64,000 nt of DNA. Source: Lepidodermella squamata. Lineage: Eukaryota; Animalia; Gastrotricha. The notes below the pieces were generated by a model. It saw only the letters and a program-made list of their open reading frames with translations. It ran no database searches and had not been told where the DNA came from. The stretch lies in assembly GCA_047495785.1 (NCBI GenBank), contig JBLDXI010000024.1, positions 1 through 64,000 of the forward strand, in the 5' to 3' direction. Shown here piece by piece: positions 1 through 64,000 of the stretch. The stretch's first letter is position 1. The number at the start of each line of letters is the position of its first letter. Position numbers and translations under genes: made by a program.

Positions 1-1602
1 AGAATTTCGGGAACATTGGGGCGAAGGCCTTACGGATGTTTCAAAAACTGTCATTTGTGCCTTTGATTCGGTCGAAAAAACAACATTTGTAATTAAATAT
101 GACGGCGGTAAAGACTTGTGTCTACGCACTTTCGTCGTGGACCCGGTGCGTCCGGAGGTAATTTATTGCCTGGCTTATCACGAATATCCGTTCCACCTCG
201 GCCTTGCATGGATAACAACCCGTCCATCTACCTTATTACGTATCACCAACTGGGCATCTGATGCCGTTCTTGTCGATAAATGCGCATCAAAAGCTATCTT
301 AAGCCTGGCAATATCACCTGATGGCTCTAAGTTAGTTTGGCTCGAAACAGATAAGAACAGCCCTATGAATCGATCATTCAGTGTTTTCCGAGCTGATCTT
401 CCTAGCCTAGTCCCCATTCGAGTTACTTCTGATTCGCAATCCATATATTGCCTATCTTTATCGTCACCGTTCGTGAAAAACTGTTGGCTGGCTGATAGCA
501 GACATGTCTTGATAAACAGCGTTATTAAAAGTAGATTGGCCATACTTTCAATCGACGTAATGACAGGCCAAATCACCGAAGTTTTTGAGGCTGGAAATTC
601 GTCCTTCACGCTTTTGGATATTATGGATAACAGGCTTTTAGCGATTGAATCTAATCCTGAGGTTCCGATTGCTATTCACGTGACGCGATTTGCTGTAAAC
701 AATAATATAAAACTCGAGGGGGACATGAGTACTTTGATTCTCTGCGAGGGGTTCAAAGATCAGCTGAATTTTTCGGTTGAATCTGTCCAATATGCATCAT
801 TGGAGTGTCAATACATTGCGATCAGAGCGAAGAGCACATCAGACAGCGTGCCGATGATTGCGCTGATTCATGGGGGTCCACACAGTGCTTTTAGCACATC
901 ATTTGCTGGCTACGTCGAAGAGGCCGTGTCATACGTGTTATCCGGCTTTGACGTAATTCTGGTCAATTATTGCGGCAGTCTGGGATTTGACAGCGTCGAA
1001 GCGTTGCCTGGGCGATTGGGCGAGCTCGACGTGTCATCTGCCCATTTATGTGTTCAAAACGCGCTAATTCCGGGCCGTAACGATGCGAGCCGAGTTTATC
1101 TGGCCAGTGATTCATTCGGCGGCTTCGTAACTTTGCACTTGGTCGCGAACTATCCGCAGTTCTATCGAGCGGCTGTTTGTCGCAATCCGGTAGCGGATAT
1201 CACCCTGATGGGCCATATTGCCGACTGCCCTGATTGGGCCTTCGTTCAAATTAACGGGACTCCGAATTACCTGGACATATTGAGCGATAGCATATCGGCG
1301 AAAATGAACAAATTGTCGCCCATGAACGGTATTCCAAGTGTCAAATGCCCTCTTCTCGTTGCGTTGGGTCGGAATGATATTCGCGTGCCTATGACTATTG
1401 CTATGTCTTATTTGCGTATGCTGAAACAAACAAACCCTGATGCAGAGATAGAGTTAGTTTTCCGTAAACAACTTCCTTTTCCCCACTATTTAAGTTATTT
1501 TGCAGGACTTATCTGTATAATGATGGCCATTTGATTTCTGGGGTGAAATCGCATGCGGACCTTCACCTGAAAACGATCGCTTTCTTTCGTAAATATTGCT
1601 GA
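1..1602 (+). CDS. APEH: Acylamino-acid-releasing enzyme (APEH, peptidase S9C) paralog 1; 5'-truncated by window edge; atypical nucleophile elbow
   Basis: Frame +2 is open from base 2 (EFREHWGE..., cf. APEH 'EDWGE'). Motifs IHGGPH, VNYCGSLGF, RNPV, D-x-RVP. Intron 1453-1505 (GTTAGT..TGCAG) gives last exon TYLYNDGH...RKYC* with stop at 1600-1602. Collinear with paralog 2. Confidence 0.88.
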
Positions 1603-1698
1603 ACAGTAGCTTCATCTAGCTTGCTCTTGTGATTTCAATTACCCCGTCTAAATCACGTTATACTCTTATTCAAATAGATATTTATTTCTTTTGAGAAA

Positions 1699-3946
1699 AT
1701 GACCAAGTCATTCACGGAAGCGGCCATTTCGGCGTACAATGCTATGATCAAGATTCCGCAGGTGCTGGGCGGCCGGTTCGTTTCAGCCCCGTCTTTGGCG
1801 ACGATTGATTTCAAGCAAAGATGTTTACCAGCTGCTGAATTCGAAAATTTCCAGCTGACAGCCAATTTCAACGCTGATGCCAAGCCAGAAGGCACCTGTT
1901 CAATCCTTGGCCAGCCGGTGCCGACCGGAAAAAAGTAAGGAAAAAAGTCTTATTAATATTAAGGAAGACTTCATCCGCGGCTTCCTTTTTTTAAAGTGCG
2001 CTATTTATTTCGCCGTCTGGCAACAAGCAGATCTCGCTGAAAACTAGTACCAGTGATGCTAAGCAGCAATTTTTGCAGTATTGGAATGCAAATCGACTCG
2101 AATACACTGTTGATTTGAAGGCGCTCGACCTGCATCAGCAAGTCGTTGAACGAAGTTGGTTTGTATTTCTTTGTTTTGATTCTAAACCTAATATGCTGTT
2201 CTTGTAGCTCCTTTCCACGCGGTTAGCTGGTCCCCGGACGAGCGATATTTCTTTTACTTAGCCGAACGGAAAGTACCGAAAACCAAGTCGTTTTTCGATC
2301 AAAAGCCTGCACCAAAGACCGGTGCGGATGATGTTGTACCAGGAAATGAGTACAAATACGTCGAGGATTGGGGCGAGCAGTTGACTGGCATTTCTAAAAC
2401 CGTCATCGGAGTTTTTGACTCGTTCACTTACACGACGAATGTCCTCGGGTTTGACGGAGGTGAGGATAAATGCATTACGAAGTTGACGGCCAACCCGGCG
2501 AACCCTGATGAGCTCTACGCAATTTTGCATCATCTGAAGCCGTATCGAATCGGCCTCATCTACTGCACCCAGCGCCGTTCTGATTTAGTGCGCATAACTG
2601 GCTGGCAGTCGACGGAAACGCTGAAATCGACACCGGTATCTTCGGAGACGGAATATTTAGCGATTTCCGATGTCTCAGTCTCGCCTGATGGTAAGCGATT
2701 GGTTTGGCTGCAGACCAAAGCTGGCGGTCCCCACAATCGAGCCTTCGAGCTGTGGACTGCCAATACCAGTGATGTAGCAGGCACCGCTCGCCAAGTCACC
2801 TCCGTCAAGGCTTGCCCACTCTACTTCGACTCGAATGGTGCTTTCCAGCGCAATTGCTGGGTTACCGATCACTCGATCGTAATTCAGTCTAATCGCAAAA
2901 GTCAAGTCGTTTTGCTTTCAATTGACATTGATTCTAGCGTCGTCGCAGATATCAACGTGCCGAGTGCTAAATCTAACTTGTCTTCGTTCAATTTGTTGGA
3001 TATTTCCAAGGAAAAGCAGTTACTAGTGCTTGAATCTTCGCTCGGTGCTGCACCATCTATTCACGTTGGAACTCCAAATGGAAATGCGTTCAATTTCCGT
3101 CGATATGCGGTGTTCCCAGTTGACGATACGTACCTGGAAAGCAGCATCACCTGGTCGTTGAAGACAATTACCTGCTCGAATTTCGAATGCCAATACATTG
3201 TTGTCGCGCCGAAAGGTTCCAACGCTAACATCCCACTTATTGTGCTGCCTCATGGAGGCCCTCACAGTGTGATCACCACGTCTTATGCTGAAATCGCTGT
3301 TGCCCTTGCGTTGACTGGCTTTGCTGTTTGCATGCCGAACTACCCGGGTAGTTTGGCATTCGACAGCCTCGAGGCTTTACCCGGTAATGTCGGTAGCCTG
3401 GATACCGAGGCTGTGCAGCAATGTGCCAATGAGTGTTTGGCCCAAAACTCGAATTTTGATAAAAACAACGTTTACATGTTCGGCGGGTCTCACGGCGGCT
3501 TCATTGCCCTCCGCCTGATAGCAGCTTATCCGGATTTCTACCGGGCCTGTGTCAGCCGCAACCCGGTCGCCGACTTGGCGCAAATGGTCGGTGTCAGCGA
3601 CATCCCTGACTGGGTTTTCGTGGAGTGCGGTTTACAACCGAGCCTCGAAGGTTTCATCAACATGGCCGATATTACAAAGCCGGAGGTTTTGGCCAAGATG
3701 AACGAACAAAGTCCGGCGCGTTTTGTCGGTAAAGTCAAATGCCCGTTGTTGATGGCACTCGGTCGCAATGACCGTCGCGTGCCGATGTCACAAGGGCTGA
3801 ACTACTGCCGGATGCTACGCCAGTCGAATCCTGATATTCCGATTGAGATTTTCACGTACGAGGATGATCACAGCCTCAATTCGATCAAAGTTCATTCCGA
3901 CGTTTTTGTCAACGTTGTTCAGTGGTTTAACCGCTATAAAAAATGA
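1699..3946 (+). CDS. APEH: Acylamino-acid-releasing enzyme (APEH) paralog 2, canonical catalytic triad
   Basis: Three exons (introns 1935-1996 and ~2155-2208). Motifs SPSG..KQQFLQYW, YVEDWGEQL, PHGGPHS, GGSHGG (Ser), NDRRVP (Asp), EDDHSL (His). Confidence 0.93.
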
Positions 3947-4121
3947 ACAGTTTAACTTGACTCGATAGTAACTGTTAGCTGATTCTTGAATGCTTTCAAA
4001 TCATTGGATGATTCAGTCTATTTTCTCCGATTCTAATCAAACTGGTGATTTTTCGCAATCTATAGTTTCTATGTTTTTATAGATTTTTTATACTTGAATA
4101 ATCAAAATTCTTCCGACTGAA

Positions 4122-4565
4122 ATGGCGACGATTTCAGAAGAGCAGAAGTACGAGTTCGAGGAGACTTTCAATTTGTTTGACACGCGTGGCGATAAGAAAA
4201 TCTTCGTTCGCGACGTAGGCGAGGTTCTTCGCGTCGTTGGCACCAATCCGACCGAAGCCGAAGTTCGCCGGGCCAGCGGAACCATGAACCCCGACGATCG
4301 GATAACATTTACGCAGTTTCTGCCTATTTTGCAAAGCATTATGAAAAGCCAGGAAACACCGAGCGTTCGCGAATTCGCCGATGGTTTCCGCGTTTTCGAC
4401 AAAGACCTCAGCGGGCTGATTCCATCGGGCGAGCTGCGTCATTTGCTCACGTCTCTGGGCGAACGTATGACCGACGAAGAGGTCGATGCGCTATTCCAAG
4501 GCCACGAGGACAAGGATGGCAATATTTGCTACGAAGAGTTCGTCAAAGCGATCGCGAATAGCTAA
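4122..4565 (+). CDS. Myosin essential (alkali) light chain, Mlc-c/MYL6-like EF-hand protein
   Basis: 147 aa single-exon ORF with F-x-LFDTRGDKKI, VGEVLR..GTNPTEAEV, ITFTQFLPILQ, ELRHLLTSLGERMTDEEVDAL, GHEDKDGNICYEEFVK. Confidence 0.92.
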   Translation: MATISEEQKYEFEETFNLFDTRGDKKIFVRDVGEVLRVVGTNPTEAEVRRASGTMNPDDRITFTQFLPILQSIMKSQETPSVREFADGFRVFDKDLSGLIPSGELRHLLTSLGERMTDEEVDALFQGHEDKDGNICYEEFVKAIANS

Positions 4566-5335
4566 ACATTTGCCACTTACAGTTTTCATCATCCAAATCA
4601 CACTGCAATTTTTAAGTCTGAACGCATGCTCTTGGAATAGCTGCTTGTATTACTAACTTTTCTCTTTTTTGCATTTTCATCTGAGAAAACTTGTGGGAAT
4701 TTTTTCATTCTCTTTGTGTTCAACGTGCTATATTATTATTATTCTACTTTGAACGATCGCTTATGTACATCAGTCAGTTATATAGTTGCGCAGATGTTAC
4801 CGGTACGCAAATATCTATATTATTACTACTACTGTATGAATGCCATAGAATGCGTTTGAGTTGTTGAAAAATTTGCATATTATGTGATCGAATTTATACC
4901 TAGTAAAAAATCATGTAACGAAGCTGTTATTATTTCATGGCTCATGCATGCGTGTGCTTTATCGCGAAATAGTCAGTGCCTCGATCGAAAAATGCTTCCG
5001 TATAAATCATTATTATCTCAGAAACTGAGTAGAAGTGACCACGTAGTCATCCTGCTTCTGGTTTGTTTTACAGAGTACAGGGAGAAATCTCGACTTGAAC
5101 TAGCAAACTGGATTTTCTCCCTTTCAGTGTTATTTGTGAAAAACGAAAATGAAAATTTATTATATTGTCGTCTTCTTATTCTACTATTCAATTATTTCTG
5201 AGATTGCATTGCAAGAGTCGTATCAGAATAAAATAAACCGCTTGTGGTGCTTTTAACATTGTTTTCCGATTTTAGTATTTTTATACCATATCCCATTTGC
5301 CTCATTGTTGTTGGGAATACAAGCAAGCTTGTGAT

Positions 5336-8300
5336 ATGGCAACGACTGCCGCTAATTTCCCCCGACTTTCATTGGCCCTGAGGTCCAATATTGGATCTTT
5401 ATCGTACGACAGCGTGAATGACGAGGACGCAAAATTGTTTGCAAAGCGGCAATTATTACTGAGTTCCACGCCGAATGGGGCACTCACCCTGAAAAAGCGC
5501 CTTGAATGGCGTCAAATAATCAGCACTTTCAAATCGACTATAGGCGAGCGAAACGCTGAAATCTGGCAAAAGGCCGATGCAGGATTGCAAGAGCTGCTCA
5601 AAGAAAGCCGATCTTTGCTAAATGAAGACACGGAAAATTTAGCCGCTTATTGTTTGTATTTGTTCGCCGATCGACGCGGCATGGTCAGTCCTGTCGATGT
5701 AGCCGATCTGAAACGAGTTTTCGGCATCGCAGATTTATCATCGAGCCGACCGATTCGAATTTCAAAATTAGTCCACGAACTCGTCAATGAAACCTTCGAC
5801 GACACTGAGCTGCTACGGCGACGTCTTTTGATTGATAAGGTGGATGAGCTGAACCTACCGGAATTTGGAACTCGACTCCAGGTTCAGGTACCTTCGTTTG
5901 AAAATCCATCAATTTCAGACGCTTTCGACCAGCGGGACGCGGCGGTTCTCGAGCGGCTAATCGAACAGCTGATTGGGAGCTGCTCTGGTCGGAAAACTCG
6001 ACTTTCGACTTCCATGACGTTCGAACATTCCTCACTTCGCGAGCTGGATCAGCAACAGGAGCAAGAAGCCGCATTTTCCACAAGGTTATCCGACTCGTCC
6101 GAGTTCGGCCCAAACTGGCTGCGAGATCAAATTTCTACAGTTTTACCGGACGCAAGTTTGGCTCAACAAATAGCTCAAAATGTCATCGACTTGCTTGTTT
6201 CGAACCGCTCAGATGAAGAATTGCAATCCCAATTGCTCGATTTGATCGGCTTCGATGGGTTCGAACTGATATCTGTTATAATTAGCTGTAGACAAAGCAT
6301 TGTAGCAGCTGCGAATAAGAAGTCAGCCAAGGTATTGGAGAACCTCGGAGTGAATTTGAAAGCTAGCGCAAAAGTACCTCGCGGAGCTGGGGGTGTTTCA
6401 ATTATCACCAAAGATGATTTGGAATACGAGCGAGCTGTGAAAAAAGCGAACGCTGCCGTTGCGAAGGAGAATGCTGCTGCTTTCAAGAAACTACAGGAAG
6501 TTGCCGGAAAATCTTCCACGGAATTTCAAGAGCCTAAACTGTTGAAATCTCTCATCGGCGCTAACGTAAGTGGCACACCCTTGCACAAATATCCGTACGT
6601 GTTCGACTCGATGGCTGAGGTACATCGAACCGCGTCTTTCATCGCTAATGTTAAGCTATTCCTACCAGTCGGTTGTATTAAAAAAGAATTCAAGACATAC
6701 GAAGAGCTAACGATTCCACCGGTTTCGAAGAACGGCGGTGGAGAAAATTCAAGCATAAAGTCGATCGCTGGGGTAGGGGAGCCTCCGATCCTGGTCAGCC
6801 AATTGGAGCCGTGGGCGAGGAAAGCTTTCGACGGAACAAAAAAGCTGAACCGAATTCAATCAGTTGTCTTCGATTCAGCGTTCAATTCTAACCAAAACCT
6901 GTTGATTTGCGCCCCGACCGGTGCTGGTAAGACCAATATCGCCATGTTGACGATTTTGCATGAAATCGATCAGAATCGGGATGAACTGACCGGTAGGGTG
7001 CGGCTGGACAAGTTCAAAATCGTTTATGTTGCGCCTATGAAGGCTCTCGCCGCTGAAATGACTGCGAATTTCGGCAAACGACTCGCATACCTCGGCATGG
7101 AAGTTCGCGAATTGACAGGTGATATGCAGCTGTCTCGCGCGGAAATCGCCCGCACTCAGATGATAGTCACTACCCCGGAAAAGTGGGACGTCATCACGCG
7201 AAAAGCCGTCGGCGATACCGGTTTCACGCATTTAGTTCGCCTTCTTATTTTCGACGAAGTCCACTTGCTGGCGGACGACCGTGGTCCGGTCATCGAAACC
7301 CTGGTCGCCCGTACGTTGCGGCAGGTTGAAACCTCGCAAAATATGATTCGAATCGTTGGTCTCTCGGCCACGCTGCCGAACTATATCGACGTCGCCAAGT
7401 TCTTGCACGTCACTCCAACTGGGCTGTTCTTCTTCGATGGTCGATTTAGGCCTGTGCCGTTAACTCAGACTTTCATCGGAGTGAAAAGTGTCGATCGAAC
7501 CCACGAAATGGTTGCTATGAACGAAATTTGTTACGAAAAAACTCTCGAGCTCGTGAGACAAGGCCATCAAGTAATGATTTTTGTCCATGCGAGAAACGAG
7601 ACAGTGCGAACTGCGACCGCAATGAGAGAAATCGCGAGAAATAACGGCGATCTAGAGCTGTTCAGACCCGAATCGAGTAAAAGCCTCGGAGAAGCCACTC
7701 GAATTATCACAAATTCGAAAAACCACAAACTGAGAGAGTTGTTCAGCGATGGTTTTGCGATGCATCACGCCGGTATGTTGCGGCATGACCGCAATTTGGT
7801 TGAGAGATACTTCAGCGACGGGTTGATTCGGGTACTGGTTTGCACGGCCACTCTGGCCTGGGGTGTCAATTTACCCGCCCACGCTGTCATCATCAAAGGC
7901 ACGCAGATTTACGACGCGAAACACGGCGCTTTCGTCGATCTCGGAATTCTTGATGTGATGCAAATTTTCGGCCGTGCCGGTCGTCCTCAATTCGACACGT
8001 CCGGTCTCGGTATCATCATGACGAATTACAGCAAGCTGAGCAACTACCTGTCTCTGCTCACCCATCAACACCCGATCGAGTCGAAATTCGTCGACTGCAT
8101 CGCCGACAACTTGAACGCTGAAATCGCGTTGGGGACTGTTACAAACGTCGAGGAAGGCATAAAATGGCTTCAGGACACGTACTACTACACCCGCTTGCGG
8201 TCGAACCCCCTTGCGTATGGGTTGACTATCAAAGACCTGGAAAAAGACCCGACTTTGTATTCGCATTTGAACGGAGTCTTAGTTTCGAGTGCTAGTCGAC

Positions 8301-11300
8301 TCGAGGCGGCTCGAATGATCCGTTTCATGCGAAATCAAAACGGCGTTGGTGGTGATTTTTCCTCGACCGATCTCGGCCGCACCGCATCGCATTTCTACAT
8401 CAAGTACGATACGGTTGAAATCATCAATGAAAAGCTCGACTCAGTTCTCACGGATGCTGATGCGTTTTCGCTCATCTCAAAGGCCGAAGAGTTCAAAGAT
8501 ATCAAAGTTCGTGACGAGGAGATGGAGGAATTGGACCGTCTTGTCGCGGACGACTGCCATCTACCGGTGGATGGGGGTGCCGAGAATACCCACGGCAAAG
8601 TCAATATTCTACTTCAAGCCTTCGTTTCACTGTCTAGAATCGAGTCTTTCTCACTCGTGTCTGACATGTCGTACGTGTCGCAAAACGCGGCTCGAATCTC
8701 GAGAGCGTTGTTTGAAATTTCGCTGCGACGAGGAAGTCCGCTGCGAGCCGGCCGGTTGCTCACTGTCAGCCGCTGCCTCGAACGACAATTATGGCCCTTC
8801 GAAAACCCGTTGCGCCAGTTTTCATCCCATTTCCTGGGCCCGGAAATTTTCCAGAAGCTAAACGCTGCTCGCATGAATACGATCGAGAAAATTCGAGATG
8901 CGGACCCGAAAGAACTCGGTGTCCTCATCAGGCACCCGAGAAATGGTCCCTTGATACATCAACTGGCGATGCAAATGCCTCGCCTAGAGGTTGAGGTAAG
9001 CTTTGACGAAAGTTATTATACTATTTAATGAGTTTTGATTCACCAGCCTACTATTCAACCCATCACTCGCCAAGTCGTCCGAATTCGTCTTTCGATTTAT
9101 CCCGACTTTCATTGGTCTGACAAAGTTCATTTGGTCGGAGGTGGTGAACCGTTTTGGATCTGGATTGAAGGTAATTTTTACTGAATTAAGTTATTTTTTG
9201 CTGACTATTTATCCTTTAGACCCTGATCATGACCGCATCTACCATCACGAGTACATAAATGTGACGAAAAAGCAGGTTCTCCGCCGCGAGGAGATCAATC
9301 TTGTTTTCGCCATACCCCTAGCTGAACCTTTGCCAGCTCAATATTTGGTGAAAATTTCGCCAGATCGCTGGCTCGGCTGTGATTCGACTGTTCCGATCTC
9401 CTTCAAACATCTGATGTTACCTGATGTGTTTACGCCATACACTGAACTGCTACCACTGATGCCTTTGCCAGTCACGGCATTAGGGCGTGAAGAGTATCAA
9501 CGGCTGTACAGATTCACGCATTTCAATCCGATCCAGACCCAAGTTTTCCACTCGCTGTACCACTCGGACTGCAATGTGTTGGTCGGCGCTCCGACCGGCT
9601 CGGGTAAAACCATCTGCGCCGAGTTGGCCCTTCTCCGGCTTTTCCGCACTCAGCCAAAGATGAAAGCTGTATACATCGCTCCGTTGAAAGCCCTCGTCCG
9701 AGAGCGCATGACTGATTGGAAAGAGCGAATTGAAGGTCGACTGAATGGCCGCACTGTGGTCGAAATGACCGGAGACGTCACGCCCGATTTGCGGGCTTTG
9801 ATGGCGGCGGACGTAATTATCACCACGCCTGAGAAATGGGACGGCATCTCCCGAAGTTGGCAAACAAGGTTCGTTTAAGGTGGATTTTATTAAAAAAAAA
9901 TCATTTTTTTCAATCTAAAACAGGTCATATGTCCAGTCTGTTTCCCTAATTATCATCGACGAAATCCATTTACTCGGCGAAGACCGAGGTCCTGTTCTCG
10001 AGGTTATCGTCTCTCGAACCAATTTTATAACATCCCACACCTCGGCTGGTGTACGAGTTGTCGGCCTCTCAACCGCACTGGCCAATGCTACGGACCTTGC
10101 CTGTTGGCTGAATGTCCCGACTCAAGGTCTGTTCAATTTCCGCCCGTCAGTTCGTCCTGTCCCGTTGGTGTGTCACATCAGCGGCTTCCCGGGTAAACAC
10201 TACTGCCCGCGTATGGGACTGATGAATAAACCGGCCTTCCAAGCGATTCGCCAACATTCGCAGAACAAACCAGCGCTGATTTTCGTATCGTCTCGTCGTC
10301 AAACTCGCCTCACAGCCATGGACCTGATCGCGTACCTGGCTGTTGATGGCAACCCGAAACAGTGGGTGCATATGCCTGACGACGAACTGGACGCGATTCT
10401 TGAAACGGTGAAAGATGCCAATATGAAGCTGACTTTATCTTTCGGTATCGCCCTCCACCACGCCGGTCTGCATGACAACGATCGCAAAATCGGCGAGCAG
10501 CTGTTTGAGGCGCAAAAGATTCAGGTTCTGATTGCTACTTCAACCCTGGCGTGGGGTATCAACTTGCCGGCGCATTTGGTCATCATCAAAGGCACCGAGT
10601 ATTTCGACGGCAAGCAACACCGCTATGTCGATTTTCCGATCACCGATGTGCTGCAAATGATGGGCCGAGCTGGCCGTCCGCAGTACGACCAAACTGGCAC
10701 GTGTTGCATTTTTGTGCAAGACATGAAGAAAGATTTCTACAAGAAGTTCATCTACGAGTCGTTCCCGGTCGAATCGTGCCTGCTCGCCGTATTCGCCGAC
10801 CATTTGAACGCCGAAATCGTCGCTGGCACGGTTGCGACCCGCCAGGACTGCATCGACTACATCACCTGGACGTACTTCTTCCGCCGCCTCATCCGCAACC
10901 CGACCTACTACGGCGTCGAGGACATCAAAGCCGAGTCGATTAACAAATTCCTGTCGACCCTCGTGTCAAACGCGTTGAACGAACTCGCGTTGTCCGGCTG
11001 CGTCAAAACACCTGAAGATGGACCAACTGGTAAGGTCGAATCGACCTTCGCCGGGCAAATTGCGTCTTTCTATTACGTCCGGCACGAAACCCTGCGGTTG
11101 TACCTGGGTCGGTTGTCAACAGGCGATCTCAGTGCCCCAGAGTTGGTCCAACTGCTAGCCGAGTCGCTGGAATACGCCGAACACCCGGTTCGCCACAACG
11201 AAGACGGAATGAACGCCGATTTGGCCCGTTTGTGCCCTCACCCGATTTCTCCGCCTGAATCGTTCGACTCGCCACATACTAAAACCTTCCTGCTGCTACA

Positions 11301-12174
11301 AGCTCATTTCTACCACATCGGCCTACCGATCGCCGATTACGTCACCGATCAAAAGTCGGTACTCGATCAGGCTATCCGTCTGCTTCAGGCGATGTTGGAC
11401 GTCTGCGCCGATCGCGGGCAGTTGTCGAATGCGCTGACTGTAGCCACCTTAATCCAGTGTGTGGTTCAGGGTCGCTGGTTGGAAGACGACCCGTTGATGC
11501 AACTTCCGCATGTTGTGCCGGGCCCTGTTTTATCGGCTTTCGGCGGTCGAACTTTGCCGGAACTTGTTGCGACGTACCACAAGTTCCAGCGGCTGGACGA
11601 GTCGCAGTCTGCGTCTGTCAAACGCTACCACCTCGACGCTGTCGAACTGGACCACGTGCGGCAGGCGCTGTTTCAAATGCCGATAGTCGGCGTGAAGCTC
11701 AATCTCTACCCGTCGTCGCCGTCTAGTAAGGGTGTGTCATTCGAAGTACCCATCTGCTTCCCGCAAACTCCAGTGCAGCAACGGGAATGGATCACAGTTT
11801 CAGCTGGCAGTGAGTACGTTCTATCCGTATCACTTTCTCGCCTCAACAGGTCGAAAAAAATCGGCGGTTCCATGAATTACAAGGTTCACGCGCCTGCTTT
11901 CAGCAAGCCGAAGGATGAGGGCTGGATATTGGTGATGGGCGACTGTGACCGGGGTGAGCTGGTTGCCCTTCGCAAGGTTCAAAGTGCGATCAGATTGACG
12001 CCCGATTCTACGAAGCAGTCTCTAGCTTTTGTCACGCCTTCGACACCTGGTCGTAAAATTTTCTCGTGTTTCGTCATCTCTGATGGTTATCTGGGCTTGG
12101 ATCAGCAATACGACCTCAATCTCGATATTGTGCCAGCCGATGGGGCTGCGAAATCAGCTCCTGAAGAACTTTAA
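5336..12174 (+). CDS. ASCC3: Activating signal cointegrator 1 complex subunit 3 (tandem Ski2-like helicase cassettes plus Sec63 domains)
   Basis: N-terminal PRLSLALRS as in ASCC3. Cassette 1: APTGAGKT/DEVH. Cassette 2: APTGSGKT/DEIH and GFPGKHYCPRM. C-terminal YLGLDQQY. Introns 8996-9046, 9171-9219 and 9869-9923 join the ORFs in frame. Confidence 0.95.
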
Positions 12175-12559
12175 ATTTGAGCTGTAAAATATTATTCCAG
12201 ATTTAGAATTGAAAAATGTCGCCTTAATATTGGTGCATGCGAAATTTAAGAGATAAAAAATAAAATGAGCTATTATATCGATTTCAAGTCTGTATTTTTC
12301 AAATGTAAAAAAATGAATCAAGTTGTGCATCTTTTCCGAAGAGTGCACTTGGCAGCAGGGTCCGGCAGAAGTTCTGAAGACGCCATCCTAATTATCTCAA
12401 CCGCCGTCATTAGAAGTCCAGTGATCACTCAATTTATCCCTCACCGCTTTTCAATGATATTTATTCGTCACTCGAAGAGACGCTAATTAACAAACTGCGC
12501 AACTGAAAGACTTGCGATGAACCGTCCCCATCAGTGCTGTTTATTTATTTATTATTACA

Positions 12560-13732
12560 ATGCTTTGCATCAAAAAACGGTCGAAAAGCTTCAAATACTC
12601 AGTTTCGCAACGGGCCTACTTGGCTTTATCCCTGATCGCTGAGGGCGGTAATGTGAATAAGGTTGCCGAGAATTTTCACAGGCTGTATCCGCAAGAGTTG
12701 CCACCATGGCCCACTACTATGACTCGAAACCTAGACAGGCTGATCGAAACAGGTGACGATCTTTCCATTATTTCAGCTTCACCAAAATTATTCGCTTCCC
12801 CATACTAAAATCTAGGTAAGTTGGAAGATCGTGATCGCAGTGGCCGACCGCGAACAGCGTGCACGCCGGAAAACATGGCGGCGGTTGGCGAATATCTGAA
12901 AATTTACCCTGATGTCTCGACTCATCACATAGCGCTGGCTCTTAAATTTTCGCATACCTCCGTTTTGAAAATGTTTCATCAACTCGACTTATACCCCTCG
13001 CATTTCAGCGAAAATTTGTGGCAGGGTGACGCTGAACTCCGCGCCGAGTTTGCGACGTGGTTTTTGAAGCAGCATGAGAGTGATCTGGGCTTCGCATCGA
13101 GAATCATCACATCCGGAGCTTGTCGTTTCGACCTTAATGGCGCAGTCCATGCAAAATCAAAGAGCCATTGGGCTGTGCAAAATCATCACGCTCTAATTTC
13201 TGTCAAAGAGAGAAGCCCAACGCAAGTCACTGTGTGGTGTGCTATTGCGCATGATCGTATTATTGGACCCTATTTCTACGAAGAGAACGTCACTGCTATT
13301 GAGTACTTGCATATGCTGGAGAATTTCCTGTGGCCACAGATTGCGAATAATTACGAAAAGCCAATATTCCAGCAAAATCGTGCGTTACCGTTCAATTTTT
13401 TTACGACTTCGGCGTGGCTCCACTTCCGATTTCCAAATAGTTGGATTGGCCTAGATGGACCAATACAATGGCCCACTCGAGCTGCGGATATGGCCGTACC
13501 TGATTGGTTCCTCTGGAAGCACTTGGAATCTGAAGTACACAAAGATCCCCGGCCTACGACTTCGAACGAACTGCGCGATCGAATCAGAACTACTTGCCGA
13601 GCCGTAACGCCCGAAATTCTGGCTGAGATTCGGGAGGCGTGGGTAAATCGTATTGAAGAGTGTCAACGAGTTGGAGGTGGACTCTTCGAACATTTGTTGC
13701 AAAAATCAGCTAGCGCATCCTCCAAGCCTTGA
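12560..13732 (+). CDS. Tc1/mariner (DD41D, rosa-like) transposase-derived gene, intact ORF but catalytically degenerate; probably domesticated
   Basis: Intron 12753-12815 restores ETG|KLEDRDRSGRPRTA (HTH linker). Motifs VWCAI..DRIIGPYF, YLHMLENF, WIG..GPIQWPTRAADMAVPDWFLW. Asp1 is Gly (TSGAC), Asp2 is Asn (FQQNRA), 41 residues to the retained Asp3. No flanking TIRs seen. Confidence 0.88.
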
Positions 13733-14144
13733 GAGCTATATGATACAACTCTCTATATTAGAATCGCTGATCACTAAAATAAAATGAATTCCGAGTCCCT
13801 GTTTATTGTCTTTGACCATGCGTCTCATATACTGATATGTACCTAATTAGAGTCCATTTCAATTTCACGGCCAACTTATAAATGAAACCTGATTCAGAGC
13901 ACCCGGATTCATACAATTCTGTAAGCAAATCATGATCCACTTCGCCTATATATTATTCATGCCATCAACTTACTCATTATTTGCTGAAATAATCAGAAGT
14001 CAATCGCCGGGATAATTAATGTCGCCGTGCGCGAAGGCGCCGCACGCGCTGTAGTGCGGCCCATCATGGCACCGGCGTGCGCGTTTACACACGACAGGTC
14101 GCCTACCTGCTTCAGCAACAGTGCGTGAATTTCTTCAATTGAAC

Positions 14145-15614
14145 ATGTATGATTATCAGAATCTGCCAAGAGCGTTCGCGAAACGGCCCGCCAAGGAACC
14201 TGATAACAGCCAGGCCTATGCGGCGTCTGATGAAATAGCTTCGCCTGTGATGTTCGTCGTCCAGCCGATTCCTGTATTCACCCAACAAATGCCGCCATTT
14301 ATGCCGATGGCTTTTCAGCCATCCTGTGAAGCTGATTCAGAACCTGTTGGGATCGCAAGTCAGATACTCGCTGCGTATGGATTTACGGCGTTCACGCCCG
14401 AGGCCGACAGATTTGCGGAGTTGGTTGTTCAAGATTTTATGCGGCTTCGGGAACAGCTTAATTGCAGACCTTCTTCGAGCGGCGGCTCGATGAAACCTCT
14501 CAACTCTGAATATTTTGATGAAGTGGCGTCGGCTCAAACAGGCGATAGTGAAAAGGCAGAATCGCTTCCCTCGGATCAGCCGCCATCGGGCCAAATCGAT
14601 AATGGCATGCCCAACGCGTCTGTATTAAACGGTCTGTGTCAGCCGTTTCGGCGCCTCGATCGCAATCAATTTGCGATGTTGGAGAGGGTGCGTGTGCTAT
14701 TAATTTTTCGCTAGTCACCAGCCGTTTATTGTTCACTGATAGGAGTTTGATCGATGCGGCAGAAACCCGCAGTCGGACTGCATTCCTTCGATTGCCTTGA
14801 AATTAGGAATGTCACCAAGTCGAGTATGATACGCTCATCGAATCCGCCACGTTGTAAATTTTGTCTCGTCAATGACAGGTCCGATTTTTGTTGCAGTCAA
14901 GATTGCCGACAGCGTCCAAAGTTTCAAAGCTAACACGGTTTTTGCCTAGTGCATTGGCGTCGCAATTCGCTGCCTCTCATTTGGTTGTTCTGGAAAGGGT
15001 GAGTTGCTAGCGAAAGGATCGTGGGGCACACGTGACATTTTATTTTTATTTTTTTCAAGGAATACAAGGGCAATCGGTACCCTGAGGAAGAAGAAATTTG
15101 CGAAATTGCAGATGAAATCGGTCTCAAAATGAGCTTGGTAATTTCGTAAGCTTTGATTCTAGTCTCTTAGGGAATCTGCATATTGCTGCGCATAAAAACA
15201 AATCGGTAATGATATTACCGTTGCAGCCGAGATAGTCAGTTCGCCACCTTGGAATCTTGGAATGCTATTTCAAATGCTCAAATTTATATATTATCGAAAT
15301 TTAAACAGGTGAAGGCGTGGTTTGATTGCCGCCGCCTACAGGATGATATCACTGAAACGACGAAGCAGTCCAAAAATTGTAAGGAGCCGCTTGAGAAAGA
15401 AGCCGTAATCAGGCTGGAAAAGGTTTTGAGTTATCATCAATATCATCAATATCTCTAGTAATAATATTGCGTTCAGGAATTCGCCAAGAGCGGGTCGCTA
15501 CGCCGTGGAGTTGCGTCGAAACTTGGCGCTCAGCTCTCAATGTCCCCTAAAAAAATCGCAGCATGGTTCAACCAGCGCCGCTTGCGTGAAATCAGCAGAA
15601 GTAAAGCAAGCTGA
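14145..15614 (+). CDS. Divergent triple-homeodomain protein (array gene A)
   Basis: Six exons give HD1 (NQFAMLER|EFDRCGRNPQSDCIPSIALKLGMSPSR|VRFLLQSR), HD2 (SHLVVLER|EYKGNRYPEEEEICEIADEIGLKMSL|VKAWFDCRR) and HD3 (EAVIRLEK|EFAKSGSLRRGVASKLGAQLSMSPKKIAAWFNQRR). Stop TGA at 15612-15614. Confidence 0.8.
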
Positions 15615-15730
15615 TAGGGACCTATTCAAAACATTAAACTATGATTCCGATGAGAGTTCTTGATAAGCAACGATCGAGTTCCCAGGTTAATTTTTTACGC
15701 GAATATCTTCCAGTTGACTAGGTTGGGAAA

Positions 15731-16391
15731 ATGAACTTCAATCCATTGGGAAATTTTTTATCTCCGAATCCTATGATGCCCTTCACGATGCCGATGCCGC
15801 CGAGTTTCCAGCAGCCAGTAATGCTGGTGATGCTGCCACAGATGGGAGTGATGCCGAACTCGCTTTGGCCAGGCAATGCAGTTCCTCAGCGCCAGCAGTT
15901 GCAGATACAACAGGCCCAGCCAGCCGAGCCGGTCCAGCCAACGGTTAGCCTGGCGGAGAGTTTGTTAGGGGCAGCTGTGGATGCATTGGACGAAGAAGAA
16001 CGACGGGTGCTTCAGCGAACTATTGATGAGCTCGAGTCTATCAGAAGCCGAAAGAAGAAGAAAGCTGAGCTTGCCCTTTCAGTCGAGACCACTGCCATCC
16101 AGCCAGTCGAGACGCGATCTATCGAGACCACAGCTGCGCCACCTCGCAAAGGCCGAGGAAGGCCGAGGAAAATGGACTTGGATCGCTGGGAAGCGGAGCG
16201 GCGCCAGTGGGGTCAAGTAAGCTTGGAGGTTGTATTGTTGACCTTTTGCTTGAATTTCCGTCTTCCAGCAGCGCAAGCATGTTCATGGTGGCGGACGAGG
16301 TAGCGGCCATAGTGGCATGTCCACGTCGACACAGCCTCGAAGTCCGATCGTTGAAGACGACGAGTCTGAGGTTGAAGTGGAGAGGCGATAG
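15731..16391 (+). CDS. AT-hook protein with M/P/Q-rich N-terminus (array gene B), no homeodomain
   Basis: KGRGRPRK AT-hook. Intron 16217-16268 leads to exon QRKHVHGGG...EVERR* (stop 16389-16391). Could instead splice onto the 16514 acceptor and fuse with gene C. Confidence 0.6.
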
Positions 16392-16516
16392 AGCTTGCAG
16401 CACGTTTGACTACATAATACTAATTACTTGAGATATTATCAGGATTCTATCCACTTGTACAATACATTTGTATCGATTCGTTGATTCGATAAAATTTTAT
16501 TTTTTTGAAGTAGGAA

Positions 16517-17545
16517 ATGTATTCTAGCGTGACAAACCTAGGTGATGAGATGCCCGCCCCAAAAAGTAGAGAGGAAAGGGCTAGGGCGCCGTTGTTCGAA
16601 CTACAGCGCCGTATTCTGAACAGCCCGGAAATCCTACAAAAACTAATGGAAAGATGCACTACTGACACGCCTCGAGACATTCTTTCGATTCCCGAAAACA
16701 GCGATCGGGTGTTTGATTCTCCCAAGCCTGGTCTCGACCTGCCCCAGAAACGTGGCCGCCCTAGGAAGCAGTCGAAACCGGAGGAAATTGTTCCCAAGCC
16801 TGCTCTTGCCCCGCCCGGCAAACGCGGCCGCCCTAGAAAGCAGGAGAAAATAGGTCCCAAGGCGGCGATCGTATCAGCAGCGCCCAATTCAACAGTTGCT
16901 GCGCTTAAAAACCTCGGACAACCTCTGGTACCTGGTCAGGTAAGAGTGCTAAAATCGGAGCCTTCTTTGAAGCGCGAAATACATCAACCGAAATATGGAC
17001 GTTCTGAAGCTGCACATGGTAAAGCTTTCCTGTCAAGCCCTTTTCTTCGGCTTTAAGTACCGCCTTTCTTAGTAGCTCATTCCCCCTCAATCGGGATAAA
17101 ATCAAGGCAAGCTGAATCTACGCCAGAATCTGTAAGTGCGTCACTAAGTTTTCCAAATTTTCAAGTCAGAAATATTGAAGGTTCAGCGAAGTTCGAAGCG
17201 AGAGCACAGAATTGTACCGAACTCTGACAAAAATTGGAGGTCTGCATTATTTTCATTAAAGCTTTCTTTAAGGTTCGTGAACTCAGCAGGGTTGAAAAGT
17301 CAACAACAGACAATCGTGCGAAGGTCCGCAGTGGAGAGGCCAGCTTAGGCAAGATTCGAATCTTGGAGGAAGCTTTCAGGACTCACGGCAACCCGCCTCC
17401 GGAAACTTCGAAGCTATTGGCAGCTCAGTTGAACTTGAAGCCCCGCGAGGTTTGAAACCAGCGAATCACTTGAATTTTCTCTAATGAAATTTTTCAGGTT
17501 GCTTCATTTTTCAACAGTCTTGCTCAGAAGAAAAATTTGGCTTGA
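16517..17545 (+). CDS. Double AT-hook plus single divergent homeodomain protein (array gene C)
   Basis: Two KRGRPRKQ AT-hooks. Donor at 16940. Homeodomain KIRILEEAFRTHGNPPPETSKLLAAQLNLKPRE|VASFFNSLA with intron 17450-17497. Internal exon structure between 16940 and 17272 is uncertain. Confidence 0.68.
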
Positions 17546-17650
17546 CTCATGGGAATGATTTGACTGCTAAATCTTGCTTTGCGCATTGCAAACTCTTTTT
17601 TCTCGTCAATATTTCATCCTAGTGTTTTTTTATTAAATTGAAGCTGAAAG

Positions 17651-19063
17651 ATGAATCCTTATGGATGCCGAGATCATTTAACAAATGTGCCGGGGTTGCT
17701 GACGTATGGCATGCCTATGCTGAGGTCGCCGCCGCAATTACATCCTATGTTCGACCCGTTATTACGTCAGCGGCAAGAAATATTGAGCCGCATCGAATTG
17801 TCGAAAAGTTTGCAGCTCGAACAGCAAAATCATCTCGAGCAGATCAGTCAGCTGCAACAGATCCTGGAAATTTCGGAGACCTTACAAAGCCAGCCAACAC
17901 CTTCTGCCCTTGTCTCAACGCCTCAGAAGGCAACGGCAGAAACAAAAGACGGGCTAGAAAATGAGCCGAAAAAAATTGCATCCCCGAGAATTGAAGCGCC
18001 CAAATCTGCTCTTCAGGCTTCAAATAATCAGAAGCCATCGCCTTCTTCATTCACCTTTACGGAATCGCAGAATCGCGTTTTAGAACAAGTATGGAGACTC
18101 GGGAATGTTATGTAAGAATTGCTGACTATTTTATCCTAGGAATATTTGGCCAACAACTGCCCATCGACAATGGAAATGTTGGAGATAGCCGATGAACTGG
18201 GAGTTTCTGAAAAAGAAGTTTGATTTTCTAAAATTATTCACGCCTTGGCTCAAATATCCCACAGGTTGAATGCTGGTATCGCTGGAAAACTAATGCATCG
18301 AAAGTGAAAACGCCGTCTGACAGCGAATTTTCCGAGTCTGAACTGACCGTACTTCGCATGGAATTCAACAAAAATCCTTACCCCAATCCTTCAAGGATTC
18401 AGAAGCTGGCGCAGTTTCTCGATATTTCGGTTGACAGAGTAATTTTTTTTCATGTCGCTTTATATTTTATCATTCTTGTGGAAATTGCAAACAGCTTGAG
18501 CTTCGTAATGATTTCTTCTATGATTTGTTGCAAAATCAGGGGATTTACGAGCCCTTAGCGGTGTTAACAATTAACACTATTTACTCATTTCACAGGTAGA
18601 AAGTTGGTTCCTTTCTGAAAGCAAACCAGTGATTGCTCCTGGAAAAAGTGTATCAATCGATCGCGAGAAGAAATCAGAAGTCGAGGCCGTTTCTAAGCAT
18701 GAGGCACGCCAGGAACTTGAAGCAGTCGTGCCGAACCTCGAGAAAACTGGACAGAAGAAGAAAAAGGTAGTGAACTCACCCAGGCGATCATCTCTCAATT
18801 CAACTTCGATCAACTCGGAGTTTCGATCCGTCCGACTCAATTTAAGTCAGCACTTCGAATTGTTGCACGTATTTACTCATTTATTCTTCACATTTTCGAG
18901 AGTAATCTGCTGAATTTTGATTTATGTGAAGGAATTCGCCTATGACGCTATGCTGACAGAAACTCGTAAAACTGAACTCGCTAACGATTTGGGCATGCCA
19001 GTAGGCTACATTCAACAATGGTTTGAAGGGCATGCAGGAAAGACTAGAATTTTGTGGTCCTAA
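17651..19063 (+). CDS. Divergent triple-homeodomain protein (array gene D)
   Basis: HD1 FTESQNRVLEQ|EYLANNCPSTMEMLEIADELGVSEKE|VECWY; HD2 FSESELTVLRMEFNKNPYPNPSRIQKLAQFLDISVDR|VESWF; HD3 QHFELLH|EFAYDAMLTETRKTELANDLGMPVGYIQQWF. Stop TAA at 19061-19063. Confidence 0.82.
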
Positions 19064-19223
19064 TCACTCATCAGCCGTTCTACATTAGAAAATGTTTAAC
19101 TTTTTTGTCGATTTTTCGTTGCATGAATGAGTCTTACCTCCTACATGAGTCTTTCATAATATTGTACATAGTTTTTCGCATTGGTCATTTAATGATAGAA
19201 TACTTGCCATAAAAAGATTCCGA

Positions 19224-20029
19224 ATGGAAAATTCTTTCGAATTTGAAACCCCTGAATCGGCCTATCTGAAGCATGTCGGTTCCAATGAAAACAGTGGTGC
19301 CGATTCTTATAACAAAGGAGTATCTGAAAAGGGCTCGGAATCAATTGAAAGCGACAAGGGTTTGATTGATAGCGCCATTGCGGAAAATGACAGTGATGAT
19401 GAGGAAGATGAAGATGAGATTCGTGCAGGAAAATTGCTGCGAAACAGCCTCATGTCCGATGATGATGACGACGATGAAGGATCTGGACTAGAATCCGGTG
19501 AATCGAGTGGCGTTGAATCGAGTGGCATAGAACAGGTAGAAAGGAGCGCAAAACGCGCTGGCCAGTCATCTGTTTCATCCAGGGTAGCTGCGAAGCGAAA
19601 TCGAACTTACAACGTAGCATTGGTTGACGATCCCCTTTTAACTGAGCATCAGGAGATCATGCTGATTCAGGTATGTTATTGCTTTGGTTGGTTTTACAAC
19701 TTGTATATCTTGAATTTTCTCAGGAAGCTTCACTTGGAGAGATTACAGCAAAGCGCAAATCCGAACTCGCCCAATCTTTTGGTGTTTCAGAAGCAAGAAT
19801 CGATGATTGGATCGATAAAAACAACCGTTTACTTTCGGGTGGACGTCGCCGGCGCGCGGTCGCGTTTTATAAGGAAGAAGAAGATGTCTCTGGCGCGGAA
19901 AAAGACGATGATGATGACGCAAGCGTCGGCGAGGAATCCGAATCTGAGGAGGATGACGATTACGATGATGGTGATGATGATGATGATGAAGAGGAAGATG
20001 ATTACTCGCCGAACATTCGCAAACGTTGA
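19224..20029 (+). CDS. Highly acidic protein with one very divergent homeodomain (array gene E)
   Basis: Intron 19671-19723 joins LTEHQEIMLIQ|EASLGEITAKRKSELAQSFGVSEARIDDWIDK, flanked by long D/E tracts on both sides. Confidence 0.7.
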
Positions 20030-20481
20030 GCGGGTATCCACCGTAAACCGAACTATATAATGTGAATAGCCGATTGATTTCAAGAACTAAGTCTTTCCCA
20101 TTTTATTGAATTGATCTGAACGATGCCTGAATTCACTCGGAATTCTTTTTCTTTTTACACGGAGTATAATATTTGGATACTGATAACTCTTCAATAAACT
20201 TTGAGAGAGAAAAATGGAGCTATTATACCCAGATGTATGCTCCTCGCTCACTCTAGATTCAATAAATCCGAGAGCTAAGAGAGCTGGCTGAAACTTTTCA
20301 TTTAATGCAAGCTTGTGTGCGGCATTGAAACCGTTGGGCGAGAAATGTTGAGATTTCATTGACAAGAACCTCTCGTTGAGACTTGAAAGTGAATGTTGTT
20401 AAGGCATACTACGATTGTCTTCGAACTGATGCAGCCTAACGCCTGAACCCTGAACACTGAACAAAACTTGCGGCGCTTTCG

Positions 20482-20783
20482 TGATAAATCAACTGCGGCT
20501 ATTATTATTTTGTAAGCCCTTTTTAATTATCAAATAGCCTTAGGCAATAGTTGTTGCTAAAATTATTGTTCGAAAAAAATATTGTTGCTATGATAAACAT
20601 CAGCTGTTCCTTACGCTAGCAACGGACCATCGCTCGCTACCTACTGTTTAGCCCTGATATCTCAAGACGGCGAGACGCCTTATCTTCACGTGAATAGCAT
20701 TTTGCGCTGTGAGCGTTTTATTCTTATGATGATGATGTTGACTGGTTTCAATCCGGAGCACTTATCATTAGAGATAATGATAA
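20482..20783. promoter_or_regulatory. Cluster of seven WGATAA (GATA-factor-type) sites upstream of the SLC18B1-like gene
   Basis: TGATAA at 20482, 20591 and 20778; AGATAA at 20772; TTATCW at 20527, 20680 and 20762, all within ~300 bp. Confidence 0.35.
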
Positions 20784-21056
20784 GTGCGGGTTCGGGCGAT
20801 AAACACACGAGATTTGAAGGTTTTACTCGCCCTCCGTTATTGTACAGTTTTGTTTCATGACCGCATGCTCATTTCATCGCAAATTATAAGCGTCACTGTT
20901 TAGCTGGACAAAAATAAAAACGGCCGACCTACTTTATTCAGAGAGATTTCCTTGGACAGTCGGATATTGGGACACCGGGACTTCGTCGCTGTGTAGAATG
21001 AAATTTTGTTCATTGTCTGGTAATAACTGATTCATCGATAATTTTACTTATCCAAA

Positions 21057-23200
21057 ATGAAGCATTCCCGTTCGTACTCGTTTCATCGCTCTTCATCCTT
21101 CTCTGTTTCCTACGCATCTGTGCACCGGCAAAGTACATCTGTGCCAAGGCATCTAATATCAAAGAGCCAAGATCTAGACCAAGATCATCGGGCATATGAG
21201 GATCAAATTTCAACCGAAAGTGATGCCTCGGAGAAGAAAGAGGATAAGGTGAAGAATTTTTTCCACATCACCGTTATCCTCGTCGTTATTCTATGCTTCG
21301 GAATGCTCTTCTCGATATTTGCCCCGTTCTTTCCTGCAGAAGCTGCGAAAAAAGGCATGTCTCCTACCATTGTTGGCCTTCTGTTTGGAGTTTTTGAGCT
21401 TGTGGTATTCCTATTATCGCCTGTATGGGGTATGAAGAGTTTGAACTGAACGCAATATATATTCATGCTACCAAAACAGGTGTACTCGCGCCGAAAATTG
21501 GCTTCAGGTTTTTGATTGCATCCGGAATGTTTCTAGCTGGAGGAGCCACTATTTTGTTTGGGTTCTTGGATCGTGCACCAGAAGGGTCAGTTTACATAGT
21601 CATGTGTTTCACATGCCGCATTGTTGAAGCCATTGGAGTATCAATGTACATCACAGCCGCTTTCGCCTATGGTAATTTTAGCCTTAAGTTGAACCAGTAA
21701 TGCATACTTTTGGCAATATTAGGATCATCGCTTTATCCAGATGACGTTGCTTTCATCTATGGGTTGCTGGAGACGTTCAACGGGGCTGGATTTATGATCG
21801 GTCCACCTCTTGGTGGACTTCTCTTCAAGGTTTTTGCCAAAATTACAGTATTTCATGGCTATATGGACAAAATATCCTTTCGTTTTAGGCAGGAGGTTTC
21901 ATTTTACCATTCATCTCAATCGGTGCATTTATTCTGGTGCTGGGAACTTTATCCGCACTTATCATAAAACCGTCGACTGAAGAGGAAAGCAGCAACAACT
22001 TGTTAGGTCCCCATATTAAGCTGATTTATTCTGACGGTTTACTATTTCAGGTCCCCATGGCTTTTACTGAAGATGCCTTTGGTGATTGTCCTTGGTGTAA
22101 GCGAAGGTAATGCCCATTCTATAGTATATTTGGGGTTAAAATTAGACATTATGTACAATCAGCGATATGCTCGATGATCTTTGCGTTCCTTGATCCTACG
22201 TTGTCCATTTTTTTGGAAACGATCGATATTACGGATCCAGTTGTTGTTGGTGCCATGTTCATGGTGTGCTCGATTGCATATACAATTGCGTGCCTTGTGA
22301 CCGGGAAAGCAGTCGAAAGGTTCAATGCGCCATATCTATTCATGATTGTTAGTTTTATTGATTTTACGCAAAAATATTTTTTGACCGATTTCTTTGTAAT
22401 TCTATTAAGATGGGGGCTGCTTTGACGTGCATAGGATATTTGCTGCTCGGTCCTTCTCCGCTTACTCCATTTTATCAGCCAAATGAAGCAACTGTTATTG
22501 TCGCATGCTCTATCGGGTTCGCTGGGCTTGGCTTCTTGATGATCCCGATTCCCAAGCTACTAACTGAAACGCTTCAAGATTACGGCTTTCCAGATACAAT
22601 TGAGACTAATTCGTTGGTTTCAGGTTCATTAAAGATTTCTGAAAATTAAGCTAGATTAACCTAGATAATAATAATTTTAGGCGTCTACAATTGTGTCTGG
22701 TACTTTGGCTCTTTTTTGGGTAAGAATTCCTTAGTAAATTCACAGTTACTTGGTATTTATCTGAATATGTCTTAGGTCCAACAACGGCTGGAGCTATGGT
22801 TGAAGGATTGGGCTTTTTATGGTCATCGACTATCATGGCTATGCTGGCAGCATTTGTTTTTCTTCTTCTTATCATCACTGCTATAGTCATGCATTCTGAT
22901 GCGTGGAAAACCCGAGGACAGTTTAGGTACGCGATATTCCTGACTGACAGCCAGCGCGAGGAACAAGACGATGACGATGAGCCATCGACGCGTAAACACA
23001 GCGATAAGGATTGGACTAGTAGCAGCGCGAGCGATCGTTACAGCAAAACAGACGACGAGAGTGAATTAGAGATCAGCGAGTTACATGACTATGTCGGCGA
23101 ATTGCGAGGCGTCGAAGCGGCACGCCGGTCAACTCGCACGAGAAATTACGGTGCCACATCGCACACAGAACAGGCTTTGGTCGCTAGCGCCAGTGTTTGA
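21057..23200 (+). CDS. SLC18B1: MFS-type vesicular amine/polyamine transporter SLC18B1-like
   Basis: Multi-exon gene with APFFPAEAAKKG, GMFLAGGATILFGFLD, RIVEAIG, GLLETFNGAGFMIGPPLGGLLF, FLDPTL, LLLGPSP, GPTTAGAMVE. Confidence 0.85.
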
Positions 23201-23300
23201 GCCTACGTTAAATTCGGCTTGCTTTGATTTATCGTTTAAATTAATTTTGATTCTATGTCAAAAATGATAGGCTTTTATATATTAACCATGTGATAAACCA

Positions 23301-26187
23301 ATGTTATTGGAAGACGCCGACGAGGGCGAGTCCTACTTGGACTCGAAGCACGAGAAAACGCCTCGTGCTCGTGACAAGCCGTCTAGTCCGACGAAATATG
23401 GGGGTTCCTATCGGTTTGGACTGGGTAGCAAAAAGGCACCGCCGCCTAAACCGCAACCCGCGCAAAATAAAGGCATGACGAAATTGACAATATCGTCTTC
23501 CACTTCTTCGTCTTCTCTTCATCTACCGCGATTGGTAGCCACTAACAGTACGCCAGCTATTGCTGAAAAACCAGGAAAAATCAAGTTGAGTGATCAGAAG
23601 CTACCCGAAGTTGGTGACTCTGATGATGATTGTGCAGTTTGTCGCAGCCAACGCGAAGCAATAGAAGCAGCAAAACAGCAGCGAGAGCTGGAAAAGACTA
23701 ATAAAGCTAACAAGGCTATCAGCTTCGTGGTTCCGCTCGATGATGACGACAAGAAAAATCTGTCCAACTCTAATTCCACAACAAAATTTGCCCTGCCGCC
23801 AGATGAGGATAGGCCGAAAAAACCTAAGACTCCAGCGCCAACCCGTGTGAAAAGCAGTAAATTCTTAGCTCCATCTTCCTTAGCGCAGCCTGATCCAACG
23901 CCATTGGAAATCCGTGAACCTAAGCGAAAAGAAATGTCTTCGCGATTCGAAATTCGATTCGACGACGACGAGGCTGAAGATTCTGAGCCTAAAAAATCAA
24001 CTCGTGGATCACAACTAGAAGCCACCCCGGTGGCATCCGATCATTTGAAAACCTCAACAAGTCTACCTATAATAAGCAGCAACGTCGTGACTACGCGTTT
24101 GATTGACACGAGCTTCGCGAACCCTGCTAATATGCCTTCGCGAGTGACCGTAATACCGCCATCTTCGACTCCGACGAAGAACATCGGACAAGCGCAACCG
24201 TCTTTCACCGTGCCCCCTCGGCTTCTGACCGGCCTTAGCCCGAAAGTCTCAGCCGCCGCATTGGACTCGGACTTGGCGATCCGCCTTAAAACTCTAGTTT
24301 TCGGGTCGCCCTATCGGAAGGCAACTGATGCCTGGCGCCTGCAATCGCTGTCTTTCGCCGCTGAAAACGGCAGTGCTGCAGCTGCGCCTCGATTCGTCAT
24401 AATTCAACACGCCAACACGGGCTCGGGTACAACCGGCTTGCTCGCTGTTGTCCAGGCTGAGCTTTTGAAGCAAATTCTATACGTTACCGGTGTTAATACG
24501 ATTGATCATAAACAGACTAGCTACGGCAAAGAGTCGGATCCATTCACAACTCTGCGGCTGCTGACGAGGTCGCAGCGTACTGATGCTCTCATTGCAGCTC
24601 TGACGGAAATAATTTGCCGATCAGCGGTTGCCCCGAAGTCACCATTCGTTAAAGGCTACCGAGCAGGTGTTCCTGCCGCGGAGAACGTCGCCCGAGTTGT
24701 CATCCCATGCGGCCGGCGGGTGTTGCCTGTTGATGGGTGCATAGCCGACGACGGCATCACCGAGAAACTGCTCGTCTTCACATTTCCGATGGGCGGCGAA
24801 GCGGCCATTGCGAAAGAACTCCGCGCTTTCTTCCGCCAACACCTGGTGCATTTCGACACGGACGGCTCCGGTGGATGTCTTTGCCTTTTGTACTCTTTGG
24901 TTCTTTCACGCGGCATTGATACGTAAGTCATGCGAGACAAATATTATCGCCTTAATGAATTTCTATCACAGAATCTACGCCGATTTTGATGAAGCTAACT
25001 GCTCTTCATTAATTACACCGGATTCCTACACATCCACGGTATGTGCACCCTATTATTAAATAATATAAAAATGTCGCGTTTATTCCGCACAGGAAGCATT
25101 GAATCTGCTTCTTACCGGTATAGCCTCCTCCTATTTCTTCAACGACGATGTTTATATGACTGTTTCCTCAAACGCCGCCAATTCTCTTTCTTCCTCCTCC
25201 TCGGCGTCTTCAATGTTATCGCCTGTCCCGTCAGGGTCACCTTTACTTGCATCAGACTCAAACAACAGTAACAATAATGGGGCATTATCTGCTGACAGCG
25301 GAACCGGTGAAGAAACAACCGTGCGGCATCTTCGAGGTATCCACCGCCGGTCAGATATTGGGTTGCTTACGCTCAGTGAGTTTTACGCATCGAGTGCGGT
25401 CAGCGAATCTAAGAAGCAAGAGCAGCAACTGGAACAGCTTCAATTTGCCAAGGTAAGCTGAATAATTCAGCTCCGTTTTAGTGATTTCTCGACATGAATA
25501 CCTATAAAGTTGAGACAAAAGGGTCCAGTGAAACCAGGTGCTATGTCGATTTCCCCGGACGAAGAACTGAGGCAATTGAGAGAAAAAGTTCTCAAGGTTT
25601 GATCATCGTTAGCTCGTTGAAGTGAAACTCAATAATCATTGATGTGCCCGGCATTTAACAACTAACTTGTACACATGCCACGCTATATTGTTCAATGTTA
25701 GATTCGATCGACTGGTTTCAGTTTATTTTCATTGTTTTTCCCACATGTGTTTCAGGTTGGGTCCTACTTGAAAACGCCAAGGTACCCGATTTGGGTGGCA
25801 GCTGTGACGCAGAGCAATACGCGATTTTGCGAGATTTACTCGACCAACATCGAATTGATTTCGAACTGGCGAGCCGAGCGGCTTTTCGACCTGTTCTGTC
25901 TTGACGCATGGATCGTGCCGGCTGATAAGAAGAAACTACCGTCGACTATGACGCTGTCCAACTGCCTACAACCGATGCGTTTGCGAATGGACGCTATCGA
26001 TCGGCCTGATTTGGGGACAGCTTCTTTCGAAATAGGCGGCGATTCCGGTCCGGAGAGTGACGGAGACGAGGAGCAAGGCGTGTTCGGGACTGCACCAAAA
26101 CAAAAGTCGCCGCCTCCGATTGAGCTCGTCTTACAGACCAAGTGGCCTGGTGCAGTTATCGATTACCTGACGTTGCCTGGCGCGTAG
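23301..26187 (+). CDS. MINDY4: MINDY4/FAM188B-like deubiquitinase homolog, predicted catalytically dead
   Basis: Long disordered N-terminus, then LKTLVFGS, GLLAVVQA, DGITEKL, LLYSLVLSRGID, NLLLTG, RSDIGLLTL, VGSYLKTPRYPIWV, TKWPGA. GPCG is GTTG and ESHF is NTRF. Confidence 0.82.
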
Positions 26188-27514
26188 CAGTATTATTAGA
26201 CCCGAGAGCTAATCTCCGGCAAGAACTAGCGCATAATTCATACCCTCCTGGTTTTCCTGTGTTATAGCTGTTTTGTCGACTTTGTTTCGATGAATGAGCC
26301 AGCATTTCCTGTGAGCTCAGCAATCATCAATTCAAGAGAATGAACTTGATACAAATAATAATGGCGAAGCCGTTCAAAACAATCACTCATTTTTATATTT
26401 CTGTATTTTTCCAAATGACCTATATATAAAATGAAATCAACTTTTGCCAGTGCGAATCTCTTGATTGCGAAGATCTAGCTAAAAGCATGAGTCCATCTGA
26501 AAATTATCACATTCCGTGATCTCGGCATACAGCCGACTTGAATTAAATGGCTGAAGCTGTATTACCTTGCTTTAAGTGTCAGATTAGTTGATGGCCAATA
26601 AAATCTATTGAATGCACAATTTTGCAGGCTTTTTGTCCGAGTTCTGCAGACCTGATGTTTCCCTATTCAAAAAGGCTGTTACAATATCCCATCTCTCCAC
26701 TGTTTTATATAATAATAATCATCATCGATATTATCAGCGATCAGGTGATATAATTTCAAATTTATTGATGACAATAATGGGCGCTCTTTCGTAATAATAA
26801 CAACCGATTGTAACCGAACAGAGCGGCGAGCAGCGTTCTCTTTGCCATCGATCGATCACACGTCGCATATCTTATTGGTTTTCATCACATAATTGTGCAA
26901 TTAACGAAGAAGAAGATGAAGAACAAAGGCGAGATACAATTTGCATTTAAAGAGCAGCTAAGGAAAGATTCGCTGTAAAATTTGGCCCGGCCTATGGTAC
27001 TACGGAAATCTGAATTCTCACAACGTAACCAGACAAGCTGCTAAATGCATCAAAATGACCATCCGAAGTTCGAGGCCTGGAAGATAATTGAGAGAGAAAA
27101 TCATAATATCACTTGTGCTTGAAACCAGCAGTGATAGAAACTAACTAAAATTTGAATAACAACAATCATGGGGTCTAACTATCGCCAAGTGATAGCGGTG
27201 GCCTCGTGTTGAGCGCATTTATCATAACCTCGGCCACCATGAGTCGTAAATCGTAGGTAAATTTCGTATTTCAATAAGCGAATAACAATTGCCAAACACC
27301 CATTATAACAGAAAAGCTATAGCACTACTCGATATAGGTCGTATTAATGAAAGATGAGTAGCGTAGGTCGCTAGGAACCAGAAAATAACAATTATATCTA
27401 AACCCAAGACGAAGAGAATAAAAATATACGGTAACCTCAATCACCAATCACCAAAAAGAAACTAACACGCATATGGTTTAGAAATAAACAGTCATCAATA
27501 ATTTTGATGTTATG

Positions 27515-27624
27515 TACAGGGTGTTCGTTAAATAATATCTAGCTTTTAGCTCTTAAACGCTGAAACGCGTGCCAAAAGTAGCAAAGCTATTTATAACTAC
27601 CTATTATTTCTTGAACACCCTGTA
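27515..27624. mobile_element. 106-bp non-autonomous Tc1/mariner MITE with TA target duplication
   Basis: TA|CAGGGTGTTCGTTAAATAATA ... TATTATTTCTTGAACACCCTG|TA. 21-bp TIRs match at 18/21, element 27517-27622. Confidence 0.85.
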
Positions 27625-28144
27625 TTATAATCGCTTATCAATTCGCGAATGATTTGCTGGAAGAGCTGCACTGATAGGTAATGTGGCACACTAGTTATTA
27701 CTGTTGTATTTTCCGAGTTTCAGAGTTGAGTTTTAATCGAAATTTTCGCTTATCACTCTATACAAAACTAAAGAATGTTGCATTTTCAATTTTTTTCAAT
27801 TCACCGGCACTCCTTGGAACGAAAAGCATTCAGTAACTAAGGCAGAAGTGGAAGTTCACGCGATTTTTTCCTGAAAACTTGGTTCAAGGCAGACAGGCAA
27901 ATGAGGCAGTAGAGAATAGACAGAAATAAACACATCCATACTGGGGGTTTTTCATATTCAAATTGAGGCCTAAAATAAAATCAATTCCCATCATCATTTA
28001 TAGGCATAAGACACAACTTCTTTTCATGTTGTTGAATTGTTCAATTCCTACTCGAAAGACTAAGCCATTTTGGTCGAGCATCGCTGATAAAACTATTGAA
28101 CAGCCGTCGGCACAACAATAGGGTATGTAAATCCCGCATGGCTT

Positions 28145-31100
28145 CTACCGATCGCTCTCGGCATTTGAGGTTTGCAATGAGCCCGTCGAATGAGCGTGAA
28201 TCGCTGCGAGGGATGAACGATTTGGTGAATTTCCGTTTACCGGCTGCGGGCTCGAGGAGGCTGTCGTTGCCGATGAAGCTTGAGACAGATTTGCACTGTT
28301 CGAACTTGACCGATGCGGTATAGGGGCTAGGGTACCCGGGCCAAGCGCTGGTGGCCGCCAAATGTGGCGCCAATCGCTAGTCGGGTTTTCGAGGTGCAGC
28401 CCTCGCCGGCACAGAGAGTCGAGCAATTCGAGGCCTGTGAAAGAGCATAACGGTTTAATTTGATAACTTATTAAGGTGGCTTTTTTTAATCATTTCCAAG
28501 TTTAAATGTATACGGGTTCCCAGTACTTTTCGATTGATTTGTTCAAATTTTCATGCAAATTACACGAAATTACGCAGGACGAAGAAAACGATATCAATTT
28601 AGCAACTTAACAATACTTTCTTATCGTAGGATTTGTCTTGGGTAATCTAGACCATTCCACAATACCAAATTACGACTCGAAAATTGATTTCAGGCAAGCA
28701 AAATAGTGAGATTAACAGCGTGATCACATGATGAATGACTAAAATTATCGATCCTCTTGATTACTCACCGCAGTTTGAAAACTATTCATAGGTTGTTTTC
28801 AATTTCAAATGTGTTAAGATTTTTTAGAAAACAACAGCTAGCAAATTTTCACACCTTTTTCATGTCGATTGATCGGATGTCCGTCGACGTCAACATCGTC
28901 GCCATAGCAACGCAGCCAAGCTTCGATCAACAGGTTGTAGTAACGCGGTGTATCCATCATTTTCAAGTAAGACCGGCTCTGCGTGGTCGGGAAAAGTGGC
29001 TCAAAGGCACCCATGCGTGACCGCTCGTCCTCGAACTCGAGAAGTATGCGCAAATCATCTGGGGTGATACAGTCCAGCAGCGTTCGCATAACAGCGTCGT
29101 TACGCCAGTGCTGCGTGTAGAACGAGTGCTTGCTGCGTTCATCGACTGAAAGGCCGGAAGCAACGAGGCGCGGGTCGAAATGCAGTGATTTTCGCGACTG
29201 GTTGCCTAATAAGGATGAGCTGATGTTCTCTGTCGGCTGAGGCGCGTCGTTCGACTCGCCAGTTGAGGCGCTCGAGCGCACGACAGCCGGGTCAGGGAGG
29301 CGGTAGCCCGCCAGGTTGAGCAAATCCTTGAGCATCTCGCCTTTGACCTTGCAATCGAGTGGTGAGTCCGAATGCAAGGACGGCGATATGTTGACCTCGA
29401 GCAGCCACGGCCTCAAATCGCGATCGAGCAAAATGTCAAAACCAAACAGCTCATGCACCGCATATCGATTCACGACATTCATTTTCACGGCGGAAACGAC
29501 GTGCTGTTCAGCTGCCAACAGAGTTTTCACCGCGATATCTTTGATTTGCAGCCACAATTGATCGATGTCGGCCGGTTTTCGCGGAATGTTGCCGTTCGCA
29601 GCTGCTTCTTCTTCACTCGGTGGGATCGATAAATGATCCCAGAGAGCATGAAGACTCCATTTATGGCCGACCTGAGCGTCGAGATCGCCATTCGCCTGGT
29701 ATTCGCTGTTGTGTTTGTTGATCGAATAGTTCGTCAGATGCATGAATTTGTTAGGCAGGTCACGAAGCGACGATGAGTATTTCGCCGAGGCGAAACGAGC
29801 CAAACCGTCAGTGAAAATGTAGGCTTTGAGCGGGTCGTAACAAGTCACGTAGATGTAGAGCCGAATGTCAAACTTTGACTCGTTGATGAGGTACGGCTGA
29901 TGAATGTATCTTTGCACAATAACCGGCCGCTTTTTCGGAACTTGTTTGATCGAGCAAACGCAGCCTTAAAATAGTCAAACAATTCTCATCAGTCCAAGCC
30001 CGTAAAAAATGAGGAAAATACTTACGAATTCCGTTTCCACGGGCGCTAGCGGGCGGTTTTAAAATCCATCGAGTCTTCTTCTCAGACTCCTCCATGACGC
30101 GTTTCAGCAGCTTGTAATCGCCGGGAAGGACGTAGGTTTGCGGGAAGAAGCCGAACTCTTTGCGGCCGAATCGCGCCTGCATCGCCGACAAATTGCGCCA
30201 CAGGCGATCTTTCCGCCCGATCTGGAAGGATCCAGGGAAGTGATTGAACTTCTGAAAGTCACGAATGGCCTTGAACATGTCCTGCTTCATGTGCTTCGCC
30301 CAACAGCCGATCCACACCTCGTCTTTGGCTGTAAGTTTAAAATTAGATCGGCCCAAAATCTTTTTGAGGATATTCGGCGTTATCGTTGATGTGCGCCACC
30401 GCAATAAAATGCGCAATTCGCGTGGCAACTGAGCAACAGTGTGATCTTCACCGGCAAAAACCAGCGTTGGGGGCATGTTTGAGAACATCGACGGATGCGT
30501 GGCTTGTAGCACTTTCGTCTCAGGCGTAGTCGCGCCAACCTTATTAGTGGTGCGACGGTGGAAAGGCGCTAGTTCGCCATTCTGAGGTCGGAAGTCGTAG
30601 TTGTTGGCGCTCATTGCGCCGGCTGTAGGAGGTCGAGTGACGCTTCGCTGTTGTTTCGGCAGAGCGGCAAGACGATTGCGAAGCGCTGCGGCTGGAACGC
30701 CCTGAGTAGCAGAGCCATTGAATACGACAGCGTGGCCAGTAACAGGCCGACTCTTGTCAATACCAATGTTATCACGAAGGCGCTTTTGCTGTTCTTGTTG
30801 AGCAATTCGAATCCGCGACAGTGGCGCAGGTGAGAAAGGCTTCCTAGCGGAGGCTAAGACGCCTCCGCCAAGGCTGATAGCTGATGTCTCCCTAGTCAGA
30901 CGATCAGGAGCGGCTGAGGCTAGTCGTTTTTCACTAGTTATGCGAGTCCGATCCGGCCGATTAACACCGCTGCCAACTGCAAAGAGAAAATACAATTTAA
31001 AAATTAATCTCAACCACAGAAGTGCTAACGTTTCGAATTGTAGACACCCACTTTGCAGGGTTATATAAATAAAAATTGGGCAAATTTTTTCAATAAAAAG

Positions 31101-33076
31101 GGGAAAGCGTAACAAGAGCAGTAAGTATCGTATCAGGGGTACAAAATGGGCCTTGACGAGGCACATAATGCCATTGTTTGCTCTCATTGTTTGACTAAGT
31201 CAGTATATCCCAGGTATGCGTGCATGGTAGGTCCCAATGGCGAAAAAACCTTGGGCAAACGAAATCATACTAATTACCGCTCTACAACAAAAACTTGATA
31301 AACCAAAAGCGGTTCAAGGGGTATAAATGCGGCTGGTAAACAAACTCTGCCGACTCAAGGCGTATGAAAGGTGAGCTCGGAGCACGGCTATAGGAAGCTG
31401 GTTCAACGCCTCGCCGCGAGACATCAAGTAAATTGACAGTTTATGGGGCGTAGCATTAATGTATGGCAGTGGAGTGTAACAACGGGCAGAAGACCGTGTG
31501 TCTTCATAATTACTACCTGACGAATCTGCAGTCATTTCAGCTATAGCCTCGTAGCACATGAACATCCATAAAAATTTAAACTCAAAGTTTTACCCACCTT
31601 GGGAATCATCTTCGTCGTCATCTTCCAGTAGATCACCATCTTCATCATCGACATTAGTCATGTCATCGTCTTCATCGCCAACAACATCATCGTCTTCATC
31701 CCAAGCTTGACTATCACCGTCACGCACGCTTTCCCCATCATCAGGAGTCGCAGCTCTGCGAACGTAACCAAGTATTGATTAGCAGGACTTCGTAAGATTT
31801 CAACTCACCGAGAAGCAAAATCCTCACTGTCCTCATCGAGCAACGTTGATGTGCCCCGATGAGCCATATTGTTCTTTGGTACATTTTTATTCTCACTCAT
31901 CTCATCGATTTTTCCCGATGATAAGCTCTTTTTCACTCTAGAAGAGTTCCGATCAGCCTGAAATTTTAAGGAGTGAATTTCTGTTACATTTTCTGATGAC
32001 TTTCTTCAACTCACAGCAGTATCATTAATGCGGAGACGAGATTCGACATCGCCAGCGACGCCATTAGTCGAATCGACGTGAACAATGCGATTTCCAGCAA
32101 CCAAAGAAAACTGCCGATCAGATCGAGATTGTTCTTTGTAGGTAACAGATATGCACTTTTCTCGCTGGAGAGTTTGAAATTTATTCGAACCGCTAGCGAT
32201 GAGTAAGGTAGAAATACATGACAAAAATCGTTTACGAACTCACTTTCTGAGGTAATCGTAATGTCCTGATTCAATAATTTCGTTGACTACATTGTTAGCA
32301 CTAGCTTGAGTAGCCATTAGTATTGTCTGGGAATAGTTTTGCTGCAGTCGTAGTCCTTCGGAAATGTTTCCCACAGATCCACCGTGTTTCGAAGATGAAA
32401 GCCCGCTCGGTTGGGAATTACGCTGTCCACATGTTGCCTTCATGTTGTAGAAATTCGGCATCAGTAATTTTCCAGCAACTGTATAAAAGAATCATCATGA
32501 TTAGTTAAAAGGCGCCATTTTGTAGATTTTCTAAATTCATCACGAAATGTTAGTTACTGCGCACACGCTCAAACAGTGCTATATCAAAAAGTGAAACTCT
32601 CCGCAAGGGTGTCTTTAGTATTCGCTGGGAACGCATATCTTTTCAATACCTTGAGTATCAGGTATCATGACTGGTGACCAATACAGCGAGTTAAAGTTTC
32701 CCTCCGAAACAAGACCATTTCCCAAGTCAGTCAGATTGTCCGCCCTACAAGGGGCCTTGAGAGCTTTATTTATCTTCAATGTGTGATCAGACGGCCTAAG
32801 TTTGCCCGCACCACCTCGAAATAATTTCGACTGCTCCTCGTCTGCAAAGGTTAACGCGGGGCTATTTACAGATTTACTAAGTGGGTGCTTCACGCTGAAT
32901 TGCAGGGGAACTTTTTGCTGAGGCACAATGAAAATATTGTCTTTTGTTCCAGTTGCAGCTAATGAGAAACGCTCATTTCCAAAGCGTGATGAGTATCCAG
33001 GAACAAAAGTTTTAAAAACTTGACTGCTGACGAGGAGGGATGATAAAGGAGTGGACAAATCACGTTCCATCATCAT
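28145..33076 (-). CDS. TTLL4: Tubulin glutamylase TTLL4
   Basis: NHFPGSFQIGRKDRLWRNL, WILKPPASARGNGI, KFDIRLY, HLTNYSINK, HELFGFD, LLEVNISPSLHS. Last exon G|LELLDSLCRRGLH...* (28434-28145). Phase-consistent low-complexity 5' exons traced to the ATG at 33076; the start is less certain. Confidence 0.9.
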
Positions 33077-34358
33077 CTGTAGTGTTCCCACCAAGAAAAA
33101 CGCTAAAAACCCACCGAATTCATCTGCGCGGAATAACGTCAACGATCTGTCAGTCTTGGACAGGTAAATAGAAACCCTAAAAAAACATCAACATAATTGT
33201 GCTATCGGATCTAATGTCCTCAGAACAACTGAAGTATTAACAGAAGATAGAGCAGAGTAAATGAAACTATGGTTCTCTAAAGTAAGTATACAGATTCCAT
33301 GAAAAAAATAAAACAGCAGTAGAAGACGAGTAAAGAATATTTTTAACAACATCTAAACCTAGAGACAACAAGCAACAAGCTCATCTATGATGCGACGTGG
33401 CTAGTAATGCTAAAATACAAGGTCACGGGTCGTACCTGCTGAGCAGCGGGCTTGAGGTAAAGAGCTGCTAGATCTCCGCAACTCTTCGTTGAAATGCAAT
33501 ACAAACATTTGAAGTTCTAACAAGAAGGCAGTCCTAGTTAAAAACTAAGTTCGGACTACAGATGACAATGACACCACATGGCACATGGCCTAGTTCTTCT
33601 GTCCCAGCAGCGCAGAGATGAAGCCCACCGGAAAAGGAGAAACAGGCCGGAAAAGCGGGCCTTGGTTACGGTCACAAATTATTTATTTTACAAAACATTT
33701 TATTTAATCTTAGTTATTCAGGAATGAATTATAACAAACGTCACATAATTTTTTCTATAAATTTCTTTGCTCTCGTTTTTTCGGTTTATTCCAAGTTGTG
33801 GTTTTTGCCGTTTCGTTGTCTGCGTCGAACGAGTCTTGTATGACTTCGTTGGTGTATGATTTTCTGCTCCAAAATAAATAAAATAGCTTTATTCTGTCCT
33901 CGCCTTTCAGAACCATTACACTGAAAACACATCATAGGCAGAGGGGCTTGATGCGGAAGAAATTCACCACCCACTAATCGAATGTTTTAGGAAAAAATAA
34001 CGCCCCTTGGTTGAGACCTTACTTATCTTACCAATCTGTTATCGCTGATCGCTGTCTTATCCGAATTGGTGGTCATATTTGTGGAGTTCAAGACTTCTAT
34101 CAAGCTGCATATTTCAAATAATTGAAATAATTGAGGGATATTACTTCTTCCTTGTATTTAGCGGCGATGTTTCAGTAACTCGACTAACCGTGATCGGAAA
34201 ATGAGACGAGGTTACTTATACTTCAGTTATTGTATCTCTATTTGATTGTTGTCACTTATTGTTGTTGCGACTCTAACATCTTGCTTCATTAATCATTAAT
34301 GTTACAAACTGTTGTAGGTTGTTAACTGACTGATCACCTTTGCTGTTTGCTGTACGCA

Positions 34359-35661
34359 ATGCCGAAGAGCAGCAGCAGCAAAAAGAAGAAAGTAGAGGGG
34401 TTTGGTGGCCTGTCCACCACTAAAATAATGGCGATATTTGCCATTATCGTTGCATGTTTTGCGACGTTATACCCCAGGTTTTTCCATCCTCTGCTGTTCG
34501 GCAGTGGCGAAACGAAGCCAAAACAGAGCAATTATGACCCTTATGATGATTTACCACCATCCGCTCGGGCTCGTATGGGTGGAATGGATCGCGAACGTGG
34601 TGGTGGTGGTGGTGGTGGTAGCCCTCGTGGTCCACATCCCGGCATGCGTTATTCAGGTGGTGAGAGCTCTAAACGAGAAAGCGGTGGCGGCGGCGGAGGT
34701 CGTGGCGGTATGGTTAGCACCATTCTACCTGTATACGCCGTTGGAATTGTTTGCTACCTGGTATACACGTTGTTCAAGGTGAATCATTGATTGTCATGTA
34801 AGATGAACAAATTTTTATGTTTTATTGATTTTCAGGTATTCGGCTCCAGGAAAAAGGACAAGAATCGTCGTCGACTTGGTAGACGCGCTGGGGATTCAGA
34901 GGTGTCCGAAGACGACCAAGCTAGTCATATTTCCGAGGAAAAAACTGAGGACGAACAGGATAAGTCCGAGGACGAGAAGGAAAAGAGCGGCAGCGAAGAT
35001 GAAAAATCTGAGAAATCCGACAAATCAGAAAAATCTGCCAGCGAGAGTGAATCTGAGGACGAGAAGGCTAAACGGAGGAAGAAACTGCTGCGTGAAAAGG
35101 AAAAGGCAAAAGCCAAGTCCAAGAAAACGTAATTTAACTGAATCCCTCACTGTGACTAGCAATGTAATTTTCCTCATCTCATCACAGATCAAATGAACTT
35201 GAAGAGCTATTGCTCCGCGCAGACGAAGGTGACATGTCTGTTGAGGAGCTACACGCTCTGCAGAAACGTTTGGCTGATACTGAAAATCAGCTTAGCCGCA
35301 TCTTGAAGGTTAGCATATTTATTATACAGTCTGTTCAATTTATTCTCTGTTTATATTTTAGACGATGCGCACACTGGATGCCAAACAACCTGCATCAGGT
35401 AAAAAGCAGACCAAGAAAGATGCTGCTCCATCTGATGAAGAGGATGACGAGAAAGAACAAAAAGACACTGCTGATGCTCAGGTTCCGGCCGAAGCTGCCG
35501 TGGCTGCTGAAGAGAAGTCCAATGACAGCGAAGATGAGGAAACCAAAAAGGCCGAAAAAGTAAGGCGTCGGAAAGGTGGGAAACATGGAAAGTCGGCCAA
35601 GGCCGATCAAACTGTTCCATCGAAAAAGGCTGTTGCTGCTGGTGGACCGAAAGATGAATAA
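34359..35661 (+). CDS. RIC3: RIC-3, ER chaperone of nAChR/5-HT3 Cys-loop receptors
   Basis: Hydrophobic segment IIVACFATLYPRFFHP, Pro/Gly-rich linker (RGPHPGM), TM GMVSTILPVYAVGIVCYLVYTLFK, then coiled coil ELHALQKRLADTENQLSRIL and an acidic tail. About four exons. Confidence 0.85.
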
Positions 35662-36674
35662 ATTATTGATCATTTACTGCTTTCTTGAGCTTTGTAGATG
35701 GCTTTATTCGCTTTAAAAATGAATACTATAGCAAACTTATTGTTGAAGCCGAAGATTTCTAAAAAAGAGCACTTGCTAAAATTTTCTTATTCCGTATACA
35801 TTCTTTGAACAAAATATTGTTGACGATAATCAACTCGCCTTAGAAATGGTTTTGTGGAAATATGCAATTCTAGTCTGAACAATTGGTTCCAATCTGTGGT
35901 GGATGTGTTTGTCTTCGATGCCAGAAAACACCATGCCGTTAATGAATTTTGTGTAGTCGTTGTGAAATAACCTGAAATACACATACTCCAAACACTACTG
36001 CACTCAGCATAATTGTTAAATAATAATATAATTATTGTCTCAATTATTCATCTCGTGAATTAATCATTGCGACATACATGAGAAGTTGACGCTGTTCTGT
36101 TTCACGTTAGTTCTTGCGCTCTTTTTCTTTCTCAATGGGCGAGTGATAACTACTGGAAATCTTATGTATAGGTAATTATCCTTCTCAGATTGTTGTATTA
36201 GGAAAAAATGGTCTTGTACCTACAGTTTTACCTCGCATGTTGTATCGACTCCAACTGAGCCGTCGTAAATTATAATATTTATAAATTATTTGTGCCGCCA
36301 AAGTTGAAGTTTTAATTTTTCAAACTGCGATGTCTACAGATCCATGACGAAATGCGAAAATTTACTGAAAAACATTATAAACATGTTTCATTTTATACGA
36401 TATTGGGAATCTCTGCCCGTTTCCGAGTCAATCTGAAGCTATTTACTTGTTTCTTATTTCCTGTTACCGTATTGTTCCTTGAATTATCCGCGAAATAAAC
36501 TGATCTGTGTTGTGCACGCATTGTTTTGTTTTGTTTACTACACCGAGTAGTTGCCGGTCGTGATTGACCTTGAAGTCGACGAACGCGATCTAGTGAAACA
36601 CCCACGTCAGGCGTGATGCAGGTGCCTAACGCGTGCCGAGCAGGCGTCTTGTTCATATCAGTGGCGGGTGACAC

Positions 36675-36705
36675 ATATACACGTGTATATATACTCGAGT
36701 ATATA
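36675..36705. repeat. Two overlapping perfect palindromes (16 bp and 18 bp)
   Basis: ATATACACGTGTATAT (36675-36690) and TATATACTCGAGTATATA (36688-36705). Confidence 0.8.
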
Positions 36706-37705
36706 ATAAGGCAGCTGATTTATATACTACCAGCCCGGTTTCGAGGTCTGATACGAGGGTGGCTGCCGCGTTTGCGTTATCGCCTCGCGCCTTTAATAGA
36801 CTCGAGCTAGCGGAATTTATCTTTCTTAGCTGTGAGTTCCCACGATAACTTCAAAAATTAGCCTGTGCCACGTTGCCAGTGTTGTTTGCGATTTCCGCAG
36901 GTCACCGCCGAAACCGGCGCCACTTCCTCATTGTTAGTTTTCGTAGAATTCGGAATTCAGACGGTTCTCCCTACAACTTTACTTTTTACAACCGATCGTG
37001 CGAGTCTTTCGACCAAAGATATTCCTTATTTACGGGAATTACTCGCGAAAATCTCTTTTTTTATTGTCTTGCAAGGATTTTCGCGACCTCCCTGGTCAAT
37101 TTACCTTTGTTCGACTTGGCTCGTGCGTCGTCGGTTGTTTCATCATGTCAAAGACTGCACTAAGACTGCTTGCGATACTGCTTGCTTTTTAGCATCATTC
37201 ATTTATGATCTCCCACCGCATCACCAACCGGCTCGCCCGATGCATGTCGCGCGAACCGAGAAAAAATCAATGCGTCGTTACTGCGACTACTCCACGAGCT
37301 GCAATCGAGCTTTTGTCAAACAACGCGATTGGCGATGTCTTCGGTGCAGAATGTATTAAAGCAAATAAAAACATCCACGCCTGCCATCCACCAGTGAGTA
37401 GAAGCAAATAGCGATTGCTTGTTGAGCTTGGCGGTCAATACAGCTCGTAATCGCGCATAGATTTTTTTCAATCACACAGAAAAAAACGACAAAAAACGCA
37501 AGGCATCTAGTGAATTATTTATTTAGTCAGCAATCATATGTAGGTATATTTCAAAATTTGAACAGCGGTTTATGCCTCGTCAGAAGTACAGTGCGGCGCA
37601 TTGCGCAAAATAGCAGTTTTTCACTCAAAGAAAAGGCGGGTTAACAAAAAATACGTTGCTTTCATAATTTGAGCATAAAATTCGAATAAATAGATCACGC
37701 TTCTC

Positions 37706-38702
37706 TCAATTAGGGTTCGAAATTATCTGCTTGTAGTGAGATGCACAACCCAAACGGCAGTTGTAGAAAATCGTTCGTTGATTCGATGCACCCAGGAAAC
37801 TGTACGTAATAGTAGCGCTGTAAAAAATTCACCATTTTAAGTAAACCAAATATCGAAATTATCAAAATAATTACTTGATATCCAGCGTAATATACGGGAA
37901 ATCTGGCTCGTCTTTGACATATTGCAAGCTAAACATTGAATCGCAAAACATTTCCGGATAACATCAAAACAAAAAAGAGCCTTACATAAGATAGTTGTTG
38001 AACGGATCGGCATCTGCATCTTGCCTTGTGTCGAAAGAAATCGTGAAATCGACCGGAAGGCTTTCCAATGTTCGCATTGGAATCCTGTGGCCTACCGGAA
38101 AGGTGTGGTCATAACTTCCCAAATAACTAACGATGTACGAGGATGCTCGGGCTTGCTTGCGAATGTGCTTCGCGAAAAGTTGGATGCGGCTTATTTCAAT
38201 CGGGAAGAAATTCTCGTTATCAATGTTGAGACTTTCCTATTCAAATAAAAAAGCAACAAGTTGTTTTGTATTAATTGTCTCATTTCTTAAATTACGGAGA
38301 AAGACACATTTAACCGATAGCGATCGGACACACTTTGGAAGTTTTCCAAAGTTACGCGATTCGGCTGGCGGATCGTATCGGATTCTTCACTTTGCAGGCT
38401 GACGTTGCGAGGAACCAGCAGGAAAATGGTAATAAGGGCGAAAATCAGCGCAAAAATTGAAAATCCAGTTATAAAGATGAGCCCTCTATGAAACATTACT
38501 TCAGTAGGGGCGTTGCATAATAGCAGCAAACTTACGCTCGCTGTTGCCCCGAAGTCTTCCTATTTTGGAAGAGCGGAGTCAGATCTAAAAAAAATAATCT
38601 CTGGACCGCGGATCAGAGCAGGATTAACACCATACCATCACAAGAAGATAAGTAGTCTACCCCTCTGACTGTTTTTGTTAACGCTTTCGGCTTCCCTGTC
38701 AT
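37706..38702 (-). CDS. TMEM106-family paralog with shortened cytoplasmic N-terminus (mostly missed by the ORF track)
   Basis: Six short exons: MTGKPK..CD|DLTPLF..|GLIFITG..FLLVPRNV..|ESLNIDNENFFPIEI..FNNYL|..PYITLDI|NATITYSFLG..RLGC..PN*. Collinear with the neighbouring TMEM106. Confidence 0.78.
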
Positions 38703-39031
38703 TACATTTATAAGGCAACCTATGCTTACGAAGAACAAACGCGACCTGATATCAAAGTTTTTTACAGTGAATTTATTCATTTTTTCAATATTTCTCGTTA
38801 ACAAAATTAAAGCTTCGAATCTGGAACCGGCATGCTCGACCCGAAATCAGCTTACATTGGTTCTTTCAAGCCGAAAAAAATTGAATCTTGAATCAAAGGT
38901 CATAGACAATACTTGATCGATAAAACTGTTGTTATTGCTAGGCCAAAAACATGTATAGAAAGAAAGACGATAGCGAGAAGCGCATGTTCAGCTTAACAAA
39001 ATATCAGCTGCGGTTTTCAACGCTTGATGCG

Positions 39032-40193
39032 TTATAGATGGGTTGGCAAATTAGGAATCGTTATAATCGGCGGAGTTGTGGAAGGCGGCGCAGAGGTGGT
39101 CGGATAGGTGGATATCGTATCGTCGTACGGGTAGCAACCTATGTGACGGTCATAGGATAACGTTTGATGCTGGATGTTTCCCAAATATGAATAGTAAACA
39201 GTCGCGCTAGAAAATAAGAGCAACGATTGACTGGATAATTTCAAATATCGGGTAATTACTTCATAACCAAAGTAATATACGACCAAACGGACGGGTTCTC
39301 CATGCACATACGTCTGCGAAAATAAATACGGACTCCATTATTTAATGTATTAAAGTTAAATGAAAACCTACATAAGATAAGTATTGAATCCCTCGCGGCT
39401 ATCGTCAAGCCGGCTGTCCAAAGTTATCGATAGCCCTGACAGGATAATTTCCGAACTCCTAAGTTGGACTTGCCTGCCGTCTAGACTAGAGTTGTCATAC
39501 TTCAGCAACAAAGTAAGAACCAATGATCCGTCTCTCTGCTGAGCGGCGTGGTTCACTTCAATTTCCATTCGAGTCACATCCACAGGAAAGAAATTATCAT
39601 TGAGCACCGACACCGGTTCAGTCCAACTTATGTTCATTCTGTACTTAGGATCCTCGAATGGCGCTTTGAACTCTTCCAGGGTGACGTTGAACGGCTCCAA
39701 AACACGGTCAATCATCAAAGAATCAATGTTGATCGATCGCGGAATAATGAAAAATAGTATAAGCCCCGCAATTAGCGCACAAGCCACGATGGTCACAAAT
39801 ATAACCAACCAACTACAAAAATGACTTTAAGCTCCTCTGCTAAATTAAGGTTCAAATCTCACGTTCTACGAGGCTTCAGGCGCTGGTCAGATAATGGGAT
39901 GATGGCAACCAATTCTAAATTGAACAAAGATTACAAAAAAATCAACTGGTTTACAGCTGTGTCGTACCATCTTCCTGGTCACGAGAAACTCGGCCAAGGC
40001 CACGGCACGTTGGGCATGTCATTGAATTTTTCATCAGCTCTTCGTATTGGCACTCCGCGTTTGCAGCTGCGTTATTCGCCGAGCTGGGACGATGGCCAGT
40101 ATTGCTGCTTGAAGGCCCATCGTTATTCGTAACTGTCTCATTTATCGCACCATAAGCAGAATGGCTATTCCTTGTTGGTAGTGCTTGTCCCAT
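39032..40193 (-). CDS. TMEM106B: TMEM106B-like lysosomal type II membrane protein
   Basis: MGQ.., TCPTCRGLGRV, ELVAIIPLSDQRLKPRRT, TM ending FFIIPRSI, NDNFFPV, IRMC..YITLVMNATVYYSYLG..HIGC. Confidence 0.88.
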
Positions 40194-41183
40194 TATTAAA
40201 ATTCTATCAGAAATCATACAAATTAATTATGATAAAAATAGGCAGCGTTCAGCCAGCGAATTAGCGTCAGTGAAACACTTATAAAGCCAGCTCGTTCTCT
40301 CAGAAAGCGCTCTTTCGTCAACAAGACCTACTGATAGCGAAAAATTGAACTCTTAGCAGCCTACAACGGCAATTAGATGGCCGTGTTTTTCGTGGAGAGC
40401 GCCACATATTGTGCGCTTGAAAATTTGGATATTGACAAACCAGTAACGTTGCACCAATCCTTAGAAGATATTCACAACGAACAAAAATGGCTATTCGAAC
40501 ATTCGAACAAAAATGGAAAAGAGCGCAAAAACTTTGTTATTATGTTTTTGAAGTACTCAAAATCTACAAAACTTCAAACAATTATTTCAACACATTCATA
40601 CCTAAAATCACATAAAACCAAAAAATGAACCGCATCGTACAATGGAAACTTTACACGGGCTATCGGCTATCGCATAATCAGTATTGTTTTCTAGATGCTA
40701 AGATGGGTCCGCTTTGATTCCGAATATAAATATTATTATTCTTAAGGCGGCGCTGCGGTTAACGACCTAGACTTCACCACATAATAATGAACACGTATTT
40801 TCAACTGAACCTAGACTCAAATCCCATAAATGTTGAATTTTGCATGTATCGTCGTCTAATAAGCAATTAAGTCTAATAAGCTTAACTCGTTTCATAAGAC
40901 AATCAGGCTCAATTGGTGAGCATAACATTACCTTCCCGGATAAATTAAGTTTTAAACAACCACCTCGATTGATAGCGTCAAACACTGTTAAAAAAACATT
41001 TTTATGCGCCGTATTTCAATTAGCGAAAAATTAAATTCTGTTATGGTGAAGTCATTATCATTTGGGCGAAATAAAAGGGAGACGCGGCCATGAAAATTAC
41101 TCTCGAACCTCGTCAGGGTTGAGCTCTCAACATTTTACTATTTGATATGATCGGCATTGCAGCAGATTGAACTAGGTTTTTAA

Positions 41184-42900
41184 GCAGATTGGCAAAAATT
41201 GGTGACGATCGGCATTCACATCCAATTTGAAACACTTCCACTTCTTCTAACTTGATACAATGCTGAGGGATTTCGAGGGATGAACTTTGTGGGCTTGAAA
41301 CATCCGAAGTGCTTAAACTGCCGAAAACGAAAATATAGACCAGAGCAACAAATAAGAAACATCTTCATCAACTACAATCTAATATTTGCAAGAACCGAAT
41401 CGTAACAGCATACTTCATATGGAAGATGGACGATGTCAAGAGCTTGTGACATGCACGGTGTCCGGCAAAACCTCTCCGGAAACCGCCGATATTAACCTCA
41501 TCAAAAGAAAATCCAACCACCTCACAGAAAAGATGAAGGCTCAAGGTGCGAGAATGCAATTTTTGGTAAATTGATAAGGTTGCAACTTTGATGCGGCGAC
41601 GGCGATGAACGATCATTGTGCTCAAGATGAAGATCGAACGTTATGCAGATAGCCGAGAGGTGTTTTAATTTCCGGAAATTCAGACCTGTCTGGAGTCTAG
41701 AGTTATGGGAGGAAAATAAAAAATAAAGGAAAATAATGTTTCAAGACGTTCTAGCCATAAGTTGTCCATAGGCCTCAACTCTTTAGAGAGGCATCAACTT
41801 CGGCACATGCATTCATACGAACTCGAGTTTGAGCCCAGCATCGGAATAAAGCTGGATAGTTCAAACTATTTAGCCCGCCCAATTGAACTCAAGGCAACTA
41901 AGACCGATAACTCGGCTTACGTTAATATTTCGTTGTTGGGTAGGATTGGCCTATTCATAGATCACTGCGTTCTCTATGGGCCTATTATAGCTAGCAGAGT
42001 CGCAAAGGACGGCTTAGCTATGCCTATTTCACGTTTCGTGTCACCTGTACACCATCGACTACAGATTACCGATGTGGAGCCAAAGTTCCCAGAAGAACTA
42101 GGCCATCGAATAAATGCTTATACTTTTGAAGATATCGTTCACTCAGAAAAATTCAATATCCGCAGTCAGCAAGCGGATGATCGTAGATGGCTGTCCCCGA
42201 GCAACCCAGTGGGGTTACGACGGGCCACGTGTGTACCCTTAAGCGCCCACTTCCAGTGCATCCGCGTCGACGGCTCTGGATCATAGCCTTTCCAGCATAC
42301 TTCGTTTGGCACTTGAGACTGCGTATCAAAATCGAGCCTACCTCGCCCGTCACGTAATCAACCAGACATTTTGATGAATCAAACAAGAAAACAGAGAATG
42401 CAAGATGCATGAGGAAGCCAAAGCGTGACCTTAACAGCCAAACTCTGCTCTTCGTGACTCAGCTGACCTGACCGCCTTGTTTTCCATAGTTTTCGCGGCA
42501 AAAGGTTGAAGGACGTTTAACAATTTGTTGATTCGTTTTTTGAAATTAAAATATGTAGATATTAATTTTTATCATATATTGAGAAGATTACACGATTATT
42601 ATAATTGCAGATTATTTTGATGAATTCAGTTTTCAGTATCACTCATCGGACATTTTTTAATACGATTTCTGAGTTGAAAAATGAGATTGCTGTACAGTAA
42701 TATTGGTTAGGGGTTTATATGTCTTTTGTCGTTGTATGTCTTATTATGTGAACACTCCTTGCAATCGTAAAGAAAAAACTTCAGAGAATTGGGCAGCAAT
42801 CGCCACGGTCGACTTAACATTTTTCGTGCTTTCAGTGTCGTGCTTCGTGCTTGTAGTTCTCTTACTTGTAATACTTGTGCAGAGTCGATATGACGCCTGA
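41184..42900 (+). pseudogene. Possible decayed zona pellucida (ZP) domain membrane protein gene
   Basis: Ordered fragments resemble ZP-N (GIHIQFET..FRGMNFVG..HPKC..IFINYN; ILHMED..LVTC), ZP-C (LFIDHCVL; MIVDGCP in a shifted frame; LYVFC) and a C-terminal TM helix, broken by stops and frameshifts. Confidence 0.35.
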
Positions 42901-43837
42901 AGCCTGAAGCCTGAAGCACAGGGTTAGGACTGCTTGACCTGTGGGAAATCGGAATTTTATCAATCTCGACCCCCCTCGTCACAATCGAAATTTTACGGGT
43001 AATCGTTTTTCGATTTGCCGCTTTCACCCATGCTTAAACTATATTCTAGGCATATATGCTGCCGAGTTTAATATTCTGCCAACTGCCAACACTGAACATG
43101 ATTAGCGCTTTGGAAGTCTTTCGTTTTTCTTATGCAAATTACTATTGTCTGCGCTGGGAGCTAAATTTTATAACTAAATCAGTCTCCTTTCAGATTCATG
43201 ATCATGCTGTTGACGAATCAACGGATTATATGCTATCACTAAACACTAATGAAGATATCAGCAGAACAGCTCCGCAATCCCTCATTTCATGAAATGTAGT
43301 CTGGTAAGCGTAGTGATCAATTCGCGGCGAACTCTTCGAATAAATGTGTTTTCCCGAATAAAACATGTAGGTATCATATTCTAAAACCATTGCTTTTACT
43401 TGTTCATAAAAATGCGCGATTGAATTCAGAATACATTTTTAATATCATCAACACGGCAGTAAACCTGACGTATGCATGTTTTGAAGATGAATAAATCTTT
43501 AACGCAAAACAGACGCCAATAAAGTTAAACTAAATCCGTCTAAAATGTATCAAGTAATACAACAGCGAAAAAGGGTACAACAGTAACTTTATTCCTATAA
43601 TAAGACCTCGCAATATTTAATGAACAATAAAGTAAAGAGGTTGAAGCAGCGGGCAGGAGTGTTAGCGTTATATGTATTCAATATAATGGTTTCAGTTTTA
43701 ATTTGTGCCGTAACTTATGACCAAACACGACAAGTGCCGCAAATTGCTGATTGCAATAAAAGAAATTTTTTGATTCATCGGACTAAGATACAGATCATTT
43801 TTGTAGCAGTTTATACCAAACAAAACAAGTCTTGATG

Positions 43838-45311
43838 CTAGTACTCCTGCTTAGAATCATCGGCATCGGCGATAACTGTGTCCTGAGCGATTTCTTCGTA
43901 GTCTTTCTCGAGAACTGCCAGGTCCTCGCGAGCCTCGGCAAACTCGCCCTCCTCCATGCCTTCGCCAACGTACCAGTGGACGAAGGCGCGCTTTGCGTAC
44001 ATGAGATCGAATTTGTGATTGAGCCTAGCCCAAGCTTCGGCGATGACAGTCGAGTTGGTAAGCATGCAAGCAGCGCGCTTGCTCGATGCCATTTCCGACC
44101 CAGGCACCATTGTCGGCGGCTGGTAGTTGATGCCAACCTTGAAACCGGTGGGACACCAGTCGACGAACTGGATCGTGCGCTTAGTCTTGATCGAAGCAAT
44201 AGCGGCGTTGACGTCTTTGGGTACGACGTCGCCGCGGTATAGCAGGCAACAGGCCATGTACTTGCCTCGTCGTGGGTCGCATTTAACCATCTGCGTGTAC
44301 GGTTCGAATAAGTTGTTTGTGATCTCAGCAACAGTCATTTGTTCGTGCGTTGCCTTGTTGCTCGATATGATGGGTGAGAAAGCGGTCAGTGGAAAATGAA
44401 TGCGCGGGTAAGGCACCAAGTTGGTTTGGAATTCAGTCAAATCGACGTTGAGCGCACCGTCGAAGCGCAGGGAGGCGGTGATCGCAGAGATGACCTGTGC
44501 GCACAGCCGGTTCAAATTCGCATAGTACGGCCGTTCGATGTCGAGGTTGCGACGGCAGATCTCATAGATGGCTTCGTTGTCTACCATAAAATCGACATCG
44601 CAATGCTCCATTCTACCAGAAAGAATTAGTCGAATCACTCAATCAATAAAACTGAAAATAACTTACGAAAAATGTGTAGTTAGGATTGAGTTGTAAGGTT
44701 CGACAACCGCTGTTGACACCTGTGGGGCTGGGTAGACGGAGAAGGCCAGCTTTGACTTCTTGCCGTACTCCTGGGCCAATTGTTGCAGCAGGAGAGACGT
44801 AAATCCGGAGCCAGTGCCGCCACCGAACGAATGGAAAACGATGAAACCCTGCAGGCCTGAGCACGATTCGGTCAATTTGCGAATTTTATCCATGACACTG
44901 CCGATGATCTCCTTCCCGACGCTGTAGTGGCCGCGGGCGTAGTTGTTGGCGGCATCCTCTTTCCCGTTGACTAGCCATTCCGGGTGAAACAACGACTTGT
45001 ACTTTCCTCCACGTATTTCGTCCAAGACAGTCGGCTCTTTAGTAAAGTGAAAGTTAACTACTGCCTAAAAAAGCTTCAGGTGGCAAAAACAAACCGAGAT
45101 CAGCGAAAACTGCTCGCGGCACGAATTTGCCGGACTGCGTTTCAGAGAAGAAGGTCTGGAAGGCGTCTTCGCCCGAGCCCGGTCTCTGATCGTCACTTTC
45201 ACTCAAGCGCCCAGCCTCGGAAATGCCATGTTCCATGCAGTAAAGTTCCCAGCAAGCATGACCAATCTGGGCACCAGCTTGACCAACATGGATGTTAACA
45301 GTTTCACGCAT
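43838..45311 (-). CDS. Divergent alpha-tubulin
   Basis: Three exons. [70 protein letters not shown]-terminus ...DADDSKQEY. Confidence 0.96.
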
Positions 45312-46818
45312 GGTTGCGCTTTGTTCTTGCCGTAAAAATCGAAATGCAACTCGACTATAGACAAAGTTGAGCAGAAGGGTAAAAACAACGAAAACAGGTT
45401 TGTTTTAGTTGGCTGCGCACGCGGCGAGTGGCTGCGTGCCTCCATCAGATAGCGATCGGCAATGATTCCCCACTTCGGCGGAAACGATTTATTTACGTTT
45501 GGCCGAGACACAATAACGAGGATGAGCGCGTCGTGTTTATACGCGAATCGGTGGTTGTAATAATGATGATAAATTTCACGGCGCGATACACGCATGACCT
45601 CGAGGGTGACCTTAGTCGAGAACCTCTTAATGCGCGCACAGCGCCAAACAAACAAAATCGAAAGCCAATCGCAATCACAGCTTAATGATCGCTATTAGCG
45701 CGCGTGCCAGCCGCTCTACCAGTAATTATTGTTTTTATTACTAGAGGCGAGTTTTTCGGGATGCGGTCAACAATTACGCAATGGCCAGGTTTGTTTACGC
45801 CTTGGCAACCATCGGCGTAAAGCCCGTTGGGAGTTTGAAACGTTTCAAGTGTTTTACTTGGTTTCATTTATATTATTGTGAAGAAAATATACGTCTAATA
45901 GACCAGATAATTACCATGCTTGAGAAACCAAATGCAAATAAAGCTGCAGTCGTGATCATAAGTTGCGCGGCGATGAGTAAGTAAATAAATAAAACATCGT
46001 TAAGGCGCACATGGCGGGTAATAAAATCGCAATGTAGTTTATGTAGCAGTTTCTCGGCTACCGACCGACTCGAGCGATGAGGCGAGGCGAGGAAGACGCG
46101 CATTCTAGCGACATTCGAGCGACTGCTCTGGGACTGATGGCCGCCGATGAGCCGCGCACGCTCGAATTCGGTTGCGGGCCTGGCGCCGGGCAGTCAACAG
46201 CAGCTGACAAAAATATTGACGACAATTAGCAGCATCAGCCGGTCATGCTGTTTATCGCCGGCATTAGTGGCGCCGGTACTAGAGGCGCCGCGCGCGGCAC
46301 AGCAATAAAACCGAGCCGATGACCGCTGAAATGCGAGGCACGCGCCGGCAAATGCGAGCGCATCACGAGATCGCGTCCAGGGTCTTCACATGCATCTTGT
46401 TTAAACGCGGACTGCAGCAATTTATTTTCAAGTTAAACGTTCGGCTATACCTACGTGTGACATTTGACAACGACTACGACGATCTGTTGCGCCGTGCGCA
46501 TCAGCTAAAATGGTAATAATGTGCGTGACGTGATGAGGGGCCGCTCCTTACTATACTGCTCTTCGCTGTTTACTGTTTGCGAAACAGTAGCCGGCGAAAC
46601 AACACAAGCGCTCTATTTGCCAGTGCCGCGACCTTAAAAAACACGTGTTTTCAATGAACAAAGCGACATCTCATCCGCAAAGTTACTACGGAGTCTCTTT
46701 TCTGAACTTTATTAAAAAAAAAGCTTCTCATTTGCTATAACATTGAACCATTTCCTCGCATCGTTATTCATTCGTCTGACCAGTGTAATTTCGAAGGATT
46801 TTCTCGGCATCGACTAGT

Positions 46819-49800
46819 TTATCCACCCTGCACGGGCTGGCCAGTGCGCGGTCGCGTTACGTTCGGCGGCTCTGGGAAGAGCAGAAACAGATAGCACAGC
46901 AGCGAGAACGATAGCATGCACAGAAAGATTGACAAAATCTGCGCGGGTGCAGAGAAAAAGACAAGTTAATGCTCTGAGATTAATTATAGGCGGCCAGTGC
47001 AACATACCCGATCGACGACCGTGATGTAAATAGTCCAAACGCCGATGCATTCTTTTTTAAGCTCGTGATTCGTTATATGAGTGCTAAAAAATACAAAATA
47101 ATTGGATCAAATATTCAGCACTCGAATAAAATGTTGATCAAAAAAGAGGAAACCGAAAAAATATATCAGCAATAGAAATATTCAGAAAAAGCAGTGTTAG
47201 AAAATAATCTCCAATAACTTACCATTGCTCTCTGATCAAAGGAAGAATGAATCATCATACTCTCTTTTTAGTTGTCTACGATTTTCATTCCGATGGTTTA
47301 GATCAGGCATACCTTATATATCAATGAAACTCTGGCTCACCTTATCTCTTCAACAAAGTTTCGAATGTCATCAACGCGTTTTTTGTCGAGTCGCTCGAGA
47401 AACGGGTCATTGCCGCTCGACCCCCTCGCGTTGCTGCTCGCCTGCTGCTGAGCATCGTTGGCACCGAGATTATTGAAGCTGACGCTCCGTTCAGTCAGCC
47501 CTGGAGAGTCGACAGCTCTAGTCGGGCTCCCGATATGCGGCGTCAAAAACTGCGGGGCCGATGTAAGGGTCGGCGAGCGAGACGTCGCCAACTTGCCGGC
47601 ACTGCTGGCAATATTGCCGACGCTGTTTGCAATTGAGGCAAGATTCTGGCGATGCGAAGCACGGTGGACAGGCGGTGGGCTGCTCATGTTGTTCAGAGAT
47701 GTCTCTGCCTCATCTATGACAACCACCGCCGACTTGCTATCTGCCTGTTCGTTGTAGTTAACATCAACAGCATTGGCTCGAATCGCGGCCCGCAACAGCG
47801 ATTTCGACCGAGGTCTGAAATCTTTGCTGTGGTGGTTCGCTGCATGGATCGCGTTACCTTTTGGCAATGATTTCGAAGCAGGTCTACGTTTGTTGCCCGA
47901 ATGGCGCTTAGCTCGCCTAAGACTGTTAGTAGGCGAACAGAGCTTGCTTGGCCGGCTGCTCGCAGCACTTTTTCTCCTCAGAGAAAACGAATCGCTTGAA
48001 CTATCATGAGCTCCACCGTTAATGTTGAAAGAGTCGTATTTAGGCGGCAAATTGTACGGTGCTGACGTCCTTGATTTGCGATGACCTAGCAACGGTTGAT
48101 GCTCGCTATGATTGTTGAACGAACTTGACAGTTCTAGGTGACTAGGCGGAATGGGGCTTTGAATCGACGGTATATCCTCCTGCGGCACACTTATCGCCGG
48201 CGGAGGCACGATAGATGCGCGGTCCGGAGAGTGCTCGCGGCGTTGAATCAGGTACAACAATGCTTCCAAGTTGGCGTCCTCTTTCGAGGCGCCGAACCCT
48301 CCGATGATGCTACGTGAATTGCGGCGCATTTTGTACTGATAGGCAACAGAAGCCCAGCGCTGGCGTTCGAGCTCGCGCCGCCGTCGCTCGACATTCAGTC
48401 GCTGGTTGAGTCGCTCGTAAACGTAAATGTAATTGCCACGCCAGTAGAGGCCGGCCGAGCCGAGGCCTAGGTAATCGCCCCAACGGTCGACCAAGTAGTA
48501 CCACATGCGAGGCGACGGAACGGTGAGGCCGACCTTCGACAGCCAGTTCATCATTAGGAAGCACTCAATCAACGATAGACCTATCAGGCACATGAGGGCG
48601 TCAACGAAAATCGCCAGCAGTGGAATCGAATCAGAAGAGTGTGGCATTTGCTCGACTATGGACACGTGAAACACAGAGAAGGCGATCTAAAGAGAAATGG
48701 TTTTGAAAGCTCTGATTTCTTCTACAAAAACCTAACAAGTGTCGTAGTGGCAAAATTGATTCGCTCTGGTTCGGTGAATGGCAGCATGTGGGACATCAAT
48801 TGGAGAACGGATAGCGCCACGCATGGAAAGATAGTGTATGTGATGAAGAAGAGCGATTTTCGTTTTAAAAGCATGAAAAAATCGACCCGCGAAAAGTTGT
48901 AGGATTCGTACTATAGAATGTTAAGATTCATTCATTCATTCAAGTTCGGAAAGCCATGCTTGCGACTTACATGAACTATTTCAGTGACAACAAATGCATC
49001 AGGAATTTGCCACTCTGGATTTTGCATGTAATGCTCCGGCTCGATGGTAAAGTTCAAACCGGTTATTCGAACCAACTCAGAGGCATATGCCCAAGACTCA
49101 AATCGGTACTTGCACAGCTGATAATCGAATGGAAAGAATCTGAGAATTTCCGAAGGTTCAACGCAAACTGAGACGTGAAACAACGAGGTCATACCTAAGA
49201 TTGAGCTCGCATCGGGCGAAAATTTTCCCAGCTGGAACGTATAGAATGTCGCCTGTTGCATTGAGAGTGAGCGGGAACCGAGTGTCTCGCGTAACGGCGT
49301 ACACATCGTTGCTATTAATCAGCGCTAAATCAGGCAGCCAGCAATTCGTGGACTCAGTTACAATCCAATCGATGCCCCCGTATTCGCCCGGGTTCCATCG
49401 CAATCGTGCATCGTGCCATTTCTTTAATAAATAATTGACAAAATTCTAATCATGGCCGAAATATGTTGCCCTTACGATTTTAATGAAGCCAGAAACTACT
49501 ATCTCTTGATCTTTTTCGATCTGAAATAAAAATAAATAATGATTATGAAAATGAATCCGGAGATCCTATACCATTTCGTTAATTTGCAGTAGCACCAATT
49601 CGACGGAAACCTCCACAGGAAGCACGTCGGAAACAGCAGGTCGAACTTGTGGATTGTAGCGGCGTTTGTTGAACAGATCGCGAACCAGCGCGGTCTCCCA
49701 TTCATCTAGCGCAAGCACCCAATTTAACTCAAGTTCAAATGTCCCATAGTAAATACTTACAATATGCGTTTTTGCTCGAAGGCTTCGGCGGGGTAGCTAA

Positions 49801-50178
49801 GGGTAACGGGTCAGGTGCAATTGACTGGCTGGTTTGGTCGTAATAAAACGACCCAACCGAATCTAGTTTCGGGGTAGAAGTCGTTGCTACTCGCAAGGAA
49901 GGTGCGTTGGTCAACGAGGCTGCAAGTTGGTTGTTGTTAAACAAGGGCCCCGTCCGCAGATTCAACACATTTCGTCGGGTTGGTGAACGAACAGTTGTCG
50001 TGCGGTTTCGAGCGTTGTAAGGCGACGCTGGATCTGCGGCGGCGAGTTTCCTGCTGCTAGACCTGGAGCTGTCTTTGTTGACCATATTCCGCCCGACAGC
50101 CCGGTTCTGGCTCATAACGCCGCTGGTGGCCAATACTAGCAGGCAGACAAGGGGCAGCAGCGTTTCTCTTACGGCCAT
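46819..50178 (-). CDS. Divergent nAChR/5-HT3-like Cys-loop ligand-gated ion channel subunit R1 (no loop C vicinal Cys)
   Basis: Signal peptide, S/T/P-rich extension, YNPQVRP, WHDARLRW, WLPDLALIN, Cys-loop CELNLRFFPFDYQLC, ESWAY, NPEW, M1-M3 with PERINFATTTL, long intracellular loop, ECIGVWTIYITVVDR|M4, stop at 46819. Confidence 0.9.
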
Positions 50179-51479
50179 AGGTGTTACGCTGAGTCATCGG
50201 GATAAGCCAAAAAATGTAACGTTATGCGTAACATTGTTTTGGAAGACGTGCCTTCTAAAAATTATATGATCATGAATTATCGGCGAGATCACAGCAAAAA
50301 TAGCTACAACAAGCATATACGCAGCAAACATCAATTTTCGACAAGTGAATTACATCAGCACGATGAAAATTTAAGATAATTCTAGGTGGTCGTCGGCGGT
50401 ATATAATCACAAATTGGTCTGGGCCCGGGCTGAAATCGATTTTGAGTACGTATACGGAAGATGCGGTGGGCGGAAAACTAATTTGGTACAAATTATTATG
50501 GTCACCATTTTTATGAGTGAATGCGCGTATCGACTCTCGAGTTAATTTGCCGCGATGCCAGCCAGCACCAGTTGCCGCTATTACACGCGGAGCTGCTGCT
50601 GACAAATGCGCGACAAAGCGAGGCGCATTTCCGATGAGTACTCGGCGCCGCGCGCAGTCACTGTTTTTTCCTGAGCAATAAAACGTAAGCGCGCACCAAT
50701 TGCCCCTCGTGTCTCACCCGCAATTACGGTGATGTAAAGGTATTTTATGGTGAGCGGCCATTGCGTGACCTAATAGCGATTTGTAACAAGGTCGAGGAGA
50801 ACAAATTTTAAATCATGTAAAATCGCAAGTAAAATTCTTCAAGACTTCTCCTCATAGCAACTGTAATAGCCACACGACAACTCTCCGGACGTTGAATCAT
50901 ACTATTACTAGCTATACGCTTATACTAGTATTACTATAAATAAAAAACACAAGGAGGACGTCTTGAATTGCCACTTGTCATCAGGTTCTTAGCGACGCCA
51001 ATACGATAACATTGTTATCCGCTCGTCTCAGTTCCGCTTTTGAATATAACATGAAGTGTAGACGCAATTTTATTAGATCTCCCTACTTCACCCGGTAAGC
51101 CGGCCCACATATCAGATTTATTCAAGCGTGTGACTCTTCTGTCCTTGGTACAAGAGAATAGAACATAGCCGATGCGGTCGAGAGTATAAAACTAGATTTT
51201 CTGGTAAAATAACTCTTCTGACCTAAAAGACAAACATTTTATTCACTGCCCACACTTGTCACTGTATTTTCCTCAATCTGATTGATTTTTCATGAGATCA
51301 CATCCGATTCGATATCGATCTGAATTAATACGGCGGAAATTTACAAACGGAGATTGCTAAGGGTTGACTTGAATACTAAGAAGACGAATGGCATTGCATG
51401 GATGAGTATTTAAAACGTTCGAATCACCATTTTATATCAAATTTATCAAGTTGGGAGATTGATTTCTCTTCTGCACTAG

Positions 51480-54289
51480 TCAGACCATGAAGAAATCCTT
51501 CGACGATCGCCCGTCCTCACCGCCATTAGCAGCCACATTACCGTCTTGAATTTTGTGAGATTCCATCTGAGCCGAGCTGCTATTGATGAGAAACAGGACG
51601 ACAGGCAAAGCAATTGAAAAAGTTAACAGCATCCAAGTTATCAGCTGTTCAAAAATTTGATAAATTAAAAACAAAATTTAAATAGGTACTGAACATACCT
51701 GATCGATAACCTTTAAAATTAGGAAAAAAACAGTTGTTTCGCAATAATCTGGCAGATTAGGTTCATCTTACCGATATGTAGGTAGTCCATACGCCGCGGC
51801 AATCGCGCCGTAAATCGTTCTCCCAGTTCCGAGTATCGATGCATTCCAAATATTTTACTATTTCACTCATTATTTCGGCCTGCTGGGTGTTGGCGTCGCT
51901 CTCCGTCGGCAGTCTATTAGGCAAGCTGTCCTTTGACCTCTGCGCGGGCTTAGCGGGGCGGTCACGGCTGATTCTGATGTGATTAACGAGGCTGCTGAGC
52001 GACGATTTGATGTCGCTGAGCTTGCTCGGACCTTCGTTGCTGCCACTTGTCGAGGATTCACTTAAGCTATTGCGCCACTGATGCTGGTTGAAGGACAAAA
52101 ACTCAGGGTTGCTCCACAACGAGGGTGGCGGCACCGGGGCAACCGGCTGCAACCGACACGGCTCGCTGGTCGATGTGCCGATGGTTTTTTGGCGACGAAG
52201 TTTAACTCCTTCGCGACCATGGCTGATAGGGGCAGGCACTTGAGGATACCAGGGTCCGGATTCTCTTTCAAACGGTAACTTTTTTCGCGGATTTGATTTT
52301 TCAGGAATTGATCTGCGGCTATAAATTCAAAATGCTTGAATTTTCCCAGCATATAAATATATTTTACCTGTATCCGTATAGAGGGCTCGTGGGTGAAGAG
52401 GGGGAAGCAGCTCGGAAATCTTCGATCCAACAACGCGCCTCGGGATCTTCCGCGCGTCGCTTCTTCGCCGAGGTGTTTCGCAACATCTCGTACCCCGAAT
52501 TCTTCCAAAATTCAACCGAACTGGTCAAACGCAGAGAGCGCTCGAGCAGCTTGTTCAAATAAATCGCATCGATTTGCGATTCAACTGAAGAGATTGTACG
52601 TCGGTGAGTCATCTTCTTGCGGTGGTCGAAAATGTAACCAGCAGTAGCCGGCGGTTGCTCTCCAGTAACTGACCCGACTTGTTGCTGGTAGAGACGGGTG
52701 CTTTTCAGCTGGAGCCGATCTAGTTCCATGTAAACGAGACTTCGCTCGTACGTCAACACATAGCGCTGGCGCCAGTGAAGACCGGATGCGCCCAATGATG
52801 CGAAGTTGCCGATTTTTTCGACAACCAGCCACCACCAGAATGGAGACGGCACCGTGCAGGCGACTCGGCTGATCCATTGCAAGCACAGGAAGCACTCGAG
52901 CAGGGACACTACGATCAACAGCATGAGCGCATCGACGTAGATGGCGAGCGCTGGCATTTCATCCGAAGTTTTAGGCATTTGGTCGACGATTGAGATGTGA
53001 AACAGGGCGAACGACATGAGTGCTGTAGTCGCAAATTTCACGCGCTCGTCGTCATAAAATGGCAATATGTGCGAACACACTTGAAGCACCGACAGCGCCA
53101 GGCATCTTAAAAAAATCGAGCATTTTTTTCACCCAAAATAATTGACTTTAAAAATTACGGAAATATTGTGTATGCAACTTGGAAAAGGGCCTTTCTTTCG
53201 AGGATTATCACGAAATCGACCCTCGCGAAGGAATATTCTTCATACTAGAATAAGAAGTAAGAACAAGTCTGAAAAATGTTGGCCAAATTACCCTGACGTT
53301 AATGTTTTTCGTCGTTGTATTGGATATTCCCCATTGCGGGTTATCGATGAAGTGTTGATGGTCAATCGCCATGATTTTGCCGATGATTTGAACGACGTGG
53401 CTTGGATACTGTAATAAAATCAAGGCTAATCCGACTTGTTAAATTAATGTATTACCATCCAGGATTCGAATCGAAGCAAGCACCACTGCAAATCGAAAGG
53501 ATACGCTGCTAATCCAAGCTATTTATCGATATTTAAGGTAGATTTTAAAAAAATTGAAATTTTTTACCTCGCATCGAGTTTTGATTTTGCCAGCAGGTAC
53601 AAAAAGTAACCGCCCAGTGTGACCGATGGTGACGGGGAACCTCGCGTCTCGAGTCAAGGAATAGACATCATGAGAGTTTATCAGGCCAACGTCAGGTAGC
53701 CAGATCATGCTAGCTGAGCAAACGATCCACTCCAAGCCGCCGTATTCAGAAGGGGTCCAACTTAATCTTGAATCCGTCCAATTCTGCATAAAATAATAAC
53801 GCGTTATACGTTGAATATATTGAAAGGCTTTCTCACTATTTTTAAAAACCCGGAAATGACAATTTCTTGCTCGACTTCGATTAGGTCGTCCAACTTGAGG
53901 ACGTAGAGCTCGAGCTCAATCTCAATTGGCTGGTTGCGTCTCAAGGTGGGCGTAGCTTGGTTGTTGTAGCCCCTTTTCACAAACAGATCATGCAGCAATA
54001 GCGTTTCCCAATCGTCTAATTTGTTAGTTTTTTCAATAATTGTTGCGAAAAAAAGAAAAAACTACTCACATTGTGGTTTTTCTTCAATTGTGGTGTTATC
54101 GATGGTGATGCTACGCCTTAACGTCGATTTGGGCTTGTTCAACATGCTGGGCGAGAAGACGCGATTGCCATCGCCGAGAGAAGCCGCTGGCATGTTGGCT
54201 CTTGAGTTTGGATCAAAGCCAGCATGCCCCGCGACCAAGTCAATCCAATTTATCAGTAGAAGAAAAATCATATCGATCTGTTCTCTCAT
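51480..54289 (-). CDS. Divergent Cys-loop channel subunit R2
   Basis: WTDSRLSW, WLPDVGLIN, CE|LGLAAYPFDLQWC, ESWM|Y, DERVKFATTALM, DCRGVWTTYIS|VIDQ|M4. Confidence 0.88.
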
Positions 54290-55097
54290 TGTAGCGGGTA
54301 ACTAACATAGTTCAGAAAACCTAAATAGCAATAAAGGTAGGTAATGCCGCGATTACTACTCGGGGTATATTTTGAGCGATGAGCGACGATCGCGCCGGAT
54401 TACAGGATGTTGCTATAATATGCGGTGCGAAGCGATAAACATGGCTCGATAAATGAACGCAAATCACTACAACGGTGGTCATCTCGCCTTAATTGAAGGT
54501 GTAGAAAATGGCCCGCTGATTTTTAAGTTGTAATATAACTAACAGAAAGGCAAAAGCTATACGTGCGATAGGGAGCATCGTATATTAAACCGAGGCCGGA
54601 AAATATATGTGATATCGAAGCCTGATACTTGGCCACACATCGATTGACACTTATCAGACAGGCCAAAAATTCATAACTTATTAAACAGTATTTTTATGCA
54701 GCATTGATCTATATGTGCCGTTTTAGAGTTGAGCAAAAAAGCCACGTGGCTAAAATAATACGAAAAATTGAACTCGATAATGTCTGAAAGAAGGCTGGAG
54801 TACTAATTTTGTTTTTGTTGTAACAATATATTTGTAATCATTTTCCTAGATCAAAACTCGCCCGTATTTTTCGACACTTGTGAATATTTTATTTCCCAAA
54901 TCGCATTCGCGTGTTATAGTTATCTTATAACAATAACTCTACAACTAAAGTCATTATTTAATGCTATCATAGTGTTTTTCTCATCAATTACAGAGAATTG
55001 CGGCGGAGTAAGAATCGGCGCCAATGAGCTTATTTTCTCCTTTTAAATCGCCCTTCGGCGGATAAATAGGTCGCGTTGTCACGGACACCCTTTCGAT

Positions 55098-58000
55098 CTA
55101 ATGATGCTCGAGTTGCCCGCGAATTTCGTCCGGTGAAATAGGTTGCGGGTAGAAAACAAACAAGTAAACAGGAATCGATGTACACACGATGAATAGGAAA
55201 AAAGAAACTATCTGTAAAATGGAACGCGTTAAATCACAAAAATTCTTCAAGTCAATCAAATTTTACCCGGTCGACAGCCGTAATGAAAACTGTCCAAATT
55301 CCTAGGCATTCCTTCTTTAAAGAATGCGTATTCAAGCTACCTTTGATCTCGCCTAAACAAATGAAAATAAGGTTAGAGTAATATTTTTTTATTTTGAGGT
55401 TTTACCGAGCATCATTCCAATTTTGTGCAATTCTTCAAGTTGAACATCGATTTGCTGCCTCACTGACTCGGCACTTGCATCTGTATCAGCCTCGTAAGAT
55501 ACACTTTTCCTTGGATTAGGCGGCGGCATCGGCCTGGCCTGCCTAGCGCTCGTTATATTGCTGCCGGCAAACTGAAAATTACCCGGTAAGATGACACTCT
55601 CAATAGCAGCTGCGGCGTTATTGCCACTACCACCTTCCTCAACGACCTTCGGCAGAGCTAGGACGTAGTTGTTGTCAATGCCAGGCGATGGCAGGCTTGC
55701 GAGGCTGAAAAACTGGAATAATTCCGGACTTTTCCCGCCGATGCCGTTGCAACACTCGCCGATGTTGACAGCGTGTTGGCACTTTGCGAACCGCACCTGG
55801 CGCCGCCGGGACTGCTCGTCGTCCGAATGGCAGCACCTATTATTGTTATTCGGCGCCTGTTGTTCTTTGTTTGACTGCGGCTGTTGCTCGCCCGTTCCGT
55901 TGATTAGGCAAGGTTTGCTATTAGCCGGTTTGCTACTCCGGCGTCTGTGGCGATGCGACACCATTGGGGTGTTGAGGTGTTCCAGGGTAGGTACCTCTCG
56001 ATGTTGCACGTCATCGACGCCAGCCGAGTTGAGGCGAGGGTTTTGGTTGAGGTCAGCAATCTAAAATTATTATTAGGATATTTATTACCAGGGGGTAAAA
56101 TTTACCAAGTCGCCGTACTCGATCATGAGCTTGATGAGGGCGGAGACGTTGCGGCTGTTGAAGCCTTTATACAAGTGACTGCAGTAGGACATACGGCGAG
56201 CTCGCTCAACCCGGCAATTGGCGTCGCGCTGGTGATGCGACGACATCACAGCTAGTTTCTTAAGCTCAGAATCGCGGCGTTTGATGTCCTCATATCGGGC
56301 GCGTACCTTCGCCAACACCCTCAGGTAGTGTCGCCGCCAGTGAACTGCAGTTTGGCCTAGCCAGAGATAGCGGCCCATTCGCTCTACGATCACGTACCAC
56401 CAGGCTGGAGATGGTACCGAGAAGCCGACGTGAGACAGCCAGTTCAGCATGACGAAGCTTTCAATCAGCGACAGGCCAATCAAACACATGAGCGAGTCGA
56501 CGTATATAGCCAACAGCGGAATAGCTTCGGACGACTTGGGCACTTGCTCGACAACGGAAATGTGGAAGACGGCGAATGCGACCAGCGTTGTAGTTCCGAA
56601 ATTGACCCGCTCACTTTCGACCAGAGGAAGCACATGCGAAAACATCTGCAGATACGAAATTATTCCACAAGGAAAGCTGAAAAAATGAAGGATTTTTCGA
56701 AAAAGTATATCGAATACTTGGGGTAGCGTTGTCTTACACTGTGTAAGTGAGAAAGAAGAGGGATTTTCGCTGTAAAAGGATAAAAAATTCAACGCGTGAG
56801 AACGGAGCGTTGTCGTACTAAAAAATTAGAGAAAATGGTAAAAGCTGATGATTGCTTCTGGTTGTCTCAACTTACATCAGCGACAGTAGTTCGAGAAATG
56901 GTGTCCACTATCGCCCACTGCGGGTTTTGAATGAAATGGCTGTCGTCAATGGTTAGGTTATATCCGAAAACTTTCACAGCGTGTTCATTGTAGACCCAGC
57001 TCTCGAATCTAATAAGAAATTAAATTTAAAGAAAACCACAACGTTATTTTATTTTACCGGAAATGACAAAGCTGACTGTCGAAGGGGAAGTACCTATCAC
57101 AACCCAAAAGTTATCTTTAGATAGACAACAATTAGTTGTCAATTAACACACCTGAGGTTCAGTTCACACCTGGCATTGATTTTACCGGCTGGAACGTAAA
57201 GCATGGATCCACTCGAAGTTAAGGTGATTGGGAAGCGGCCATCGCGAGTAATTGCATAGACATCATCCGAGTTGATAAGGGCCAAATCAGGTAGCCAAAT
57301 ATTCGCAACTGAATAAGAAAGCTCAATTTACAGGACAAATTTAACAGCTGATTTTCACCTTCCGTAATGACTCGATCGATTCCTCCGAATTCTGAAGGCT
57401 CCCAGGCCAATCGAAAATCCGTCCAATTCTATAAAAAAGCATCATGTTTTGGAGGTAATGAATTGGTGCAAAAGCTCACGATTTTCAAAAATCCAGAGAT
57501 AACGATTTCTTGATCGATTTCCAACTATAAATAAAAAATGTTCTGTGTCTATTAAAAGGCTATGATTCGTACGATCTCGTTAATTTTTAGCAGAACCAGT
57601 TCGAGACTGACGTTGACCGGAGCCCGCTTTTGCGCCGGCCTTGCTCGATTCGAGTATCCACGCTCCTCGAACAAGTGATTGAACAATCTCGTCTCCCACT
57701 CATCTAAAAATTCATCGAAAGAAATTCATCGATAGATATATTAATCAGTAAATTACGAAGTTCATATCGGTCAAATAGTGCGTTTTCCTCCTCGGCTGCC
57801 ATGTCGCCATTTTCGTATATCGGCGACAGCGCTTGGGGATCCTCTGTTACTGCGGCGGTGGTTGCGGCGGGCGTCGCAGCCGCAAAAGCAGCTGCTGGTA
57901 TTTTGCCGTCGAAAAATGCCGAGCCTGGCGTTGGGAAGGTAATCACCGGTTGAGGCGGTGGTGGTGGTGGTGGCGGCGTTGTAGTGCTAGGTGGCACTGA

Positions 58001-58381
58001 TGACGCCATTGTGGTAGCAGTAGTTGCCATCACCATGGTCGTAGTAGTCGATTTTTTCTTCTTTTTAGGCGGCTTCTCGGCTACAGGAAGTGGAGGCGGC
58101 TGCGTGCTGTCGTCGCCGCCATTGCTCTCAGTCTGCCACAGCGGCAGACCAGTAGTCGTGAACAAACCTACCTGTGGCGGTACCGTTCGAATGCGAATAA
58201 CCGGCCTGTTTACATTCTCGCTACTACTCTGGCCTTCATCCCCATCAGCTGATGCCTGCGTGCGTTGCTTCAACAGCGTTTGAGATGATAGGGGTAACTT
58301 CTTTTCAAAGCTCAACAATGGGAACAAAATGAGCAGCAGAATTAGCTCGAGGTATGGCGTCATTAATATCGCTGCCCCCAT
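55098..58381 (-). CDS. Divergent Cys-loop channel subunit R3
   Basis: Signal peptide, long T/P-rich stalk, WTDFRLAW, WLPDLALIN, CELNLRYFPFDSQLC, SERVNFGTTTLV, ECLGIWTVFITAVDR|IVSFFL...EHH* (stop at 55098). Confidence 0.88.
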
Positions 58382-58820
58382 TTCGTTTTACTCTCGTGTG
58401 CATGAGCTAGAAAAATCTATTTTGATATATAAGGGCGACGGAGTGATCGGTATATACCCAGGTTTAGCACTTTTCCCACCCATCACCGTCGTGTTTTTGA
58501 TCACAAGTGAACCGCTTTTTATTAGATTTCTCTCCGACGAAAAAATTGGCGCGGTGGCAATTACTTTTTTCATCATCAAAACTAAATCCCTCGCGAGTAC
58601 ACGTGTTGTGGATGCCGAGTTCATTTTTGCCATCATTTGATCAAAAAGCGCGCAGTTTATTACCTTTAAGACTTTCTGTAGCCCTAATCAGGCTCATAAA
58701 TAACTTTTCTTATATACAAAACATAGACGCAATACACGGATGTTTCGGCTGGCGCTTGCCGCAGTGGGAATTGAAGAATGAGGATAACAGCTCGGAGGAC
58801 ATGTCATCAGTAATTGTTGT

Positions 58821-61800
58821 TCAGCTTTCGTCTCGCATGTGTTGTTCGAAGTTGATCGAGCGCGGGTACATATTGAACAAGGTCAGAGGCACCGTGATGG
58901 CGAGAAATGTTAGAATCAGTGATATAGACTGTAAGATAACAAAAAATGATTGAAATATACTGCTGCTCACTGAAAAAGAAACATCTTCCTTAATTAAATT
59001 CAATGAAAAAAGTGGACCATTTCTGGCTGAGAGCTGATTTCAGCCAAAAGCCAATATTCTAGTTAAAACCTGCTGAAACTAAGCGAAAAATTAATGACAT
59101 ACCCATAGAGAATAGAGTTAGAGGTAACTCTATTCTCTATGGACATACCCTATCGACAGCTGTGATAAAAGTAGTCCATACGCCGGTACACTCTCGCTTC
59201 AGCGTCTGCATCACCATGTTGTTGTTGATGTCCCCAACGGCTTTAGAAATCATGCGCAACTGCTCGAGTTGCTGCTTTATCGACGCTTCTGCCTTACGGC
59301 GCAACTTCTCCGTCGTTTCATTAATGTCCGGCTCACTCCTCGAACTTGACGCTCGAGTTCGTGACAGCCTCGGCAGAGTGGCAGGGTCATACACTGGCTG
59401 CGTTGTATACCCTGAAAATGCCGCTTCACTCCGGTGAACTGTTGGCAGTTGTTGGCTGTTGCGCTCGAATGATGCAGACTGCCTGATGGAAGCCGTTATG
59501 TGAAGATCGCGACTAGTTTGCCGAAACACCGGGCTCATTTCTGGCATGTCCACCATGCTCGGTTTCGGCTGGTGATAATTCCCAGCAAGGTTGCCAATAC
59601 TAATTCGATATCGCTCCAGCTCTTCAAGTTCACAGTCACTAAACATATGAGGGTTAACGTTATTGTCACGGCTCATTGAGCGCGAAGATCGTTTGGCATG
59701 ATTCCTATGCTGTTCGTCAGCGAAAACTGACGACACGTCGCTTTTCTTGCGATTCAGTTTTTCCAATGTCTTGACGTGATCGCAATGCAGCAGATCGGTG
59801 ACATCATCCCCATATATCTCGATAAGCTTTGCTATTGAGGAAAGTTCCAACCAGTTGAAACCGCGGAAAACTTGCGCGCATTTGCTGAGCCGACGCAGCT
59901 TCTCGCGTACAGTGGTTGCCCCGAGCCGTTTCATTTCTTTTTGACGCGCCTTCGCCTGTTCGAGGTTCTGGTTAACTCGTATTAGGACTCGCAGATAATT
60001 ACGGCGCCAGTTTTGCCCATTCGAACCAAGCAACAGGAAGCGGCCCAAGACTTCGACGAGCCAATACCAAGCTGCCGGGTTCGGGACCGTAAAACCGACG
60101 CGTGAGATCCAATTCATGATGAGGAAACATTCGACTAGTGATAGGCCGATTAGACACATAAGCGAGTCGACATATATAGCCAGTAGAGGCACGGAATCGC
60201 TGGATTTTGGAACTTGCTCCACGATGGAAATGTGAAACACGGAGAAAGCTATTAACTGCAAGAGAATTCAAGTCATGAAACTGCCTAAAAACAAAAACTA
60301 AACCGTTGTTGTAGCAAAATTGATCCTTTCCGGTTCAGTGAACGGCAGCAGATGTGAAATGATTTGAAGCGAAGAAATTATGACGCTAGGGAAAACGGTG
60401 TAGGTGAGGAAAAACAACGATTTGCGTCGGATGACCAGGTAGAAGTCGACTTGAGAAAAGTTGTACGATTCATACTTTTTAAATACAAAATGATCATATT
60501 ATTTACTAGTCTAAAAAATGACTTACCCCGACGACTCTTGATTTGACGAATGAGCTGAGGATATTCCACTGTGGGTTTTGCACGTAGTGATTCTCGTCCA
60601 CGGTAAAATTGACGCCATGAATGCGAACTAGATCTGACGTGTACACCCAAGACTCGAAACGGTACCTGCATATTTGCTCGTCGACTATGGCGAGATTTAA
60701 GCAGTAATAGTCACAAATAGGGAAACTTACAAGGGAAGAACCTAAGAAGAGCAAAAGCGTTGAATTTTTGTGTTCTATGAAGTAGGGATTATTACCTAAG
60801 ATCCAGTTCGCACCTAGCGCTGATTTTTCCAGCCGGAACAAACAAAACTTGTCCGTTCGAGGCGATGCGCATTGGAAACCTGTTATCGCGGGTCAACGCA
60901 TAAACGTCGTCCGAATTTATTAACGCTAAGTCTGGCATCCTGAAAAAGACGATCGCATCATGAATATTTCGGTTTGAAAAACGTGTATGTAACCACCAAA
61001 TATTGCCAATTTCACTGACGATGAAGTCGATGCCGCCGAATTCGTCCTTTTTCCAACGCAAGCGTCTGTCTATCCATGACTAAGGTAGAAAAATTATTTA
61101 GTGGACTAATAAAAACCGATGAAGCTTACGACTTTGAGAAACCCAGAAATCACAATCTCTTGATCAATCTCAATCTAAAAATCAATCGATCTCGCTTAAA
61201 AACTAGCTTTTTCGAAGCGCGAAACTTTACAAGTTCGTTAATTTTGAGCAGCACCAATTCTAGCGAGACGTGAACTGGAGTGTGATTGTTCAAGGCTGGT
61301 CTCGATTTTTTACTGTAGCCACTTTCATCGAAGACTTTGGCAAGTAATAGCCCCTCATAAGTATCTGCATATAAAGTTAAATTTCATAATTTTATGAATC
61401 GCAAATTGATTGATTTACAGAAAGCAGTAACATTCGCAGTCTCCTCGTCGTCTTCATCAAAATCTTCCTCATCTGTTGCTAATGGCGGCGCTGTCGTAGT
61501 CGTAGACGTAGGAATGGTCGATCGCCCGGGTGACTTACTCCGGTAAAATGACGTCGGCTTCTGCGTGGGTTTTGGTGTAGCCGTAGGCGGTCTACGGGTG
61601 GTCTGTTGCGTTGATACCGTGGATTTTCGCGGGCCAGACCCCACGTTACCAGACCCAGTAGTGGTTTGCGGAGCCAGCTGGCTCTGACGCTGCTGCTTCT
61701 GTTGAAATGTCATCGCCGAGCTGCCAGCCTTGGCCTTGCCGCCGCCTGCCAAATTGTCAGCCGCCGACATGGAAATGGAAGATCGCAGCGCCAGGTCGCT

Positions 61801-61884
61801 CGGCTTTTTTGAAACAGTCGACGCGATAACTTGGCAACCAGGCAGCAGCGCCAGATACACAACAATGCTGCTTATAACAATCAT
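58821..61884 (-). CDS. Divergent Cys-loop channel subunit R4
   Basis: Signal peptide, T/P-rich stalk, WIDRRLRW, W|MPDLALIN, CELDLR|FFPF|DEQIC through an 11-nt microexon, PERINFATTT|LI, ECTGVWTTFITAVDR|M4. Confidence 0.88.
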
Positions 61885-62419
61885 TCACAGTCGTGTTAGT
61901 TATAATTTACTGCGAATAATTGTTCGAAACTAGATTTTGAGATTTGTTGCCGCGTTTTAATTACACCGCCTTGCAGGCATCATCGGCAATCACGCGTGCT
62001 AAATCCCGAATCTGCTGCGAAGTTTGCCGGCGGCGATCAGGTTTCTGTGTCACAACCGGCGGCATTTACACAATATCGAAAAAGCGTACGAAAATTTAGT
62101 CATAATATTGAGATTAGGATGAGCGAAATAATAAATACTTTTGGTCTGACGCGCTTCAAAAAATGATCACACGGCGGTGACAGCAGCAGCACTAAGGTTT
62201 TATGGTTATAGGCTAGTCAGCAAATCAATTTAGAATCGATTCGACTACCTCATCGAGTTAGCATCGATACAGTCCCAACGCCGACATTAAATGAGTTGGA
62301 ACATTTTGAGGACTCGCTATATAGTCCTTAACGGCGGGCCAAAAACAAAATGTAGGATGCGATTATTGGAAGTCCTTCTTTTATTGCAAGCAAATCACAG
62401 CACAGAAAATCGACTTTTA

Positions 62420-64000
62420 TCAGATACTTTCTATCTTGCCTAACATGCGATTGTAGTCAGGATAATACAAGAACAAGTACAAGGGTGTTGTCACAAAGAA
62501 AGCCAGTAGGAACAGCGATACCAACTGCAAATAAAACAAAAATTTAGCATAAAAGAACCAGTGTATTATAGTTCATACCCTATCGAAAGCAGTTATGAAA
62601 GTAGTCCAAATTCCAAGGCACTCTCGCTTCAAGCCAGTCGATACGAGTCCGGCGCTGATTGACTGCAAGTCTCTTAAAATAACATCCTGCGTCGCCCGTT
62701 GCTTTTCCAACGCTGCAACAATTTTACTGCTGTGGCATCTTGGCCCAAGGTCGGCTGTTCGAGGCCTGCTGGGATGCTTCGGCTGCACTCGATTGGCAGC
62801 ATGGTTTCTAACCGCATAATCGCTACTACTTCGCGGTAGCACGTAATACTGGTTTGACTGAAGGTATCGATGATAGTCAGCGTCGTCAACGACAGCAACT
62901 GGCTGCGGTTCAACATTGAGAGGCCGGCCGAACTCGAAGAATCGAACCGACTCAGCCTGGTGCCGTCGCGACAACGTGTTAGCATCGCTATCAAGAACCG
63001 GCGGTTTCTGGCATGAAACCGGGTCGTAGAGGCAGTAGCTCTCAGCTGAGCTCTCTGTTTCGTTCGAAACGAAACCATTCGGCGTGGATTCTTCAATCGT
63101 AGCGTATTCACTGGCGAACATGACGCGCTGACGGTTACTGGAGGCATAAACCGGGCTACTAACGCCTGGCTGTTGCGGCGCCTCGGCGAACCGCGTCGTA
63201 TAAATTGCCGCAGTCTCGTTATCCCCAGGCACTAACGGCGGCATTTCACTAGCTATTACTCTTAGCCTTGGCGAGCATGATCGGTGATCGCGATGACGAT
63301 TTGAAGCAGGTGGCGGCGCTACGTCATTCGGCCGGCGACGGAGAGTATTGGAAACTGACCCAGATCCCGCCGGGAAAGTCGCACTGGTTTTCATTACCTG
63401 CGCCGTCGCCGCCGCAACCGGGATGGTTTGTTGAACCAGTTGCGACACAGCTTCGCCCGTCTTACTGTCTATTTGCACCAGCAAATCCGACGCCAAGTCG
63501 CCCCATATGTCTATGATAGTCGCCAAAGCCTTTAAATCGCGTTTCGCAAAGCCGGGAAAAATCAGAGCGCATGATCCAATTTTGCGCGCCTTTTCGCGCC
63601 GGTTCTTCAATTTAGCATTCGCTAGTTTTTTCAACTCGCGCTCTTTTCGCTTATTGAACTCATTTTTCGCGTTCAGTTTGAGGACAACTCTCAGGTAGTT
63701 CCTGCGCCAGTGTTCGCCATTTGCGCCAAGCATCAAATAAGGACCGCACTTTTCAACGAGAATGTACCACCAGAATGGCGAGGGCACTGTTTGGCCGACG
63801 CGGGTTATCCAGCTCATGATGAAGAAGCATTCGATGAGCGATAGACCGATTAGACACATCAGCGAGTCGACATACAGAGCTAACAAAGGGCTAGGAAATC
63901 GAAACTTGAATGCATCCATGTTATAGCCATTGAAATTTTCTTACATGAATTCGCTGCTTTTTGGCACTTGCTCGACGACCGAGATATGAAAAACCGAAAA
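62420..64000 (-). CDS. Divergent Cys-loop channel subunit R5 (5' part lies beyond the window)
   Basis: FSVFHISVVEQVPKSS, PLLALYVDSLMCLIGLSLIEC, ECLGIWTTFITAFDR|LVSLFLL...KIESI* (stop at 62420). Confidence 0.88.

Follow-up and report, generated by a model that had tools for sequence, protein, structure and literature searches.

A compact cluster of five genes with eight homeodomains lacking Asn51 in the gastrotrich Lepidodermella squamata

Gene models and layout of the cluster

The window, the whole 64-kb stretch of DNA that was analysed, is gene-dense throughout. Between positions 14145 and 20029 it contains five genes, here called G1 to G5, all on the forward (+) strand and separated by gaps of 116, 125, 105 and 160 bp from G1 to G5. 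A sequence-only reading of this DNA had claimed a spacing of 105-160 bp, with which these measurements agree, but because the window is gene-dense such short gaps may be ordinary. The hand-spliced models of that reading also held: no frame is interrupted over the 14 introns, every intron is GT-AG, and two of the five genes (G1 and G4) carry three homeodomains each. Eleven introns measure 47-62 bp and the other three 141, 157 and 171 bp. At most 30 nt upstream of each of the five ATGs there is an AG together with a run of pyrimidines. Two runs are referred to below, the cDNA-like run X1 and a second run, X2, which was used for sequence differences. The genes and their features outside the homeodomains are as follows.

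14145..15614, +, G1: 357 aa, pI 8.1; three homeodomains after an N-terminal region without known domain; exons 14145-14687, 14743-14823, 14879-14998, 15060-15137, 15309-15422 and 15477-15614; open frame, GT-AG introns
15731..16391, +, G2: 202 aa, pI 8.1, without homeodomain; exons 15731-16216 and 16269-16391; open frame, one GT-AG intron
16136-16177, +, AT-hook-like GRGRPRK core of G2, recognised by pattern only
16517..17545, +, G3: about 261 aa, pI 10.3; two AT-hooks, then one homeodomain; exons in the best model 16517-17018, 17073-17131, 17273-17449 and 17498-17545; open frame, middle exons uncertain
16742-16768 and 16808-16846, +, AT-hooks of G3: two cores/stretches, Pfam AT_hook (PF02178)
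17651..19063, +, G4: 364 aa, pI 6.1; long helix, then three homeodomains; exons 17651-18088, 18140-18217, 18265-18438, 18596-18868 and 18932-19063; open frame, GT-AG introns
17756-17887, +, long helix of G4, predicted by AlphaFold2 for residues 36-79 (44 residues) with pLDDT >90
19224..20029, +, G5: 250 aa, pI 4.1; acidic disordered arms on either side of one homeodomain-type domain; exons 19224-19670 and 19724-20029, junction supported by X1

The AT-hook gene and the AT-hook/homeodomain gene of the earlier reading correspond to G2 and G3, and their cores could be located. In G3 the Pfam AT_hook match scored 16.9 bits against a cut-off of 17.4, and the G2 AT-hook gave no Pfam match. As a description of the whole cluster, 'homeobox/AT-hook genes' is apt for the homeobox descent of G1, G3, G4 and G5, but G2 lacks a homeodomain and is tied to the other four only by adjacency and its AT-hook. 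A transposase-like ORF lies upstream of the cluster; terminal inverted repeats were not found around it, and it had no Pfam match.

Character of the eight homeodomains

The homeodomain is a textbook conserved DNA-reading module in which Asn51, the adenine contact, is near-invariant. Eight domains of this type were located in four of the genes.

14634..14926, +, G1-HD1: degenerate; Ser51, Pro54, Leu in place of Trp48; net charge +6
14945..15356, +, G1-HD2: helix 3 with WF, D50, C51, RR; net charge -6
15369..15602, +, G1-HD3: helix 3 with WF-N50-Q51-RR, the most canonical of the eight; net charge +9
17318..17542, +, G3-HD: helix 3 with FF, N50, S51; net charge +5
18035..18312, +, G4-HD1: helix 3 with WY, R50, W51; net charge -4
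18307..18643, +, G4-HD2: helix 3 with WF, L50, S51, Pro55; net charge -2
18815..19057, +, G4-HD3: helix 3 with WF, E50, G51; net charge -2
19617-19846, +, homeodomain-type domain of G5: W48, I49, D50, K51; net charge -4

G1, G3, G4 and G5 share introns at positions 18/19 and 44/45 of the homeodomain; G1-HD1 has both, and G3-HD has a single intron, at 44/45. In six domains the intron at 18/19 is straddled by a motif with Leu-Glu-x before it and Glu-Phe/Tyr after it. The earlier remark that introns hide the domains proved correct, since the homeodomain is cut in every case and the Pfam matches on exon pieces are in register. The Pfam Homeodomain model (PF00046, cut-off 22.9 bits) was scanned on single exon pieces. 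Six separate pieces matched, all in register and with the exons ending at positions 17/18 and 43/44 of the model; one lay above the cut-off and five scored 13.5-21.2 bits. The highest score, 29.6 bits, was obtained for G4-HD2 on helices 1-2 alone (18265-18435), followed by G1-HD3 with 21.2 bits (15477-15611, model positions 18-55, without gaps), G3-HD with 20.7 bits (17276-17452), G4-HD3 with 19.2 bits (18929-19060), G1-HD2 with 18.8 bits on exon 4 (15060-15137, model positions 18-40) and G4-HD1 with 13.5 bits on exon 2 (18140-18217). In the HMMER check proposed earlier, exon pieces of six domains thus matched, one of them above the cut-off, whereas G1-HD1 and the G5 domain, scanned as the same kind of exon pieces, had no Homeodomain match. 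The G4 protein ends right after G4-HD3, and the G3 protein terminates at approximately homeodomain position 59.

Further comparisons were made with the Protein Data Bank. G4-HD2 matched engrailed, DUX4 and HESX1, and a three-sequence profile of helix 2-3 pieces (A1) matched DUX4, engrailed and CDX at 2e-7. The PDB matches as a whole are generic (engrailed, DUX4, CDX, NANOG) and have weak E-values. The hydrophobic core of L16, F20, W48 and F49 was recognised, with W48 present in six of the eight domains (F in G3, L in G1-HD1). On these comparisons, a homeobox ancestry of the cluster is clearly indicated. G1-HD1 is the weakest of the eight, its one support being an hhalign comparison of exon 2 with the family helix-2 profile (66% probability, E 5.6e-5). 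An alternative acceptor at 14897 in G1, instead of 14879, would delete helix 3 of this domain.

For G5, the best PDB matches of the domain are homeodomains without exception, with E-values from 0.001, and exon 2 aligns to G4 exon 5 (G4-HD3) with 36% identity over 25 residues. A structure model of exon 2 shows a helix-turn-helix followed by disorder; in a Foldseek search with this model homeodomains occupied the top rows, none of them significant. Weak Pfam matches of G5 to CENP-B_N and HTH_28 were also obtained. A transposase origin of the helix-turn-helix was considered, but it is outweighed by the homeodomain-only top PDB matches and the likeness to G4-HD3. Together with the pI of 4.1, these results bear out the description of G5 as an acidic single-homeodomain gene.

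All eight helix-3 strings given in the sequence-only reading were found, with position 51 as stated there: S, C, Q, S, W, S, G and K from G1-HD1 to G5, so that Asn51 occurs in none. The net charges in the same order are +6, -6, +9, +5, -4, -2, -2 and -4, which makes five of the eight domains negative (-2 to -6). Arg53 is found only in G1-HD2 and G1-HD3, the two domains with Arg52-Arg53, and most of the eight lack a basic N-terminal arm. The substitution N51S is known to abolish homeodomain DNA binding (PMC2725295). Residues needed for standard DNA reading are missing from these homeodomains, and only G1-HD3 looks capable of binding DNA.

Transcription, constraint and relatives

Contigs of X1 join 18088 to 18140 and 18868 to 18932 in G4 and 19670 to 19724 in G5, all with GT-AG borders. 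The RNA check of the splicing therefore bore out three of the 14 junctions; across 16886-17482, in the middle of G3, X1 gave no RNA evidence. None of the G1 junctions was seen in the X1 RNA contigs, one X1 piece extending 10 nt into G1 intron 4, and G2 is overlain by X1 contigs. G4 and G5, at least, are expressed as spliced RNA.

Among the 40 of 93 differences to X2 that were listed, 16 are synonymous, six non-synonymous and 18 non-coding, corresponding to a pN/pS of about 0.11 and a synonymous excess with a binomial p of 8e-7. On the same 40 of 93, the synonymous and non-synonymous counts were three and zero for G1, seven and two for G2, and five and two for G4. None of the three indels falls within coding sequence. 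Because the differences are mostly synonymous and spliced junctions occur in X1, G1 to G5 are real genes under purifying selection.

Within the cluster, only homeodomain pieces of 22-25 residues align between genes, namely G1 exon 4 (G1-HD2) with G4 exon 2 (50% identity, 22 residues) and the G4 exon 5/G5 exon 2 pair. The N-terminal exons scored z <=2.3 against shuffled sequence. A Met/Pro-rich N-terminal motif that by eye seemed common to G1, G2 and G4 was dropped, as its local alignment was no better than that of shuffles. The cluster had been called a tandem array, which does not hold in the sense of copies: with only short homeodomain pieces detectably related, G1 to G5 are very old, heterogeneous genes and not recent tandem duplicates.

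A word-index protein search with G4 exons 1 and 3 returned no orthologue, and an exhaustive HMMER search with G1 exon 1 returned only two repeat-inflated chance matches, P0001 and P0002, which were rejected as relatives since a stretch like 'LREQLN..PSSSGG' drives the match. The ESM Atlas yielded nothing of use, and two metagenome scans came back empty. The best named matches of a conserved peptidase are no more than about 33% identical and belong to several phyla. No orthology to, or class signature of, a named homeobox class (ANTP, PRD, TALE, CUT, SINE and others) was found, and one-to-one orthology to a known family, which would have contradicted the earlier reading, did not emerge from the protein or metagenome searches. 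In metagenome contigs from ENA that belong to a related organism, the order of two APEH genes, an EF-hand gene and ASCC3 is the same, the last being 78% identical. Downstream of ASCC3, the related contig L004 contains Cys-rich, Sushi and CUB genes but lacks any homeobox exon; the cluster is missing at the syntenic place.

Proposed role and comparison with known systems

The explanation we favour, by a modest balance of probability, is that the locus groups, in a compact cluster, five orphan descendants of homeobox genes that are real, spliced and constrained and most of whose homeodomains now serve as protein-binding or chromatin adaptors without standard DNA reading. We infer that DNA binding was lost and that the domains took on an adaptor role, and any cooperation among the five is putative; the adaptor role is suggested because Asn51 is absent from all eight domains, Arg53 and a basic N-terminal arm are mostly absent, and the net charge is negative in five. 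Adjacency is the one link seen among G1 to G5. AT-hooks target the minor groove of AT-rich DNA. Most of these folds would have lost standard DNA reading and become protein-binding or chromatin-adaptor modules, and the remaining contact with DNA or chromatin would be made by the AT-hooks of G2 and G3, by the basic G1-HD3 with its WF-N-Q-RR and perhaps by G1-HD1 and G3-HD. The long helix of G4 may mediate oligomerisation, and the acidic G5 may bind basic partners, for example histones or basic members of the cluster. Speaking against the adaptor reading, Trp48, Phe49 and Arg52-Arg53 are retained in G1-HD2 and G1-HD3, which makes a degree of DNA binding plausible for these two.

Should the proteins still be sequence-specific transcription factors, the altered positions 47, 50, 51 and 54 would represent new specificities, and three domains per protein would read long composite sites, a homeodomain counterpart of poly-zinc-finger proteins. 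Purifying selection, the W48 and F49 that six domains out of eight retain, the R52-R53 of two and the basic character of G1-HD3 and G3-HD agree with this, but it is rather unlikely given five net acidic domains, the Pro or Gly in helix 3 of G4-HD2 and G4-HD3, the lack of any Asn51 and the mostly absent basic arms. A second alternative, to which only a small probability is assigned, is one co-regulated unit, either a trans-spliced operon-like polycistron or a common promoter, with products that form one complex. The single strand, the short gaps, the AG and pyrimidine run before each ATG and the complementary features (helix, AT-hooks, acidic protein) point in this direction; on the other hand, neither spliced-leader nor bridging reads turned up, two of the intergenic gaps have no X1 coverage, and the gene density of the window offers an ordinary reason for the spacing. 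That the genes are functionless leftovers of homeobox duplications, decaying or drifting neutrally, would fit the degenerate key residues, the lack of a detected orthologue and the absence of the cluster from the syntenic contig, yet this is very improbable in view of frames open over 14 introns, the pN/pS of about 0.11 (on the 40 of 93 differences listed), the indels confined to non-coding sequence and the spliced transcripts.

Clustered and divergent homeobox genes are known from Caenorhabditis elegans, where duxl-1 and ceh-81 to ceh-86 on chromosome II, together with HOCHOB, are highly divergent, often carry several homeodomains, are orphan even among close relatives as here and are in part expressed; some have an altered helix 3, and their DNA binding is thought to be lost (PMC4448998). 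The earlier term 'undescribed family' therefore suits the sequences, which have no detectable relative anywhere searched, but not the kind. In contrast to the nematode genes, with which no sequence relationship exists, Asn51 is absent here from all eight domains and most are acidic, AT-hook and acidic single-homeodomain genes are interleaved, and introns lie at 18/19 and 44/45. HOPX, a homeodomain fold without DNA-binding residues that acts as a cofactor through protein contacts (PMC9179269, PMC6997107), is a precedent for homeodomains that do not bind DNA; however, it is a single conserved vertebrate protein of 73 residues, whereas G1 to G5 are orphans with three domains, AT-hooks or acidic tails, and homology to HOPX is not implied. 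The mammalian ETCHbox (PMC4904359) and lepidopteran Shx (PMC4207634) genes are likewise young or fast-evolving, clustered and outside conserved families, but they retain Asn51, carry a single domain and are traceable to CRX or zen, while no parent can be named here. ZHX and ZFHX proteins (PMC7144352, PMC2211742) also contain several homeodomains, yet they are conserved in vertebrates and combined with zinc fingers, neither zinc fingers nor orthologues being found here.

The cluster alone is a modest addition to the known phenomenon of orphan, fast-evolving homeobox clusters. Standard homeobox surveys would miss such genes, as their domains are cut by introns and the filters require a consensus helix 3; in the one gastrotrich genome paper found, Hox genes alone were surveyed and aberrant homeobox matches were filtered out (PMC11660948). 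Asn51-less, mostly acidic homeodomains that are still under purifying selection constitute a natural experiment on the other capacities of the fold. It is conceivable, if improbable, that the lineage turned the homeodomain into a general Asn51-independent protein-interaction or chromatin module and that the cluster is a co-expressed working set from an operon-like unit, in which a triple-domain protein would oligomerise into a scaffold, AT-hooks would act as tethers and an acidic protein would be the partner. If true, such a general module would mean that homeodomain proteins include a functional class not recognised before, other than transcription factors.

Gene models, transcripts and selection

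Three-frame reading with a boundary check gave models for five neighbouring genes, numbered G1 to G5 along the forward strand, in a eukaryotic region with very short introns.

14145-15614, + strand: G1, 6 exons, 357 aa
15731-16391, + strand: G2, 2 exons, 202 aa
16517-17545, + strand: G3, best model 4 exons, about 261 aa
17651-19063, + strand: G4, 5 exons, 364 aa
19224-20029, + strand: G5, 2 exons, 250 aa

Each of the five coding sequences runs uninterrupted to a terminal stop, and all 14 introns are GT-AG (11 of 47-62 bp, 3 of 141-171 bp). The intergenic gaps measure 116, 125, 105, and 160 bp, as the sequence-only reading had stated (105-160 bp). The whole-protein pI values from G1 to G5 are 8.1, 8.1, 10.3, 6.1, and 4.1.

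The proposed splicing was compared with a cDNA-like run (X1), whose RNA label is a guess only and which contains spliced contigs. Its pieces lie at low depth on all five genes. The junctions were confirmed in part: the joint 18088 to 18140 is GT..AG, and loose contig ends spell 18868 to 18932 and 19670 to 19724. One piece extends 10 nt into intron 4 of G1. Most X1 contigs (14100-20060) are chimeric, folding back onto the opposite strand 100-270 bp off with at least 15 joints. The pattern resembles an artefact of low-input cDNA amplification and limits the information that X1 gives on transcript ends. A second run (X2) shows about 93 differences from the window. The best-supported 40 of these comprise 16 synonymous, 6 non-synonymous, and 18 non-coding changes; with 971 synonymous and 3346 non-synonymous sites in the coding sequences, they yield a pN/pS of about 0.11 (binomial p = 8e-7). 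All three indels among the differences listed fall outside coding sequence. These best-supported X2 differences support both the reading frames and purifying selection.

Homeodomain identity and position 51

Each homeodomain (HD) is interrupted by an intron, and the Pfam Homeodomain profile was scanned against single exon pieces. Six pieces match in the expected register; one in G4 (18265-18435) exceeds the cut-off of 22.9 bits, with 29.6 bits from helices 1-2 alone, and the remaining five score 13.5-21.2 bits. A profile from three uninterrupted helix 2-3 pieces matched PDB homeodomains at 2e-7. The exons end between domain positions 18/19 and 44/45 in G1 and G4, and in part also in G3 and G5; these shared positions speak for common descent.

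The acidic protein G5 has a lone, centrally placed homeodomain-type domain, for which Pfam Homeodomain gave no match and only CENP-B_N and HTH_28 matched weakly. In a PDB search with its 45-residue piece every leading match was a homeodomain (engrailed, DUX4, CDX; E from 0.001), and the piece aligns with G4-HD3. In the AlphaFold2 model a helix-turn-helix precedes a disordered acidic tail; Foldseek placed homeodomains in the top rows, none significant. G1-HD1 is the least secure assignment. Its sole support is an hhalign comparison of the middle exon with the family profile (66% probability), its helix 3 lacks Trp48, and use of a pyrimidine-richer alternative acceptor at 14897 would delete that helix entirely.

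All eight helix-3 segments read earlier were found in G1, G3, G4, and G5, and the claim that Asn51 is absent from every homeodomain holds. G1 exon 6 aligns to the Pfam model without gaps and anchors the numbering; position 51 is S, C, Q, S, W, S, G, and K in gene order. The substitution N51S abolishes DNA binding (PMC2725295). Arg53 is retained in G1-HD2 and G1-HD3 only; G4-HD2 carries Pro at position 55, and in G4-HD3 positions 51 and 54 are both Gly. DNA-binding homeodomains are typically strongly basic; net charges across the 60 positions are here, in gene order, +6, -6, +9, +5, -4, -2, -2, and -4. Outside the homeodomains, G3 carries two AT-hook cores (Pfam 16.9 bits, cut-off 17.4) and G2 one, by pattern match only; G2 is assigned to the group by adjacency and this AT-hook. 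G4 exon 1 is predicted to form a single confident 44-residue helix (residues 36-79, pLDDT >90), then disorder and helix 1 of HD1.

Kinship and genomic context

Among the five genes, G1 exon 4 aligns with G4 exon 2 (22 residues, 50% identity), as does G4 exon 5 with G5 exon 2 (25 residues, 36%). Nothing beyond such short homeodomain pieces aligned, and the N-terminal exons resemble one another no more than shuffled sequences do. The genes are thus old, heterogeneous neighbours, and the proposed tandem array was not upheld in the sense of recent copies.

No homologue was found for G4 exons 1 and 3 in a word-index protein search, for any query in Atlas or two metagenome scans, or for G1 exon 1 in an exhaustive search, which gave two repeat-driven chance matches alone. 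Those two, P0001 and P0002, are long repetitive proteins whose repeat units resemble an 'LREQLN..PSSSGG'-like stretch of G1 (residues 88-132, 14407-14541); they were rejected as relatives, the similarity being repeat-inflated chance despite summed scores that look significant. The protein collection searched lacks the window's own proteins, so the source genome is unrepresented there. The conserved upstream peptidase matched named proteins from several phyla at about 33% identity and ENA metagenome proteins at 44-53%.

The gene order of 1-12174 (at least two APEH-like peptidases, EF-hand light chain, ASCC3 helicase) is common to the ENA metagenome contigs behind these proteins, from a related organism (L003, L004, L005), with 78% identity in ASCC3 and five APEH paralogues there versus two in the window. 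Synteny stops directly after ASCC3, where Cys-rich, Sushi, and CUB genes follow in the related organism, with no homeobox exon among them, and the window has a transposase-like ORF and then the cluster.

12821-13732: transposase-like ORF, 303 aa, upstream of the cluster and precisely where synteny breaks
In 21057-24926, downstream of G5: MFS-type transporter fragment (Pfam MFS_1 24.3 bits, below cut-off)
In 21057-24926, downstream of G5: gene with MINDY-3/4 deubiquitinase domain (74 bits)

At E <= 0.01 Pfam gave no match for the ORF, and within 12400-14200 it is not flanked by terminal inverted repeats. The two downstream neighbours indicate that the cluster ends at G5.

Interpretation of the cluster

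Neutral decay is very improbable, being contradicted by the selection and splicing. That the proteins are transcription factors with altered specificity is rather unlikely. A co-regulated or operon-like unit with its products in one complex, compatible with the reading preferred below, is a fairly slim prospect. In each downstream gene the ATG follows, at a distance of up to about 30 nt, an AG with a pyrimidine- or T-rich run before it, which would fit leader trans-splicing of such a unit. Leader reads were not seen.

15700-15730: pyrimidine run and AG before G2
16495-16516: pyrimidine run and AG before G3
17625-17650: pyrimidine run and AG before G4
19205-19223: pyrimidine run and AG before G5

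A gastrotrich genome (2024, GC 43%) was surveyed for Hox genes only (PMC11660948). Like G1-G5, ceh-81 to ceh-86 and duxl-1 of C. elegans are clustered, highly divergent genes that lack orthologues and often encode several homeodomains, and helix 3 is altered in HOCHOB first domains (PMC4448998). The supposed undescribed family is therefore new in sequence, but not in kind. On balance, G1-G5 probably encode constrained orphan proteins whose homeodomain folds are mostly past standard DNA reading and may now serve as interaction or chromatin modules, for which HOPX offers a functional precedent (PMC9179269). The remaining DNA contact would then lie with the AT-hooks and G1-HD3.
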